Shown here in pieces: positions 1 through 64,000 of a stretch of DNA of 64,000 nt; position 1 is the first letter of the stretch; every line of letters starts with the position of its first letter. Under the pieces are notes generated by a model, which was given only the letters and a program-made list of their open reading frames with translations, did not search any database and was not told where the DNA came from. The DNA comes from a virus, in the IMG/VR virus record IMGVR_UViG_3300025120_009955, positions 1 to 64,000 of that record. One strand, 5' to 3'. The position numbers and the translations under genes are program-made.

Positions 1-6
1 CACATA

Positions 7-1242
7 ATGAAACTATTTGAAATTAAAGGCCAAACTCCAAACTTTTTACTAACAGAAAGTAAAAATACCCATATGGAACATCTAGAAGATCTAGTGTTTA
101 ATAACGGATATGCAGGCGGAGTAGAAGCATTGAACTATGCTGACAGTGTACGATCGATGTTAGCAGATGGTCAAGGAAATATAGGAAAGATAACAGTTAA
201 GTGGGACGGCAGTCCTGCAATCATATGTGGCACTGATCCTAAAGACGGTAAGTTCTTTGTAGGCACCAAGTCAGTTTTTGCAAAGACACAACCAAAGTTA
301 TGTAAATCAAAGAGAGACGTTGATAAGTTTTATGGTGAAGTTCCTGAACTAGCAAACATATTACTAACAGCATTATCCAATCTTAAAAAATTAGGGATTG
401 GCCAAGTGCTACAAGGCGATATGATGTTTATGGAAGGTACTAAACAAACAGACGATATCGATGGAGAGAACTATATTACATTTACTCCAAACACTATTAC
501 ATATGCAGTAGAATCCAACAGCAAGCTAGGACAACAGATATCAAATGCTAAATTTGGTATAGTGTTTCATACAACATATAAAGGTGATAGTCTTGAAGAA
601 ATGAAAGCAGACTACTCAGTGAATATAGAAGGACTTAATAAAACTAGTGATGTATGGTTTGATGATGCAACATATAAAGATTTAACAGGTATTGCTAGTC
701 TGACTCCTGCAGAAGATAAAAATCTTACTGCGTTAATGGGTGCTACTATGCGAACAATGGAAAAACTTGGGCCACAGAGATTTAACGTGGTATTAGAAAA
801 CAAAGAATTTGCTAAGTTTATAAAACCATTTATTAATAAGTCAGTACGTGGCGGCAACCAAACGCCAAATCCATCACAGTTTATTAAAGATTTTGTTACT
901 TATTATAATGACCAGATGATGAAAGATATTGAGCCTAGTGACAGTGATAGTCGTAAGGCCAAAAATAGATTAGAAAAGATAGAAAGTAAAAAACAATGGA
1001 TAGGGGATAATGTAAACAATCTCGTTGGTGTACTTGCAGTGTACAAACGATTAGTCGAAATTAAACAGATTCTAATAGAAAAACTACAACAGGTAGAAGG
1101 TATTAGAACATTCCAAAAAACCAATGATGGATATAAAGTAACTAATCCAGAAGGATTTGTAGCAATTGGGCACGAAGGTGGTGCTGTTAAATTAGTAGAT
1201 CGTTTAACATTTAGCAGACAGAACTTTCAAAAAGCACGATAG
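7..1242 (+). CDS. Conserved phage protein (DUF6267-like) with ligase/nucleotidyltransferase-like KWDG motif
   Basis: 411 aa; HMEHLED, TVKWDGSPAI and C-terminal PEGFV...KLVDR motifs typical of large-myovirus proteins. Confidence 0.6.
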   Translation: MKLFEIKGQTPNFLLTESKNTHMEHLEDLVFNNGYAGGVEALNYADSVRSMLADGQGNIGKITVKWDGSPAIICGTDPKDGKFFVGTKSVFAKTQPKLCKSKRDVDKFYGEVPELANILLTALSNLKKLGIGQVLQGDMMFMEGTKQTDDIDGENYITFTPNTITYAVESNSKLGQQISNAKFGIVFHTTYKGDSLEEMKADYSVNIEGLNKTSDVWFDDATYKDLTGIASLTPAEDKNLTALMGATMRTMEKLGPQRFNVVLENKEFAKFIKPFINKSVRGGNQTPNPSQFIKDFVTYYNDQMMKDIEPSDSDSRKAKNRLEKIESKKQWIGDNVNNLVGVLAVYKRLVEIKQILIEKLQQVEGIRTFQKTNDGYKVTNPEGFVAIGHEGGAVKLVDRLTFSRQNFQKAR

Positions 1243-1296
1243 ACAGGACAAGGCATAAATAATAGAAAGCAGTAAATTTATAAACGGAGATACAAG

Positions 1297-1773
1297 ATGG
1301 CTGTACAACAACAAAAATACTTTGCTAATGGTGTGATACAAGGAAACGGTGTAGTAGGTACTCGTACACTAGCAGACACACTATACGGGCTAAACTCAAA
1401 ATTAGTAATCGTTACAGTTAACGGTGGCGGGTCAACAACAACTACAACACCACGTGGTAACGTATTAATGCAGGTAGATCAAATTGGTGGAGCACCTGAG
1501 TTAATTATTAAAGAAGTTAATCCATCAGCTTGGTTCTATAGTTATGTTCATCCAGCTAATCTTTATTGTGTAGTTGGTCCTGAAGTTTCAACTGCTGACT
1601 TACAGCATAGAATTAGACAGATTGGTGCTAATGCAGATGCAGTACGCTCGTCAGTAAACTCATTTACATATGCAAACACTAGTATAATTAGTTCTGCGGC
1701 ATCACCAGGTGATAATTCACAGGATATTAGTGGTACTGTAGTCGCTGAAGCGTCATCAATATTACTTACATAG
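1297..1773 (+). CDS. Hypothetical, probable virion protein
   Basis: GGAGA RBS, upstream CATAAATA late motif, G/S/T/V-rich, followed by a terminator. Confidence 0.55.
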   Translation: MAVQQQKYFANGVIQGNGVVGTRTLADTLYGLNSKLVIVTVNGGGSTTTTTPRGNVLMQVDQIGGAPELIIKEVNPSAWFYSYVHPANLYCVVGPEVSTADLQHRIRQIGANADAVRSSVNSFTYANTSIISSAASPGDNSQDISGTVVAEASSILLT

Positions 1774-1786
1774 TATATAAATTTAT

Positions 1787-1814
1787 AAAAAGGGTCACTA
1801 GTGGCTCTTTTTTT
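1787..1814 (+). terminator. Rho-independent terminator
   Basis: AGGGTCAC-TA-GTGGCTCT hairpin followed by a T-run. Confidence 0.75.
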
Positions 1815-1848
1815 ATGACTAAACATTTGGCCAATAAATACGTATATA

Positions 1849-2289
1849 ATGAATTCATACTTATACAGTGGCTATACTCTGATAGATATAACAGAGACAA
1901 AAATAACCAGATTCACGCCAAAAAAAGAATTTGAACGGAACCAGCAACGTAACTGGGAAACTCTGTTACAGGTAATTGGGTTACGTACACAGGTGATTGA
2001 TCCAGCACAGTCTATGGTCGAGGACGACGTCAGTGAATACAAATTTGGATCTAGTTACAGCGGTCGTCATACTATATGGCATTTTGAATTTGGTGTTGAA
2101 TTAAAAGACCAATTTCTTACTGTGACTACTAAAAACCATAATGAAATAGAAAATCCAATTGGTACGTTACTACTGGATCTTAATAATGTACCGATAATAC
2201 CAAGTCTTAAGGCAACTGCAGAATTTACAATTCCTGTATTTACTATGGATGGTGTCAATAAAAATACCTATGTTACTGCTATTAAATAA
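1849..2289 (+). CDS. Hypothetical phage protein
   Basis: 146 aa ORF, TLIDIT...RNQQRNWET motif, upstream AATAAATA. Confidence 0.6.
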   Translation: MNSYLYSGYTLIDITETKITRFTPKKEFERNQQRNWETLLQVIGLRTQVIDPAQSMVEDDVSEYKFGSSYSGRHTIWHFEFGVELKDQFLTVTTKNHNEIENPIGTLLLDLNNVPIIPSLKATAEFTIPVFTMDGVNKNTYVTAIK

Positions 2290-2377
2290 GCTGTAACGTA
2301 TAAATAACAGTATGTATATCTTCACGTGAATACAGAGAATTAGAATTAATATTAATTAAGAAACAGGAGAGATTTAA

Positions 2378-2842
2378 ATGGGTTATCAAACTAACACAAA
2401 CCAAAGATTTGGTCCAGAAGATGGGTCATCATTTGGTAATGCTATGGCCACTGGTGGTAGAACGTTATCACACTTTACAATAACAGCGGCAAATATGTAT
2501 GCGACTTCGGGAGCGGCGGCAGGTAAAGTAAATTGGGCAACAGCAGGATCAGTATACTACAAAATTATGGCAGGACTACAAGTTGTGCCTGGTACAATTG
2601 AACTATTAGGTGTGCCAACTACTGGTAATATCTTTAACATTGCTTATTCAGGACTAGAACCTGAGTTCACTGCTAACAACGTATCATGGGGTGGAAGAGC
2701 GGCAACAACTAGAGAGCTACAAATTCAGTCTTATGCTAACGGTGCTGTTTCAGGTGCTGAAGTAGGTAATGGCGTAGGTTGGGCATTAGCTAATGTTGTT
2801 TTAGGCTACACAGAAGCAGAGGTAATAGTTGCTACAGTGTAA
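2378..2842 (+). CDS. Hypothetical, probable virion protein
   Basis: AGGAGA RBS, TATAAATA at ~2299, A/G/T-rich, terminator downstream. Confidence 0.6.
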   Translation: MGYQTNTNQRFGPEDGSSFGNAMATGGRTLSHFTITAANMYATSGAAAGKVNWATAGSVYYKIMAGLQVVPGTIELLGVPTTGNIFNIAYSGLEPEFTANNVSWGGRAATTRELQIQSYANGAVSGAEVGNGVGWALANVVLGYTEAEVIVATV

Positions 2843-2868
2843 TTAAACTGTAACAGTTACAGTAATAC

Positions 2869-2894
2869 AAAAAAGGATCTTCGGATCCTTTTTT
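2869..2894 (+). terminator. Rho-independent terminator
   Basis: AAAAGGATC-TTCG-GATCCTTTTTT. Confidence 0.85.
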
Positions 2895-2977
2895 ATTGAT
2901 GATATAATATACTATTACAGTAATCTCTAGATTATAAATACTACTTGAAACAGTAATAGATGCAAAAACAAAACATT

Positions 2978-3015
2978 AAGGCACATATTAAGGCACACAA
3001 AGGCACAATAAAGCA
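2978..3015 (+). repeat. Three AAGGCACA direct repeats plus one degenerate copy in a late leader
   Basis: Copies at 2978, 2990 and 3000; AAAGCA at 3010; TATAAATA at ~2933. Confidence 0.7.
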
Positions 3016-3039
3016 TCGCTCCACTTTTAGGAAAGCGAG

Positions 3040-3297
3040 ATGGCCAAGCCAAACGAAATTGAAAAACAAAACTTAGAAGCTCACGTCGAGCTTTGTGCTA
3101 TAAGGTACTCTCACTTGGAAAGCAAACTAGAAAATTTAGAACATAGAATGGATAAACTTGAAACACATCTAGTGGATATCAAGGGACATCTCTCAAAGAA
3201 AGTTGCTGGAACAGATGCTAAAATCTGGAAAGTCGTCCTCACACTGTTAAGTATAGCATTAGCAGGCATCATGGGTTTTCTTTATCACTCCATATAG
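3040..3297 (+). CDS. Small coiled-coil protein with C-terminal transmembrane helix
   Basis: Heptad region LESKLENLEHRMDKLE followed by a hydrophobic helix. Confidence 0.65.
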   Translation: MAKPNEIEKQNLEAHVELCAIRYSHLESKLENLEHRMDKLETHLVDIKGHLSKKVAGTDAKIWKVVLTLLSIALAGIMGFLYHSI

Positions 3298-3316
3298 AAG
3301 TCGTATAAATAGTTGT

Positions 3317-3526
3317 ATGAAGATCATTGAACTAAAAAATAAAATATTAACTCCCATTACTAATGAAGAAAGTGCTCTGCTAAAACGATTTATCGGTAAT
3401 ACTCCTGTTCCAAAAAGTCATCTAGGCCTAAGAGAACAAGAATTAGCATACAAGCTGACTATTAAGGATGCACTAGTTCGAACAAACACTGATGGCAAAA
3501 TCTATTACACAAAAATCATCGACTGA
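3317..3526 (+). CDS. Hypothetical phage protein
   Basis: 69 aa ORF after TATAAATA (3304). Confidence 0.55.
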   Translation: MKIIELKNKILTPITNEESALLKRFIGNTPVPKSHLGLREQELAYKLTIKDALVRTNTDGKIYYTKIID

Positions 3527-3986
3527 ACAATTCGATATTGAAAAAATCAAAAGGTTTACTCAAGAAGAATTAAAAAATCTGGCTCAAGTACCTAGTGAAC
3601 TTCCTTTCTGTTATCAAATTGGCAAGGATCTTTTGGTAGGAAACTATCGCATTAATTATATAAACAACGACTGTTGGCGTGTTATGCACGTAGATAGTCA
3701 GCTATTTGATTTTTTTAATCGTAAAGACGCAATATACTATTGCGTAGCATTACATAAAGATCAACACAGCCTGGCAAAAGATATTCGAGACTGTGATGCC
3801 TTACTAAATAAATTAGAGTTCGAAGCACAATTGTATCGTATTCGTTATAAGAAGGCTAAGAAAGCTCAAGATAGTTGGGGACAGGAATTTGCTACAACCA
3901 AGTATAAAGATATTATGTTACGTATAGATCTAGCCAGAGAAGAAATTAAAAAAAATATAGATATTGCTAAATATATAAAAGTTTAA
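3492..3986 (+). CDS. Hypothetical phage protein
   Basis: 164 aa ORF in a tightly packed cluster. Confidence 0.6.
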   Translation: MAKSITQKSSTEQFDIEKIKRFTQEELKNLAQVPSELPFCYQIGKDLLVGNYRINYINNDCWRVMHVDSQLFDFFNRKDAIYYCVALHKDQHSLAKDIRDCDALLNKLEFEAQLYRIRYKKAKKAQDSWGQEFATTKYKDIMLRIDLAREEIKKNIDIAKYIKV

Positions 3987-4012
3987 AAGTATCTAAAAAT
4001 TAGGAAATAACA

Positions 4013-4690
4013 ATGAAACTACAAGAAATGTCTACTAAAACAGCAAAAAAGTTGAACAAACTAATGGAAAGCCGTTTTGGTTTCACTATTAATTACGATA
4101 ATCTAGATGTAACTAAAGCTACTAAGCTAAATGAAAAGATTACAGCCAATCTAGACAACATCCGCCATAGCGTTGATTTGCATACAGCAGAAAAGAATCC
4201 ACGTTATATGGAATTACTTACAGTGCAAGAAGGACTTTCGACCTGGTTAAAAGAAAATAGTGAAACTGAAGTTATCACTGAAGGCGAAGTTGGTAGTGCT
4301 GAAGTATTACTAGCCGCTAAGAGTATGGTAGATGAAGTTCAGGATATGATTGAAACAGCAGGTAAAATGCAAAACGAGCAACTACCACAATTACTAGATA
4401 GTATCCGTGATCAACTTGGTAGTGAACAAGCTGATGCTTTCCAACAGTCAGTTGGCGGAACATTAGAACAATTAATGCCAGCACTACAAACAGCTAGAGA
4501 TGGTGTCGATGGTGGTGTCAGAGTACTATCCGGTGAGCAAGTTGATACTCCAATGGATATGCCAACTCCAGATAGTGATCTTGATCTTGAAGTTGATGAT
4601 GTCGAAACAGTTACTCCGGACGCAGATGGCTTTGATGCTACTGGTGCCGCAGTAGGTGGTGATACAGAACTTGGTCGCGAATTAAGATAA
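4013..4690 (+). CDS. Acidic helical protein, possible prohead core/scaffold protein
   Basis: MKLQEM start, ITEGE motif, acidic C-terminus; function inferred. Confidence 0.45.
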   Translation: MKLQEMSTKTAKKLNKLMESRFGFTINYDNLDVTKATKLNEKITANLDNIRHSVDLHTAEKNPRYMELLTVQEGLSTWLKENSETEVITEGEVGSAEVLLAAKSMVDEVQDMIETAGKMQNEQLPQLLDSIRDQLGSEQADAFQQSVGGTLEQLMPALQTARDGVDGGVRVLSGEQVDTPMDMPTPDSDLDLEVDDVETVTPDADGFDATGAAVGGDTELGRELR

Positions 4691-4692
4691 TC

Positions 4693-5067
4693 GTGCGAGT
4701 TGATGAATTTGCTAACAGTAGTTCAAATCCAGAAGATAACTTAGTAACAGCTCTGGAACTTATTCGTAATCGCTACAAAGATGATGAAACACTTCCAAAA
4801 ATTTCTACACAGAGTATAATCAAGCTAGTACTAAACACAGATCGTACTTTTGATTATGATGCTCTAGTATCAGCAAACGAAAACAATCCAGCAGTAAAAA
4901 CCCTAATTAAAAGTTTTAACAAAGACTATGTTGAATTACACCCTGCAGGCAATGATGGTGAAAACGACTCAACAACAACTAACACCGATGGTAAAACTGG
5001 AACAGCAAACACTGTAAACAAGATGGCCAAACGTGCCGCTAAAAAAAGAAGTAAATCTACTTTTTAA
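4693..5067 (+). CDS. Hypothetical phage protein with basic C-terminus
   Basis: 124 aa, GTG start, ends VNKMAKRAAKKR. Confidence 0.55.
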   Translation: MRVDEFANSSSNPEDNLVTALELIRNRYKDDETLPKISTQSIIKLVLNTDRTFDYDALVSANENNPAVKTLIKSFNKDYVELHPAGNDGENDSTTTNTDGKTGTANTVNKMAKRAAKKRSKSTF

Positions 5068-5132
5068 ATACAATCCTTGACAATCCCTTATAAATAGTGT
5101 AGTATATAATATACTAACTTGAGAGAAATAAT

Positions 5133-5516
5133 ATGGCTTATAGCGATAAAGTATTAGATCATTACGAAAATCCAAGAAATGTTGGCTCTTTTGACAAAAA
5201 AGACTCAGACGTTGGAACTGGTATGGTTGGTGCACCTGCTTGTGGTGATGTTATGAAACTACAAATTAAAGTAGACAAAGGGGTAATAACAGATGCAAAG
5301 TTTAAAACTTATGGCTGTGGTAGTGCTATTGCATCTAGTTCACTGGTCACAGAAATGCTTAAAGGTTGCACTTTGGATGAAGCACAAGCTATCAAAAACA
5401 CATCCATAGTTGAAGAGTTAGCTCTTCCTCCTGTAAAGATACATTGTTCTGTACTTGCTGAAGATGCAATTAAAAGTGCAATAGTCGATTACAAGAAAAA
5501 ACAAGAAACAGTTTAA
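5133..5516 (+). CDS. iscU: Fe-S cluster scaffold IscU
   Basis: YSDKVLDHYENPRNVG, APACGDVM, GCGSAIASSS, LPPVKIHCS. Confidence 0.97.
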   Translation: MAYSDKVLDHYENPRNVGSFDKKDSDVGTGMVGAPACGDVMKLQIKVDKGVITDAKFKTYGCGSAIASSSLVTEMLKGCTLDEAQAIKNTSIVEELALPPVKIHCSVLAEDAIKSAIVDYKKKQETV

Positions 5517-5517
5517 T

Positions 5518-5841
5518 ATGATTTCATTAACTGACATAGCCGCTGAGAAAGCTAGCAATGCAATAGCCAGCAGAGAAAACACTATAGGACTTCGCATAGG
5601 AGTTAAGACTACAGGCTGTTCAGGTATGGCATATGTATTAGAGTTTGTTGACACTCTGGAAACAGATAATGATCAAACATATCAAGACAAAGGCATTACT
5701 CTAGTAGTAAGTAAAAAAGATTTAACCTATCTAGAAGGTATGCAACTAGACTATCAAAAGAAAGGACTCAATGAAGGCTTTGAGTTTATCAATCCAAATG
5801 AATCAGCACGCTGTGGGTGTGGAGAAAGTTTCACAGTCTAA
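5518..5841 (+). CDS. iscA: A-type Fe-S carrier IscA
   Basis: GCSGMAY and CGCGESF motifs. Confidence 0.95.
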   Translation: MISLTDIAAEKASNAIASRENTIGLRIGVKTTGCSGMAYVLEFVDTLETDNDQTYQDKGITLVVSKKDLTYLEGMQLDYQKKGLNEGFEFINPNESARCGCGESFTV

Positions 5842-5861
5842 TTAGTTGACTACTTTTATTA

Positions 5862-6812
5862 TTACCGTTTGGATTCAATCCATTCTAACATAGGATGTAT
5901 TATTTCTTTTAATATTCTTTCTTTTACAATACCCTCATTAAAAAACAAGTTATGATTGTGTGCTAATTTTTCTAGTGTTAAAGAATCATATTTGTGTTTC
6001 TGGAAAGATTTAACATTGTTGATTACTGCCGACAGTCGATCTTGGTCGTTTTGTATTAGATCGTAGCTTTCATCGAATAGATTTTCAAAAGTTTCAAACC
6101 CTAAATCTTTTAGGAAATGTAAAGTACCAGGTTGCCCCCAAACGATAAAAGGGTGATAGTAGGCCATGGGCTTAAAGGATTTTTCCGTAACGTGTGTCCC
6201 TCCTAAAAGATCTTTCGTAGTTTCAGCAACGAGACTAAAATACGTGTCATTATACCACATTGGATTAAAATATCTTTGTTGTTGGCCAGTCACTCCTGCA
6301 CTTGCTGGAAATAGAGGATCAGCATCCTCGGGCAAGTATTTTCCTAATCGTTCTACATAACTGTAATAGAAATCGTCAAGGTATGGAATCATCCTTTCAT
6401 ACAACATTTCAAAATGAGGTTTAATCAGCCCCATTGGCATCAAGCCCATTTTCTTGTATGTCTTGTTTGGACGGTAATCGTTGTAGCCCATATCCCTGTA
6501 GGTAAGAGATTCGTAATACCAAAACCAATTACGGTTGCTTACATTGTATTCGTTTATACCAGCGTGATCTCCCATACACCAAAGAGAATCAACGAAGGTT
6601 AGATATCCTTGATCCTTAAGATAGTCACACCAAGTTTTACCGTTGGTTATCACTTCCATACAGTCCGCTACCAGAAAACAGTTTTTACTATCCATCTTAT
6701 CAATCCTTTCAATGAAAGACACATCAAAATACTCTGTAAAAGTATTAGTAAAATATTTTGAATGGAAACTGTTAAAATGTTTTTCGGATATTACCAAATT
6801 ATATTTTTTCAT
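5862..6812 (-). CDS. Glycosyltransferase-like protein (paralog 1 of 3)
   Basis: FSLVAET...TEKSFKP...PF...GFETF...DESYD C-terminal block, GT10-like. Confidence 0.55.
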   Translation of the reverse strand: MKKYNLVISEKHFNSFHSKYFTNTFTEYFDVSFIERIDKMDSKNCFLVADCMEVITNGKTWCDYLKDQGYLTFVDSLWCMGDHAGINEYNVSNRNWFWYYESLTYRDMGYNDYRPNKTYKKMGLMPMGLIKPHFEMLYERMIPYLDDFYYSYVERLGKYLPEDADPLFPASAGVTGQQQRYFNPMWYNDTYFSLVAETTKDLLGGTHVTEKSFKPMAYYHPFIVWGQPGTLHFLKDLGFETFENLFDESYDLIQNDQDRLSAVINNVKSFQKHKYDSLTLEKLAHNHNLFFNEGIVKERILKEIIHPMLEWIESKR

Positions 6813-6859
6813 ACATATATTTACTTGACTTTACTCTAATGAACATATATACTAATACT

Positions 6860-7543
6860 ATGCTTATAAAAAAATACGATTACACACCCATATCACGAAA
6901 ATCAGTAGATGGTAAAAGATTATACAATTTACCCGATGGTAGTAAAGTTCCTAGTGTTACTACTATACTGGATAAAACTAAGTCAAAAGAAAAGCAAGAA
7001 GCACTAGCAAATTGGCGTAAACGTGTAGGTACTGCCAAAGCACAAGAAATAACTACAGAGGCCGCTAACCGTGGAACTCGTATGCACAAATGGTTAGAAG
7101 ACTATGTCGAGAATGATAGAAATATGGGAGCTCCTGGAACTAATCCATATAGTCAACAAAGTTATAAAATGGCAGAAGTAATTGTTGAAAAAGGTTTAAC
7201 ACACGTAGATGAAGTATGGGGCATTGAAGTACCTTTATACTTTCCAGGATTATACGCAGGTACTACAGATGCGTGTGGAGTATACAAAGGTCAGCCAGCA
7301 ATAATTGATTATAAACAGACTAATAAACCTAAGAAAACAGAGTGGGTTGATGACTATTTTATACAATTATGTGCATATGCTGAAGCACATAATGAGGTCC
7401 ATGGTACAGACATTAAAACCGGAGTTATATTAATGTGTAGCAAGGACTATGAATTTCAAACGTGGACAGTACAAGGAAACGAATGGAATATCTGGCGAGA
7501 TCGATGGTTTGACAGGGTTGAGCAGTATTATAAGTTAGCATAA
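6860..7543 (+). CDS. PD-(D/E)XK exonuclease of T4-like phages
   Basis: PSVTTIL, RGTRMH, AGTTD, IIDYKQ, QLCAYA; start placed at ATG 6860, downstream of the TTGACT/TATACT promoter. Confidence 0.85.
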   Translation: MLIKKYDYTPISRKSVDGKRLYNLPDGSKVPSVTTILDKTKSKEKQEALANWRKRVGTAKAQEITTEAANRGTRMHKWLEDYVENDRNMGAPGTNPYSQQSYKMAEVIVEKGLTHVDEVWGIEVPLYFPGLYAGTTDACGVYKGQPAIIDYKQTNKPKKTEWVDDYFIQLCAYAEAHNEVHGTDIKTGVILMCSKDYEFQTWTVQGNEWNIWRDRWFDRVEQYYKLA

Positions 7544-7604
7544 TCTCTCTAAGCTCATTGTTTTTATCTGAGCATAAATACTAGTTATAAAGTAAGGTGA
7601 GAAT

Positions 7605-8144
7605 ATGGCTGTAATACAAATATCAAAGATACAGGTCCGAAGAGGACTACAAGAAAATTTACCAAATTTGGCAAGTGGCGAGTTCGGCTGGTCAATTGAT
7701 GAACGCAGATTATTCATTGGTAATGGTACACTTACAGAAGGAGCACCGCAATTAGGTGTTACTGAAATACTTACTCAGTATAGTGATCTAGATAATCTTA
7801 TAGCTAACATTACAGCGTCTAATCTATCATTTAACACTACTACTATTCTCAACAATACTACACAACAGACAAACATTACAGTCGGTAATCTTAAACAAAG
7901 AATAATTGACTATGATCTAGTTAGAGGATCATTTACTCGAGTTGGTTCAATGAAAGTAACTAACATCGGTGGAGTATCACAGCTAGAAGACGACTACGTA
8001 GAAACAGGCAACACAGGAGTTATACTAACTTTTGCGGCTAACACATCAAATGCCTCTAACGTATCATTACAGTATGTTTCAACCAATACTGGTACAAATG
8101 CCACATTCAATTATTATCTGAAATCATTCCAAGTAGAAGCGTAA
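7605..8144 (+). CDS. Virion structural/fibre-associated protein
   Basis: N-terminal QISKIQVRRG...LASGEFGW...RLFIGNG motif common in myovirus fibre proteins; late motif upstream. Confidence 0.7.
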   Translation: MAVIQISKIQVRRGLQENLPNLASGEFGWSIDERRLFIGNGTLTEGAPQLGVTEILTQYSDLDNLIANITASNLSFNTTTILNNTTQQTNITVGNLKQRIIDYDLVRGSFTRVGSMKVTNIGGVSQLEDDYVETGNTGVILTFAANTSNASNVSLQYVSTNTGTNATFNYYLKSFQVEA

Positions 8145-8145
8145 G

Positions 8146-8616
8146 ATGTCTATGACCTGGCAGGACTTCTGGACCCTACGAGTGAATGATCGATTAAGGC
8201 AATGGACCGATTTCAGGCAACAACTAGACAAATTGCCGTTTGATTTAGCACTTGTAGAACTAAACGAAATGTGGAGCAGTGCTCCGCAAGTCAACTATGC
8301 TTTAGACCAAAGTAGTAATAAAAATTGGCCAACTCCGTGGGAATTGTTAGCCGAAACCAACTATTGTACCATTGCAAAAGCTCTAGGAATAATGTATACT
8401 ATATACTTTACTAGACATAGATCCACCGATGTAGAGTTACGTGTATACTATAACTATGATGACAAGGAAAGGCACGCTGTAGCGTGGTTTAAGGGTGGTG
8501 AATATATTCTTAACTACTGGCCATTTGAAATAGTAAATACAAAACAGATACAAGAAAAGCAGTTGAAGTTGCTTTATCAATACACGAGTAAAGATTTAAA
8601 ATTGGAAAGTTATTAA
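8146..8616 (+). CDS. Hypothetical, possible transglutaminase-like Cys protease fold
   Basis: WPTPWELL..NYCTIAKAL...HAV. Confidence 0.4.
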   Translation: MSMTWQDFWTLRVNDRLRQWTDFRQQLDKLPFDLALVELNEMWSSAPQVNYALDQSSNKNWPTPWELLAETNYCTIAKALGIMYTIYFTRHRSTDVELRVYYNYDDKERHAVAWFKGGEYILNYWPFEIVNTKQIQEKQLKLLYQYTSKDLKLESY

Positions 8617-8646
8617 ACATAAACATATAGAAAATAGAGGGTTCAA

Positions 8647-10992
8647 GTGAGTAGTATTCAAGTTAAAAAACGTAGTGGTGATGTTGTTCCGTTAGACCTA
8701 GTCAAATGGCAAACTCAAGTAGCGAAGGTCTGTCGAGGTACTGCAGACGTTAGTCAATCAATGATAGAGATTAAGGCACAGCCTCATTTTTATGATGGTA
8801 TCAGCACCAGAGAGATTGATGAGATTACTTTACGTGCTGTAGTTGATCTAATTGATATAGAACACGAGCCAGAAGTAGGACACACCAATTACCAATTTGT
8901 AGCAGGCAAGCAACGCCTAAGTATGTTACGTAAAGATATATATGGTACCTATCTCCCACCTAAACTGTATGAAATTGTTAAAAAAAATGTAGACACTGGC
9001 CTGTATACAGAAGAATTACTAAAATGGTATTCAGAAGATGAATGGAACGATATGGAAAATATCATCGACCATAGTAAAGACGAAGATTATAGTTATGCGG
9101 CCATTGAACAGTTAATTGCAAAATATCTTGTTAAGAATAGATCAACAAAAGAAATTTATGAGACTCCACAGATTCGTTATATAATTGCCGCGGCAACAGT
9201 ATTCCATAAAGAAGAAACAAATAAAAGATTAAAGTTTATTAAAGAGTACTATACCTGCGCCAGCGATGGATTGTTTACCCTAGCAACTCCCGTACTGGCT
9301 GGCCTAGGTACCCCTACAAAACAGTTTAGCTCGTGTGTATTAATTAAAGCAGACGACAACTTAGACTCAATATTTGCATCAGGTGAAATGATGGCAAAAT
9401 ATGCGGCTAAACGTGCAGGCATTGGCCTAGAGGTAGGAAGATTAAGACCATTAGGTAGTCCCATTAGAGGTGGTGAAGTTATGCACACTGGTATGATTCC
9501 ATTTTTAAAGAAATGGTTTGGTGACCTACGATCGTGTAGCCAAGGTGGTATACGTAATGCTTCAGCAACAGTATTTTATCCCATATGGCATCATCAATTT
9601 GATGATCTAATAGTATTAAAAAACAACCAAGGAACAGAAGAAACTCGTGTACGTCATATGGACTATGGTGTAGTATTGAATGCTTTCTTTTTTAGACGAT
9701 TCAAGAACAAAGAAAATATTACATTCTTTGATCCAAACGAAGTTCCTGATTTGTATGAAGCATTTTATACAGACACAAAACTATTTGAAGACTTATATAT
9801 ACAGTACGAAAAACAAAGAAACTTACGTAAAAAAGTAATATCAGCTGAAGAAGTATTTAAAGCAGGCATACTTAAAGAACGTACAGATACTGGTAGAATA
9901 TATCTTGCATTTACTGACAACGTAATGAAACAAGGACCATTTGATCCTGAACATCATCCAATATATCAAAGTAATCTATGTTGTGAAATACTGTTACCAA
10001 CTAAACCGTTTAAGAGATTAGATGATCCTAATGGACGTATTGCTTTATGTACTCTAGGAAGTATTAATTGGGGTAGTTTTAGAAATCCAGAAGATATGCG
10101 TAGAGCCTGTCGTATATTACAACGTTCATTATGCAACATATTAGATTATCAAGATTTCTTAAGTGTACAAAGTAAATTGTCAAATGATGAGATATCACCA
10201 CTAGGTGTTGGTGTTACTAATTTAGCTTACTGGCACGCTAAACGAGGAATGAAGTACGGAGAGAAAGAAGCATTACAAGAAGTTAAAACTTGGATGGAGC
10301 ATCAAGCATTTTATCTAACTCAAGGTACTGTTGAACTAGCTAAAGAACGTGGTGCCTGTAAACATAGTGCATACACACGTTATGGACGAGGAGAATTTCC
10401 CTGGGAAAATCGTGCTAAAGGTGTTAATAAACTAACAGACTTTACTCCAACAAATGATTTAAACTGGGAAACTCTACGTCATGATATGAGGATGTATGGT
10501 GTGCGTAATGCTACACTAATGGCTATTGCTCCAGTTGAATCAAGTTCTGTTGTAGTTAGTAGCACCAATGGTATTGAGATGCCAATGAGCTTGATATCAG
10601 TTAAAGAATCCAAAGCAGGATCGTTAATACAGGTAGTTCCGGAGTATAATAAATTAAAGAATAAATATGAACTGATGTGGGACCAAAAGGATTGTGAAGC
10701 ATACCTTAAAACGGCCGCGGTACTAGCCGCTTATGTGGATCAAAGCATAAGTACAAATACCTTTTATAATCCAGCACATTTTCCGGAACGTAAGGTACCA
10801 ACAACTATAATTGCTAAGAATCTAATGCAGGCACACGCCTGGGGCATCAAAACCTTCTATTACAGTCTTATTAACAAGGCTGGTAGTAAAAACATAGATG
10901 ACGTATTAGATGAAAGTAATCTTTTACCCTTGTCTGATACTGTAAGACAAGATTTTATTGACGATGATGACTGTGAGGCGTGTAAACTATAA
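8647..10992 (+). CDS. nrdA: Class Ia ribonucleotide reductase alpha subunit
   Basis: ATP-cone-like start VKKRSG, QFSSCVL, SNLCCEI, C-terminal CEACKL. Confidence 0.97.
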   Translation: MSSIQVKKRSGDVVPLDLVKWQTQVAKVCRGTADVSQSMIEIKAQPHFYDGISTREIDEITLRAVVDLIDIEHEPEVGHTNYQFVAGKQRLSMLRKDIYGTYLPPKLYEIVKKNVDTGLYTEELLKWYSEDEWNDMENIIDHSKDEDYSYAAIEQLIAKYLVKNRSTKEIYETPQIRYIIAAATVFHKEETNKRLKFIKEYYTCASDGLFTLATPVLAGLGTPTKQFSSCVLIKADDNLDSIFASGEMMAKYAAKRAGIGLEVGRLRPLGSPIRGGEVMHTGMIPFLKKWFGDLRSCSQGGIRNASATVFYPIWHHQFDDLIVLKNNQGTEETRVRHMDYGVVLNAFFFRRFKNKENITFFDPNEVPDLYEAFYTDTKLFEDLYIQYEKQRNLRKKVISAEEVFKAGILKERTDTGRIYLAFTDNVMKQGPFDPEHHPIYQSNLCCEILLPTKPFKRLDDPNGRIALCTLGSINWGSFRNPEDMRRACRILQRSLCNILDYQDFLSVQSKLSNDEISPLGVGVTNLAYWHAKRGMKYGEKEALQEVKTWMEHQAFYLTQGTVELAKERGACKHSAYTRYGRGEFPWENRAKGVNKLTDFTPTNDLNWETLRHDMRMYGVRNATLMAIAPVESSSVVVSSTNGIEMPMSLISVKESKAGSLIQVVPEYNKLKNKYELMWDQKDCEAYLKTAAVLAAYVDQSISTNTFYNPAHFPERKVPTTIIAKNLMQAHAWGIKTFYYSLINKAGSKNIDDVLDESNLLPLSDTVRQDFIDDDDCEACKL

Positions 10993-12095
10993 TGAGTAAA
11001 GAACAATATAACTTAAAAACAAAAACTGATTATCTAAATAGAAAGATGTTCCTTGACCCCCAAGGTCCTGTAACAATACAGAGATTCGAAGAAGTAAAAT
11101 ACAACAAGATAGTTAGTCTAGAACAGACTGCTAGAGGATTCTTTTGGATTCCTGAAGAAATTAGCTTAACAAAAGATTCAAATGATTTTAAAACTGCTAG
11201 TGATACAGTTAAACATATATTCACATCAAATCTGTTAAGGCAAACAGCGTTAGATAGTCTGCAAGGGCGTGGCCCAGCACAGGTATTTACACCAGTAGTT
11301 GGACTGCCTGAACTAGAAGCGTTGATGTTTAATTGGTCATTCTTTGAAACTAACATTCACTCTAGAAGTTACAGTCATATTATACGTAACATCTACAATG
11401 TGCCTAAAGAAGTTTTTAATACAATTCACGACACCAATGAAATTATTGATATGGCTTCTAATATTGGTGAATACTACGACAAATTGCACGTAATTAATTG
11501 TAAGAAAGAATTAGGACACAAGATTGCCGAGCAGGACCATATCAATGCAATATGGCTAGCACTAAATGCAAGCTATGGTCTAGAAGCATTCCGATTTATG
11601 GTATCATTTGCTACAAGTCTTGCAATGGTAGAAAATAGAATCTTTATGGGTAACGGAAATATTATTAGCCTAATCCTACAAGATGAATTACTGCATAAAG
11701 AATGGACTGCTTGGATGATTAAACAGGTAGTTAAAGAGGACAAGAGATTTGCAAAAGCTAAAGAACAATGTGAAGCTGAAGTATATCAAATGTATATAGA
11801 TGTTATAGCTGAAGAAAAAGCCTGGGCAGACTATCTATTCAAATTGGGCCCGGTTATTGGTCTTAATGCAAACATACTTAAAGAGTTTGTTGACTACACA
11901 GCAGTTAGTGCCCTTAAAGATATTGGTATTAAGTATCAAGATCCAGCACCTAAGACTACTCCGATACCGTGGTTTAATAAACACAGTGATACTAGTAAAA
12001 AACAAACAGCACTACAAGAAAACGAATCAACTAATTATGTCATTGGTGTAATGGACGGAAGTCTTGAATACGATGAATTACCGGAGTTAGATTAA
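10992..12095 (+). CDS. nrdB: Class Ia ribonucleotide reductase beta subunit
   Basis: FFWIPEE, ETNIHSRSY, DELLH diiron motifs. Confidence 0.96.
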   Translation: MSKEQYNLKTKTDYLNRKMFLDPQGPVTIQRFEEVKYNKIVSLEQTARGFFWIPEEISLTKDSNDFKTASDTVKHIFTSNLLRQTALDSLQGRGPAQVFTPVVGLPELEALMFNWSFFETNIHSRSYSHIIRNIYNVPKEVFNTIHDTNEIIDMASNIGEYYDKLHVINCKKELGHKIAEQDHINAIWLALNASYGLEAFRFMVSFATSLAMVENRIFMGNGNIISLILQDELLHKEWTAWMIKQVVKEDKRFAKAKEQCEAEVYQMYIDVIAEEKAWADYLFKLGPVIGLNANILKEFVDYTAVSALKDIGIKYQDPAPKTTPIPWFNKHSDTSKKQTALQENESTNYVIGVMDGSLEYDELPELD

Positions 12096-12096
12096 A

Positions 12097-12360
12097 ATGC
12101 TCAAGATATACACAAGAAATACCTGTCAATATTGTAGTTCAGCAAAAGCTGTATTAACCAATAAAGGAATTACCTACGAAGAAGTTAACGTAGATAAAGA
12201 TCCAACTGCCCGTGAGTGGCTAATGGAAAAAGGTCATCGATCAGTACCTCAATTATACATTGGGGAAACACTGTTTGTAGAAGGTGGCTTTCAAGGACTG
12301 ACTAAGTTGTCAGATGAAGAAATCAACGAAAGATTAGGAGAAACAGATGTTAGTGAATAA
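12097..12360 (+). CDS. Glutaredoxin (NrdC/GrxC-like)
   Basis: CQYC, SVPQ and GGF motifs; directly follows nrdB. Confidence 0.9.
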   Translation: MLKIYTRNTCQYCSSAKAVLTNKGITYEEVNVDKDPTAREWLMEKGHRSVPQLYIGETLFVEGGFQGLTKLSDEEINERLGETDVSE

Positions 12361-12661
12361 GTATGAAGCAGATCAAATAGTAAGTTTTAAATTAGTTAAT
12401 GGTGACGAGATAGTTGCTAAATTAATTGAAGAAAACAATGATACCTATACAATTGAAAAACCTTGTACAGTGATGCCTAGCCAACAAGGTCTAGGATTAA
12501 TTCAAAGTTTATTTACTAGCGAGTTAAATAAGAATGTAACACTAGAAAAGAAACACGTAATGTTACATCAAGCAACGATGCAAAAAATTGTAGATCATTA
12601 TATTAAAACAACTACAGGTATTGAAACAGCTGGGGCATCAAGCGAAATTTTACAAGCATAG
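12347..12661 (+). CDS. Sm-like fold phage protein
   Basis: FKLVNGDEIVAK...Y...TTGI pattern common in T4-like phages. Confidence 0.6.
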   Translation: MLVNKYEADQIVSFKLVNGDEIVAKLIEENNDTYTIEKPCTVMPSQQGLGLIQSLFTSELNKNVTLEKKHVMLHQATMQKIVDHYIKTTTGIETAGASSEILQA

Positions 12662-12673
12662 GACAAGTTAAAA

Positions 12674-14113
12674 ATGGCTGATACTACCGCCGCAGATTTA
12701 ATTGTAACAAGCAAATCCGGAACAGTAGTTGCGGACAACTTGCTGTTGACATTAAGTACAGCTAGTGGTAGTTCAATTACTCCTAGTACTATTAAGGCAA
12801 TGAGTGGCATTAATCAAAATTTAGCCCTTGGTGTTGCTCCTGTTGTTACAACAGCTATTGCTAAACTACAAGTTGTAGCAGATAGCTCAAGCAGTCCAGC
12901 AAATGCCGCCGCGGCCAATCTTATTGCTAATCTAAATTCAACCAACTCAACACTTGCTCCAACTAATGCAGGGTTTGGTTCATTTATAAATCAAGCACGG
13001 GGCCACGTCTCAGATGCCAATGAGATAAAAAAAGCAACTAACTTTATGGCTAATACTCCTAACTTTCCAGACTACGGCAGTGGCATAACTAATATGAGCT
13101 CATTAAGCTGTCAAGGACTTAATAACGAATTTGGTGATCTAAACAAAGCTGGTAGTATAATGAGCAAGGCTGGATCTTGTTATGACACAACTGATATGTC
13201 AACATTTGGTCAAGGCACAGGATTTATTGATAAAATTAATAAAGTTAAGATGGGAACTAGTACAGGATTAGATTCTGCACTTACAAGTAATGGAGTAGAC
13301 ATTACTAGCCTTAACGATCCAGTATATACTGAACAAATTCAAAAAACACTGCAACAGCAAAACGATCCACTAGTATTACAATCAATAACAGATCAACTTG
13401 GTGTTAGTCCGGTCGGCGATATTAATAATATGTCCGATTATCTCAACATAAACAAATTAGTTGGGCCTGAAGATTTAAACGGATTCGATAGTTCATTATC
13501 TGGTATAGGTACAAAGTTTGGTGATATGGGTGCTAGCTTTAGTAATCCAGCACAGGCTGACGTAATGTTAGGAGGACTCCAGATACCAAATGTTCCTACA
13601 CTAGATGCTAGTACTCCTTCACTAACTGAATTAGTTAGCAGTGAACAAGCACAACTAGATAGTATGACTGGAACCGGACAAGGCCCACTAGGAATGCCAA
13701 GTCTGACTGATTTCTTCCAAAGCATAAGTGGCGGTCCAGATATAGATGCACTAAACAATAGTGATATTGATATGACTAGTATAGCTAATATGGAAACAGC
13801 ATTAAACAAGCAAACTACTTTGTTTGGTCAAGCAGGGATAGATCTTTCAACACCACCACCGAACAATCTTAACAGTTCGAAGACCTTTGCAACTAACCTA
13901 CATAAATTTGGTACAGACGATATATCAAATCAACTGCTAGGCAATATGGCAAGTAATAACGAATACGGAGACTCTATTAAAAGTAGTCTCGCAGAAGGCA
14001 AAAACAACGATTTATTGGGTCAATATGGTGTCAAAAGGCCTGATTTTAACCCGTTTGAAGGAGTTCCGTCATCCGGTGGTCCAGTAGCTACACAAGGATC
14101 ATTTGGAACATAA
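12674..14113 (+). CDS. Probable virion (tail/baseplate-associated) protein
   Basis: 479 aa, rich in S/T/N/G/A, no enzymatic motif. Confidence 0.45.
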   Translation: MADTTAADLIVTSKSGTVVADNLLLTLSTASGSSITPSTIKAMSGINQNLALGVAPVVTTAIAKLQVVADSSSSPANAAAANLIANLNSTNSTLAPTNAGFGSFINQARGHVSDANEIKKATNFMANTPNFPDYGSGITNMSSLSCQGLNNEFGDLNKAGSIMSKAGSCYDTTDMSTFGQGTGFIDKINKVKMGTSTGLDSALTSNGVDITSLNDPVYTEQIQKTLQQQNDPLVLQSITDQLGVSPVGDINNMSDYLNINKLVGPEDLNGFDSSLSGIGTKFGDMGASFSNPAQADVMLGGLQIPNVPTLDASTPSLTELVSSEQAQLDSMTGTGQGPLGMPSLTDFFQSISGGPDIDALNNSDIDMTSIANMETALNKQTTLFGQAGIDLSTPPPNNLNSSKTFATNLHKFGTDDISNQLLGNMASNNEYGDSIKSSLAEGKNNDLLGQYGVKRPDFNPFEGVPSSGGPVATQGSFGT

Positions 14114-14801
14114 ACATCTACATCTTAATCCAGTAACAGAGTATGAAACTATCAAAGACTGGGTTTTTAAACTAATTGGAAAAGAAATAACTCCTCGCAA
14201 TTTAGTTAAAGTTCTAGGTAAACAACTTAATAAACATCACCCTATTAGGGTAAAGCTGGCACAAACTAATGATCTTGATGAGGGAGATTGGTGCATTGGA
14301 GCAGAGTATGATCCAGGACTTGACGAAGCAGGCAAAAAACAGTTTATAATTGACTTTATAATTAATCATCTAAAAACAAAGCCTTTATTAATTACCGAAC
14401 AAGTAGCCGGAAAATTAGCATTTGATTTAACAGAAGTACTAATACACGAGTATGAACATCAAAGACAGTATAGGAATAGAAGATATAAACAGAATAAAAA
14501 TTTATACAAAAGCACACATCAAAATATTAAGATAAAGCAGGATCAGGAATATCTAGGTAATCCAGATGAAATAGAAGCATATGGAATGAATATAGCGGCC
14601 AGATATTACCTGATGGAATATAAGTTAAATATTACTAACGAGAAAGAGATACACAGTCCGGACTTAGAAACATACTATAAAGCATTTGGTAAGAAACACG
14701 CAATAACTAAACAGCTACAAGAAAAGATAAGAGAAAATATAGAATATTATAAGGAGAACGACAATGGCAAAAAAAGAAAATACTTCAAAAGACCTAGGTA
14801 A
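14103..14801 (+). CDS. Putative zincin metalloprotease-like protein
   Basis: HEYEH motif plus YLGNPDEIEAY; start uncertain. Confidence 0.6.
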   Translation: MEHKHLHLNPVTEYETIKDWVFKLIGKEITPRNLVKVLGKQLNKHHPIRVKLAQTNDLDEGDWCIGAEYDPGLDEAGKKQFIIDFIINHLKTKPLLITEQVAGKLAFDLTEVLIHEYEHQRQYRNRRYKQNKNLYKSTHQNIKIKQDQEYLGNPDEIEAYGMNIAARYYLMEYKLNITNEKEIHSPDLETYYKAFGKKHAITKQLQEKIRENIEYYKENDNGKKRKYFKRPR

Positions 14802-15003
14802 AGATGACATTGAGTTTGAAAGTAACGATGAAGGTTTTAGTGCTGAAGATTATATATTTGTTTGTACTCCAAACGGAGAGTTGAAAGAAGTTGTATTTCC
14901 AGTAACAGATTCAATGAGATATCCAGCTAAACTGTTAGAAGTGTTTGAACATTTTGGAATTGACGATCCTGACAGTTTGCTTGTACCAAAAGTACTACAC
15001 TAG
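14764..15003 (+). CDS. Hypothetical protein
   Basis: AAGGAG RBS, 79 aa, acidic. Confidence 0.6.
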   Translation: MAKKENTSKDLGKDDIEFESNDEGFSAEDYIFVCTPNGELKEVVFPVTDSMRYPAKLLEVFEHFGIDDPDSLLVPKVLH

Positions 15004-15512
15004 CCAAGCATACGACGTAGCTGACGTAAAGTATCAGCTACATCATCTTTAAACAATATAGCTTTCCCCCCAACACTTTCCCATTCTTCGATATTACTGA
15101 TTCTATCATCAATTAATACATCATTTTCTTCTTTATGATGAGATTTCTTATCTACAGTATAAGGTCCTAAGAATAAAGGAATACCTGGAAAACGCTTTTT
15201 AATCCAATGTGTTTTATCCCAGAATACCCATTGCATATTATTTTCACGTGGCACTGCTGAGAGGAATGCAATATTCATTTCCTTATCGTTAGCTATTTTT
15301 TTTAATTCATTTACTAGTTTAACAGCATCAGGCATTAGTTCTAGTTTACTGTAAATTCTTTCATCAACACAAATTTTAAACCAATCGTCAGTACTGTATC
15401 TATGCCCTCTTTTCGGCCGATGCCCAACAACTGCTTCTGCGTATCCTTCGAAGTCTGCTACTACACCATCCATATCTAAATATATTGTTGACATTGTTTT
15501 TTTATCTGACAT
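15000..15512 (-). CDS. HAD-family 5'(3')-deoxyribonucleotidase
   Basis: YLDMDGVVADF and LIDDR..NI..W...GG. Confidence 0.85.
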   Translation of the reverse strand: MSDKKTMSTIYLDMDGVVADFEGYAEAVVGHRPKRGHRYSTDDWFKICVDERIYSKLELMPDAVKLVNELKKIANDKEMNIAFLSAVPRENNMQWVFWDKTHWIKKRFPGIPLFLGPYTVDKKSHHKEENDVLIDDRISNIEEWESVGGKAILFKDDVADTLRQLRRMLG

Positions 15513-15520
15513 TATTTTTC

Positions 15521-16672
15521 CTAAATTTCAATTTGTTGGTTACCGCGATTGGGGAAATAATCCTTTTGTTCACCTACTCTATTAAGGTCTGATGTGATAC
15601 AATGTAACCCACCATCCCAAAAGTATCTATGACGGAAATTTATAATATGTGGAGTAATACCATGGCGATCAAACGCTTCGAACACTTCCTTGTTATAGTT
15701 ATTAACTACTACATTTTGTTCGTTTATAACCAGAACATTAACATCAAACACAGTCTCTTCTACATATCCAACCCAATGGCCCATCCATTCATTTACGTAA
15801 TCTGTAAATTCATCATTAGTCTCTTCACCAGGTACCCACCATTTACCTTCGTTTTTATCTTTAAGACCAAGAAATTCCGGGATCTTACCCCAACTCTGTT
15901 CTGGAAGATACACAACTTCCCATCCTGGAAATGTTTCACTATATGTTTGTACATCTCGTAGACTTAGAATTAAACCTGGTTTAACCGGACAAAAAATACC
16001 GTCACTGTGTCCACCTGAGTTTACAATATGATTGCGATGGTCAGGGAATAGTGCTTGTCTTTCACTCAGTATTGGTTTGAAGTCATCAGTTTTAACGTTA
16101 GTACCATGGTATAAATCTTTACCAATTCGTGTTGTGAAAGCGCCATTAACAGTATTTTTCTCTTTAACCAACTCGCATTTATCTCCAAGACTATCTAGCA
16201 TACCTTTCCAACCAAAATAGTGAGACCCAGGATCACTTATACCAAATTGATTAAAAGCTTCATCGAGAATCCATTGTGGAATATCTTTTGGGGATTCTGG
16301 CCGATCTCCCCAGCTTTCGCCTTTAATGGCATCCCATTTAATCATAAGGTCATGAAAATTAAAAAAGAACCTATTACCAATCATAGCAGTATGATCTCTA
16401 GGTACCATTGGCGGAGGAACAATTTTACCATTATAATCTAGATAATTTTTATAATCAGTGCTGACATACGGTCTGTGAATTTCTATATCAAATGATTTTA
16501 ATAATGCGATTACCTTCTGATAGTCTTCTTCTGTTTCTTCAGCAATACGTTCCATAACTGTACGTGCTTTACTATTTTTAATCCACGAATAGAACTCTGG
16601 TGCATATGATTTCCCTACAGCACAGACTTTGAGTGGATCCCAATGTTGATTTACACTATATTTTGTGATCAT
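15521..16672 (-). CDS. Amidinotransferase-family enzyme (paralog A)
   Basis: WDPLKVC.VG, PRD, GHSDG, FDVNVL, GGLHCIT (pentein catalytic Cys). Confidence 0.85.
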   Translation of the reverse strand: MITKYSVNQHWDPLKVCAVGKSYAPEFYSWIKNSKARTVMERIAEETEEDYQKVIALLKSFDIEIHRPYVSTDYKNYLDYNGKIVPPPMVPRDHTAMIGNRFFFNFHDLMIKWDAIKGESWGDRPESPKDIPQWILDEAFNQFGISDPGSHYFGWKGMLDSLGDKCELVKEKNTVNGAFTTRIGKDLYHGTNVKTDDFKPILSERQALFPDHRNHIVNSGGHSDGIFCPVKPGLILSLRDVQTYSETFPGWEVVYLPEQSWGKIPEFLGLKDKNEGKWWVPGEETNDEFTDYVNEWMGHWVGYVEETVFDVNVLVINEQNVVVNNYNKEVFEAFDRHGITPHIINFRHRYFWDGGLHCITSDLNRVGEQKDYFPNRGNQQIEI

Positions 16673-17790
16673 TTGAAATATTCCTTTTGTTTACCTTCTC
16701 TGTAAAGGTCTAATGTAATGCAGTGCAATCCGCCGTCCCAGAAATATCTATGGCGCCATGGCACATACACCGGTTCTACATTATGCTTTTTTAAAAATGT
16801 ATTTACTTGTTCGTTGTTAGGGTTTGATATACAACAATGATGTTCATCTAACATTAGCACGTTAACGTCGAACACTGTTTCTTCAACATAACCAACCCAA
16901 TCTTGTAACCAAGTTTCGACGAAGTGTGTAAACTCCGCATTATCTTCCTCACCAGCAAGCCACCACTTGCCAGCATTTTTCCTTTTTAGATCTAAAAAGC
17001 CTTTCACTTTGTTCCAACTTTGATCCTGCAAATAACATACGTCCCAGCCAGGAAACATTGTTTCATATGTCTGCACGTCATACAAACTTAATATTGCTCC
17101 AGGCTTTATAGGATGATAGTTTCCATCACTATGTCCTACCAATGGCACAAAGTTTACATCAGTAAAAAGTCCAGTAGGATCATATGTTCTTTTAAAATCA
17201 AATGTTTTATCAGCAACAGTCTCCATACCAATGTCAATACGTTTCCCTAGAGGAAAACTTCCTGCACTAGATAAGTCAAAAGTTTTTACATAATCCTTTT
17301 GTAGTTCTTGCCAAATGTCCGGCTGGAAAAAACTCTCGTTAGTAAAGTTGTTTTTATAATCATCATAACTAGGATAATCTGCTCCAGCAATTAGATCATA
17401 ATCAGTATCAGTGAGAAGCATTGCAACTCCTGTATCTAAATCTCCATATTTTTCTAAACATCTATGGATAGCATAATGATCAGTTTTATTTGACCAAGCA
17501 CGATTCCCTAGAACTAGTTGAGAATCTCTAGGTTGTAGTGGGCCACGTGGGTATTCTTTAGGATTATCTATAAAGCGTTCAGTGTTATCCAATTCAGGTT
17601 GTATAACCTCTACACCAAAGTCTAGTAAAATATTTTTGAAACCTTCAAGGTCTTCAAGTGTTTCTTGACATATTCGTTTAAGCGGAGATTCTGCTCGAGT
17701 ACCTAGCCCGTCAAAAAACTCTGGTGCATAGTTGTTTCCTAGCATACATACTTTGAGTGGATCCCATTTGTTCCATATGTTATACTTCAT
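16669..17790 (-). CDS. Amidinotransferase-family enzyme (paralog B)
   Basis: WDPLKVC, QPRD, GHSDG, WDGGLHCITLDL. Confidence 0.85.
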   Translation of the reverse strand: MKYNIWNKWDPLKVCMLGNNYAPEFFDGLGTRAESPLKRICQETLEDLEGFKNILLDFGVEVIQPELDNTERFIDNPKEYPRGPLQPRDSQLVLGNRAWSNKTDHYAIHRCLEKYGDLDTGVAMLLTDTDYDLIAGADYPSYDDYKNNFTNESFFQPDIWQELQKDYVKTFDLSSAGSFPLGKRIDIGMETVADKTFDFKRTYDPTGLFTDVNFVPLVGHSDGNYHPIKPGAILSLYDVQTYETMFPGWDVCYLQDQSWNKVKGFLDLKRKNAGKWWLAGEEDNAEFTHFVETWLQDWVGYVEETVFDVNVLMLDEHHCCISNPNNEQVNTFLKKHNVEPVYVPWRHRYFWDGGLHCITLDLYREGKQKEYFK

Positions 17791-18112
17791 CCGGGTAATC
17801 TCGGTATAAGGCGTGTTGTATCGTTGCAGTATCTACAAATCTATTAAAGCTCATATGTTTTTCTTCTAGCTCACCTTTAAGAGGTGCAACCCTGGTGTGG
17901 GCTTTGTCTAACTGTTCCATATTTTTAAACTCCATCATGATATGCCATTCAGGTATATCCATACTCCTAAACCCTAGTTTCATACGCATCACACGAAACT
18001 TTTCCATTATGCCTTCGTCGACTAACTGCTGTAAGAAAGCATTCATATTATCAATCCATTGTTGATCATCTATGTTGCCTTTCTTGTCGGCCCAAATATT
18101 GTATACGTCCAC
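17780..18112 (-). CDS. Small alpha/beta-barrel protein (DUF6614-like)
   Basis: YNIWAD...KLGFRS...EWHIMMEF...LYRDYPD. Confidence 0.55.
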   Translation of the reverse strand: MDVYNIWADKKGNIDDQQWIDNMNAFLQQLVDEGIMEKFRVMRMKLGFRSMDIPEWHIMMEFKNMEQLDKAHTRVAPLKGELEEKHMSFNRFVDTATIQHALYRDYPDEV

Positions 18113-18561
18113 TATATTTCTCCTAATAATTCAAATCCATCAAACTTACTTTTATACTTGTGTGCTTCACCTAGGTAATAATACTTGTATCCTTGGTCTT
18201 TATAATATGCACATTCATTTTCCAAACTTATACGTCCTAAACTTAGTTTAGGTTTTGCATAGTCCCAAGCAAATTGAACGGCATACACTACATCTTTATT
18301 ATACTTGGTTACTACACTCCACGCAACCAATTTAGCATCATCATAATAACCAACGACATCGTTATGATTCCACATAAACTCATTTTCCCACATTGGTTCA
18401 ACACTAAGAAACTTTTTATAGTTACAATACTTCTTAAAGATTGATTGGAGTTCATCGATATCGGGATTAATAATTATCTTAAAGTCGGCTTTGGAAGTAT
18501 AGTTAGTCTTAGATAGATCGATCCTAGCGTAATATAGATTCTGGTCGTTGGGTGAAAGCAT
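18112..18561 (-). CDS. GNAT protein resembling the C-terminal domain of ATE1/Bpt aminoacyl-tRNA-protein transferases
   Basis: KLVAWS...WDY..PKLSLGRISL..E......GYKYYYLG....YK. Confidence 0.55.
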   Translation of the reverse strand: MLSPNDQNLYYARIDLSKTNYTSKADFKIIINPDIDELQSIFKKYCNYKKFLSVEPMWENEFMWNHNDVVGYYDDAKLVAWSVVTKYNKDVVYAVQFAWDYAKPKLSLGRISLENECAYYKDQGYKYYYLGEAHKYKSKFDGFELLGEI

Positions 18562-18592
18562 ATGTTGAAGTTTTAAATAATAGTAATTAAAA

Positions 18593-19057
18593 CTATTTAT
18601 AACGCCATGATACTACACTATCAACTTCCGATTTACTCCAATGATCATAATAACCTTTGTCTCTAATCTTGTCAGCGGCCGCATTCAATTCTTTCAGCCG
18701 TTGTACTATTAGTAATGCTGAATGTCCAAAGTTCATACTAACACCGTTTACTGTTTCGACTAATTCAGGATGATCTTCTAGTATCACAATGTCATCTGGC
18801 ATATAAGAATCATTGAGATCTTGTGCTATTTGCCTAAATTCTTGTGCTGTAAATTCTTCAGTTGGATACCAAAACACATAAACTTCCTGTGTCCAGTTTA
18901 TACTTTCAATATCTATTAGAGGATTAGTACCTTGCTGTATGTTAATTTGATTGTTTATACGTGCGGCCCGTGCATACGGACAGGGTGCCCAATTACCTAA
19001 TTTAGGATTAGGTTTTTCAACAAAATCTTTCATCCATTGTACAATTTTTTCTTGCAT
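18593..19057 (-). CDS. Hypothetical protein (DUF1415/DUF6875-like)
   Basis: W..DFVEKPNPKLG.WAPCPYA. Confidence 0.5.
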   Translation of the reverse strand: MQEKIVQWMKDFVEKPNPKLGNWAPCPYARAARINNQINIQQGTNPLIDIESINWTQEVYVFWYPTEEFTAQEFRQIAQDLNDSYMPDDIVILEDHPELVETVNGVSMNFGHSALLIVQRLKELNAAADKIRDKGYYDHWSKSEVDSVVSWRYK

Positions 19058-19154
19058 CAGTTACCTAACAGCCATGGATTATTAATAATCCACCCTAGTG
19101 TATATAACGCTAGTACGACAAAAGTTACTACTGTGACATTTAATATATAACGTA

Positions 19155-19427
19155 TCATGATTTTATCTCGGTAGGAGTATCGAATAATTCTAACTGTACA
19201 GGCAAGCCATAGTTCCTAACCATCTCCACTAGTGGATCGTATAGATTATCAGTTGAATCCACAAGTTCAAAATCGTCATCATAGTAATCATACCAATCAC
19301 CTATCTCACAGTCGTCTGAATCGCCACTTTGAACTCTTTTCCAAGCTTCTTTTTTTGTGTTAGCTTCGATGTAAGTAAATTCTTGATAAATTACTCTGCG
19401 TTCAAATGTGTATTGATTAATAGCCAT
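19155..19427 (-). CDS. Small acidic early protein
   Basis: IEANTKKEA motif; TTGCAA-N17-TATAAT upstream on the minus strand. Confidence 0.6.
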   Translation of the reverse strand: MAINQYTFERRVIYQEFTYIEANTKKEAWKRVQSGDSDDCEIGDWYDYYDDDFELVDSTDNLYDPLVEMVRNYGLPVQLELFDTPTEIKS

Positions 19428-19462
19428 ACGTTATTATAACATTATTTGGTAAAAATTGCAAG

Positions 19463-19708
19463 TCAAGTTGCCCATATTAATTTAAAGTAAGTTGCATCAC
19501 GTGGATCTTCAAATCTATACGCAAATCCTTCGTTTGACTCGTCCTTACCAGATCGCCAGCCGTGTAAGTGATAGTGGCCATGGCCAGGAGCGGTCTCTAA
19601 CCATTCTGCTATCAAAGGCGGTTTATGTGTAGGCTTCGTATTCATAGTGTCCCAAGTAATAATAACTTCGGTCCATTCCGGTGGAGGCCATTGCGAATCG
19701 TGTTTCAT
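19463..19708 (-). CDS. Hypothetical phage protein
   Basis: Ends YRFEDPRDATYFKLIW, a frequent phage small-protein motif. Confidence 0.6.
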   Translation of the reverse strand: MKHDSQWPPPEWTEVIITWDTMNTKPTHKPPLIAEWLETAPGHGHYHLHGWRSGKDESNEGFAYRFEDPRDATYFKLIWAT

Positions 19709-19977
19709 TTTACAGCTGAATATTTCATTTTGAAAAAAAGGTATTTCTTTTCGTCGACTATGTCATAATTTGGTAGTATACCGATATCTACATCATAGTA
19801 TATTTTTATACCATAACGTTCGGTTAGCCAAAATTGAAAGTCGACTGGATCTCCATCGGTTTCTTTATATTCTTCCTGGCACTTTGCTATACTAGCCCAC
19901 CAAACATCGCCTAGTATAGTGCCAATCCTATCTAGTTTACTATCATACAAGTAATTGTTATTAGTTCGCTTTGTCAT
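19705..19977 (-). CDS. Hypothetical phage protein
   Basis: Ends IVDEKKYLFFKMKY. Confidence 0.6.
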   Translation of the reverse strand: MTKRTNNNYLYDSKLDRIGTILGDVWWASIAKCQEEYKETDGDPVDFQFWLTERYGIKIYYDVDIGILPNYDIVDEKKYLFFKMKYSAVK

Positions 19978-20404
19978 GAAATACTATTCCGTTACAGTGA
20001 TCTAATTCGTGTTGATAACATATACTACCTAGGCCTTCAAACTGTCTAATAACTTCGTTCCCTTCATGATCCCAGAATCTAGCTACTACAGTTTTTGGTC
20101 TTTCTATCTTTAAAAATTCATCTGGAAAACTTAGGCATCCTTCTTGGTGTGTTATTAGTTCTTCACTGGATGCTAGTATTTCTGGATTAAAGCAATGATA
20201 CTCGTCTGCATCCACTTGCATTACAAAAACTTTACGACTAATACCTATCTGAGGCCCAGCAAGTCCGATACCACCATGGGCAGTCATAAATTCGATCATC
20301 CTCTTTGCCAGCATTAGATTTTGGCCAGGATTTTTAAATGTCATCGGCTTTCCGGATCTATATAAAACTTTTTTAGTTAATTTGAACTTGTTGGGTAATA
20401 TCAT
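19961..20404 (-). CDS. def: Peptide deformylase (C-terminally short, phage type)
   Basis: GIGLAGPQIG, EGCLS, QHELDH. Confidence 0.95.
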   Translation of the reverse strand: MILPNKFKLTKKVLYRSGKPMTFKNPGQNLMLAKRMIEFMTAHGGIGLAGPQIGISRKVFVMQVDADEYHCFNPEILASSEELITHQEGCLSFPDEFLKIERPKTVVARFWDHEGNEVIRQFEGLGSICYQHELDHCNGIVFHDKAN

Positions 20405-20649
20405 TTTTTAAAGAGTAATAAGTTATCCAGCGTTCCATTTCGTGGTAATCGTACCACACCCATTCATCATAGCCTGTCCTACTAACTTGTGGCCGGTCTT
20501 TAAGTTCTTCAACCATGGTATCAACATAATCTTTAATTTTGTATACCTTTTTTGGATCATCCCACACAGAAGTGCCGTCCTCGGCTATATATGATATAGT
20601 TAAAGTCATAGTCCATTTAGACTGGTTAACTTGTTTTATATTAAACATA
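20373..20649 (-). CDS. Hypothetical protein
   Basis: ORF; probable start at MFNIK, start coordinate approximate. Confidence 0.45.
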
Positions 20650-20731
20650 TTTACATTATATACTACTCGCAATAAAAGAGCAATTAAATTATAAGATAAA
20701 TACATTAAACAGAAATAAGGATTTATACAAT

Positions 20732-20986
20732 ATGTCAGCTAACGGAATAGCACATTTAGTCAGTAAACAGCTAAAGCAAGTAGGTAAATTAAATATTGCT
20801 GAAGCAAAACGTCAAGGTAAAACGGTAGCCACAGACGGAACTATTAGCGGCAGTGGCAATACAGCACAACCATTCTACCGTTCATTCAACCAACTTGATA
20901 TCGATCTGCTACCAACAAAGTATAGCGGTAATGCTGTTGTGGATAATGCTGGCACATTAATTCAAGGTCGACCTTGGGAAGAGTAA
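20732..20986 (+). CDS. Small late protein
   Basis: GATAAATA and AAGGA upstream; MSANGIAHL...LPTKY...GRPW. Confidence 0.6.
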   Translation: MSANGIAHLVSKQLKQVGKLNIAEAKRQGKTVATDGTISGSGNTAQPFYRSFNQLDIDLLPTKYSGNAVVDNAGTLIQGRPWEE

Positions 20987-21045
20987 CAATTAGGTTGATT
21001 TAAACTTATTGTTATGCAATCCACGTACCCAATAAATATTATACT

Positions 21046-22332
21046 ATGAATAAACTTACCTTTAGCGACAAATATCTTATACCCTGGTTAACACTATTAA
21101 GTGGACTAGCTATTTCAGCAATTGCTGTATGGTATAGTATTGCAGGACTTGTTGCTATATTTGCCGCAAGTGCAACAGCTATTATTGCAATGGGGGTAGT
21201 ACTAGAAGTAGGAAAATTAGTTACTGCTGTTTGGTTACATAGGAATTGGAACCACACAGTTCGTTGGCTTAAAAGTTATCTAGCCTTTGCTGTATTTTTC
21301 TTAATGGTTATTACATCAATGGGAATTTTTGGATTCCTATCAAAAGCACACATTGAACAAACATCAATGAGTGACGAACAGACAGCACAAATTGAAGTTA
21401 TAGATGAAAAAATTACTCGAGGCAATGCCAAGATCGATCGTTGGAATCAAGAAATGGAACGATTACTTAAAGGATCTGGTAGTAGTTCAACTGCACTAGT
21501 AGCTGGTGACCAAGATGCACTTAGCGATATTAGAGCATTAATTAAAGATGAAAAAGAAGTTGTACGTAAAGAAGCTCAAGATAGAATTAAAGTAGCACAA
21601 GACAGACGTGACGCTGATATAAAGGCCGCGGAAAATAGTAAACAGTCAGACCTAAAAGCGGCAGAAATTAGACTGAAGGACAGTTGGGGTGGTGGCGATG
21701 AATATGATAAGATAGTAGCAGGAGCCAAGCAGGCATTCAATAATCTAGTTAGCCAGGCCAAAGATAAAGAGAACACAGAAAGTACAGAAGCTAGAAAGGT
21801 ACAAAATACAAAACTAAAAGCTATTGACAAAAAGTACAAGAAAGAACTTAACGTATTAAACAAGCGTATTAACTCAGCTAATAAAGATGGTAAGTTAAAA
21901 TCTAAGCAGATTGATGTTCGTCTTAAGGAAATTGAAACAAATATTGTAACTGAACAGTCGGCACTGGATCTAGTACGTGAAGATAAAATGGTTTATGAAA
22001 AAGAATTCCGTAAACTAGAAGCTGAAGTTGGACCTGTAAAGTATATCGCTGAATTTGTTTACGGTCAACAAGCAGATAAAGAAATGCTTGAAAAAGCAGT
22101 ACGTTGGGTAATTATATTAATTATATTTGTATTTGATCCGCTAGCTGTATTAATGTTAATAGCAAGTCAATACTCATTCCGTTATGCACGAGGAGACCCA
22201 ACTGCAGAAACAAACGGAAAAACTAGGATCATCGAGAGAACTATCGAAGTTGATGCTGATGTAGATGGAGATACACCAAAAGATGTCAGAAAATTAGAAA
22301 AGAAAGTAAACAGTAAACTGGAGAAAAAATAA
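21046..22332 (+). CDS. Membrane-anchored coiled-coil protein of large myoviruses
   Basis: N-terminal TM helices, ITSMGIFGFLSKAH, long coiled coil, EAEVGPVKYIA, IFVFDPLAV. Confidence 0.75.
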   Translation: MNKLTFSDKYLIPWLTLLSGLAISAIAVWYSIAGLVAIFAASATAIIAMGVVLEVGKLVTAVWLHRNWNHTVRWLKSYLAFAVFFLMVITSMGIFGFLSKAHIEQTSMSDEQTAQIEVIDEKITRGNAKIDRWNQEMERLLKGSGSSSTALVAGDQDALSDIRALIKDEKEVVRKEAQDRIKVAQDRRDADIKAAENSKQSDLKAAEIRLKDSWGGGDEYDKIVAGAKQAFNNLVSQAKDKENTESTEARKVQNTKLKAIDKKYKKELNVLNKRINSANKDGKLKSKQIDVRLKEIETNIVTEQSALDLVREDKMVYEKEFRKLEAEVGPVKYIAEFVYGQQADKEMLEKAVRWVIILIIFVFDPLAVLMLIASQYSFRYARGDPTAETNGKTRIIERTIEVDADVDGDTPKDVRKLEKKVNSKLEKK

Positions 22333-22568
22333 TGGCCGCACCACAACAAGCAATAGATAACATTTGGGAAAAGTACAGAACTGCTTTAAAAGCATTAGAA
22401 GATTCCCTAGATGAAAACAATGTTCTTGGTATAAAGAACAAACAGGCTCTGGATGAAAATGAGTTACTGAAGCAAAAATTAAAAGACGCTGGAATTGATT
22501 GGCAATCACCGGCCGATATTATTGAGCTTGAGAAAAGACTTGAAGCTAGACTAGCGAAGAATGGCTAA
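22332..22568 (+). CDS. Small coiled-coil protein
   Basis: TAATG-coupled; shares IWxKYRTAL motif with the next gene. Confidence 0.6.
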   Translation: MAAPQQAIDNIWEKYRTALKALEDSLDENNVLGIKNKQALDENELLKQKLKDAGIDWQSPADIIELEKRLEARLAKNG

Positions 22569-23067
22569 CGATCAAGACGCCCTGGATCTTATATGGAAGA
22601 AGTATAGAACTGCCCTAATTCATTTAGAGCGGGCTCTTGATGAGTTAGAATCAAAACCAAAAGAAATAGAAGTTATCAAAGAAGTTGAAAAGATAGTTCA
22701 ACGACCATTCGAATTACCATTAACAGACGACGATAGTGATAATGCCTATACTGGACGTATTACTAAAGATGCTGTTGCAGGATTTGGTGAAAAATTTCCA
22801 GACTTCCCTGATGTCGGAGAACTATTCCTACGTGTAGACTTTAAGCCTCATAGACTTTTTAAATGGAATGGTAAACTGTGGAGCGAGCTTGCTGACTCAT
22901 CAGAAACCGGCGGTTATGTGTTTAATGAGTCATATATAAAGTATATAACAAGAGAAGTTATACAAGGCAGATTACAATTAAGTAATCTAAGTATACCGGA
23001 AAAAGAAGCAGTATTAAATAACACAAATTACAATCAGCAACAGGTAATAGCTAGCCATCAAAAATAA
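22561..23067 (+). CDS. Hypothetical phage protein
   Basis: FG..FP..P..G..FLRVD..P.RLFKWNG..W motif. Confidence 0.65.
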   Translation: MANDQDALDLIWKKYRTALIHLERALDELESKPKEIEVIKEVEKIVQRPFELPLTDDDSDNAYTGRITKDAVAGFGEKFPDFPDVGELFLRVDFKPHRLFKWNGKLWSELADSSETGGYVFNESYIKYITREVIQGRLQLSNLSIPEKEAVLNNTNYNQQQVIASHQK

Positions 23068-23078
23068 AGGAATACTCA

Positions 23079-23252
23079 ATGATCATAAAAGAAGCAGTTA
23101 GAATACTGTATGATATTAGTCGCGAAGTTGGTAATATCGATGGAGAACTAGCACGTCAAATACAGATTTGTGCCGAACAGTTAAGAATGAAAAAAGAGGA
23201 ACGTACAAGTCTCGAATGCAATAAATATCTAAGTATTAATAAAGAGGAGTAG
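23079..23252 (+). CDS. Small unannotated ORF (57 aa)
   Basis: AAGGAA RBS; MIIKEAVRILYDISRE...; fills the intergenic gap. Confidence 0.5.
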   Translation: MIIKEAVRILYDISREVGNIDGELARQIQICAEQLRMKKEERTSLECNKYLSINKEE

Positions 23253-23256
23253 TTAA

Positions 23257-24036
23257 ATGAAGAAAGTATTATTAGCAACACTTTTAGCAATGTCAACATT
23301 GGCAGTAGCTGAAGACCAAGTAGCAGTAGAAGAAATTACTGAAGATCAAGAGTCTGGCGGTTTGTCAGCTTATGTTACAGGAACATCAGAATATCTCTGG
23401 CGTGGCCTAAAACAATCACAAGGTGATCCAGCGGCTCAAGCTGGTATTGACTATGACTTCAATAACGGCTTTTACATTGGTACTTGGGCAAGTACAGTAA
23501 AATGGACTGAAGAAGGCTATATGAATAACAATGACTTTGAAACAAATTTCTTTGGCGGTTACGCTGATCAAATTGGTGATACAGGAGTTGGCTATGATGT
23601 AGGACTTTTACAATACTATTTCCCTGGCAATAACAAAAGTGGTGTAGCAGATACAGATGCTACTGAAGCATACGTTGGTCTTAACAAAGACTTCGGTACT
23701 ACTAACCTAGCTGTAAAATATTCACAAGTATTAAGTGATGACGCTTGGGGTATTGGCGATGCTAAAGGATCAAAATACTACGAAGCCAATTGGACAGTTC
23801 CAGTGACAAGTACAATTACTGCACTAGCACACGTAGGACGTTCGAACTTCGATGGATCAGCTAATGGCTCTCTAGATTATACAGATTGGTCATTAGGTGC
23901 AGAATATGCGTGGAATGATCACCTAACACTAGGTGCTGGATGGTCGGACACTAATGCAAAAGATTCATTATGGACACTTGATGGTGAGAAACAAGGTGAA
24001 GGTCAAGCTATAATGTGGACAACCTGGGCATTTTAA
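23257..24036 (+). CDS. TorF-family (TIGR02001-like) outer-membrane porin
   Basis: Signal peptide, SEYLWRGLKQS...PAAQAGIDY...GFYIGTWAS, C-terminal F. Confidence 0.85.
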   Translation: MKKVLLATLLAMSTLAVAEDQVAVEEITEDQESGGLSAYVTGTSEYLWRGLKQSQGDPAAQAGIDYDFNNGFYIGTWASTVKWTEEGYMNNNDFETNFFGGYADQIGDTGVGYDVGLLQYYFPGNNKSGVADTDATEAYVGLNKDFGTTNLAVKYSQVLSDDAWGIGDAKGSKYYEANWTVPVTSTITALAHVGRSNFDGSANGSLDYTDWSLGAEYAWNDHLTLGAGWSDTNAKDSLWTLDGEKQGEGQAIMWTTWAF

Positions 24037-24377
24037 TGAGTAGATTTATAACATATCCAGACGTTGTAACAGTAGATCCAGAACATCACAAGATATTAGT
24101 CGTGGGTGCAACTGCCCACGAACTAGTACAAATGGAAAGATTTATGAGTACAAGTACATTAGATTTTGATGTATATCTTTATAAAGGTGATGAACACGAT
24201 CTAGAATGGTTAAGCAATATTTCAACACACGACAATAAAGTTCCTCTTACGTTAATTAAAGAAGGTAGTGTAGTGTCAGTAACAAGTGCAACCACCTATA
24301 TGGGCGAGGATCTGTTAAGTCATTTTGAGCAAATTGAAAAAGAATCACTTGACCATACAGTGCATTCGAGTGTATAA
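24036..24377 (+). CDS. Hypothetical phage protein
   Basis: TAATG-coupled start, SRFITYPD. Confidence 0.6.
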   Translation: MSRFITYPDVVTVDPEHHKILVVGATAHELVQMERFMSTSTLDFDVYLYKGDEHDLEWLSNISTHDNKVPLTLIKEGSVVSVTSATTYMGEDLLSHFEQIEKESLDHTVHSSV

Positions 24378-24417
24378 TAACTAGATAGATAATAATAATG
24401 TTAACATAAGGAATCGA

Positions 24418-24660
24418 ATGGCTGTAAATAATTTTGATAATACGTTAAAAGGAAACACTGTCTACGTAAAAGACGGCAGAGTTGACCAAGCACTACGTAA
24501 GTTTAAAAAGAAAATCCAAGATAGTGGGTTACTACAAGAAATGCGTGACCGTGGATTTTACGAAAAACCGACATCTGTGCGTAAACGTAAAGCATCAGCC
24601 GCTAAGAACCGTTGGCAGAAAAAATTAGCTAGTCAAGTATTACCAAAGAAGTTGTACTAA
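24418..24660 (+). CDS. rpsU: Ribosomal protein bS21
   Basis: [11 protein letters not shown]...[12 protein letters not shown]. Confidence 0.93.
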
Positions 24661-24673
24661 ACAGTAAAAAAAG

Positions 24674-24745
24674 TATAAATAATTGTAGAGAGTGCCTTAG
24701 GGGCTCTTATTTTATAGATCTTGCTTAATTAAAGGAGAAAAAACT
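24674..24745 (+). promoter_or_regulatory. Late promoter plus ROSE-like two-hairpin leader of dnaK
   Basis: TATAAATA; AGAG-TGCC-TTAG-GGG-CTCT hairpin; TCTTGCTTAATTAAAGGAGA. Confidence 0.7.
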
Positions 24746-26701
24746 ATGTCTAAGATCATCGGTATTGATTTAGGAACCACAAACAGTTGCGTGTCAGTCC
24801 TAGAAAACAACAAACCCAAAGTAATAGAAAATGCAGAAGGTGCAAGAACAACACCTAGTATCGTCGCCTATGGCGGTGAAGAAGTGCTTGTAGGTGCCCC
24901 TGCTAAACGTCAAGCAGTATCAAATCCAAAGAAAACAATATATGGCTCGAAACGTCTAATTGGACGTAAGTTCGATGAAGAAGCAGTACAGAAAGACATC
25001 GACATAATGCCATACAGTATTGTAAAAAATAAGAATGGTGATGCTTGGGTTCAAGTAGATAAAGAAAAAATAGCACCACCGCAAATATCTGCAGAAGTTC
25101 TTAAGAAAATGAAACTTACAGCAGAGGACTATCTTGGAGAAACAGTAACTGAAGCAGTAATTACTGTTCCAGCATACTTTAATGATAGCCAAAGACAAGC
25201 AACAAAAGATGCAGGTAAAATTGCTGGGCTTGATGTTAAAAGAATTATCAACGAGCCTACAGCGGCCGCTTTAGCATTTGGAATGGATAAAAAAACTAAA
25301 GGCGACAGTAAAATTGCAGTCTATGACCTAGGTGGTGGTACATTTGATGTCTCTATTATTGATATCAGTAACATCGACGGTGAGCAACAATTTGAAGTGT
25401 TATCCACAAATGGAGATACATTCCTTGGTGGTGAAGATTTCGATCAAGCATTAATGAATTATCTAGTAGATGAATTTACTAAAGATGCTGGAGTTGATCT
25501 TTCAAAAGATCCAATAGCTTTGCAAAGACTTAAAGAAGCCGCAGAAAAAGCTAAGATTGAATTATCAAGCAACTCACAGACTGAAGTTAATTTACCGTAT
25601 ATTACTGCAGATGCAAATGGACCAAAACATTTAGCTGTTAAAGTTACTCGTGCTAAGTTTGAATCATTAACAGAAGATCTAGTTAAGCGTTCGATTGATC
25701 CTTGCAAGATAGCATTAAAAGACGCAGGAATTGATACCAGTGAGATCAATGACATTATCTTAGTTGGTGGACAAACACGTATGCCTGCTGTACAAAGTGC
25801 AGTAGAAACATTGTTTGGCAAAGCACCACGTAAGGATGTTAATCCAGACGAAGCAGTAGCAGTTGGTGCCGCGATACAAGGGGCAGTACTTGGTGGTGAT
25901 AAGAATGATGTATTGCTATTAGATGTTACTCCACTATCATTAGGTATTGAAACACTTGGTGGGGTATTAACCAAGCTAATTAAGAAAAATACAACAATAC
26001 CAACAAAAGCTAGTCAAACATTTTCAACAGCTGATGATAATCAACCAGCAGTAACAGTTGTGATAGCACAAGGCGAGCGTGATTTTGTTAAAGATAATAA
26101 AAATCTTGGACAGTTTGTGCTAGATGGTATTGAGCCAGCACCACGTGGTATGCCACAGATTGAAATTAGTCTTGATGTTGATGCTAACGGTATCTTAAAA
26201 GTAACAGCTCAAGATAAAAAAACTGGTAAAGAAAATAATATCACAATTAAAGCTAACTCAGGACTAAGCGAAGACGAAATTGAGGCAATGGTCCAAGATG
26301 CTGAAGCTAATGCTGATGCAGATAAAAAAGCTAGAGAGCTTGTTGAAACTAAGAATCAAGCAGAAGCAATGCTACATTCAGTTGATAAAGATCTTGAAGA
26401 ATACGGTGATAAAATTACTGCAGACGAACGCAAGGCAGTTGAGGAATCAATTGCTAAGTTGAGAGAAGAACTTAAAGACGGTGATAATCTAGACGCTGAA
26501 CAGGTCAAAGAATTAATTACCAAGTTAGCAGAACCATTGGGAGCATTAATGAAAGCTAAACAGGCGGCTGAAACTCCACCTGAAGTTAACCCAGGTGCTA
26601 AAACAGATTCAGGAAAAACAGCCGACGATGTAGTAGATGCTGAATATACTGAAGTTAAAGAAGACGATGATGCCGATAAAGGGTCATCTGATAAAAAGTA
26701 A
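24746..26701 (+). CDS. dnaK: Chaperone DnaK (Hsp70)
   Basis: [32 protein letters not shown]. Confidence 0.98.
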
Positions 26702-26721
26702 TCTTGCTTATTATAAGGAGA
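26666..26721 (+). promoter_or_regulatory. ROSE-like two-hairpin leader of hsp20; first hairpin lies inside the dnaK 3' end
   Basis: GATGA-TGCC-GATAAA-GGG-TCATC; TCTTGCTTATTATAAGGAGA. Confidence 0.7.
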
Positions 26722-26728
26722 GCAAACA

Positions 26729-27187
26729 ATGAAACAACTATATGTTAATAGCAAACTTGTAGGTGACTTGGATATGCCAAGCATCTTACGACAAGCTGTA
26801 GGATTTGATCAAATATTTAATGAACTACATAAGAATATTGGTCCAAATACTTCTAATAACTATCCACCATACAATATCATAAAGAAAAGTGATACTGCTT
26901 ACAGTATTGAAGTAGCTGTGGCTGGATTCAATGAATCAGAATTAGACATTGAGGTCGAAAACGGTCAACTACACGTGATAGGGGACGCATCAAACAGAGC
27001 TGAATCTGATAATGAATACCTACATCAAGGTATTGCACTACGCAATTTTGATAGAACATTTACTATAGCAGAAAATGTAGAAATTAAAGGAGCAGTAGTT
27101 AAAAATGGTCTATTAGCCATTGATATGGAACATATAATTCCAGAGTCAGCTAAGCCAAAAAAGATTGCAATTACCTTTCAGAAGTAG
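26729..27187 (+). CDS. ibpA: Small heat-shock protein Hsp20 (IbpA-like)
   Basis: NYPPYNI, AVAGF, YLHQGIA.R.F, NGLL.I, PKKIAI. Confidence 0.92.
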   Translation: MKQLYVNSKLVGDLDMPSILRQAVGFDQIFNELHKNIGPNTSNNYPPYNIIKKSDTAYSIEVAVAGFNESELDIEVENGQLHVIGDASNRAESDNEYLHQGIALRNFDRTFTIAENVEIKGAVVKNGLLAIDMEHIIPESAKPKKIAITFQK

Positions 27188-27258
27188 TATAATAACTATG
27201 TTGGGGTAGTTTTCCTACCCCACATTAAACAATGACAATTTATAAAGAAAAGGATAAT

Positions 27259-27567
27259 ATGGGAACGAAAGTCGTAGCTAAAACAAAGCCAACCCCGAAC
27301 TTTGATCTTAAAGAACCATTACAGTATAAGGTAATTTATATCAATGATGAAGTTACCACAATGGATTTTGTCATTATGAGTCTGATAACTGTGTTTAATC
27401 ACAGTCCAGAAATGGCTCAATCATTATGTGATGAAGTTCACGAGAAAGGTGCTGGTACAGCCGCAATTATGCCATATGAAATGGCAGAACAAAAAGGTGT
27501 AGAAGTTACCCAACTTGCACGTAATGCTGGATTTCCATTACAAATCAAACTAGAACCTACTGAGTAA
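27259..27567 (+). CDS. clpS: N-degron adaptor ClpS
   Basis: YKVIYINDEVTTMDFVI...VHEKG...AEQK...GFPL; start at the ATG following AAGGA. Confidence 0.92.
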   Translation: MGTKVVAKTKPTPNFDLKEPLQYKVIYINDEVTTMDFVIMSLITVFNHSPEMAQSLCDEVHEKGAGTAAIMPYEMAEQKGVEVTQLARNAGFPLQIKLEPTE

Positions 27568-28022
27568 TGATATTCAATAACATCAAAGAGTTAAAGAAAA
27601 AAGGATTAAAAATAGGAATAACATTTTCTACATTTGATCTACTACACGCAGGGCATATTGCTATGCTGTCAGAAGCTAAAAATCACTGCGATTATCTTAT
27701 TGCTGGTTTACAAACAGATCCTACACTAGATAGGACTAATAAAAATTCACCAATACAAACAGTTGTAGAAAGACAGATACAGTTACAGGCAACTAGATAT
27801 GTAGATGAGATTGTGGTATATCAAACTGAAAAAGACCTTGAGGATATATTACTTACTTTACCAATTGATGTTAGAATATTAGGCATAGAGTATAAAGATA
27901 AACCATTTACTGGTGATGATATCTGTGTAAAAAGAGATATTGAATTAATATTCAACGGCAGAGATCATTCATTTAGTTCAAGTAACTTACGAAAACGAGT
28001 TGCAGAAACGGAGAACAAATAA
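27567..28022 (+). CDS. Cytidylyltransferase (TagD-like)
   Basis: TFDLLHAGH, RDHSFSSS. Confidence 0.88.
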   Translation: MIFNNIKELKKKGLKIGITFSTFDLLHAGHIAMLSEAKNHCDYLIAGLQTDPTLDRTNKNSPIQTVVERQIQLQATRYVDEIVVYQTEKDLEDILLTLPIDVRILGIEYKDKPFTGDDICVKRDIELIFNGRDHSFSSSNLRKRVAETENK

Positions 28023-28555
28023 TGGATATAATGCTAGACTTAGAAACTCTAAGCACAAAACCAGATGCAACTGTTCTTACTTTTGGTGCCTGTAAGTTTA
28101 ATCCCTATAAACAAGAAGACATAGACAAAGGTATATACTTCCGTATCAATGTAGATGAACAAATTACATTAGGAAGAGATGTTGATGACAGTACTGTTGA
28201 ATGGTGGGGTAAACAAGCAGAAGATGTGCGTGAAGAAGCACTAGGCGATGGCGATCGAATTACACTAGAGCAGTTTACAAAAGAATTAAATAGATTTATA
28301 GTAGGTGCAAAAAATATTTGGGCACAAGGTCCAGTATTTGATATTGTTATATTAGAAAACTTATATAGGCAATTAGGACTTCCGTGTCCATGGCAGTTTT
28401 GGCAAATTCGCGATAGTAGAACACTATTAAGTACACACGGTGATCCAAGAGAAAAGAACAAGGTAGGATTGCACAACGCCCTAGAAGATGCAGTTAGCCA
28501 AGCACAAGCAGTTCAACACGTATTCAATGCGTGTAGTATAACGGAGAAAAGATAA
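28022..28555 (+). CDS. DEDDh 3'-5' exonuclease (DexA/Rv2179c-like)
   Basis: MLDLETL, FD, RDSRT, HNALEDA. Confidence 0.88.
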   Translation: MDIMLDLETLSTKPDATVLTFGACKFNPYKQEDIDKGIYFRINVDEQITLGRDVDDSTVEWWGKQAEDVREEALGDGDRITLEQFTKELNRFIVGAKNIWAQGPVFDIVILENLYRQLGLPCPWQFWQIRDSRTLLSTHGDPREKNKVGLHNALEDAVSQAQAVQHVFNACSITEKR

Positions 28556-28872
28556 TGCAGTTAATATTTGGTAAAGATAATGCAGAAAAACTTAGAGAAA
28601 GGTATGTTGTACTGGATCTAGAAACTGTAGAAAAAGATGGAGTAAGCATTGAAGTATACTGTCTAATACCAGGTGATAAAATAGGACTGCCAGATATGCC
28701 ACAGATAGACAATTGGACAAAATTACATCACGAAATGATGGATGGATTTCACACTCAACAATACAAATATGTTCGTGATGCCATTGAACACCTAATGGGT
28801 AAGTTCGGTGGAGAAGTAGATACATTCTATACAGAAATACTTGGCCGAATCGACAAAGCCGAATCTGAATAA
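28555..28872 (+). CDS. Small protein resembling the C-terminal part of class III cyclases
   Basis: Aligns by eye with the C-terminus of 43642..45654. Confidence 0.45.
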   Translation: MQLIFGKDNAEKLRERYVVLDLETVEKDGVSIEVYCLIPGDKIGLPDMPQIDNWTKLHHEMMDGFHTQQYKYVRDAIEHLMGKFGGEVDTFYTEILGRIDKAESE

Positions 28873-28962
28873 TATTATATAACTCCTTTTAAAACCCACT
28901 TAAATTAACAACCACTATTTCTCTAACCTAAAACCACGATAAATACTCGTGGAGACTAGACA

Positions 28963-29421
28963 ATGAGACACGTAATATTGGTGTTACTTTTCAGCTTGAC
29001 ATTTCTATTCAAGCCAGTAGTAGCACAACCACTTAAAGATTTTACATTTAAAAGCCCAGCCTTTAATGGTAATGGGTATTCTGCACACGTCTTAACAATA
29101 GAAAACCAAGAACATTCACGTAAAAAAGCTATCGCAGAAAAGATAGAAGCCAAACTAAAACAAGAACAAGCAGACGCAGAAAATACTAATGTTAAAAAAT
29201 TCATGAGCAACTTAGAATCACGTATATATGCTCAAATATCACAGGACGTTGCCACAGCAATGTTTAACGATGATGGCTCATCACCAACATCAGGTTCACT
29301 AAACTTTGAAGGAAATATTATTACTTGGGATAAAAGCTCAGGTGACATAGTGCTAGGGGTTACAGATTTAGTAGGAACAACTACTACATTGACAATACCG
29401 TTAGGTGATTTTACATTCTAA
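28963..29421 (+). CDS. csgF: Curli assembly protein CsgF-like
   Basis: Signal peptide, FKSPAFNG, F..NLESRIYAQIS; directly upstream of csgG. Confidence 0.8.
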   Translation: MRHVILVLLFSLTFLFKPVVAQPLKDFTFKSPAFNGNGYSAHVLTIENQEHSRKKAIAEKIEAKLKQEQADAENTNVKKFMSNLESRIYAQISQDVATAMFNDDGSSPTSGSLNFEGNIITWDKSSGDIVLGVTDLVGTTTTLTIPLGDFTF

Positions 29422-30236
29422 TGAAAATATTATTAATTCTATTATATGCCTTGATACTGGCAGGTTGTGCAACTGGTCAGGCAATGAAAGGTACTTATGA
29501 TCAACCGGTAACAGTGGGTGCACCAACTGTTAAAGAGTTTGATACTATACCACCACCGGCACTAGGTAAGGTAGTGGTTGCTGTTTATAACTTTACAGAT
29601 AAGACAGGACAAAGACGTCCAAGTGACACACAGTCAAGTTTTAGTACAGCAGTAACACAAGGTGCTGATGCGTTTTTAATTAAAGCATTAAAAGACGTAG
29701 GCAACAGTGGGTGGTTTGAAGTAGTAGAACGTGGAGGACTTGCTAGTCTTACACAGGAAAGACAGATTATTAGACAGATGCGTGAAGCCTACGATGGGCC
29801 AGACGCTAAGAAACTTATGCCGATGAAGTTTGCTGGTATGTTGATTGAAGGTGGTATTACAGGATATGACACTTCAACAAGAAGTGGTGGTATGGGTATG
29901 CGAGTATTAGGCATAGGGCCACAAACACAATTTAGTGAAGATATTATCACTGTGTCGTTGAGAGCAGTAAGCGTTAACACTGGTTCAGTATTAGCGGCTG
30001 TGAATGTACAGAAAACAGTATATTCTACAGCAGACAGTATAGCAGTATTAAAGTTCTTTGACAATGACACACAGGTTTTTGAATTTGAGTCGGGCATTAC
30101 ATTAAACGAACCGGCAACATTAGCAGTGAAAACTACAGTAGAGGCGGCTGTAGTTGAGCTAATAAAAGAGGGCGAACTCAAAGACGTTTGGGATTTCGCA
30201 TATGAGCCTATTAATGGCAAGGAAACAAAAGAATGA
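29421..30236 (+). CDS. csgG: Curli secretion pore lipoprotein CsgG
   Basis: LAGC lipobox, VAVYNFTDKTGQRRP, FSTAVTQG, WFEVVER.GL..L..ERQIIR. Confidence 0.92.
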   Translation: MKILLILLYALILAGCATGQAMKGTYDQPVTVGAPTVKEFDTIPPPALGKVVVAVYNFTDKTGQRRPSDTQSSFSTAVTQGADAFLIKALKDVGNSGWFEVVERGGLASLTQERQIIRQMREAYDGPDAKKLMPMKFAGMLIEGGITGYDTSTRSGGMGMRVLGIGPQTQFSEDIITVSLRAVSVNTGSVLAAVNVQKTVYSTADSIAVLKFFDNDTQVFEFESGITLNEPATLAVKTTVEAAVVELIKEGELKDVWDFAYEPINGKETKE

Positions 30237-31006
30237 AAAAATTAGTAAAAATATTTGGGGTGTTATTACTAACAATGTCAGTAGCATTTGCCGCTGATAA
30301 TAGTATCTATATTAATCAGGCTGGTAGTTCTAGTACTATTAATCTAAAACAAGACGGTAGTGCCAACAAAATATACGGTAAAGGTGATTCAGAAGGAACC
30401 GCGGCATTATTTACTGGTAGTAGTCAAACAGTTGACATACGTCAAGTTGGTGCCAGTAACTTGTTAGGAATTGATGTTAACAGTACGGTGGTCAGTGGTG
30501 TAGGTGTTAATTTAACATACTACATTACAGGTTCAAACTCTGTAGCAAGTATTGACATCAACGGTGATGGCTTAGGTACAGCCGCGAATAACGTATTTAA
30601 TGTACAAATGACAGGTAACTACAATGATTTAGTAGCTGACATATTAGGTACAGGTAATAGTTTAACAGCAACAGCAGTAGGAGGTAATTACAATGACTTC
30701 AACTTTACCATTGATGCTGACGACACAACTACAGGTATAGCAATCAGTGGTGGTGGTAGTAACGTTACAACATTGGTGTTAGGTACTGATGACTCAACAG
30801 TTAATTATACAGCAGTTGGTGCATCAAACACACTCAGTCTGACACAAAGTGGAGTAGGTGACGGTACTAACGGACATAACTTTGATTTAGATATTAACGG
30901 CTCATCAAACGCATTTACTGCTACACAAGCAGATACACAGTTTAATGATATTGATGTGAACATTACTGGTAACAGTAATACTTGGACAATTAATCAAACA
31001 AACTAA
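30233..31006 (+). CDS. Secreted curlin-like beta-repeat protein
   Basis: Signal peptide, DNSIYINQAG, ~23-aa repeats of the form x-Q/I-x-G-x-x-N. Confidence 0.72.
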   Translation: MKKLVKIFGVLLLTMSVAFAADNSIYINQAGSSSTINLKQDGSANKIYGKGDSEGTAALFTGSSQTVDIRQVGASNLLGIDVNSTVVSGVGVNLTYYITGSNSVASIDINGDGLGTAANNVFNVQMTGNYNDLVADILGTGNSLTATAVGGNYNDFNFTIDADDTTTGIAISGGGSNVTTLVLGTDDSTVNYTAVGASNTLSLTQSGVGDGTNGHNFDLDINGSSNAFTATQADTQFNDIDVNITGNSNTWTINQTN

Positions 31007-31007
31007 T

Positions 31008-31163
31008 ATGCAAACTCAAAAACAACATCTGGTGATAATGATGCAGGACCTAAATGCTCTTAGGCAAGAAGTAGCATTGTCACCAAACGGTGTAAACTCT
31101 ATTTTAAAAGAAATAGATGAACGTGGTTGCGAGTTATTATATCAGTATCTAGCAACTCCATGA
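31008..31163 (+). CDS. Small unannotated ORF (51 aa)
   Basis: MQTQKQHLVIMMQDLNALRQE...; ATGA overlap with the FecR gene. Confidence 0.5.
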   Translation: MQTQKQHLVIMMQDLNALRQEVALSPNGVNSILKEIDERGCELLYQYLATP

Positions 31164-32272
31164 TCAAGTTACTCGTAGTTTTACTCATGGCTATTCCCCA
31201 AATAGCTATGGGTGCTATTGGTACTATCTCACAACAAGAACAAGATCCAGCAAGAATTACTCGTAAAGATATAACTCTCAAAGGTGTTAAAGGTGTGGGT
31301 GTAGAAATGAAAGATAGTCTACGCACAGGAGCCGGCACACTTGAAATTACATTTGAAGATGACACACAGGTACAGATGACAGAGTCAGCTAAGTTAACCA
31401 TTGATGACTTTATATACGACCCCAACAACAAGGACGCAGGCAAACTAGCAATTAAGATAGGCCGAGGCACAGCCCGTTATGCGTCAGGCCAGATAGCAAA
31501 GGATCGTCCACAAGCAGTTAAAATTAGAACACCAAGTGCAACAGTAGCAGTTAGAGGTACTGACTTTACGGCTACAGTAGATGAAATAGGTGCTACCACA
31601 GTTATTCTATTACCTAGTTGTCCTCAAGGTTGGATAGATATTCAACAAGATTGTAAGACTGGTGCTATTGAAGTTATAAGTTTAGGTGGAAGTGTTTATA
31701 TGGATAAACCATTTGAAGCAACTCGTGTACCTAATCTAGAATCAAAACCAAGTCCGCCAGTTATAGTTGATCTGACTGAAGAAATGATCCGTGCGATTAT
31801 TATAGTGGGTACACCACGAGAAGTTAAAGAAGAAGAACGTAAACAACTTGCAAAGAATGCCTTAGACCAAAATGCCTTGGACCAAGAACAATTAGAAAAC
31901 GAATTAGATAAACAAGCACAAGAACTAGAGCAATACAATGCCAGCTCAAGACTAAGTCGTAATCTATTAGACAGAGATTTTTTAGCCAACATATTAGACA
32001 TACTTAATTTGCAATTAATGAATGCACAGGCTCGTGTGTTAAGCAGTACACAAAAAAATTCAATACTACCAGACTATATTCCAGACCAAGGTGTAGAAGC
32101 TTATGTGGATAGTATGCACGTGGAACTATGTATAGACACCATTGGTAGTGACATTGCCTGTGTTAAAACACCAACCACACAAGAAAGTACTATACGTCAG
32201 ATACAGGGCACTGTAGATATAACTAACAGAGTTAATAGTGAAGGTACAACTGTTATTACTACGAGACAATAA
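31160..32272 (+). CDS. Secreted FecR-domain protein
   Basis: Signal peptide; D.LRTG...ITFEDDT.V...A.L.ID.F.YDP, TPSATVAVRGTDF. Confidence 0.85.
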   Translation: MIKLLVVLLMAIPQIAMGAIGTISQQEQDPARITRKDITLKGVKGVGVEMKDSLRTGAGTLEITFEDDTQVQMTESAKLTIDDFIYDPNNKDAGKLAIKIGRGTARYASGQIAKDRPQAVKIRTPSATVAVRGTDFTATVDEIGATTVILLPSCPQGWIDIQQDCKTGAIEVISLGGSVYMDKPFEATRVPNLESKPSPPVIVDLTEEMIRAIIIVGTPREVKEEERKQLAKNALDQNALDQEQLENELDKQAQELEQYNASSRLSRNLLDRDFLANILDILNLQLMNAQARVLSSTQKNSILPDYIPDQGVEAYVDSMHVELCIDTIGSDIACVKTPTTQESTIRQIQGTVDITNRVNSEGTTVITTRQ

Positions 32273-33786
32273 TGAGAGCCAGCATACTATTATTTTTGTT
32301 GTTAATTTTCCAGCATTTATTCGCAACAAAAGCACAAGCCTTAGATATCCTAATCTATCACAGCAACTATGTCTATACTGATTCAAAGACAGGACTTGAA
32401 GCAAAAGGTTATACAGTATCGGGTTCAACATCAACCACAGTTGCTTCAGCATCTACTCTGGCAAACTATGATATAGTATTTGATCAACTATACAACAACA
32501 ACTGTGGATCTACTTGTCGTGCTAACTATGACACCTATGTCAAGGACGGTGGCACTCTAGTTATTGTAGGAGAGAACTCAAATTTTTCTAGTAGAAACAA
32601 TACTGTTATAAGTCTCATTGAGAACAAGTTTGGTGGCACATTGGATCTAGGTTCAAATGTTTCTGGTGGTGCTACTTACTCTACAGCAGATAACACAGTC
32701 AATACATCAATCAGTGGCACTGACGATGGCGGACAATACATCTATGGTTCCAGTATAGCAAATACATCTGACGGCGTCTGGGTAGCAAAGACTGGTGGTG
32801 GTGCTGTCATTTGGATGATGTGGCGTGGCAGTAGTTTACCAAGTGGCTATACAGGTTCTGTTATAGTTACGTTTGACATCAATCAGTTCGACGATATGTA
32901 TGACACCTCTGAGACTTGGGAATTCGTTGATGATGTGATCTACTATGGTATCAACGGTGAAATGGAATCAAGTGGCACAACAACTACTACAACAACAGGA
33001 ACAAGCTCAGGTATATCAGGCGGACAGAGTACACAAGTTACTACTGATCGTGCAAGAGCGGCAACTATTAAAAGTACTTCTGGTGCTAGTGATAACTCAG
33101 TTTATATAGAACAAGCTGGTGACAGTAATACTGTGGAGATTCTACAAGATGGTTCATCAGGTAATCATATAAGAGGTATTGGACAAAATATGGCTGATAT
33201 AACAGGTGATTCAAATGATCTTGAAATAAAGCAAGGTGCTGGTACATCAGGTGATGGAGTTAATTTAATTGAATTAATGATTGATGGTGACACTAATGAC
33301 CTAAAACTATATCAAGATAGATATGATGATGGAACAGCAGATGCAGATCCGACTGGTGACCATATTATTAAACTCAATGTCGATGGTAATTTAAATGACA
33401 TTGAAGTAATTCAACGATCAAATGGCACAGATGGTCATTATGCAGATATAGATGTGACTGGCAATTCTAGTAATTTTGATATTCTACAAAAAGGTCAACA
33501 CGAAAAACAATTGTTTATAGATGTAACAGGCAATAGCAATATAATAGATGTTGAACAAAGAGATAGCACATCTAAATTTGCGGATATAAAATTAATTGGA
33601 AATGGTCATGATGTGACTGTACTACAAAAAGGAACAGGTGCTCATAACGCAACAATTGATTTAACTTTTGGTTCTGGAGCAAGCACTGTAGATTTAACAC
33701 AACAAGGTACTTCAAATCAATCATATTCGCTAGAACAAATTTGTTACAATGTATCCGGGTGTTCAACTACAGTAACACAAGAATAA
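32272..33786 (+). CDS. Secreted protein with N-terminal globular domain, T/S linker and C-terminal curlin-like repeats
   Basis: Signal peptide; DNSVYIEQAGDSN, I.Q.G..N repeats, terminal C...GC..TVTQ. Confidence 0.72.
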   Translation: MRASILLFLLLIFQHLFATKAQALDILIYHSNYVYTDSKTGLEAKGYTVSGSTSTTVASASTLANYDIVFDQLYNNNCGSTCRANYDTYVKDGGTLVIVGENSNFSSRNNTVISLIENKFGGTLDLGSNVSGGATYSTADNTVNTSISGTDDGGQYIYGSSIANTSDGVWVAKTGGGAVIWMMWRGSSLPSGYTGSVIVTFDINQFDDMYDTSETWEFVDDVIYYGINGEMESSGTTTTTTTGTSSGISGGQSTQVTTDRARAATIKSTSGASDNSVYIEQAGDSNTVEILQDGSSGNHIRGIGQNMADITGDSNDLEIKQGAGTSGDGVNLIELMIDGDTNDLKLYQDRYDDGTADADPTGDHIIKLNVDGNLNDIEVIQRSNGTDGHYADIDVTGNSSNFDILQKGQHEKQLFIDVTGNSNIIDVEQRDSTSKFADIKLIGNGHDVTVLQKGTGAHNATIDLTFGSGASTVDLTQQGTSNQSYSLEQICYNVSGCSTTVTQE

Positions 33787-33811
33787 TTCTACCAAAAAAG
33801 CATAATTTGTC

Positions 33812-33885
33812 TTGACTCTATTAATAAAATCCCATATAATTAATATTACAATTTTGTAACACTCTTGTTACATCTTGTATAAATA
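33812..33885 (+). promoter_or_regulatory. Tandem sigma70 promoter, palindromic operator and late promoter of xoxF
   Basis: TTGACT-N17-TATAAT (33812-33840); TGTAACA-N4-TGTTACA (33855-33872); TATAAATA (33878-33885). Confidence 0.7.
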
Positions 33886-33988
33886 AAAGTGTAGCAGTTC
33901 TAACTGTTATATTTAGAGTGGACGCGGTTTCCAATATTCATGAAACAACCGGCACGTTTAATCAACTTTTCTCTAAAGGAAAAAATCA

Positions 33989-35863
33989 ATGCAATTAAAT
34001 AAAATTAAACTAGCTCTTGGTTTTATCACTGTAGCGACCCTAGCTTCATCAGGTGCGTTTGCGGCGGCAGATCAAGAGAAAGCAATGGCAAATGCTAACA
34101 ACTGGGCACACCCTAGAGGTCAGCACGATAACCAGGCTTATTCTAAGTTGACTCAAATCAACAAAGGTAATATTAAAAATCTTAAAGCGGCTTGGACATT
34201 AAGTACAGGCGTAAATAGAGGACACGAAGGTGCCCCTCTAGTTATTGGTAATATGCTATATGTACATACAGCATTTCCAAATAACGTATATGCTTTAGAT
34301 TTAAACAACAACCAAAAAGTTGTATGGTCTTACTTCCCTAAACAAGATCCTAGCGTTCAAGCAGTTCTATGTTGCGATAACGTTAACCGTGGTCTTGGTT
34401 TTGGTAACGGTAAAATCTTCTTACAACAAAACGATGGTATGTTAGTAGCATTAGATGCAAAAACAGGTGCTAAAGTTTGGGACGTAAGTAATACAGATCC
34501 TAAAGTTGGTGCTACAAATACTAACGCTCCTCACGTAATTAAAGACAAAGTTCTTACTGGTTGTTCTGGTGCAGAATTTGGTGTTCGTTGCTTTATAGCG
34601 GCATATAACATTGAAGACGGTTCTTTAGCTTGGAAAGCTATGAGTACAGGTCCTGACGAAGAAGTATTAATTGGTAAAGATTTCAACAAAGAAAATCCAC
34701 TTTATTCAGCTCTATCAGTTTACGAAGATGTAAACGGTGGTAACGTTGAAGGCGGTTCTTTCAAAAGAATTCCAACTGATCAACTTGAAGCTCCAGTAGC
34801 AGACCTAGGTCTTAAGACTTGGTTGAAACCACAAGCTGTTAAAGATGGTTGGCAACACGGTGGTGGTTCTGTATGGGGTTGGTGGCCATATGATGCTAAG
34901 ACTAACTTAGTATACTACGGTACAGGTAATCCTTCAGTATGGAATCCAGATGTACGTCCAGGTGACAACAAATGGTCTATGACAGTGTTCGCACGTGATC
35001 TAGATACAGGTATGGCACGTTGGGGTATGCAAATGACACCACACGATGAATGGGATTATGACGGTATTAACGAAGTTATCCTATTTGACAAAGGTGGAAA
35101 AACATACGCTTGGCACCATGACAGAAACGGTTTTGCATACACTTGGGTAGCTAGTAACGGTACTTTAGTTTCAGCTGAAAAAGTGCATCCATTCGTTAAC
35201 TGGTCAACTGGTATTGATCTTAAAACTGGTGTGCCACAAAAAGAAGCGGCACATTCAACACACCAAGATTACAACACTAAAGGCACTTGTCCTGCGGCAC
35301 TTGGTACTAAAGACCAACAGCCTGCGGCATATTCACCTAAGACAGGTTTAATATACTCACCACTTAACCACGTATGTATGACATACGAACCAGTTGAGTC
35401 TAAGTATGTTGCTGGTCAACCTTGGGTTGGTGCTACTTTAACTATGTTTGCTGGTCCTGATGGCGTAATGGGTGGCTTTGCCGCTTATGATCCAATGACT
35501 AACAAAAAAGTATGGTACAACAAAGAGAAATTCTCAGCTTGGGGCGGTGCATTAACAACAGCTTCAGACTTAGTTTTCTATGGTACTTTAGATCGTTGGT
35601 TTAAAGCGTTAGATGCAAAATCAGGTAAAGAACTTTGGAAATTCCAAGTTGGTTCTGGCGTGATTGGTAATGCGTTTACGTACTCACACAAAGGCAAACA
35701 GCACGTTGGCGTACTATCAGGTATTGGTGGTTGGGCTGGTGTTGCTATGAACCTTGGTCTAACAAATGACACAGATGCACTTGGTGCGGCTGGTGGTTAT
35801 AAAGAGTTAACAAAGTATAATGCGGCTCCAGGTGGCGGTGCATTAACAGTGTTCTCACTATAA
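33989..35863 (+). CDS. xoxF: Lanthanide-dependent PQQ methanol dehydrogenase XoxF (Methylophilaceae-like)
   Basis: Signal peptide, RGHEGAP, vicinal CCD, GAEFGVR, NPDVRPGDNKW, DEWDYDG (second Asp is the lanthanide ligand), GIGGW. Confidence 0.95.
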   Translation: MQLNKIKLALGFITVATLASSGAFAAADQEKAMANANNWAHPRGQHDNQAYSKLTQINKGNIKNLKAAWTLSTGVNRGHEGAPLVIGNMLYVHTAFPNNVYALDLNNNQKVVWSYFPKQDPSVQAVLCCDNVNRGLGFGNGKIFLQQNDGMLVALDAKTGAKVWDVSNTDPKVGATNTNAPHVIKDKVLTGCSGAEFGVRCFIAAYNIEDGSLAWKAMSTGPDEEVLIGKDFNKENPLYSALSVYEDVNGGNVEGGSFKRIPTDQLEAPVADLGLKTWLKPQAVKDGWQHGGGSVWGWWPYDAKTNLVYYGTGNPSVWNPDVRPGDNKWSMTVFARDLDTGMARWGMQMTPHDEWDYDGINEVILFDKGGKTYAWHHDRNGFAYTWVASNGTLVSAEKVHPFVNWSTGIDLKTGVPQKEAAHSTHQDYNTKGTCPAALGTKDQQPAAYSPKTGLIYSPLNHVCMTYEPVESKYVAGQPWVGATLTMFAGPDGVMGGFAAYDPMTNKKVWYNKEKFSAWGGALTTASDLVFYGTLDRWFKALDAKSGKELWKFQVGSGVIGNAFTYSHKGKQHVGVLSGIGGWAGVAMNLGLTNDTDALGAAGGYKELTKYNAAPGGGALTVFSL

Positions 35864-35889
35864 TCTAGTTAGTTAGATTGTATTACTTT

Positions 35890-35917
35890 AAAAAGGCTCT
35901 TTCGGGGGCCTTTTTTT
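35890..35917 (+). terminator. Terminator after xoxF
   Basis: AAAAGGCTCT-TTCG-GGGGCCTTTTTTT. Confidence 0.85.
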
Positions 35918-35942
35918 ATCAATTAAACTATAAACAATAAAT

Positions 35943-38783
35943 ATGACTATGAGCTTAACTAAACCAGTTGATTACGGCACACCATTAAAAACCACAAAAC
36001 CCACTATTACCCTCGAAATTGACGGTGTTGAAACTACTGTGCCTGAAGGTACAAGTATTATGGCGGCCGCAAAAATTAACGATACTAGTATTCCAAAACT
36101 CTGCGCCACGGATAGTCTAGAACCATTTGGTAGCTGTAGACTTTGTTTGGTTGAAATAGAAGGTAGAAAGGGTTATCCTGCAAGCTGTACCACACCTGTA
36201 AGCGAGAATATGAAGGTACGCACCCAAACACCAAAACTAGAAGAACTAAGACGTGGAGTAATGGAATTATATATTTCCGATCACCCATTAGACTGCCTAA
36301 CCTGTGCAACGAATGGTGACTGTGAATTACAAGATATGGCAGGTGCTGTTGGCCTAAGAGATGTTCGTTACGGCTTCGATGGTGAAAATCATTTAGCCCA
36401 AGAGAAAGATAAAACAAATCCGTACTTTACATTTGACCCTAGCAAGTGTATTGTGTGTTCACGATGCGTTAGAGCGTGTGAAGAAGTACAAGGTACATTT
36501 GCCTTGACTATAGAAGGTAGAGGATTTGATTCAAAGGTATCAGCAGGTAATAAAGACTTTATGGATTCAGAATGTGTTAGCTGTGGAGCCTGTGTTCAGG
36601 CCTGTCCAACAGCAACACTGATAGAAAAAACAGTAGAAGAACACGGAGTACCTGATCGTAGTGAAACAACAACCTGTGCTTATTGTGGTGTTGGGTGTAG
36701 TTTCAACGCTGAAATGAAAGGTGATCAATTGATACGTATGGTGCCAAACAAAGACGGTGGTGCTAATCACGGACACAGTTGTGTCAAAGGACGTTTTGCC
36801 TGGGGATATGCTACACACAAAGATAGAATAACAACTCCAATGATACGTAAGTCTATCAACGATCCATGGAAAGAAGTAACCATGGAAGAAGCTATTGATT
36901 ATGCCGCTACAGAAATAAAAAGATTACAGAAAGAACACGGCCGTAATTCAGTAGGTGGTATAACATCAAGTCGTTGTACCAATGAAGAAACATATGTTGT
37001 ACAAAAATTAGTACGTGCGGCACTTGGAAATAATAATGTAGACACCTGTGCTAGAGTTTGCCATTCACCAACAGGATATGGATTAAAAAGCACCTTAGGT
37101 GAAAGCTCTGGAACACAAGACTTTGACAGTATCAGAGAAACAGATGTAGCAGTTATAATAGGTGCTAATCCTACAGACGGACATCCAGTGTTTGCTAGTC
37201 ATATGAAACGTAGACTACGTGATGGAATGAAATTAATAGTAATTGATCCACGTGAGATTGACATATTACATACCATACACGGCAATGGTGGGTTACACCT
37301 ACAGCTTAAACCAGGCACTAATGTAGCAATGATAACCAGCATAGCACACGTCATAGTAACAGAAGGGCTTTGTCAAGAACAATACATAAACGATCGTTGT
37401 GAATTAGACAGCTACGAAATGTGGAAAGAATTTGTTAGTAAAAAAGAAAACAGTCCAGAAGTATTAGGACTAGAAACAGGAGTTGATCCTGAATTAATAC
37501 GTGAAGCCGCGAGAATATATGCTGAACCTGGTAATTCAGCATTTTACTATGGACTAGGAGTAACAGAACATAGCCAAGGAACAACAATGGTTATGGGAAT
37601 AGCTAACTTGGCAATGGCTACTGGTAACCTAGGTAAAAATGGAGCAGGAGTAAATCCATTACGTGGACAGAACAATGTCCAAGGTGCTTGTGATATGGGT
37701 AGTTTCCCACACGAGTTTCCAGGTTATAGGCACGTCAGCGAACAATCAACTAGAGATCTTTTTGGTAACCATTGGGGAGTTGAATTAGATCACGAGCCAG
37801 GCCTACGTATTCCTAATATGTTAGACTTTGCTATAGGTGGAAAGTTTAAAGGAATCTATATCGAAGGTGAAGACATAGCACAAAGTGATCCAAATACTAA
37901 ACACGTGACACGGGCCTTAGAAGAAATGGAATGTGTCATAGTACAGGATTTATTCTTAAATGAAACAGCTATGTATGCACACGTATTTTTACCTGGATCA
38001 AGTTTCTTAGAGAAGTCAGGTACCTTTACTAATGCCGAAAGAAGAATAAGTCCAGTAAGAAGAGTAATGGCTCCTAAGAATGGATATGAAGATTGGGAAA
38101 TAACACAGATGCTATCTAATGCACTTGGTTACAAAATGAACTATGCAAGTGCTTCAGAAATACTTGATGAAATAGCAGAACTAACTCCAACCTTTAAAGG
38201 AGTAAGTTGGGCTAAATTAAGAGAACTAGGCAGTATACAATGGCCTTGCAATGATGAGCATCCTACAGGCACTCCTATTATGCACGTCAATGAGTTTGTG
38301 CGAGGTAAAGGAAAATTTTGGATTACAGAATACATTCCAACTGATGAGAAAGTTAATCAACGCTTTCCGTTAATACTAACAACTGGGCGTATACTAAGTC
38401 ATTACAATGTAGGTGCTCAGACTAGAAGAACTAAAAACTCAGAATGGCATCAAGAAGATCTATTAGAAATACATCCAACAGATGCAGAAGCACGTGGAAT
38501 CAATGATGGTGATCCAGTTAACATTAAGAGTCGTGCAGGGCATACATCTTTAACCTGTCGTGTTACGGAACGTGTACAGCCAGGCGTAGTATATACAACA
38601 TTCCATCATCCGTGGAGTGGAGCAAATGTTATCACAACTGATAACTCAGACTGGGCTACTAACTGTCCAGAGTTTAAAGTAACAGCAGTAGAAATTAGTC
38701 TAGCAGTAGAAAACAGTGAGTGGCAGAAACAGTATGAAAAATTCAGTGACACACAAAAAACTTTAGCAGAAGTACGTGACTAA
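35943..38783 (+). CDS. fdsA: Formate dehydrogenase alpha subunit (FdsA/FdhF type, molybdopterin, multiple Fe-S)
   Basis: GSCRLCLVE, HPLDCLTC, two 4Fe-4S ferredoxin motifs, CAYCGVGC, active site TCARVCHSP, LRGQNNVQG. Confidence 0.93.
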   Translation: MTMSLTKPVDYGTPLKTTKPTITLEIDGVETTVPEGTSIMAAAKINDTSIPKLCATDSLEPFGSCRLCLVEIEGRKGYPASCTTPVSENMKVRTQTPKLEELRRGVMELYISDHPLDCLTCATNGDCELQDMAGAVGLRDVRYGFDGENHLAQEKDKTNPYFTFDPSKCIVCSRCVRACEEVQGTFALTIEGRGFDSKVSAGNKDFMDSECVSCGACVQACPTATLIEKTVEEHGVPDRSETTTCAYCGVGCSFNAEMKGDQLIRMVPNKDGGANHGHSCVKGRFAWGYATHKDRITTPMIRKSINDPWKEVTMEEAIDYAATEIKRLQKEHGRNSVGGITSSRCTNEETYVVQKLVRAALGNNNVDTCARVCHSPTGYGLKSTLGESSGTQDFDSIRETDVAVIIGANPTDGHPVFASHMKRRLRDGMKLIVIDPREIDILHTIHGNGGLHLQLKPGTNVAMITSIAHVIVTEGLCQEQYINDRCELDSYEMWKEFVSKKENSPEVLGLETGVDPELIREAARIYAEPGNSAFYYGLGVTEHSQGTTMVMGIANLAMATGNLGKNGAGVNPLRGQNNVQGACDMGSFPHEFPGYRHVSEQSTRDLFGNHWGVELDHEPGLRIPNMLDFAIGGKFKGIYIEGEDIAQSDPNTKHVTRALEEMECVIVQDLFLNETAMYAHVFLPGSSFLEKSGTFTNAERRISPVRRVMAPKNGYEDWEITQMLSNALGYKMNYASASEILDEIAELTPTFKGVSWAKLRELGSIQWPCNDEHPTGTPIMHVNEFVRGKGKFWITEYIPTDEKVNQRFPLILTTGRILSHYNVGAQTRRTKNSEWHQEDLLEIHPTDAEARGINDGDPVNIKSRAGHTSLTCRVTERVQPGVVYTTFHHPWSGANVITTDNSDWATNCPEFKVTAVEISLAVENSEWQKQYEKFSDTQKTLAEVRD

Positions 38784-38873
38784 AGATTACAGTTAGATTA
38801 CAAAAATGCAATTAGTGCTTGCTTTTTCTTATAATCCTAGTAAAATATAGTTTTAAATAATTAAATACAATTG

Positions 38874-39146
38874 ATGGAAACATTCAAATACTATTTCAAC
38901 AAAACTATTATCACACTTTGCATTCTCTTCTTTTTCGTATTATGGTATCAAATACTTTCTAAAATCTTGTGTAGTGTGTTTTGTGAAGTTGAGACTGCAG
39001 AAGTTGTTATAGCATATGAGGATATGACTCCTGAACAACGTCGAGCAGAATTTGAAAAACTAAAAGCACAAAGGACAGCAGAAAATGAAGAAAATAGTAG
39101 TACTCCTGACACTACTGACAGTGTCAACATTAGCTCTAGCAGATAA
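38874..39146 (+). CDS. Small membrane protein
   Basis: N-terminal TM helix and charged C-terminus. Confidence 0.5.
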   Translation: METFKYYFNKTIITLCILFFFVLWYQILSKILCSVFCEVETAEVVIAYEDMTPEQRRAEFEKLKAQRTAENEENSSTPDTTDSVNISSSR

Positions 39147-39651
39147 GAAAGGATATTTTTACGGAGTTAAATTTGACCATAAAAATAGCATAGGCGGTAC
39201 TGATGCTAACACCTTTGGTGTAGAGTTTGGCAAACACGTATATGATTGGTTAGATGTAAAAGTAGCAACTAACTACACCGACAAAGAAGGTAGAAGCAAA
39301 GGCAATAGCTACCGTCTTGAAGCAGGCCCAAAATTCAAACATAAACTAAATCAAGATTGGTCAACTAGTTTGTTCCTAGCAACAGGACAAAAGTTTGTCA
39401 AAGATGATGACTATGGATATTGGGTAGTAACACCAGGAGTCAAATATAAAATTAATCAAGACTGGAGTGTAGGCACTAGTGTTAGATTCCGTAACAGTTA
39501 CGATACTAGTCACAATCAAAGTGATAGGACTTACGCTGTTAAACTAGGATATAAAATTACACCAGATGTCTCAGTAAGTACTCGCTATAGAATGAAACGA
39601 GGTGACAGTGAATATAACGCTATTGGCGTTGGTTTCAAGTTCGAATTTTAA
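39085..39651 (+). CDS. Small outer-membrane beta-barrel/porin
   Basis: Signal peptide, alternating aromatic strands, C-terminal GVGFKFEF. Confidence 0.8.
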   Translation: MKKIVVLLTLLTVSTLALADKKGYFYGVKFDHKNSIGGTDANTFGVEFGKHVYDWLDVKVATNYTDKEGRSKGNSYRLEAGPKFKHKLNQDWSTSLFLATGQKFVKDDDYGYWVVTPGVKYKINQDWSVGTSVRFRNSYDTSHNQSDRTYAVKLGYKITPDVSVSTRYRMKRGDSEYNAIGVGFKFEF

Positions 39652-39696
39652 TAATATTGTATAATGGTAGTCATTGAGTACTAAATATTAATGTAC

Positions 39697-39743
39697 TCGT
39701 TCATCCCATCAGGGACGGAAGTAGGCATAAGCTGAAGGAACGC
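39697..39743 (+). ncRNA. Glutamine riboswitch (glnA RNA motif)
   Basis: CGTTC-ATCCC-ATCA-GGGAC-GGAAGTA-GGC-ATAA-GCT-GAA-GGAACG; three-way junction with AGUA/GAA E-loop upstream of an AGGAGA RBS. Confidence 0.85.
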
Positions 39744-39765
39744 TTCTTTTTAAAAGGAGATAGCT

Positions 39766-39957
39766 ATGTATACTGAAGAATATACATCCACCATATTAGA
39801 AATTGCAACACTATTAGATCTCGAAGTTAAAGAAGTAACTAACTTCCTTGAGCTAATGCTAGATGGTTACGGTTTTACTGATGCTCTTCACGGAACGCAT
39901 TTAACCAGAGATGACTGTGAACTAGTGTTAGCAGAACTTAAGAAAAGAAAAAAATAA
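39766..39957 (+). CDS. Small acidic protein downstream of the riboswitch
   Basis: Strong RBS, 63 aa. Confidence 0.65.
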   Translation: MYTEEYTSTILEIATLLDLEVKEVTNFLELMLDGYGFTDALHGTHLTRDDCELVLAELKKRKK

Positions 39958-39958
39958 T

Positions 39959-40318
39959 ATGATAGACATCTTATTCTTGTTAATGGTCAAACACTGTATC
40001 TGTGATTTAGGATTACAGAGTCAACTGCTATGGGGCAAGACCATTAACAAGCAATATTACTTTGGCTGTCATAGTCATTATTTACATCACGCTGTTGGTA
40101 CGTTCCTAGTTATACTGTTATTTTTTAATCCTTTATTGGCATTAAAAATAGCTGTCATTGACTACATAGCACATTGGCATATTGATTATACAAAACATCG
40201 GGTGCAACTCTATTGGAATCTTGGACGAAAGGACAAGGCGTTTTGGTGGGTAACAGTAGTCGATCAATTATTACATTTCTTAACATACTATATCTTTGTT
40301 GTTTACCTAGTTAATTAA
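39959..40318 (+). CDS. DUF3307-like membrane protein
   Basis: KHCICD..LQ, HWHIDY.K, DQLLH. Confidence 0.75.
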   Translation: MIDILFLLMVKHCICDLGLQSQLLWGKTINKQYYFGCHSHYLHHAVGTFLVILLFFNPLLALKIAVIDYIAHWHIDYTKHRVQLYWNLGRKDKAFWWVTVVDQLLHFLTYYIFVVYLVN

Positions 40319-40365
40319 TATTAACGTAGCACATAAGTTATCTACGCATATTTTTAAATACTAAT

Positions 40366-40731
40366 ATGAAAGTAAACGAATTTTTTAAACACAATTTTGT
40401 TCTGATTCCAGTTATAGCATCAGTCATTTTTGGTACTGTAACAGGTATCAAGTATGTTATTGATCTTACAAACACTATTGATGCCAACAACCAACGTGTT
40501 GAAAAACTATTAGGTGACCTAGAAGGCATCGACGACAAATATCGAGACAAGATTGACACTCTTAAAGACGATTTGAATGAAGCTGAAAACTTGAACTCAC
40601 AAGAAATAGCTGAACTAAAAGCAGAAGTTGCTAAACTAGATTCAGCATTACGTATGGGTGAAGATCTTTATCGAGTGTTAGCAGATCAGGTTAGAGAACA
40701 ATCATATGATATTAAAGACCTTAATCGCTAG
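40366..40731 (+). CDS. TM plus coiled-coil protein (i-spanin-like architecture)
   Basis: N-terminal TM helix followed by a long heptad region. Confidence 0.5.
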   Translation: MKVNEFFKHNFVLIPVIASVIFGTVTGIKYVIDLTNTIDANNQRVEKLLGDLEGIDDKYRDKIDTLKDDLNEAENLNSQEIAELKAEVAKLDSALRMGEDLYRVLADQVREQSYDIKDLNR

Positions 40732-41407
40732 TATAATCCTACTTACTATAAGTCAATCAGTACTTGCTCGTAACGACTACCTAAACGGACAATCCTGGCA
40801 ACAGTGTAATAAAGGAACTATTTCAACCTACGGTAGTTACAATCAACAAGACAACACTAACTACAATGGGCAAAATTATCCTGGTAGGTTGAGTGATAAC
40901 TCCAGTAACTTTGGTGGCAGTCAAGGGGACAGTCAACAAATTGGCATAAACTTTACCTGGTTTTTAGGTAGTAACTGTACAGACGAAGTACAAGACTTTA
41001 TGTTTGACTCAATGAAGATCAACAGACAACTTGAACTAGCTAAAATGTGTCAACGCTACAAGCATAAAGAACTACCAGATAACTTTGCTGAACTTAGATC
41101 AGTGTGTGCAGGCTTTCCAGATGATATTGAGAATGAGCATAGACCACCAGAAGGTAGTGGTAGTTACTATGATGAACTCTTGCAAGAAATTAAAGACGGC
41201 AAACATCCTGACAAGAATCCTAAAAAATATCATTCAGACGATGTTAAGGTACCTTTCCAAGATAGTTTAAAACTAAAGTATGATGGTAAGGATACTAAAA
41301 CACATAAATTAAAAGTTCCTAAGGGAATGGATAAACCTCGTCTGACAGACGAGTATGGTCTTCCATTGCCCTACACAATACCTGAACCTAAAGTAGTGTT
41401 CGAATAA
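40706..41407 (+). CDS. Secreted hypothetical protein
   Basis: Signal peptide, four Cys, overlaps the upstream gene. Confidence 0.55.
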   Translation: MILKTLIASIILLTISQSVLARNDYLNGQSWQQCNKGTISTYGSYNQQDNTNYNGQNYPGRLSDNSSNFGGSQGDSQQIGINFTWFLGSNCTDEVQDFMFDSMKINRQLELAKMCQRYKHKELPDNFAELRSVCAGFPDDIENEHRPPEGSGSYYDELLQEIKDGKHPDKNPKKYHSDDVKVPFQDSLKLKYDGKDTKTHKLKVPKGMDKPRLTDEYGLPLPYTIPEPKVVFE

Positions 41408-41466
41408 GTTCTAGTAAAATCTCATTTTTGATAGTATAATATAATTAATTTATATAGGAGTTATCT

Positions 41467-41712
41467 ATGAAAGTATTACGATTTACAGCAGTCTGGTGTG
41501 AACCGTGCAAGATGTTAGCAAAGAATTTAGACAATGTTACAACACAAGTGCCTATCCAGGTACTCGATATTGACAAAGAAGAAGATTTAGCTAGACACTT
41601 TAATGTGCGTTCAGTACCAACATTAGTTATGATTAATGAGGACAAGAAAGAAGTAAAACGTGTAGTTGGAGTGCAATCAGTAAAACAACTTAACCAGTTT
41701 ATCAATGAATAG
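41467..41712 (+). CDS. trxA: Thioredoxin
   Basis: WCEPC and VRSVPTL. Confidence 0.9.
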   Translation: MKVLRFTAVWCEPCKMLAKNLDNVTTQVPIQVLDIDKEEDLARHFNVRSVPTLVMINEDKKEVKRVVGVQSVKQLNQFINE

Positions 41713-41886
41713 AAACTAATGGTTTTCAGTATGCTTTTTATATAAAAGTATCATATAATTAACATAAGTAATAACAGTAACACGTTGTTACTCAAAGAAG
41801 CGAATCATCAAATTGGACCTGTGGTAACACTCTCCAATGATTTGGCTAGCCGACATATTATTAATTTTTTAAAAAGGAATACTATT

Positions 41887-41958
41887 ATGTGGACTACACC
41901 TCAAGCAACTGAAATGCGTTTCGGTTTTGAAGTAACTATGTACGTAATGAACAAGTAA
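41887..41958 (+). CDS. pqqA: PQQ precursor peptide PqqA (absent from the ORF track)
   Basis: MWTTPQATEMRFGFEVTMYVMNK with the E-x-x-x-Y core; AAGGA RBS; own terminator. Confidence 0.95.
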   Translation: MWTTPQATEMRFGFEVTMYVMNK

Positions 41959-41981
41959 TACCTGTTTATACAATACAGATT

Positions 41982-42011
41982 AAAAAAGCACTCTTCGGAG
42001 TGCTTTTTTTT
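41982..42011 (+). terminator. Terminator after pqqA
   Basis: AAAAAAGCACTC-TTCG-GAGTGCTTTTTTTT. Confidence 0.9.
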
Positions 42012-42069
42012 GACTTATTATTCAGACTATGTTATAATAACAATTAACTCTTAACAGATAAATACTAGT

Positions 42070-42789
42070 ATGAGATACTTGTTTGCTGTAGCGTTATTAG
42101 TACTTTCATTCGTGGCTTCATCTGCACCGAATCCAGACTTATGGCCGTATGTGCAAGAAAGATTATTCAATGACCGTATAGCAGTAGAAGCAGATCCTCT
42201 AGAGCTATCTATAGATGGACCAAAAAGAGCGGCAAGTGGTGCTCAAGTTCCTATTACTATCAAAGTAAATTCAAAAAAATTCAAAAAACTATATCTTATA
42301 ATAGATGCTAATCCTACACAGCACGCCGCCACATTTACGTTAACTGAAAGCACTCAAACAACTGAGATAATGACACGTATTAGGATGGAAACAGATAGTT
42401 TTGTCCGTGTAATCGCTGAAGATGAAAATGGGCATTTATCAATGAGTGCAAAAGCTATTAGAGCATCAGGTGGTTGTAGTGGATATATGGATTCAAGCGA
42501 TCCTGAATTAACCAAAGCCTTAGGTAAAATCCTTTACAAAGCTAAAAACGGGTACCAGACGACTAGAATTAAACATCCTATGTTTACTGGACTACAAAAA
42601 GATTCAATTAACGGATGGTATGTACCAGAATGGATTATTAACCGTGTAGAATGGTATGACGGTGCTTTACTAGTAATGTCAGTAGACACTAATATTTCAA
42701 TGTCACAAGATCCATATTTTAAATTTAAATATTCAAGTCCTGTTACAATCATAGCAACAGATACTAAAGACAATAAATGGTCTAAGTAG
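42070..42789 (+). CDS. Quinoprotein-dehydrogenase-associated SoxYZ-like carrier
   Basis: Signal peptide, P.RA..GAQVP, IIDANP, TRIRM, ASGGCS, IKHPMFTGLQ, SMSQDP. Confidence 0.85.
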   Translation: MRYLFAVALLVLSFVASSAPNPDLWPYVQERLFNDRIAVEADPLELSIDGPKRAASGAQVPITIKVNSKKFKKLYLIIDANPTQHAATFTLTESTQTTEIMTRIRMETDSFVRVIAEDENGHLSMSAKAIRASGGCSGYMDSSDPELTKALGKILYKAKNGYQTTRIKHPMFTGLQKDSINGWYVPEWIINRVEWYDGALLVMSVDTNISMSQDPYFKFKYSSPVTIIATDTKDNKWSK

Positions 42790-42861
42790 TATTCTTTTCT
42801 TGCATTTTATCCAAAAAGAATGTATAATATTGTATTATTAACGTTAACTCGGAGAAGCCAC

Positions 42862-43122
42862 GTGGAAAATGAATTAGAAACAGTAATTACTAGTGAAAGT
42901 TTAGATGTCGAACAAGCATCACAGAACATAGGCGGAAGTCGATTTGATCTAATATTAATTGCGTCACATCGGGCACGTGATATAGCAAATACACGTAAAA
43001 TTGCAGAGAGAGGTAACCCTGATAAGAAATGGTCTTGTAGACCTACTACAGAAGCATTGCACGAAATTGAAACAGGAAGTATTGGTAGAGAACTTTTAGA
43101 CCAAATAGCAAAGGAAAAATAG
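42862..43122 (+). CDS. rpoZ: RNA polymerase omega subunit-like protein
   Basis: SRFDLILIASHRARDI...PTTEALHEI..G; GTG start after GGAG. Confidence 0.8.
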   Translation: MENELETVITSESLDVEQASQNIGGSRFDLILIASHRARDIANTRKIAERGNPDKKWSCRPTTEALHEIETGSIGRELLDQIAKEK

Positions 43123-43125
43123 TTT

Positions 43126-43371
43126 ATGGCAGAAGATAAAAAAGCAAAGAAGGAAGAATTACCTTTTCACGATGTAAGTCTTATAGCTAAGGCAAGGAAA
43201 GCTGAGAAAGAAAAGGAACAAAAAGAACACGAAGAAGCATTAGAAAGATTCTTTGCGGCTGGTGGTAAAGTACAGTACGTTACTGAAGGAGACGGTAACA
43301 GCGATAAAAGTACAGCGTCATCAGTATGGGGACGAAGAAAGAAAAAAGAGCCTGAAGTTAAGAAGAAGTAG
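43126..43371 (+). CDS. SutA-like RNAP-binding protein
   Basis: EKEQKEHEEALERFFAAGGKVQYV resembles the SutA core (AMEEFLARGGKVQEI). Confidence 0.55.
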   Translation: MAEDKKAKKEELPFHDVSLIAKARKAEKEKEQKEHEEALERFFAAGGKVQYVTEGDGNSDKSTASSVWGRRKKKEPEVKKK

Positions 43372-43376
43372 GTTAT

Positions 43377-43451
43377 GCACCCATCGTCTATCGGTTAGGA
43401 CACCGGGTTTTCATCCCGGCAAGGGGAGTTCGATTCTCCCTGGGTGTACCA
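43377..43451 (+). tRNA. tRNA-Glu(TTC)
   Basis: Cloverleaf, anticodon arm CCGGG-TTTTCAT-CCCGG, TTCGATT T-loop, encoded CCA. Confidence 0.95.
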
Positions 43452-43456
43452 ATTTT

Positions 43457-43532
43457 GCCCTCTTAGCTCAGTTGGTAGAGCAACGCACTTGTAATGCGTA
43501 GGTCGTCAGTTCGAATCCGACAGAGGGCACCA
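43457..43532 (+). tRNA. tRNA-Thr(TGT)
   Basis: ACGCA-CTTGTAA-TGCGT, TTCGAAT T-loop, encoded CCA. Confidence 0.95.
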
Positions 43533-43538
43533 AGATAA

Positions 43539-43628
43539 GGAAGTGTGGCTGAGTGGCTTAAAGCTCTGGTTTACTAAACCAGTGATCGGGAAACTGGTCC
43601 GTGGGTTCGAATCCTACCACTTCCGCCA
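43539..43628 (+). tRNA. tRNA-Ser(ACT), class II with long variable arm
   Basis: GGAAGTG/CACTTCC acceptor, G73, CTGGT-TTACTAA-ACCAG, variable arm, CCA. Confidence 0.88.
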
Positions 43629-43641
43629 ATAAATACAGTAT

Positions 43642-45654
43642 ATGATTAAAAAGATATTATTAAGTCCGTGGACAGCAGTTGTTACGCTGTCCATAATTGT
43701 TTATATAGCACTAAGTAGTCCTATATTTTTAGAATCGGTTAAGTTAAGATACTTCGACCAACTAATTACCTCACAGCCTGAACAACAAACAACAATAGCA
43801 ACGGTTAACATAGATGAAGCAAGTCTAGACAAGTATGGGCAGTGGCCATTCAGTCGTGATGTATATGGTGACATAATCAAAGACCTATATGATCGTGGTG
43901 CCGGTTTAGTAGTATGGAACATATTAATGTCTGAAGAAGACCGATTGGGTATGGATCATAAGCTACAAGAAGTATTACGAGAACACCCTGTTGTTTTACC
44001 GTTAGTGGGTGCAGAAGAAACTAAAAATTCACCACGCAATCCTGGTGCAGTTATGATAGGTGATCCTACAAACAAAGTAGTAGAGTATCCAGGTATACTA
44101 TCAAGTATTGATCATCACGAAAGTCTGGCATATGGTAGTGGTATAAGTTCAGTATTTCCAGAAGTAGATGGTGTAACTCGTAGGATGCCGTTAGTAATTA
44201 AAAGTGGAGATACACTGTACCCAAGTTTAGGTTTAGAAGTCCTACGCATATTAGCAGGTGATCCAAGTTTCCAAATTAAATTTTCAGACATAGGCATTGA
44301 CAAACTACGTGTACCACAGTTTGGTATTGTTTCAACAGATCCTGTAGGGCGTATATGGATTGATCATCAACAGCGTCCTCAGAGTTATAGTCTAACAGAA
44401 TTACCAGAAACATTTGATAGTGGTATAGTTATAGTAGGAACATCAGCCGCGGGCATTGCAAATCCGATAGCAACTAGTCGTGGTGAAGTATGGCCGCAAG
44501 ACTTACAAGCGAGTGTGATAGCAACATTAGCAAGTGGTATCAATATTCAACGTCCAGACTGGGCAAGAGGTGCTGAATTATTAACACTAATTACCTTAAG
44601 TATTTTACTGCTACTACTGTCTAGATGGATATATGTAGGGCTAGGTGTAAGCATTGTTGTACTAGGTAGCCTAGTGCCAGTTACAGAATACGTATACGCA
44701 GAATATTTAATGTTGTTTGATGCTACTCTAGTACTAGGTGGCGGAATACTTGTGTTATTGCACGCATATGGTATTAAGTTTGTAAGTGAATACCTGCAGA
44801 AACAACAGATCAAGAAACAGTTTGGAACATACCTATCACCGGCTATGGTTGAGAAACTACAGAAAAATCCAGAGCTATTGAAGTTAGGTGGAGAAACAAG
44901 ACAGTTAAGCATAATGTTTACAGATGTACGTGGATTTACAACTATATCAGAACACTATGGCGATGATGTACAAGGACTTACTAGTATCATGAATCGTTAT
45001 ATGACTGCTATGACTGAGAAGATTATTGAAAACGGTGGCACAATAGACAAATATATTGGAGATGCCCAGATGGCTTTCTGGAATGCTCCTATAGACGACC
45101 CCGATCACGCAGAGAACGCTGTAAGAACAGCATTAAAGATGATAGGGAGTTTGAATGAGTTTAATGAAGAAATTAAAAAAGAAGGTATACCACCTTTTGC
45201 AATGGGATTGGGGATTAATTCCGGTTCTTGTGTCGTTGGGAATTTTGGTAGTGTTCAACGTTTCGATTATACTTGCCTCGGGGATACTGTCAACTTGGCC
45301 GCAAGGTTAGAAGGACAGAGTAAAAACTACGGAGTTGATATTATATTAGGTCAAGGCACTGTGGAATATATAAAACACAAGATTGATGTAGGATTAATTG
45401 AACTAGATAATATCGCAGTTAAAGGAAAAACACAAGGAGTTAAAATATATACAATTGGTAATGTTGAAGTGAGTAAACATCAAGAATTCCTTGACAACTA
45501 CTACGCAGGCAATTGGGAAGATGCTCTTTACATAGCTAGAAGATTTGCAAACGATGACAATGTTATCTCTGGCTATTATCAAAAAATGGTCGAAAGACTT
45601 ATACAAGGGTGCCCAGACGATTGGGACGGAACATTTCGAGCAAAAACTAAATAA
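43642..45654 (+). CDS. CHASE2-domain class III adenylate/guanylate cyclase
   Basis: IDEASL..YGQWPFSR, DGVTRR.PL, three TMs, FTDVRGFT, DKYIGDA.MAFWNAP, GDTVNLAARLE. Confidence 0.93.
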   Translation: MIKKILLSPWTAVVTLSIIVYIALSSPIFLESVKLRYFDQLITSQPEQQTTIATVNIDEASLDKYGQWPFSRDVYGDIIKDLYDRGAGLVVWNILMSEEDRLGMDHKLQEVLREHPVVLPLVGAEETKNSPRNPGAVMIGDPTNKVVEYPGILSSIDHHESLAYGSGISSVFPEVDGVTRRMPLVIKSGDTLYPSLGLEVLRILAGDPSFQIKFSDIGIDKLRVPQFGIVSTDPVGRIWIDHQQRPQSYSLTELPETFDSGIVIVGTSAAGIANPIATSRGEVWPQDLQASVIATLASGINIQRPDWARGAELLTLITLSILLLLLSRWIYVGLGVSIVVLGSLVPVTEYVYAEYLMLFDATLVLGGGILVLLHAYGIKFVSEYLQKQQIKKQFGTYLSPAMVEKLQKNPELLKLGGETRQLSIMFTDVRGFTTISEHYGDDVQGLTSIMNRYMTAMTEKIIENGGTIDKYIGDAQMAFWNAPIDDPDHAENAVRTALKMIGSLNEFNEEIKKEGIPPFAMGLGINSGSCVVGNFGSVQRFDYTCLGDTVNLAARLEGQSKNYGVDIILGQGTVEYIKHKIDVGLIELDNIAVKGKTQGVKIYTIGNVEVSKHQEFLDNYYAGNWEDALYIARRFANDDNVISGYYQKMVERLIQGCPDDWDGTFRAKTK

Positions 45655-45718
45655 TTCTTCAATCATACTTACATATTAGTAACATATATAATGGTAAGTA
45701 TATATGAGAGGGATTACT

Positions 45719-46069
45719 ATGAAAGGACTTATAGCAGTAACCATGGTGGGTATATTTGCAACTTCTACACTATTTGCAAATTCTCATCCTGACGAACTTT
45801 ACTTACGTAATTCAGCTGGTGGAGTTATTGCATTAACTCATGAGCCTTGCTCTTCACAAAAACACAAAGAACTATATCCTTACAGAGCTTATGCCACCGA
45901 AGCTAGTGGTAAAGTACACGAAGGATGCTTTACTATTCCTAGTATATCTCAAGCACCAGCAATGCCTGGTATGACTCCGATGCCTTTAGTAAATTACATA
46001 GATATCGAAAGCGATATTCCACTCGTTTGGCCAGCTGAATGGTTTGATGAGTTTGACGAGACTATTTAA
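45719..46069 (+). CDS. Secreted hypothetical protein
   Basis: Signal peptide; N..GG.I.LT..PC...EGCF; start uncertain. Confidence 0.55.
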   Translation: MKGLIAVTMVGIFATSTLFANSHPDELYLRNSAGGVIALTHEPCSSQKHKELYPYRAYATEASGKVHEGCFTIPSISQAPAMPGMTPMPLVNYIDIESDIPLVWPAEWFDEFDETI

Positions 46070-46070
46070 T

Positions 46071-46361
46071 ATGCGTAATCTTTTCATCACACTACTATTA
46101 TTCTGGCCAACGTTGGCGTTATCTGAAACATTTCTTGTTAATCAACTGTTTGAAAATGTAAGAGTTGTATTGTCAACTACTGAATCTTGTGATAGCGGAC
46201 AAGGACTTAAAGCATCAGCACAACGTATAGATAAACTATACATACCTGGCTGTTGGAATCCAGAACCTGGGAATGAACTAGTTCGTATCGATTGGCATAA
46301 CGGTGATTTTAGTGTGTTACCAGCGGATGATTTCGTTCCTACAGAAATGGAACAGAATTAA
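46071..46361 (+). CDS. Secreted hypothetical protein, similar to the upstream gene
   Basis: Signal peptide; V.LS...C...PGCW. Confidence 0.55.
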   Translation: MRNLFITLLLFWPTLALSETFLVNQLFENVRVVLSTTESCDSGQGLKASAQRIDKLYIPGCWNPEPGNELVRIDWHNGDFSVLPADDFVPTEMEQN

Positions 46362-46711
46362 GATTTATTACGTTTACGTAATTTTTTTGGTTTTTCGTCC
46401 ATCTCAGCGGCTTTATCTAATTGCTCAGCGGCTTTCTTAAGAACTTTTGATTCATGAAGTACACGATCACCTTCAATAACTTTACCACGCAATTGTAATA
46501 CAGTGTTTACTTTTTGATTTAGTCTGATCAGATCATTATCTAACGTTCGTATACGGTCTATTAATGCTATAAGAGTTTTACTAGTATCTCCAATCATAGG
46601 CTTAACTTCTTTAGTTGCCCATACCCAAACGTAGTATACTAGATATCCAGCACCAACTGCGGCTACTACAGGGAATCCGTACTTAGAAATTAATTCAGCT
46701 ACGTCTAACAT
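46358..46711 (-). CDS. Holin-like membrane protein
   Basis: YGFPVVAA TM helix, LIDRIRTLDNDLIR. Confidence 0.55.
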   Translation of the reverse strand: MLDVAELISKYGFPVVAAVGAGYLVYYVWVWATKEVKPMIGDTSKTLIALIDRIRTLDNDLIRLNQKVNTVLQLRGKVIEGDRVLHESKVLKKAAEQLDKAAEMDEKPKKLRKRNKS

Positions 46712-46806
46712 TTATCTTCCCAAGTTTCTGTAAAAAAGATAATAAACATTGCAAAAAGCACGAGAACTATTGGCCATCCTAATATTATCCAAAGTTCCCA
46801 ATGCAT
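46705..46806 (-). CDS. Small single-TM peptide (33 aa, unannotated)
   Basis: MHWELWIILGWPIVLVLFAMFIIFFTETWEDKC fills the gap and overlaps the next start. Confidence 0.5.
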   Translation of the reverse strand: MHWELWIILGWPIVLVLFAMFIIFFTETWEDKC

Positions 46807-46807
46807 C

Positions 46808-47275
46808 TTACTTGTCTGCCTCTGTTGGTGCTACTGATGATTTACCAAACCAATTAACTGCTTGATAACATAACCATTTCTTCCAACCTGACACTGGTGG
46901 CTCAGCATCATCCATAGCGTGTTTAAATACTAGGTCAGCAACTTTCTTTGCTTTAAATGCTATTTTATCGTCATTGTGATGATAGCGGAATTTTCTAATC
47001 GCGGCATATAATACATCGTGAATAACAGCGGCTCTAGCAACATCAAATGGAGCAATTAACCACCAGCAAGCTCTCGGTACTGAAGCCATATCTGTTTTTA
47101 GTCCAGCTGGTGCAGTAATTTTGCCACTACGTTTATCTATTGGTGCACCTACTAGTTTAAGATCTTCCATTTGTTGATCTGTTAGATTATCATCTTCATA
47201 CACTAGCTTTTGATCTAGTACCCAAGATCTTGGTGGATGGTATGTTGATTTTAAATACCCGTTAAACTTACTCAT
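46808..47275 (-). CDS. DUF1353-family protein
   Basis: P.G.KTDMASVPR...AAVIHDVLY...AD..F..AM; probable start MSKFNG. Confidence 0.75.
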   Translation of the reverse strand: MSKFNGYLKSTYHPPRSWVLDQKLVYEDDNLTDQQMEDLKLVGAPIDKRSGKITAPAGLKTDMASVPRACWWLIAPFDVARAAVIHDVLYAAIRKFRYHHNDDKIAFKAKKVADLVFKHAMDDAEPPVSGWKKWLCYQAVNWFGKSSVAPTEADK

Positions 47276-47300
47276 ATCTCTTTCCTTTTTAAGTTGTTCA

Positions 47301-47582
47301 TTAGTCTCTCCTCGCATCTTTCTTACCGTCGGCACGAGCAATACGATCAACATCTGGCTTTAATCCTAGTGCTGTTGATACCACAGTGTCGATTCGAATA
47401 ACATCATGATTCATTGTTTCAACTCGATTATCTAGAGCTTTGATTATATTTTGCATTCCTCTAATAGATCCAGTTACCCCTGCTAGGATAAATTTCATTG
47501 TAAGAAACACAAAGTAACCACCGGCCATTGCCGCGGCTATTGGAAAACCTACTTCCATTATAAGGTGAAAAATTCCTTCCAT
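47301..47582 (-). CDS. Holin-like membrane protein (paralog of 46358..46711)
   Basis: VGFPIAAA TM helix, LDNRVETMNHDVIRID. Confidence 0.55.
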   Translation of the reverse strand: MEGIFHLIMEVGFPIAAAMAGGYFVFLTMKFILAGVTGSIRGMQNIIKALDNRVETMNHDVIRIDTVVSTALGLKPDVDRIARADGKKDARRD

Positions 47583-47631
47583 TAGGTTGTCTACTCCTGT
47601 TATAGTAGTATTTATTGAATCAATTGAAAAA

Positions 47632-48840
47632 TTAAGACGTTAGTAGTTGGTGTATAGATTGCCAATCAACTTGGCTAGTATAGTTGATATCGTTGAATAA
47701 GGACTTAGTGTTAGTTATTAATTCTTTGGCGATAATATGCCTAAATTCACCATAAAAGTGGTTAAAATTATGTTCGATAATAGGTTTTAGATGCTCCTGA
47801 ACGTCGGTTTTGTCACTAGGTGATAGATTAGCGTACCAGTGTAGCTGACTAACTACTTTGTTGATTCTTTCTTGATTGTCTTGACAGATATCATAATCTT
47901 CGTCGATAACGCTATCAAATGTTTTAAATCCATAACTCTTAAGATAGGCAAGATTATCTGGAGCGGCCAATAACATAAATGGTTGCTTATTAACAATAGG
48001 CTTAAATATCTTTTCTGTTAGGTGCATTTTAGAATGATAAAATACTGTTTCAGTAACTACGTGCCAAAACGCATCCTGTTCACGTGGAATATCTGCACTA
48101 GCACTTCCTAGAACGCTAGCATTGTCTATTGTTAGTCTGGTAATATCTGTTAGATTACGTTCTATACTATCTTTTTGTTGTTCACTTAATCTAGTCTTTG
48201 GATCACTTACTTCATCTCGCCAATCGCTAATAGCATCAGTTACACCAAAGCTAACAAAACCTTTATCTAATAGATCATATTCTTTCAAAAGACTAACAAG
48301 GTAAATCCTGTAGCTACGGTCTTGTTTAATTAATCTATTATAGGTAATAAAATCTTTATCGTATTCTCGTACTATTTCTTTATCGTGATTTAATGCTTGA
48401 TATCCGCGAAACCAATCAAGTGCCGCAAATCCGTGATAAAAATAATATAAGTTTTCGAATCCATATTTTTCACTCATTTGTTTTTGAATTATACTTTTTT
48501 CGCTAGTAACTAATACAAAAGGCTTTTTAACAAATTTGGTATACCAAGCGATATAATCATCGAGCTCGTTACCCTCGAGTATATTGTTATATAACTCAGG
48601 GTACTGTTTTCTATTTGTTGCTATATCAGTATAAGGAATATTAAAATAATCTAGGTATGGTTCTGACAATTTGTCCAAAATAGGCTCTTGATCATAGAAT
48701 AAAATCTTACGGGGTGAGACAGTTTTGTTAAATATTATATATGAACTTTCCGTAGGCACTCCCTTATCAAATGCGTGCAGTTCAAAGTCTTTAAAGACTG
48801 AGTTATGTAAAAACTCGTAGATGTGATCAATTTGGAGCAT
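47632..48840 (-). CDS. Glycosyltransferase-like protein (paralog 2 of 3)
   Basis: FWHVVTET...LTEKIFKPI..KQPF...GFKTF...DEDYD. Confidence 0.55.
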   Translation of the reverse strand: MLQIDHIYEFLHNSVFKDFELHAFDKGVPTESSYIIFNKTVSPRKILFYDQEPILDKLSEPYLDYFNIPYTDIATNRKQYPELYNNILEGNELDDYIAWYTKFVKKPFVLVTSEKSIIQKQMSEKYGFENLYYFYHGFAALDWFRGYQALNHDKEIVREYDKDFITYNRLIKQDRSYRIYLVSLLKEYDLLDKGFVSFGVTDAISDWRDEVSDPKTRLSEQQKDSIERNLTDITRLTIDNASVLGSASADIPREQDAFWHVVTETVFYHSKMHLTEKIFKPIVNKQPFMLLAAPDNLAYLKSYGFKTFDSVIDEDYDICQDNQERINKVVSQLHWYANLSPSDKTDVQEHLKPIIEHNFNHFYGEFRHIIAKELITNTKSLFNDINYTSQVDWQSIHQLLTS

Positions 48841-48842
48841 AT

Positions 48843-50099
48843 ATGTCAACTAAAACATTGACTGATTTTATAAAAACAGTCGGATTTATCGGTATAGGCA
48901 AGTTAGGTATGCCTTGTGCAGAAGTAATGGCACAGGAATATAAAGTAACTGGCTATGATATTTATAGCAAGACCAGTGAGAAGATTACTATATCTGACAC
49001 ACTAGAAGGTGCAGTTAAGGGTAACGATATTATATTTGTAGCTGTGCAAACACCACACGATCAAGAGTATGATGGTAGAACACCTAGCACGCATCTGGCA
49101 AATAAAGATTTTGACTACACAATAGTTAATAAAACACTAAAAGATATTAATCAATACGTAACAAAAGATCAATTGGTAGTACTAATTTCCACAGTTCTAC
49201 CTGGTACAACCCGTAGAGAACTAAAGCAAAACATTACTAATGCACGTTTCATTTATAATCCATATCTAATTGCTATGGGATCAGTTGAATGGGATATGGT
49301 TAATCCAGAGATGGTTATCATAGGTACAGAAGATGGAAGTTTAACTGGTGATGCAAAATTACTGCAAGACTTTTATGCTCCCTTAATGGAAAACAACCCA
49401 CGCTATTCTATAGGGACTTGGGACGAAGCAGAAGCTATAAAAATATTTTACAATACATTTATCTCAACAAAAATTGCATTAGTTAATATGATACAAGATG
49501 TTGCAATGAAGAACGGTAATATAAATGTTGATATTGTTACTGATGCACTAGCAAACTCAACTACACGTATTATGAGTCCTAAGTATATGACAGCAGGTAT
49601 GGGTGATGCTGGTCCTTGCCATCCTAGAGATAATATAGCACTACGTTATCTAGCAGAAAGTTTAGATCTAGGATATGATATGTTTGACACTATAATGCAC
49701 GCAAGAGAAAAACAAGCAGAAAACATAGCTAGTTTTTTAACTGACCTACAGCAAAAAGAAAATCTTCCTATCATAATACACGGTAAATCATATAAGCCAG
49801 ACGTAGATATGGTCGATGGTAGTTATAGTCTTTTGATAGGAAGTTACTTAGAACAACAAGAAGCACATTTCTTTTACTCGGATCCACTGACTAACGACAG
49901 AGTTGCTGACGATTCTATAGGTATCATATTCTTAGCACACAACAGAGACATAACCTATGGGTATACTGGAAAACATCCAGCACAACCTTTATACTTTATA
50001 CCTGCTCCGGGAAGTATCGTGGTAGATCCTTGGCGTAAATTTAAAACTAAAAATCCTTTAATTTCAATTATACAATATGGTAACACTAGAAAAACTTAA
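48843..50099 (+). CDS. UDP-glucose/GDP-mannose dehydrogenase family protein
   Basis: GIGKLG, AVQTP, STVLPGTT, K..YN.F...K, GDAGPCHPRD. Confidence 0.88.
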   Translation: MSTKTLTDFIKTVGFIGIGKLGMPCAEVMAQEYKVTGYDIYSKTSEKITISDTLEGAVKGNDIIFVAVQTPHDQEYDGRTPSTHLANKDFDYTIVNKTLKDINQYVTKDQLVVLISTVLPGTTRRELKQNITNARFIYNPYLIAMGSVEWDMVNPEMVIIGTEDGSLTGDAKLLQDFYAPLMENNPRYSIGTWDEAEAIKIFYNTFISTKIALVNMIQDVAMKNGNINVDIVTDALANSTTRIMSPKYMTAGMGDAGPCHPRDNIALRYLAESLDLGYDMFDTIMHAREKQAENIASFLTDLQQKENLPIIIHGKSYKPDVDMVDGSYSLLIGSYLEQQEAHFFYSDPLTNDRVADDSIGIIFLAHNRDITYGYTGKHPAQPLYFIPAPGSIVVDPWRKFKTKNPLISIIQYGNTRKT

Positions 50100-50586
50100 T
50101 CCTTTTTGGGATAGAGAGTACACAGTCTTAGACTATTCCAACGAACCTTTCAATGATTCTCACTCTGTTGATTGGTGGCTTAATGCTGGGTATCATGATA
50201 AGTTTACCGGTGATATGTGCGATATGAGAAAACCACAGCCAAGTTGGAATGATCAAATTATTAGACATTTTAGTGAACTAGGATGGCAAGACATTGGCAC
50301 TAGTTATTATAGAATGGCAACAGGAACAGTATTGCCTGAACACGTTGATACATATGAAAGATACATAAATCTATTTAATCTCAAAGATAAAGAAGATACT
50401 ATCAGACGTGCTGTTGTATTCTTAGAAGATTGGAAACCAGGACACTATCTAGAAGTAGATGAAAAGCCTATACTAGAATGGAGTGCAGGTGATTATGTTG
50501 TATGGAGTAAGAAAACTCCGCATATGGCGGCCAACATAGGACTAGAGTATCGATACACTTTACAGATAACAGGACATCAATGCTAG
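50077..50586 (+). CDS. Cupin/2OG-Fe(II) oxygenase-like protein
   Basis: HVD...H.AAN...RYTLQITG. Confidence 0.6.
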   Translation: MVTLEKLNPFWDREYTVLDYSNEPFNDSHSVDWWLNAGYHDKFTGDMCDMRKPQPSWNDQIIRHFSELGWQDIGTSYYRMATGTVLPEHVDTYERYINLFNLKDKEDTIRRAVVFLEDWKPGHYLEVDEKPILEWSAGDYVVWSKKTPHMAANIGLEYRYTLQITGHQC

Positions 50587-51491
50587 TTAATAGCCATAAT
50601 GAATGGGACAAGCTCAAGAGTGTTGTAGTTGGAACAGCTACAAATGCAAATTGGCCTATCAATGATCCAGTATTTTCACAAGAAAGTTCTAAAACTACTT
50701 GGACTGAAACACCAGTTCCGAGTGGAGCAGTTTCCCAAACGATAATAGATGAGACAAATGAAGACCTTGAATTACTAGCCAACGCTCTGTTTGGTCTCGG
50801 AGTAGAGGTGCATCGTCCTAGCGATATAGACTTTGTAGCTCAAGATGGTATGTATAACTATTGTCCTAGGGATAGGTTAATTATAGCAGGTGACCGTGTT
50901 ATAGATCCTGCTATGATGTATCCTTGTAGAGATCAAGAAATTTCTGCATACGATTTTATTACACAGGATAATCAAGTATTCAAGATGCCACGTGATCAAG
51001 GTATGACACTAGATGCCGCAAATGTATGTAGACTAGGTGACACTTGGTTAGTACTAGAAAGTGAAAGTGGTAATCGTAAAGCAATTGAATGGCTACGTGA
51101 ACAAGTACCAGATATTAAAATTGAGATCTGTAACTTCTATTCAGGAGTGCATATAGATTCAACTATTTGTCCTTTACGTGAAGGATTGGTAATGTTAAAC
51201 GCATCCAGAGTTACTACAGGCAATTGTCCGAAAGTATTTGACGGTTGGGAAAAGTATTGGATAAATGATTGCGTGCCAAAACCATTCCATGAATACCCAT
51301 ACGCATCTAAGTGGGTAGGTATGAATTGTCTAAGTGTTGATCCAAATACTGTTATTATGGATTCAGCACAAACTACTATTATTAAAGATCTAGAGGCACT
51401 AGATATTACAGTGATACCATTAAACTTACGCCATAGCCGTACACTAGGCGGGTCATTTCATTGTGTGACATTAGATTTAATAAGACAATAA
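50580..51491 (+). CDS. Amidinotransferase (StrB1/inosamine-phosphate type)
   Basis: SHNEWD.L..VVVG, YCPRD, DAAN, HIDST, GGSFHCVTLD. Confidence 0.88.
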   Translation: MLVNSHNEWDKLKSVVVGTATNANWPINDPVFSQESSKTTWTETPVPSGAVSQTIIDETNEDLELLANALFGLGVEVHRPSDIDFVAQDGMYNYCPRDRLIIAGDRVIDPAMMYPCRDQEISAYDFITQDNQVFKMPRDQGMTLDAANVCRLGDTWLVLESESGNRKAIEWLREQVPDIKIEICNFYSGVHIDSTICPLREGLVMLNASRVTTGNCPKVFDGWEKYWINDCVPKPFHEYPYASKWVGMNCLSVDPNTVIMDSAQTTIIKDLEALDITVIPLNLRHSRTLGGSFHCVTLDLIRQ

Positions 51492-51528
51492 GGTAAATAG
51501 TTACATAACACAAATACAAGGTTCCTTA

Positions 51529-52260
51529 ATGTCAGAGAAGTTCTCGTCGTATACTGAAATATCAGTAAACGCATTACAGTTTAATCCCAAAGGGCAAGAA
51601 GTTTTAGATCGAAAAAAAGAAATTTTGCGATCTATTTCCGAGCGTCACGGTAGCTCACCTGCAAGTATTCTATTCTATGGATTCAGTCCATTACTACTAA
51701 TTTGTGATGCTGAGACTATAGCAGTAACAGAAATTAGCGATAAGATAAAAAAATACCTAGATGACAAAGGCATTAAATACACATATATTGAAGAAGACAA
51801 ATTAAAAGATCATGATAAGAAGTTTGATTGGGTAGTAGCAGTAGATGAATACTTTACATTTGCTAACAGTGAAGATCATCAACAGGGTAAGATTGCACGA
51901 TTGTGTGCTTTAGCTAAAAAGCTAGTAGTAACAACACTTAAAGATTATAAGAATCAAGACTTCCGTGATAAAGAATTTAGTTCTCCGTTAGCTGTAAGGA
52001 ATAACAAAGACAGTAAGGTATTTTTAGAACATCACAATTATGATTACCAAGATAGAAATAGTTGGAAGACAGTGGTATATGAGTTACTAGGCAATGAAGC
52101 AAATACAGCAGGACCATACAATCGACGTAGTATGTTTTTTAAACAGATGGCTAAGTTTAGTATAGATGCTGGTGCAAAAGAGTTTTACGTACATAAAAAT
52201 TTAATGTACAAAAGTCTCATAAAAAAGAATTATGAGCACGTAATATCAATTAGTTTTTAA
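51529..52260 (+). CDS. Hypothetical, possibly degenerate methyltransferase fold
   Basis: ILFYG, KFDWVVA.DEYFT. Confidence 0.4.
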   Translation: MSEKFSSYTEISVNALQFNPKGQEVLDRKKEILRSISERHGSSPASILFYGFSPLLLICDAETIAVTEISDKIKKYLDDKGIKYTYIEEDKLKDHDKKFDWVVAVDEYFTFANSEDHQQGKIARLCALAKKLVVTTLKDYKNQDFRDKEFSSPLAVRNNKDSKVFLEHHNYDYQDRNSWKTVVYELLGNEANTAGPYNRRSMFFKQMAKFSIDAGAKEFYVHKNLMYKSLIKKNYEHVISISF

Positions 52261-52281
52261 TATTAGTTTTTCGAGAAAAAT

Positions 52282-53544
52282 ATGGATATCAATGAATCGC
52301 TACAACCGGTAGTTGCGGGGATAATTCAAAATCTTAAGGGTGACCTTGAATCAGAACTCCGTGAACAAATAAGTCAAGAAGTTGTTAAAGCCATTGCTGG
52401 TACTGAGGTACAAGCTATAGCTGAACGTATTATCACAGGTCGTCTCAATGAGCGTATTGCAGAATTTAATATTGAAACTAAAACAAAAGATAAATTAGAT
52501 CAAGCACTAGCAAAGATTATATCTAACCTAACAGCAAACCTAACAAAGACAGCAAACGAACAAGTTAAAACAGAAATTGATGCTAGAGTAGCAACAATGG
52601 ATCTTCAATCAGTTCTAGGTGCAATGGTAGAAAGCAAGATAGGTAATCTGGTACAAACTGGAGCATTTGGAAAAGAATCTATTAACCACACAGCTATAGA
52701 TTTTAAAGGATTTAATTTTACAGGTGATCAAGTTAAAGGTGGTATCATTCAAGAATTTGGTAGTACTGGTATCGAGGATCGCTCTACCAAAATACAAATG
52801 ACTGTAATGGATACTGCTGTAGCATTTGAACAAGCAATGTGGGCTCCAAAAGCTACGATTAAAGGTGACCTAATAGTTGATGGTACACTTAAACTTACTG
52901 GAGATATAGATCCTAGTGGCCCAGCTGTTAACACTCTAGCTGAACTAACAGTAGAAAAAATTGCAGAAGATTCAACGCTACTTAGCTTGCATAGTGAAAC
53001 TATATTAAAAGATATAGGCAATCGAGGACTTGACCTAGATCGCATAACACAACAAGGTAGAGAAATAGTAGCAGGTAATCAGCTAGGATATCATATTACT
53101 GATAGTAACCTGCAGAGAGTTGGTACATTACGTGATCTACAAACCACCGGTGAATCAGTATTAAGTGATACCTTATATACTACAGGAAAACGTGTTGGAA
53201 TTAATACTATAGAACCTAGTGCTACGTTATCGATTTGGGATGAAGAAATTGAAATATCAATTGGTAAAAAATCTAAAGACAGTGGATTTATTGGAATGGA
53301 TAGATCACAATCTCTAGTAATAGGTAGTGCTGGAAATAGTAATTTAATTGTGCAACCAGATGGAAGTGTAGAAATAGAAAATTTACGTGTAGGTAATACT
53401 CCAATGAGTTCAGAGGCAGTATGTCCTAACTACAGTGCTATCACTGGAACAATAGTTTGGAATGAAGCACCAGGCCTGGGAGGCCCAGCTGGGTGGATAA
53501 ACCTAGGTGGTACAGCTTGGGGAAAATTTGGGATTATCGAATAA
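52282..53544 (+). CDS. Probable virion fibre/structural protein
   Basis: Helical N-terminus, SNLQRVGTL, RVGINT.EP, terminal GW...G..W.KFG. Confidence 0.6.
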   Translation: MDINESLQPVVAGIIQNLKGDLESELREQISQEVVKAIAGTEVQAIAERIITGRLNERIAEFNIETKTKDKLDQALAKIISNLTANLTKTANEQVKTEIDARVATMDLQSVLGAMVESKIGNLVQTGAFGKESINHTAIDFKGFNFTGDQVKGGIIQEFGSTGIEDRSTKIQMTVMDTAVAFEQAMWAPKATIKGDLIVDGTLKLTGDIDPSGPAVNTLAELTVEKIAEDSTLLSLHSETILKDIGNRGLDLDRITQQGREIVAGNQLGYHITDSNLQRVGTLRDLQTTGESVLSDTLYTTGKRVGINTIEPSATLSIWDEEIEISIGKKSKDSGFIGMDRSQSLVIGSAGNSNLIVQPDGSVEIENLRVGNTPMSSEAVCPNYSAITGTIVWNEAPGLGGPAGWINLGGTAWGKFGIIE

Positions 53545-53954
53545 TGCCAGGATACAATTCAAGTGGCACAGAGGCATTACAAGCATTAGCTAAAGAAACT
53601 AAAGTCAAAAAAGAATTAATCGATTGGCTAAAAACAGCTAATGTGTGCCCATATAACACTACAGCAAAAATAAAAAAGAAATCAGATCTACGTGTAGGGA
53701 CCGATCCTTATACAGATTGCCTAACAGCAATAATGCACGACTGGAAGAAAAAAGAAGTAATAATATTTTGGTACGCTTCTATTTCTATTAATAAAGGTGA
53801 ACTCGTTGATGCAGTTGCTCGTGCAAATAAAAAACTATTACCTCGAAATATACAGGCTATACTGAATACATCATTCCAATGGTTTAATGGTCAAGGAACT
53901 ACATTAATATTACTACAACAAAACGATAAGTCTAGCCCAAATTGGTTTTCATAA
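53544..53954 (+). CDS. Hypothetical protein
   Basis: TAATG-coupled start MPGYNS. Confidence 0.55.
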   Translation: MPGYNSSGTEALQALAKETKVKKELIDWLKTANVCPYNTTAKIKKKSDLRVGTDPYTDCLTAIMHDWKKKEVIIFWYASISINKGELVDAVARANKKLLPRNIQAILNTSFQWFNGQGTTLILLQQNDKSSPNWFS

Positions 53955-53958
53955 CGTC

Positions 53959-53987
53959 TTGACAAACTAGTAAATCGATAGTATAAT
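53959..53987 (+). promoter_or_regulatory. Consensus sigma70 early promoter
   Basis: TTGACA-N17-TATAAT. Confidence 0.85.
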
Positions 53988-53993
53988 ACTATT

Positions 53994-54443
53994 ATGTTTA
54001 GACCACTTGCAGATCAACTAATGGTACAACAACAGGTTTCCAATAGCTGGGAACACTTCGTTGGAGTTATTATGCTTAATCTGACAAATCGTAAACAGGT
54101 CAAGCAAACACTACCAGAATTCCTTTACTGGTTCCCACAACCTTATAATTTACTTAAAGCAGATCCAGAATTTGTTAAAACTATCCTTAGACCTTTAGGT
54201 ATGGTTAATGTGCGTTATACTAGATTAATAGGTATGACTACAGACTATCTAGACTGGGATGGTCACGATGCTCGAGAGCTTTACGGTATTGGTAAGTATG
54301 GTAGTGACTCATATGAAATCTTCTTTCGAGATAATCATAACTGTAATCCAACAGACAAAGAACTTAAAAGATATATTAACGAAAACAATCCGATTGACAT
54401 TTTGGTGAAAGGTGTGTATAATACTGATTATGAATACAACTAA
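53994..54443 (+). CDS. HhH-GPD DNA glycosylase (MBD4-like)
   Basis: IMLNLT..KQV, LRPLG, LYGIGKYGSDSY, P.DKEL. Confidence 0.82.
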   Translation: MFRPLADQLMVQQQVSNSWEHFVGVIMLNLTNRKQVKQTLPEFLYWFPQPYNLLKADPEFVKTILRPLGMVNVRYTRLIGMTTDYLDWDGHDARELYGIGKYGSDSYEIFFRDNHNCNPTDKELKRYINENNPIDILVKGVYNTDYEYN

Positions 54444-55467
54444 AAAGATAGGTTTTGCTTGCAAGTGGATCGATTATCCATCTCAAGTTGATGGTATCAA
54501 GCCCAAGGACAACGCTAAAGAATACAACACACGCTCAACAACAGTGCGTTGGCTAAACAATCAAACTAAAGAAGTAGCAGAACAACGACTATGGGACCTT
54601 ATGGTTCACAACATAGAATCGTCTCGTAAACTAGTAGAACGTATAGGAGGATTAGATGAACATCTCAGAATGGTTAGACTCTCAAGTGACATATTACCTG
54701 TTTATACTCAGCACGAGTGGAGTTACTTTTGGCGCCGCAGTGACGTTGTGGCTTACGCAGAGCGGGCGTTTGGTGAGGTGGGCGAGCTTGCTCGTAGCCG
54801 CGGTGTCCGTTTATCTTTTCATCCAGGCCAGTTCACAGTTTTGGCAAGTGCTAACCCAGGCATTGTCGACCGCAGTATTGAAGAATTCGAGTATCATACT
54901 GATATGATCCGATGGATGGGCTATGGTAAGACATTCCAAGACTTCAAGTGTAACGTACACATATCAGGTAAGCTAGGTCCTCGAGGCATAATGATGGCTC
55001 TTAGAAGACTAAGCCCCGAAGCAAGAAATACACTTACAATAGAAAACGACGAAATGACTTGGGGCCTAGATGCTAGTCTAGAACTAATCAAGGACTGTGC
55101 CCTAGTGCTAGATATACATCATCATTACATTAAGACAGGCGAATATATTGAACCCACAGATGATAGATTCAAAGGCGTAGTAGATAGCTGGCGAGGTGTA
55201 CGTCCTGTTATACACTATTCATACAGTAGAGACGAATGGTTGCCCGAAGGCTTTGATCACAGTGAACTACCTAACTTAAACTTATTACTTGAGAGTGGAC
55301 ACAAGAAACAGAAGTTGCGAGCTCACAGTGATTTTTACCCTAACAGATTAGCCAATGACTGGGCATTGAAGTTTTTAGATTATTCAGATATTATGTGCGA
55401 AGCAAAAGGTAAGAACTTGGCTAGTTTCCAAGTTGCTGATAGAGCTAAAGAGCTTGGATTACTTTAG
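54430..55467 (+). CDS. uvsE: UV-damage endonuclease UvsE/UVDE
   Basis: IGFAC, RLSSD, RLSFHPGQF, IENDE, LDIHHH, RAHSD, DIMCEAK.KN; TTGACA-N17-TATAAT at 54394. Confidence 0.92.
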   Translation: MNTTKKIGFACKWIDYPSQVDGIKPKDNAKEYNTRSTTVRWLNNQTKEVAEQRLWDLMVHNIESSRKLVERIGGLDEHLRMVRLSSDILPVYTQHEWSYFWRRSDVVAYAERAFGEVGELARSRGVRLSFHPGQFTVLASANPGIVDRSIEEFEYHTDMIRWMGYGKTFQDFKCNVHISGKLGPRGIMMALRRLSPEARNTLTIENDEMTWGLDASLELIKDCALVLDIHHHYIKTGEYIEPTDDRFKGVVDSWRGVRPVIHYSYSRDEWLPEGFDHSELPNLNLLLESGHKKQKLRAHSDFYPNRLANDWALKFLDYSDIMCEAKGKNLASFQVADRAKELGLL

Positions 55468-56419
55468 ACAACTCTTCTGCCCAGTTTGTTTCTAACATTA
55501 CCTTTTTATTATGTTCTGTTATAGGCTGTATCTCTTTTAGTATTTTACCCTGCGGAACTTCTTCTATTAACCTTTTCATTTCACGACCAGCCATATAGAA
55601 TCGATTGTTGTCATTTTCACAATTATCATAACTTTCGTCTATTATTCCATCAAAAGTTTTAAATCCAAATGAACGTAGATTACGTAACCAGTGTTGACCA
55701 CAAAAAGCTATAAACAGTCTTTCTGCTAGAATAGGTTTTACTGTCTTTTCTGTATAAAAATTAAAACGATTATCAGCATTAGTTTCTGCAATTACCGAGT
55801 ATGCTGTTTCATTATATATATCCGGGTGTATAATTTGACTTAGGGTACAATTTACTCCATTATAGCTAACCTGGGTAATAGTATTGTAGATGTTGTCTGG
55901 AATGTCGACTGGCCACACACCTTGTTGTTTTACTGGAAGCCATGAATGAAGATATGTCATCATGACCTTGTTGATAAGTTTATTTTGATTGACGTAATTA
56001 TATATGTAGTCTCTATGAGGTTTAGGTCTACCTAGTAGTATATCAAAATACTTGTCTTTTACCTGATAGGGAGTCAACTGATCTAAGATCTTAACTGATT
56101 TATTCTTATAAAAATTAACAGTATGCTGGAACCAATCTAACCATGGATGTGTATCAATATCAGCAATTGATCCGCATATAAAATATTTAATCCTAGGGTT
56201 CTGGTTTTGTTCTATAAAGCTAACAATCTTTGTATTAAGCTCCGATGATAGTATAATCACAGGCTTATCAATTGAATTTATTTTAGATTCCAGCTGGGCG
56301 TTATCGTCGAATGAAGTTTGGAATACTGCGAGATTGCAATGGTCCAAATCAGTGAATTGATCAAATCCTAGTTCTTTTAGTTGATATTCGCAAACACTAT
56401 TATCTGCATATATTTTCAT
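55445..56419 (-). CDS. Glycosyltransferase-like protein (paralog 3 of 3)
   Basis: YSVIAET...TEKTVKPI...GFKTF...DESYD; start MKIYADN. Confidence 0.55.
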   Translation of the reverse strand: MKIYADNSVCEYQLKELGFDQFTDLDHCNLAVFQTSFDDNAQLESKINSIDKPVIILSSELNTKIVSFIEQNQNPRIKYFICGSIADIDTHPWLDWFQHTVNFYKNKSVKILDQLTPYQVKDKYFDILLGRPKPHRDYIYNYVNQNKLINKVMMTYLHSWLPVKQQGVWPVDIPDNIYNTITQVSYNGVNCTLSQIIHPDIYNETAYSVIAETNADNRFNFYTEKTVKPILAERLFIAFCGQHWLRNLRSFGFKTFDGIIDESYDNCENDNNRFYMAGREMKRLIEEVPQGKILKEIQPITEHNKKVMLETNWAEELSKVIQAL

Positions 56420-56455
56420 ATTTTGGTTGACTTTTTGGTAAAATGACTCTATAAT
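56418..56455 (+). promoter_or_regulatory. Early promoter, copy 1 of a 25-bp repeat
   Basis: ATATTTTGGTTGACTTTTTGGTAAA; TTGACT-N17-TATAAT. Confidence 0.8.
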
Positions 56456-56483
56456 TGTATTTAACAACTTAGGAGAGTAGACA

Positions 56484-56792
56484 ATGGAAACTAACAGATC
56501 AGTATTAGATTTAACTGTAACTGAAACAATAACACAACAACTTGTTAACAACGCAGAACAATTTACTCCGCAAGATCTTAAAAAGATACAAGACGCAGTA
56601 AAATATGCTAGAGAAATTGTTGGTAATAATCAAAAGCGTTCTTTAAATGTTGGTGATCGAGTTGAGTTTACTAGTAAGAATGGTCAAGTGACTCAAGGTA
56701 CTGTTAGAAAAATAGCTATCAAGTATGTAACAGTTGATACTGATCAGAATGGTTCATGGAGAGTTCCAGCTATAATGTTAACAGCAATATAG
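56484..56792 (+). CDS. Early protein with SH3-like C-terminus
   Basis: AGGAG RBS; LNVGDRVEF...GTV.KI..K.V.V...WRVP. Confidence 0.65.
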   Translation: METNRSVLDLTVTETITQQLVNNAEQFTPQDLKKIQDAVKYAREIVGNNQKRSLNVGDRVEFTSKNGQVTQGTVRKIAIKYVTVDTDQNGSWRVPAIMLTAI

Positions 56793-56835
56793 TTTGTTGT
56801 TAATAATTACCGAAAAATTAACAACAAATAAATGT

Positions 56836-56873
56836 ATATTTTGGTTGACTTTTTGGTAAATCGGTGCTATAAT
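56836..56873 (+). promoter_or_regulatory. Early promoter, copy 2 of the 25-bp repeat
   Basis: Identical 25-mer; TTGACT-N17-TATAAT; preceded by a 12-bp inverted repeat at 56793-56828. Confidence 0.8.
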
Positions 56874-56904
56874 TATTATAACAAATAAGGAAAAGGAGAT
56901 TTAT

Positions 56905-57036
56905 ATGTTATTCGAAGCTACTGTATTACAAAATAAAGTACCAGTTGTTATGCAAACACAAGCACAGAATGCTACAGTTGCATTACAGTATTTTAGTAAC
57001 TTTGGTCGTGTAGTATCTGGACCAAACTTTAAGTAA
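56905..57036 (+). CDS. Small early protein (43 aa, unannotated)
   Basis: AAGGAG RBS; MLFEATVLQNKVPVVMQTQAQNATVALQYFSNFGRVVSGPNFK. Confidence 0.65.
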   Translation: MLFEATVLQNKVPVVMQTQAQNATVALQYFSNFGRVVSGPNFK

Positions 57037-57052
57037 CTTTAAGGAGCAGACA

Positions 57053-57409
57053 ATGGGATTAGATATGACAGCGTATGCAATAGATCCAACAGCAGATCCA
57101 AAGCAAGAACCTAAGAATCTTGCAGAGTGGAGAAAGCATCCTAACTTACACGGGTGGATGACAAAGCTATGGGTAGAAAAAACTGGCAACAAAGATGATG
57201 ATTTCAATTGTCAAGAGCTTGAATTAACTGAAGCTGACCTTGATCGTCTGTTTGAAGCTGTTGTTCTAAACAGACTTCCTGATACTACAGGCTTCTTTTA
57301 CGGCAGTGATGCTGATGACTTTTACAAGCAGAACGACAAGTTCTTTGTACAAGATGCTAAAAAAGCATTAGCTGATGGTATGCGTGTTTTTTATAACTCA
57401 TGGTGGTAG
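57053..57409 (+). CDS. Conserved phage early protein
   Basis: MGLDM...WRKHPNLHGWM...FNC...LP.T.GFF.G...YNSWW. Confidence 0.75.
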   Translation: MGLDMTAYAIDPTADPKQEPKNLAEWRKHPNLHGWMTKLWVEKTGNKDDDFNCQELELTEADLDRLFEAVVLNRLPDTTGFFYGSDADDFYKQNDKFFVQDAKKALADGMRVFYNSWW

Positions 57410-57418
57410 GAGAAACTT

Positions 57419-57487
57419 ATGAACTTTAATGAATTTGCAATTATTAGTATTAGCGTATATACAATGATATCTTTAGGTATTATTTAA
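57419..57487 (+). CDS. Hydrophobic microprotein (22 aa)
   Basis: AGGAG RBS; MNFNEFAIISISVYTMISLGII. Confidence 0.5.
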   Translation: MNFNEFAIISISVYTMISLGII

Positions 57488-57498
57488 AAGGAGATAAT

Positions 57499-57639
57499 AT
57501 GTTATTTAATTTTTGGACTGGATTAATTATTGGTGCAACTATTATGGACTTTCTCTGGGCTTGGAAGATCGGTCTTGTATCAAAGTTCATAGAAACACTT
57601 AAAATAAAATGGAAACTGATTAAAGCTAGAACACTTTAA
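57499..57639 (+). CDS. Small membrane protein (46 aa)
   Basis: AGGAG RBS; MLFNFWTGLIIGATIMDFLWAWKIG... Confidence 0.6.
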   Translation: MLFNFWTGLIIGATIMDFLWAWKIGLVSKFIETLKIKWKLIKARTL

Positions 57640-57655
57640 TTTCGTAAGTAAATCA

Positions 57656-57684
57656 TTGACAGCAAAATAAAAAGGCTGTATAAT
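57656..57684 (+). promoter_or_regulatory. Consensus sigma70 early promoter
   Basis: TTGACA-N17-TATAAT. Confidence 0.85.
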
Positions 57685-57690
57685 AATCAT

Positions 57691-57957
57691 ATGGAAAATA
57701 AAAATAATGATTTACCCGACTTTGTTTATAACAACGAAGAAGAATCGGAAATGGGGCAAGTACAGGCAATTCATAATAATATGAATGCCATTGCTGAAGT
57801 ACAGAGAAAGTTACAGGCACAGTCAAAACTACCTAGTAATATGTTCTGCGATGAATGTGGAGATGAAATTCCTAAGGCACGTAGAAAACTAGTACCAGGA
57901 GTTAAACTATGTATAACTTGTCAAACAAACCAAGAAACATTTTACAAAGGAAAATAA
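57691..57957 (+). CDS. TraR/DksA C4 zinc-finger protein
   Basis: [22 protein letters not shown]. Confidence 0.88.
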
Positions 57958-57958
57958 G

Positions 57959-58549
57959 ATGCCAAATTTAGTACCAATGGTTTTAGAAAAAACTAGTGAT
58001 GGTGAGCGTAGTTATGATTTATACTCAAGACTATTAAAAGATCGTATTGTTATACTAGATACTGATGTTAATGAACACACTGCTAGCTTATTAGTAGCTC
58101 AACTGTTATTTCTAGAATCAGAAGACAGCGAAAAAGATATCTTATTTTATGTTAACTCACCAGGTGGATCGGTAACAGCAGGTATGTCAATTTATGATAC
58201 TATGCAATTCGTTAGCCCAGATATTTCAACAATAGTTATGGGGCAGGCTTGTTCAATGGGATCATTGTTAGCCCAAGCAGGTGCACCAGGTAAGAGATTA
58301 ATGTTACCACACGCAAGACATATGATACATCAACCAAGTGGTGGTGCTGGTGGGCAAGCAACTGATATGCAAATACAGGTTGATGAAATAATGAAAATGA
58401 AACAATATCTTACGCAGATATATGTTGATCACAATTCAAAAGATAAAGCATATGATACACTAGCGGCAGATATGGAACGTGATAATTTTATGTCGGCTCA
58501 AGAAGCAGTTGACTACGGATTAGTAGATGAAATTATTACTAAAAGATAA
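57959..58549 (+). CDS. clpP: ClpP protease subunit
   Basis: [36 protein letters not shown]. Confidence 0.96.
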
Positions 58550-58553
58550 TTGG

Positions 58554-58582
58554 TTGACAGTTTGATAAAAAAACTGTATAAT
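58554..58582 (+). promoter_or_regulatory. Consensus sigma70 early promoter
   Basis: TTGACA-N17-TATAAT. Confidence 0.85.
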
Positions 58583-58653
58583 GTAATTTGTAATGGCAAC
58601 ATTACGATAGGGGACTGCGATTTGCAGTATAGATATATTAAAGGGGAAGTAAA

Positions 58654-59043
58654 ATGTCAGTATTCAAAGTAGTAGGAGTATCTACACTTAACGGTGTAAC
58701 TAAAGTTCGATTTGCAAACGATTTTGTAAGTCGTGTTAAGATTCTGAACAAGCAAGGCCATACAGATATTAATTTATTTGAAATGCCAGAAGCACTAACT
58801 AAAGCTGAATGTGTTAAGCATTTAAAAACAACTGATCTTTATGAAAGTCATAAAGAAGCTATTGATAATAGTGATGTAAAGTATAATTACAAATCACTAT
58901 CACAATATAATAGTACTGTTAAAGTTTCAGCACCAAGTTTAGACGAGTTAAGAGCTCGTGCAATTGCAGAAACTGAAGATGTTGTTACTGAGCAAGATTT
59001 AGTCGACGAAGGATTAACAATAGTCGAAGCTGACAAAGTCTAG
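58654..59043 (+). CDS. Conserved phage protein
   Basis: FKVVGVS..NG..KVRFAND...R.K.L.K.GHTDI. Confidence 0.7.
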   Translation: MSVFKVVGVSTLNGVTKVRFANDFVSRVKILNKQGHTDINLFEMPEALTKAECVKHLKTTDLYESHKEAIDNSDVKYNYKSLSQYNSTVKVSAPSLDELRARAIAETEDVVTEQDLVDEGLTIVEADKV

Positions 59044-59061
59044 TCGCAGGGGGATATGCTG

Positions 59062-59083
59062 AAAGGTCCTGCGGGGCCTTTTT
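59062..59083 (+). terminator. Rho-independent terminator
   Basis: AAAGGTCC-TGCG-GGGCCTTTTT. Confidence 0.75.
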
Positions 59084-59261
59084 GTATGATAAGTATTAGT
59101 ATGAGTGACTCTTATACTAAATGGTCAAAAAATAATACCCTAGGATTAGTTCCAATTGAACCGACTAAACTTCAATTCGCAACTACACCATGGGAAGGTG
59201 AACTTGGGTATAATAATATTGGACAGATACAACAGTACCAAAATGGTAAATGGAGATTAAA

Positions 59262-59441
59262 ATGAGATATATAAATTGCTTTACAAAAAGCCCTACAACT
59301 AAACAGATAGTGAAACATTCACCTGGACTAGTCGCAGGAATTGCACTAATATTAATAATGAACCCATACCTAGCAATTGCAGGTATAGCATTAATTGTCG
59401 GTGAATTTGTAGGAATTGCAGACGAATTAGAATTGTTGTAA
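59262..59441 (+). CDS. Small membrane protein
   Basis: GGAG RBS, hydrophobic hairpin. Confidence 0.5.
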   Translation: MRYINCFTKSPTTKQIVKHSPGLVAGIALILIMNPYLAIAGIALIVGEFVGIADELELL

Positions 59442-59746
59442 TCCCTTCGAAGTGAAGGCGTTGCGGACAGGGGTTCGATTCCCCTCATCTCCACCAAAGT
59501 GTTTTTGAAACAGAGTATTTTAGGGGGATGACCAGGTTTCGACGTGGCGAGATAGCAGAGACGGCAACACGGTAGGCGATGACCGTAAATCAAGCAAAAC
59601 TTATAGATGCAGAAAAAACATCTAAATTCGAAACTGTAAAAGTAAGTATGGGCAAAGGCTTCCGCTTTGGCTCTGCTGACCGTGCAGTTGCGTTAGCGTA
59701 AAAACTAACATCGACGGGGTAGTTATACCTTGTTACCAAAAATAGC
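59440..59746 (+). ncRNA. ssrA: Circularly permuted two-piece tmRNA
   Basis: 3' acceptor piece GGAC.AGGGGTTCGATTCCCCT-CATCTCC-ACCA (ends 59496) precedes 5' piece GGGGATG...TTCGAC (starts 59524); G3:U70; tag ORF 59609-59701; outer ends approximate. Confidence 0.9.
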
Positions 59747-59774
59747 AGAAGCCCACTTCGGTGGGTTTCTTTTT
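59747..59774 (+). terminator. Terminator after tmRNA
   Basis: AGAAGCCCAC-TTCG-GTGGGTTTCTTTTT. Confidence 0.85.
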
Positions 59775-59790
59775 GGTTACAAAAAGGTTG

Positions 59791-59884
59791 TATAAATATT
59801 TTGACTAGTGTATAATATATTACAAGTATACTAGGTTTCGTGCCTATTATAGGGCGAAGCAAAAACTTGCTTAATTAAGGAGAA
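59791..59884 (+). promoter_or_regulatory. Late promoter plus ROSE-like two-hairpin leader of groES
   Basis: TATAAATA; TTCG-TGCC-TATTATA-GGG-CGAA; CTTGCTTAATTAAGGAGA. Confidence 0.7.
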
Positions 59885-61833
<1,949 letters not shown>

Positions 61834-61860
61834 ACAAATGCCTTGGCAAGGTAACATTTA

Positions 61861-61889
61861 AAAGAGCACCTTAAGGGTGCTTTTTTTTT
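61861..61889 (+). terminator. Terminator after groEL
   Basis: AGCACC-TTAAG-GGTGCT followed by a T-run. Confidence 0.85.
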
Positions 61890-61993
61890 ATGGTCGTAAA
61901 TGTTTTTTCCAGATTCGATAAATATTGTAAACAATAAAAGAGAGCACAAGGCATTCTTTTTGTTATAATAAATTTTATGGGGAATATGGAACC

Positions 61994-62896
61994 ATGGCAA
62001 ATCAGAATTTCGTAGTGCATAATGGACTTTCAGTAGGGCCATTAACAATTGATGCTTCGACAGGAAGTATTGACACACCAGGTGCAATATCGATTGGCGG
62101 TAACATTGGTGTTAGTGCAATCTTTAAAGGTGACTCAAGTATTAGTATTGATGATACTGGTAGTGGTAGTTTTATAGCTACTACACTTGATGGCACAGTT
62201 AGACAAATACAAAATGCAACAGTAGCAACTTTCACAAGTAACGTAATGTCCAGTGGTAATGTAACAGCACCATATTACTTTGGTAATGGTAGTCAATTGA
62301 TTGGAGTTACATCAGGATCAATCTTTACTGGTAATGTTATGGGTGGGCTGGCTCAGTTTGCTTCAATTAACGGAACGTTAATTGGTAATGCGACTCCGGT
62401 TGCTGGTGCATTTACAACAGTAACAGCGTCAAGTGTTACTAAATCAGGTACAAGTAACGTTGGTAATATTGGACAAACAGATAATAGATATCACACTCTT
62501 CACGCTAAAGCGTCATCAGCACAATACGCTGATTTGGCCGAAGTTTATGAATCAGATGCCTCATATGAAGCAGGTACAGTTGTACACTTTGGTGGGGAAA
62601 AAGAAGTATCACAATGTGATATAGATCATTGTAGAAAAGTTGCTGGCGTTGTTTCAACAAATCCAGCATATTTAATGAATGGTGGTTTTACTGCTGAAAA
62701 TATTGCTGTTGTAGCACTTACAGGACGTGTTCCAACTAAGGTAACAGGAACAGTTGCTAAAGGTGATATGATGGTATCCGATGGAACTGGTAGAGCAAGA
62801 GCAGAAGCAGATCCAAAAGTAGGTGCAGTAATTGGTAAAGCACTTGAAGCATCAGAAGGCGATGCAGTAATTGAAGTCGTAGTAGGTAAGCACTAA
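61994..62896 (+). CDS. Virion fibre protein with C-terminal chaperone/peptidase-like domain
   Basis: NFVVHNGL, SAQYADLAE.Y, GVVSTNPAYLMN, VAL.GRVP.KV.G, IGKALE. Confidence 0.75.
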   Translation: MANQNFVVHNGLSVGPLTIDASTGSIDTPGAISIGGNIGVSAIFKGDSSISIDDTGSGSFIATTLDGTVRQIQNATVATFTSNVMSSGNVTAPYYFGNGSQLIGVTSGSIFTGNVMGGLAQFASINGTLIGNATPVAGAFTTVTASSVTKSGTSNVGNIGQTDNRYHTLHAKASSAQYADLAEVYESDASYEAGTVVHFGGEKEVSQCDIDHCRKVAGVVSTNPAYLMNGGFTAENIAVVALTGRVPTKVTGTVAKGDMMVSDGTGRARAEADPKVGAVIGKALEASEGDAVIEVVVGKH

Positions 62897-62917
62897 AAGA
62901 ACAGGAATGGAAAGGCT

Positions 62918-62947
62918 AAAATAGGATCTTCGGATCCTATTTTTTTG
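62918..62947 (+). terminator. Rho-independent terminator
   Basis: ATAGGATC-TTCG-GATCCTAT followed by a T-run. Confidence 0.85.
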
Positions 62948-63004
62948 GATAAAATATTATTCTCTTTGCAGATAAATACTACTAAATTATAAAACGAGAA
63001 AAAA

Positions 63005-64000
63005 ATGCCATTAACCAGGCCTACCGTCGAGAACGTTAATACAACCATTACTGAGTTAACTGATCCAGTTTCAGTGCTGAATAAAGATGGTGTTTCAGCG
63101 AGACAAGATGTTGGATTTGTTATTAATCGCGATGGCGGTGGTACTGCTAATGTTGCTATATATTGGGATGAAACTAACGATCGTTTCAATCTCGTAAACA
63201 CAACTAGTTCAGGTGCTACTAACTCTAATGTTGCAATTAGCTCATATGCTAATTTAAATATACATACCCTGGATGCACTCGGATCCGTTGATACTGCAAA
63301 AGTTAACATCACTAATACATCATTAGATGATAGTATACGAATTACTACAACAGAAGCTTCAAGCACTGCGGGTCCTGTGGTTTCACTGAAGCGTAATAGT
63401 GCATCACCATCTGACTCAGACTACATTGGACAGTTAAAATTTATTGGCGAAAATGATGCAGATCAATCTATTGTATATGCTAAAATGACTGCAAAGATAT
63501 TAGATGCAAGTGATGGTACAGAAGATGGTATACTAGAATTTGCCTTTATGAAAGCTGGCTCGCAAAATATTTCTGCAAGATTTAGATCTGATTCTTTACA
63601 GTTAATAAATGGTACTTCACTAACAGTAAATGGTTTAATAAGTACTGATTCAACAATAACAGCGACATCAGATATTGAAACAACTGGCGGAGATGTTAAT
63701 ATTAAAGCTAGAGGAGAAACTAGATTTTATGACTCAGACAGTTCAAACTATGTAGCATTAAGAGCAGGATCTACAGTAGCAAGTGATGTAACATTTACGT
63801 TACCAACAGAAGATGGAGATGCTGACCAAGTCTTAAGTACAGATGGTTCCGGAACATTATCTTTTGTTGCACCGGGTGGCTCTTCTGCATATGGTAATAC
63901 TCAAGTAGGAACATTTCTTGAAACATACAATGGTGTGTTACTAGCAGTAACGACTGCCAACATTGGTCAGATAGGTTATACTGACAACAAAGTTACAACT
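63005..64000 (+). CDS. Tail-fibre/virion protein, truncated by the window end
   Basis: MPLTRP start after GATAAATA; frame open to 64000; WDE..D.F, TLP..DG...QVL.TDGSG.LSF fibre motifs. Confidence 0.75.
   Translation, partial: MPLTRPTVENVNTTITELTDPVSVLNKDGVSARQDVGFVINRDGGGTANVAIYWDETNDRFNLVNTTSSGATNSNVAISSYANLNIHTLDALGSVDTAKVNITNTSLDDSIRITTTEASSTAGPVVSLKRNSASPSDSDYIGQLKFIGENDADQSIVYAKMTAKILDASDGTEDGILEFAFMKAGSQNISARFRSDSLQLINGTSLTVNGLISTDSTITATSDIETTGGDVNIKARGETRFYDSDSSNYVALRAGSTVASDVTFTLPTEDGDADQVLSTDGSGTLSFVAPGGSSAYGNTQVGTFLETYNGVLLAVTTANIGQIGYTDNKVTT

Follow-up and report, generated by a model that had tools for sequence, protein, structure and literature searches.

A stretch of about 9.8 kb in IMG/VR virus record IMGVR_UViG_3300025120_009955 is probably a genuine auxiliary-gene island of a large T4-like marine phage, related to phage Melnitz and infecting OM43-type Methylophilaceae, which keeps up or raises C1 oxidation in its host. 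The record (G000; 72,356 nt) is about 20% complete according to CheckV, so that the phage is apparently far larger than Melnitz, and contigs as long as 315 kb carry a member of the cluster of its FdsA protein (at least 90% identical). The window analysed here comprises positions 1 to 64,000 of this record; coordinates refer to the window and features lie on the + strand unless stated otherwise.

The island is located in a variable slot, with a curli-like module on one side (CsgF, CsgG, a curlin-repeat protein, a FecR-domain protein and another curlin-repeat protein; 28963..33786; Pfam CsgF, CsgG, FecR and Curlin_rpt) and a CHASE2 and adenylate/guanylate cyclase gene on the other (43642..45654; Pfam). 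In the cultured OM43 phage Melnitz the curli genes adjoin the cyclase gene, with no island between curlin and cyclase: the left-flank gene order matches Melnitz 50731-54809, and the cyclase is a homologue of the product of Melnitz gene 104 (54849-56873; 38% identity over 680 aa). Melnitz (Methylophilales phage, MZ577097; Buchholz et al. 2022, PMC9004378) has the curli-like module and cyclase, a tmRNA, a glutamine riboswitch, Hsp20 and T4-type late promoters in common with our phage. It differs in being devoid of xoxF and fdsA, and it holds an unannotated pqqA. Matches to Melnitz were found for 19 of the 104 ORF products of G000, and the colinear 104-kb viral contig G001 matches 59 of the 104. 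Each of the nine late-type TATAAATA sites is found 13-117 nt before the start of an ORF on the same strand, a location for which 8% of positions qualify; three tRNAs and one tmRNA also lie in the window. No capsid, portal or terminase gene, the first and last of which had been proposed as a check, was detected on the 72-kb record, and the related fragments G001 and G010 likewise yielded none of the three. The viral assignment, which agrees with the original prediction, rests on synteny, on promoters and on the IMG/VR class.

The xoxF gene (33989..35863) is intact and encodes a 624-aa lanthanide-type PQQ methanol dehydrogenase whose translation shows a signal peptide. The identification as XoxF with a DYD motif proved correct: the protein scores 607.9 bits against TIGR03075 (cut-off 480), its best solved relatives are the lanthanide XoxF structures 6OC5 and 6DAM, and it bears WDYDG at residues 355-359 and a vicinal Cys-Cys at 128-129. 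The gene is preceded by a control region (33812..33885) containing a sigma-70-like TTGACT-17-TATAAT promoter (33812-33840; 11/12) and, by pattern and motif match, a palindrome GTAACA-N4-TGTTAC (33856-33871) and a T4-late-type TATAAATA site (33878-33885). Position 33812 is therefore a promoter-like site and was rejected as a gene start. The sequences preceding xoxF in three other phage contigs align with this control region; phage XoxF sequences follow three host lineages behind this common phage promoter region, which is a new observation. A terminator-like hairpin with a U-run follows the gene (35890..35915; -12.7 kcal/mol, z -3.87, none of 200 shuffles as good).

Downstream, an intact orphan fdsA (35943..38783; 946 aa) encodes the catalytic alpha subunit of an NAD-linked Mo formate dehydrogenase, as had been predicted. 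It scores 884.8 bits against TIGR01591 (cut-off 666), and residues 9-932 align with chain A of the Rhodobacter capsulatus FdsGBACD complex (6TG9/6TGA), that is, end to end and with all cluster cysteines kept. Cys373, His374 and Arg574 correspond in the alignment to C386, H387 and R587 of 6TG9, which we take to be active-site residues. All 27 conserved Cys columns are retained, those of the NuoG-like Fe-S domain at the N terminus among them, and of 384 near-invariant columns just 5 differ. Unlike the R. capsulatus complex, the phage supplies alpha only: a search of the 72-kb record turned up no fdsB, fdsG or fdsD (beta, gamma and delta). In cellular loci with room for it, fdsB lies directly upstream of fdsA in 57 of 58 cases, as against none of four viral contexts; G011, whose nature is uncertain, is the sole close FdsA relative with a readable context. 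An orphan phage FdsA with no fdsB, fdsG or fdsD in its record is apparently new. Phage FdsA forms a clade of its own, with 63 clusters at 90-96% identity followed by a drop to 76-77%, the level of host FdsA, and with a stem of 0.34 changes per site. A second phage lineage, G010, acquired an fdsA independently, at another site and from another donor clade.

Its long stem and distance from host FdsA, the absence of partner genes from all phage records searched, and the proximity of a thioredoxin and small genes of unknown kind would fit an FdsA that works alone or with an unknown phage partner, using another electron acceptor or removing toxic formate/formaldehyde products instead of yielding energy. 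We regard this as unlikely, as the NuoG-like Fe-S domain, through which FdsA is wired to FdsB, is preserved in full and an interface with host FdsB was predicted with confidence relative to controls. For phage FdsA residues 1-300 paired with host FdsB the complex score was 0.80, against 0.00 for the best of three controls; the runs shared no fewer than 92% of contacts, and the partner pLDDT was at least 79. The benchmark mark for this score was attained by 58 of 80 solved complexes, as well as by 2 of 110 mismatched pairs, and such a prediction can pass through likeness to the solved FdsABGD structure.

Further along lie pqqA and a SoxYZ-like gene, both of which are intact and bear out the identities first proposed. 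The pqqA gene (41887..41958; 23 codons), for the PQQ precursor peptide, scores 38.1 bits against TIGR02107 (cut-off 20) and retains the Glu-x3-Tyr pair. Upstream, a pattern match identified a second palindrome, GTAACA-N3-TGTTAC (41777..41791); the window contains two such GTAACA/TGTTAC palindromes where 0.01 is expected, and none of 100 shuffles reaches two. A palindromic hairpin of 12 bp between A and T runs, resembling a two-way terminator and assigned to neither strand, follows pqqA (41982..42009; -15.1 kcal/mol, z -4.40), and a sigma-70-like TTGACT-17-TATAAT promoter (42010..42038; 11/12 with TG) precedes the gene for the quinoprotein-dehydrogenase-associated SoxYZ-like carrier (42070..42789; signal peptide, GGCSG cysteine). 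The proposal that the module is separately promoted is borne out for xoxF and soxYZ, with their two sigma-70-like sites, and by the terminators after xoxF and pqqA; for fdsA it stays a proposal.

The SoxYZ-like carrier scores 197.5 bits against TIGR04557 (cut-off 140) and is below the cut-offs for true SoxY (64.5 vs 125) and true SoxZ (44.5 vs 76). Fused phage soxYZ is not new: Kieft et al. (2021; PMC8190135) describe SoxY-SoxZ fusions with a ggCs motif on myovirus contigs, including one Methylophilales-like clade, and treat them as a sulfur auxiliary gene. The GGCSG cysteine and the Pfam SoxY and SoxZ domains of our protein would agree with such a thiosulfate-oxidation gene, unrelated to the adjoining C1 genes. 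This reading appears quite improbable to us, because the carrier occurs in all five candidate hosts while SoxA and SoxB were found in none of the five, the search controls being detected. Moreover, in two hosts about 1.5 kb separates the SoxYZ-like gene from a tandem pair of pqqA copies, and in the phage this gene directly follows pqqA. The carrier is also present in eight further viral contigs, all eight being TIGR04557. The present gene differs from those of PMC8190135 in its family (TIGR04557 rather than true SoxY/SoxZ, the published Methylophilales-like clade possibly excepted), in its pqqA and xoxF neighbours and in its candidate hosts devoid of SoxA and SoxB. The carrier is probably part of the PQQ/quinoprotein system rather than of thiosulfate oxidation.

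The island extends past the end first assigned to it, 42789, to 43628, and its contents go beyond the C1 genes. A small outer-membrane beta-barrel with an intact gene (39085..39651; 188 aa, signal peptide, C-terminal Phe) scores 28.3 bits against PF13505, just below the cut-off of 28.7; among the nearest Atlas clusters listed all are viral but one bacterial cluster at rank 23, and one of five hosts has a weak match (28% identity). The beta-barrel part of the original 'porin' call therefore stands, but the porin identity was rejected, as the protein, a small barrel, belongs to a phage-typical family and is not a classical porin. A glutamine riboswitch aptamer (39696..39746; Rfam RF01739, 61.9 bits, gathering score 35) is followed by four small genes from ORF calls (39766..41407): a 63-aa ORF, a DUF3307 membrane protein (39959-40318), a TM and coiled-coil protein (40366-40731) and a secreted 233-aa protein resembling only viral hypothetical clusters (40706-41407). 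The island further encodes an 81-aa thioredoxin (41467..41712; PF00085, 60.5 bits; phrog_22 match) and an RNA polymerase omega (RpoZ/Rpb6)-like protein (42820..43122; PF01192, 27.4 vs cut-off 26), and it ends with a tRNA-Glu, tRNA-Thr and tRNA-Ser cluster (43377..43628; ARAGORN, three Rfam tRNA matches).

The claim that the phage carries only catalytic or limiting parts gained support from the distribution of partner genes. As with the fds partners, the 72-kb record yielded neither pqqE nor a xoxG-type cytochrome gene, and the candidate hosts have them: the G005 host has xoxF-xoxJ-xoxG and moaA-fdsG-fdsB-fdsA-fdhD-fdsD loci, in which xoxJ and fdhD/fdsC were identified, and pqqE is present in hosts. 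Because the record is a fragment, fdsB/G, xoxG/J or pqqB-E could sit elsewhere in the genome. These data support the view that, of the two energy-yielding C1 steps of the host, the phage brings in nothing but the catalytic or consumed parts. No gene for the formaldehyde-to-formate step was found in the record, so that describing the cassette as leading from methanol to CO2 was an overstatement.

Could the island be recently captured cargo of no benefit to the phage? The slot is variable, and in G001, which has xoxF and pqqA there, and in G003 it holds other genes, for a PstS-like protein, porins, AhpC and a radical SAM protein; in G010 the same slot is without the island. Against this, xoxF shows dS 0.61 and dN/dS 0.065 relative to the nearest host, indicative of purifying selection (fdsA vs L019: dN/dS 0.096), FdsA forms its separate clade of 63 clusters, phage-specific promoters and terminators surround the genes, and at least 80% of cassette words are present in 14 DNA runs from nine studies, 2017 to 2024. 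Cargo is therefore a very unlikely explanation.

Contigs from two independent DNA studies span all 30 bins at even depth and bridge the curlin|xoxF, xoxF|fdsA, fdsA|barrel, barrel-to-pqqA, soxYZ-to-tRNA and tRNA|cyclase junctions, breaking only at the pqqA terminator and within the tRNA cluster. Although XoxF is 95% identical to its nearest cellular counterpart, the record lacks structural phage genes, and chaperones, RNR and FDH are common in cells too, a phage-host chimera or a misfiled piece of bacterial chromosome (genomic island or prophage) is extremely improbable, since phage genes in Melnitz order flank the island, DNA similarity to the nearest host xoxF (87.6% identity) does not extend beyond the ORF, no other cassette gene occurs within 10 kb of xoxF in 80 cellular loci (FdsA matches only at 21-23% in three, pqqA in two, SoxYZ-like weakly in one), fdsA is without the upstream fdsB of cellular loci, late-promoter motifs precede genes, and the junctions are bridged at even depth.

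Phage-borne methanol dehydrogenase with pqqA, and its interpretation as boosting host methylotrophy, are likewise already in print. Coutinho et al. (2020; PMC7678222) report both, and this reading, for T4-like Methylophilaceae viruses of Lake Baikal (populations VP_139 and VP_266), which resemble ours in their GC content of about 35% and in carrying these genes beside RNR and other auxiliary genes; our phage, by contrast, is of OM43 type and marine or brackish. The main text of that article mentions neither formate dehydrogenase nor molybdopterin, SoxY or curli, and on this basis our phage adds an orphan FdsA and a SoxYZ-like gene to the Baikal set.

With an auxiliary C1 island as the preferred reading, XoxF would be exported to the periplasm and depend on host PQQ, lanthanide supply, XoxJ and cytochrome, and the PqqA peptide would be consumed by host PqqB-E in making PQQ. 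Host FdhD would load FdsA with molybdenum cofactor, and FdsA would dock on host FdsB/FdsG/FdsD, passing electrons to NAD+. Cyanophage psbA (photosystem II D1) offers a parallel, as a phage copy of a core subunit that assembles with host subunits and cofactors; phage psbA copies swap sequence with host alleles. Here too single core subunits would be phage-borne, the host supplying the rest, although the subunits are a periplasmic quinoprotein and a cytoplasmic molybdoenzyme, and we know of no turnover argument for FdsA, unlike psbA. The sole hint of expression of the cassette comes from matching contigs in RNA libraries; these may be carried-over DNA, and their xoxF/pqqA pieces may stem from hosts or other phages. 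From the gene content we infer hybrid phage-host enzymes, their timing of expression and a benefit to the phage; the likely effect would be that methanol and formate oxidation, and thus reducing power and ATP, are maintained or raised in the infected cell.

The original prediction had singled out xoxF, fdsA, pqqA and a SoxYZ fusion gene, and all four proved to be present and intact, each product passing its family model. The first, xoxF (33989-35863; TIGR03075), encodes a PQQ methanol dehydrogenase and is followed by fdsA (35943-38783; 946 aa, TIGR01591), pqqA (41887-41958; TIGR02107) and the SoxYZ fusion gene (42070-42789; TIGR04557). Among or after these genes, the island includes a 63-aa ORF and a DUF3307 membrane protein gene, preceded on the + strand by a glutamine riboswitch aptamer (39696-39746; RF01739, 61.9 bits), genes for a coiled-coil protein, a secreted 233-aa protein and a thioredoxin, a + strand gene for an RNA polymerase omega (RpoZ/Rpb6)-like protein with a FDLILIASHRAR stretch (42820-43122; PF01192, 27.4 against a cut-off of 26), and genes for tRNA-Glu, tRNA-Thr and tRNA-Ser. 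The tRNA-Ser gene (43539-43628, + strand) was assigned the anticodon ACT by ARAGORN, which is unusual. The predicted porin stood in part: a beta-barrel is present, but it is only 188 aa long and scores slightly below the Pfam cut-off. Its nearest Atlas clusters, among those listed, are all viral except for one bacterial cluster at rank 23.

The position of the island can be read from Melnitz, a cultured phage of OM43 (MZ577097), in which the genes for CsgF, CsgG, curlin, FecR, curlin and a cyclase run consecutively. Because these genes flank the cassette here, the latter corresponds to a 9.8-kb insertion between the curlin gene (end at 33786) and the cyclase gene (start at 43642). The same slot holds xoxF and pqqA in G001, a 104-kb IMG/VR contig that is colinear with our record and matches 59 of its 104 products, with a metallophosphatase, a PstS-like protein, a phosphate porin and AhpC in place of fdsA and soxYZ. 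In the viral contig G003, the slot contains xoxF, pqqA, AhpC and a B12/radical-SAM protein, and in a further one, G010, the curli and cyclase genes are present and the slot lacks the island. Since G001 and G003 differ in content and G010 is empty at this place, the slot is a variable auxiliary-gene site. The cargo of these related phages (L007:8594-16902 in G001 and L012:1671-4815 in G003), which comprises a porin, a metallophosphatase, a PstS-like binding protein, a phosphate-selective porin, the peroxiredoxin AhpC and a B12/radical-SAM protein, is host-like. Taken together, the stretch is a confirmed phage island, a variant of an auxiliary cassette of a known kind.

The prediction would fall if the record were a phage-host chimera or a cellular chromosome. 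With the nearest cellular xoxF, protein identity is 95% and DNA identity 87.6%, the homology ends at the ORF ends, and no other cassette gene was found near cellular xoxF genes (80 loci, 10-kb flanks). Viral genes stand on both sides of the cassette on one molecule, the arrangement sought for auxiliary metabolic genes. The proposed check of even coverage and spanned junctions was carried out: 14 DNA runs from nine coded studies each contained 80% or more of the words sampled from the cassette, and contigs from two of these studies covered 30/30 bins of the region 30001-47000 at even depth. DNA contigs bridged the curlin/xoxF, xoxF/fdsA, fdsA/barrel, barrel-to-pqqA, soxYZ-to-tRNA and tRNA/cyclase junctions, the only breaks lying within the tRNAs and at the terminator that follows pqqA. 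With Melnitz, a myophage, the record has 19 of 104 products in common, and gene content and order, with the curli module, the cyclase and the next two genes in the same neighbourhood, place it among T4-like (Kyanoviridae-related, Melnitz-like) phages. All nine sites of the T4-type late promoter TATAAATA in the window lie 13-117 nt 5' of a same-strand ORF start, a placement for which 8% of positions qualify; their total count is not enriched (9 versus 10.1 expected). No capsid or terminase gene was found on the record or on the related G001 and G010, nor any structural-gene match to Melnitz, all three being fragments; the gp23 capsid model PF07068 matched none of five records, and the control likewise gave no match. 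A megablast search of the island against a phage collection that may omit the window's own record returned no match.

The whole record (G000) is a linear IMG/VR virus sequence of 72,356 nt with a GC content of about 36%. A greedy call of ORFs of at least 50 aa gave 92 in the window and 104 in the record, most of them on the + strand. CheckV estimated its completeness at about 20%, and numerous contigs encode members of the window's FdsA cluster. The longest of them measures 315,303 nt and carries a member at least 90% identical, and the longest with the identical protein measures 184,262 nt. Taken with the cluster-member contigs of up to 315 kb, a completeness of 20% for 72 kb suggests a jumbo phage whose genome would clearly exceed 200 kb. 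The phage also carries a full chaperone set (DnaK, Hsp20, GroES and GroEL; 24746-27187 and 59885-61833), its DnaK being about 67% identical to a bacterial DnaK found in phage records, and a + strand tmRNA gene (59387-59792) that scored 127 bits with the betaproteobacterial model and 129 bits with the permuted model and was called permuted by ARAGORN. The available part of the Melnitz paper reports a glutamine riboswitch at the tmRNA gene (PMC9004378), whereas the riboswitch of the window sits in the island, 20 kb from the tmRNA gene. Two large genes occupy the - strand at 15521-17790; the product of one of them (15521-16672) had no Pfam match at E ≤ 0.001. Among 10 further large ORFs compared with Pfam, eight had no match and two gave sub-threshold ones, and PHROGs yielded nothing useful for several other ORFs.

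The phage FdsA, by family the alpha subunit of an NAD-linked Mo formate dehydrogenase of the FdsGBACD type, scored 884.8 bits with TIGR01591 (cut-off, 666) and matched the Pfam families Fer2_4, NADH-G_4Fe-4S_3, Fer4, Molybdop_Fe4S4, Molybdopterin and Molydop_binding, thus including the N-terminal NuoG-like 2Fe-2S/4Fe-4S domains. It aligned end to end with the FdsA of the solved structure 6TG9 (chain A), residues C373, H374 and R574 being aligned with C386, H387 and R587, which we take to be the active-site Cys-His pair and Arg. Cys is retained in all 27 columns where at least 95% of 97 cellular FdsA have it, and only five of 384 near-invariant columns are changed. The original prediction that the phage leaves out partner genes also held for those searched in the available fragments. 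FdsB, FdsG and FdsD (PF01512, PF01257 and PF11390) and a cytochrome cL-like protein gave no match in the fragments G000, G001 and G010, nor did pqqE in G000 or G001; the three Pfam models did match in hosts, which have fdsB/fdsG, xoxG and pqqE. In the host genome whose XoxF is 95% identical, xoxF-xoxJ-xoxG is followed about 10 kb further by moaA-fdsG-fdsB-fdsA-fdhD-fdsD. The fdsB gene lies less than 400 nt 5' of fdsA in 57 of 58 cellular metagenome loci with upstream room versus 0 of 4 viral contexts. The phage protein is hence a member of the FdsA family, but its locus is no fds operon.

We modelled a complex between a host FdsB and residues 1-300 of the phage FdsA. The predicted complex scored 0.80 (best of three controls, 0.00), a mark that 58 of 80 solved complexes attained, as did 2 of 110 mismatched pairs, and the runs agreed on at least 92% of contacts with a partner pLDDT of at least 79. 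As a like complex is already solved, this pass indicates likeness and is no proof of binding.

As regards its origin, the best 120 homologues of the phage FdsA include the protein of the window itself; of the others, 63 clusters are 90-96% identical to it (942-946 aa) and 56 are 76-77% identical. The FdsA of candidate host genomes is 75-77% identical. A tree of 123 rows combined the window with three viral, four host and 80 metagenome loci, to which 21 of the 63 clusters and 14 of the 56 were added by sampling in even steps. The window, the sampled 90-96% group and locus L019 formed a clade (support 100, stem 0.34) beside the Methylophilaceae FdsA, and the FdsA of G010 branched elsewhere, outside this clade. 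A metagenome scan returned relatives at up to 77% identity and none of the 90-96% clade. L019 comes from G011, a contig that encodes a 91%-identical FdsA N-terminus 3' of an AdoHcy hydrolase gene, has almost nothing in common with the other phages compared and is 1% complete by CheckV; we are not sure that it is a phage.

The XoxF product passed TIGR03075 (607.9 bits, cut-off 480) and PF01011 (150 bits), and among solved structures it is best matched by the lanthanide enzymes 6OC5 and 6DAM. Residues 128-129 are vicinal cysteines, and a signal peptide is visible by eye, its hydrophobic N-terminal leader ending in AFAAA. The lanthanide motif was correctly predicted: WDYDG occupies residues 355-359, is aligned with the DFD of 6OC5 and is present in 85/85 rows of the XoxF tree. 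The extra Asp of the D-Y-D motif is a lanthanide ligand, and Ala stands at that place in MxaF. By family and motif, the phage XoxF is predicted to be a lanthanide-dependent PQQ methanol dehydrogenase.

In the phage collection, tblastn found only two distant glucose dehydrogenase matches (24.8% identity). The closest XoxF is that of a complete Methylophilaceae genome (95%), with OM43-clade genomes at 90-93%. In the tree (85 rows), the phage copies fell into three clades, each with a different cellular lineage: (i) that of the window with the 95% host, (ii) those of the viral contigs G002 and G004 with two LSUCC strains (97%), and (iii) those of G001 and G003 with two other genomes (98-99.6%). 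Among themselves, the phage copies reach only 85-88% identity. Upstream of xoxF, the sequences of G000, G001 and G002/G004 align mutually, with a GTAAC box, a late promoter and the CAACCGGCAC leader in common, and gave no alignment with host upstream regions. From about codon 19 through to its stop codon, the G001 gene matches a cellular xoxF at 98.3% DNA identity. The gene in our record ranges between 69% and 98% in identity to the host across 150-nt windows, with a dN/dS of 0.065 and a dS of 0.61. Judged from these alignments, the pattern fits a phage cassette whose coding part would have been overwritten by host alleles.

The phage PqqA scored 38.1 bits with TIGR02107 (cut-off, 20); the peptide falls within 20-30 residues and has the Glu-x3-Tyr pair as E-V-T-M-Y. 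The hosts encode pqqE, and each carries pqqA in three copies. An intact 24-codon pqqA was also seen in Melnitz (L015:26134-26208; about 76134-76208, + strand), where it is absent from the annotation and a hypothetical gene is annotated on the opposite strand; in the available main text of the Melnitz paper, 'pqq' appears solely as a medium ingredient (PMC9004378).

The SoxYZ-like fusion scored 197.5 bits with TIGR04557 (cut-off, 140), the family of SoxYZ-like carriers associated with quinoprotein dehydrogenases, and has its carrier Cys in a GGCSG motif. Assignment to the true thiosulfate-oxidation proteins fared poorly, as it stayed below the cut-offs of SoxY (64.5 versus 125) and SoxZ (44.5 versus 76). 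The same holds for the homologues on other viral contigs, 8/8 of which pass TIGR04557 and not the SoxY or SoxZ cut-offs. The carrier is present in all five candidate hosts, with SoxB in none and SoxA in none of the five. In two hosts, a tandem pair of pqqA copies is situated about 1.5 kb from the SoxYZ-like gene and is divergent from it (L205:4950-7499 in G005, and L116 in G008). Because pqqA was found nearby in none of the eight other viral contigs, the pqqA-SoxYZ pairing is not general; the host neighbours of the gene were uninformative.

With respect to regulation, two sigma-70-like sites (11/12) lie 5' of xoxF and soxYZ, and a strong hairpin with a U-run is located 3' of xoxF and of pqqA. 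In the region as a whole, neither sigma-70-like sites (23 versus 32.9) nor terminator-like sites (6 versus 5.3) are enriched, and the xoxF leader RNA has no unusual structure (z 0.22). Two copies of the palindrome GTAACA-N3/4-TGTTAC are present in the window versus 0.01 expected, one before xoxF (33856-33871) and one before pqqA (41777-41791). The same palindrome is found 5' of one host xoxF (L030:9817-9832), and imperfect versions were recognised by eye 5' of xoxF in the other nine of ten cellular loci displayed. It is a candidate operator that phage and host may have in common. In RNA libraries, contigs at least 95% identical were recovered from two runs of two studies, on xoxF, fdsA, trx, soxYZ and csgG, some with 0 differences, from libraries in which DNA may be present. 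One study gave fdsA, trx, soxYZ and csgG with 0-1 differences and another fdsA with 2-6, DNA carry-over being possible in both. Run X15 covers 21/30 bins and X17 14/30, empty bins being no sign of silence. A deep RNA bin at pqqA was not assignable to this phage, its loose ends running into other contexts, and an RNA contig joining 39564 to 41996 was set aside, its short side having only 20 letters.

Part of this gene set is already in print. The available part of PMC7678222 describes a methanol dehydrogenase together with pqqA in T4-like Methylophilaceae phages, with the same reading, and that of PMC8190135 presents fused phage soxYZ, including a 'Methylophilales-like clade', as a thiosulfate auxiliary metabolic gene. 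No report of a phage FdsA-type enzyme was found in the literature text; supplements or figures, such as Fig. 5 or the tables of PMC7678222, could mention one. For anaerobic digesters, a 2026 paper, in its available part, lists a 'fwdH, formate dehydrogenase' of viral origin (PMC13394424). The points that merit follow-up are the orphan FdsA, the host-tracking XoxF and the soxYZ reassignment.

Our joint reading, which we regard as possible rather than probable, is that phages of marine methylotrophs maintain a long-lived viral lineage of FdsA, the catalytic subunit of a molybdoenzyme, yielding hybrid phage-host formate dehydrogenases, and that FdsA, XoxF, PqqA and the SoxYZ-like carrier form a phage-run kit for C1 dissimilation. 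The coding part of xoxF would be repeatedly overwritten by the allele of the current host, and a phage-specific promoter region with a host-type GTAACA operator would be kept. It would follow that the published 'Methylophilales-like' phage soxYZ genes are part of PQQ/quinoprotein metabolism rather than of sulfur oxidation. This raises three testable questions: (i) whether phages and hosts build hybrid multisubunit redox enzymes, (ii) whether phage metabolic genes match their hosts through allele replacement, and (iii) whether soxYZ, widely counted as a 'viral sulfur-oxidation' gene, is misassigned in methylotroph phages. If true, a virus would encode a lanthanide enzyme together with the core of an enzyme that uses molybdenum and iron-sulfur clusters, each reliant on the host for cofactor supply. 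Methylophilaceae of the OM43 type are abundant in coastal waters, where they consume methanol derived from phytoplankton; should infected cells rely in part on phage-made enzymes for methanol and formate oxidation, a share of this carbon flux to CO2 would be under viral control.
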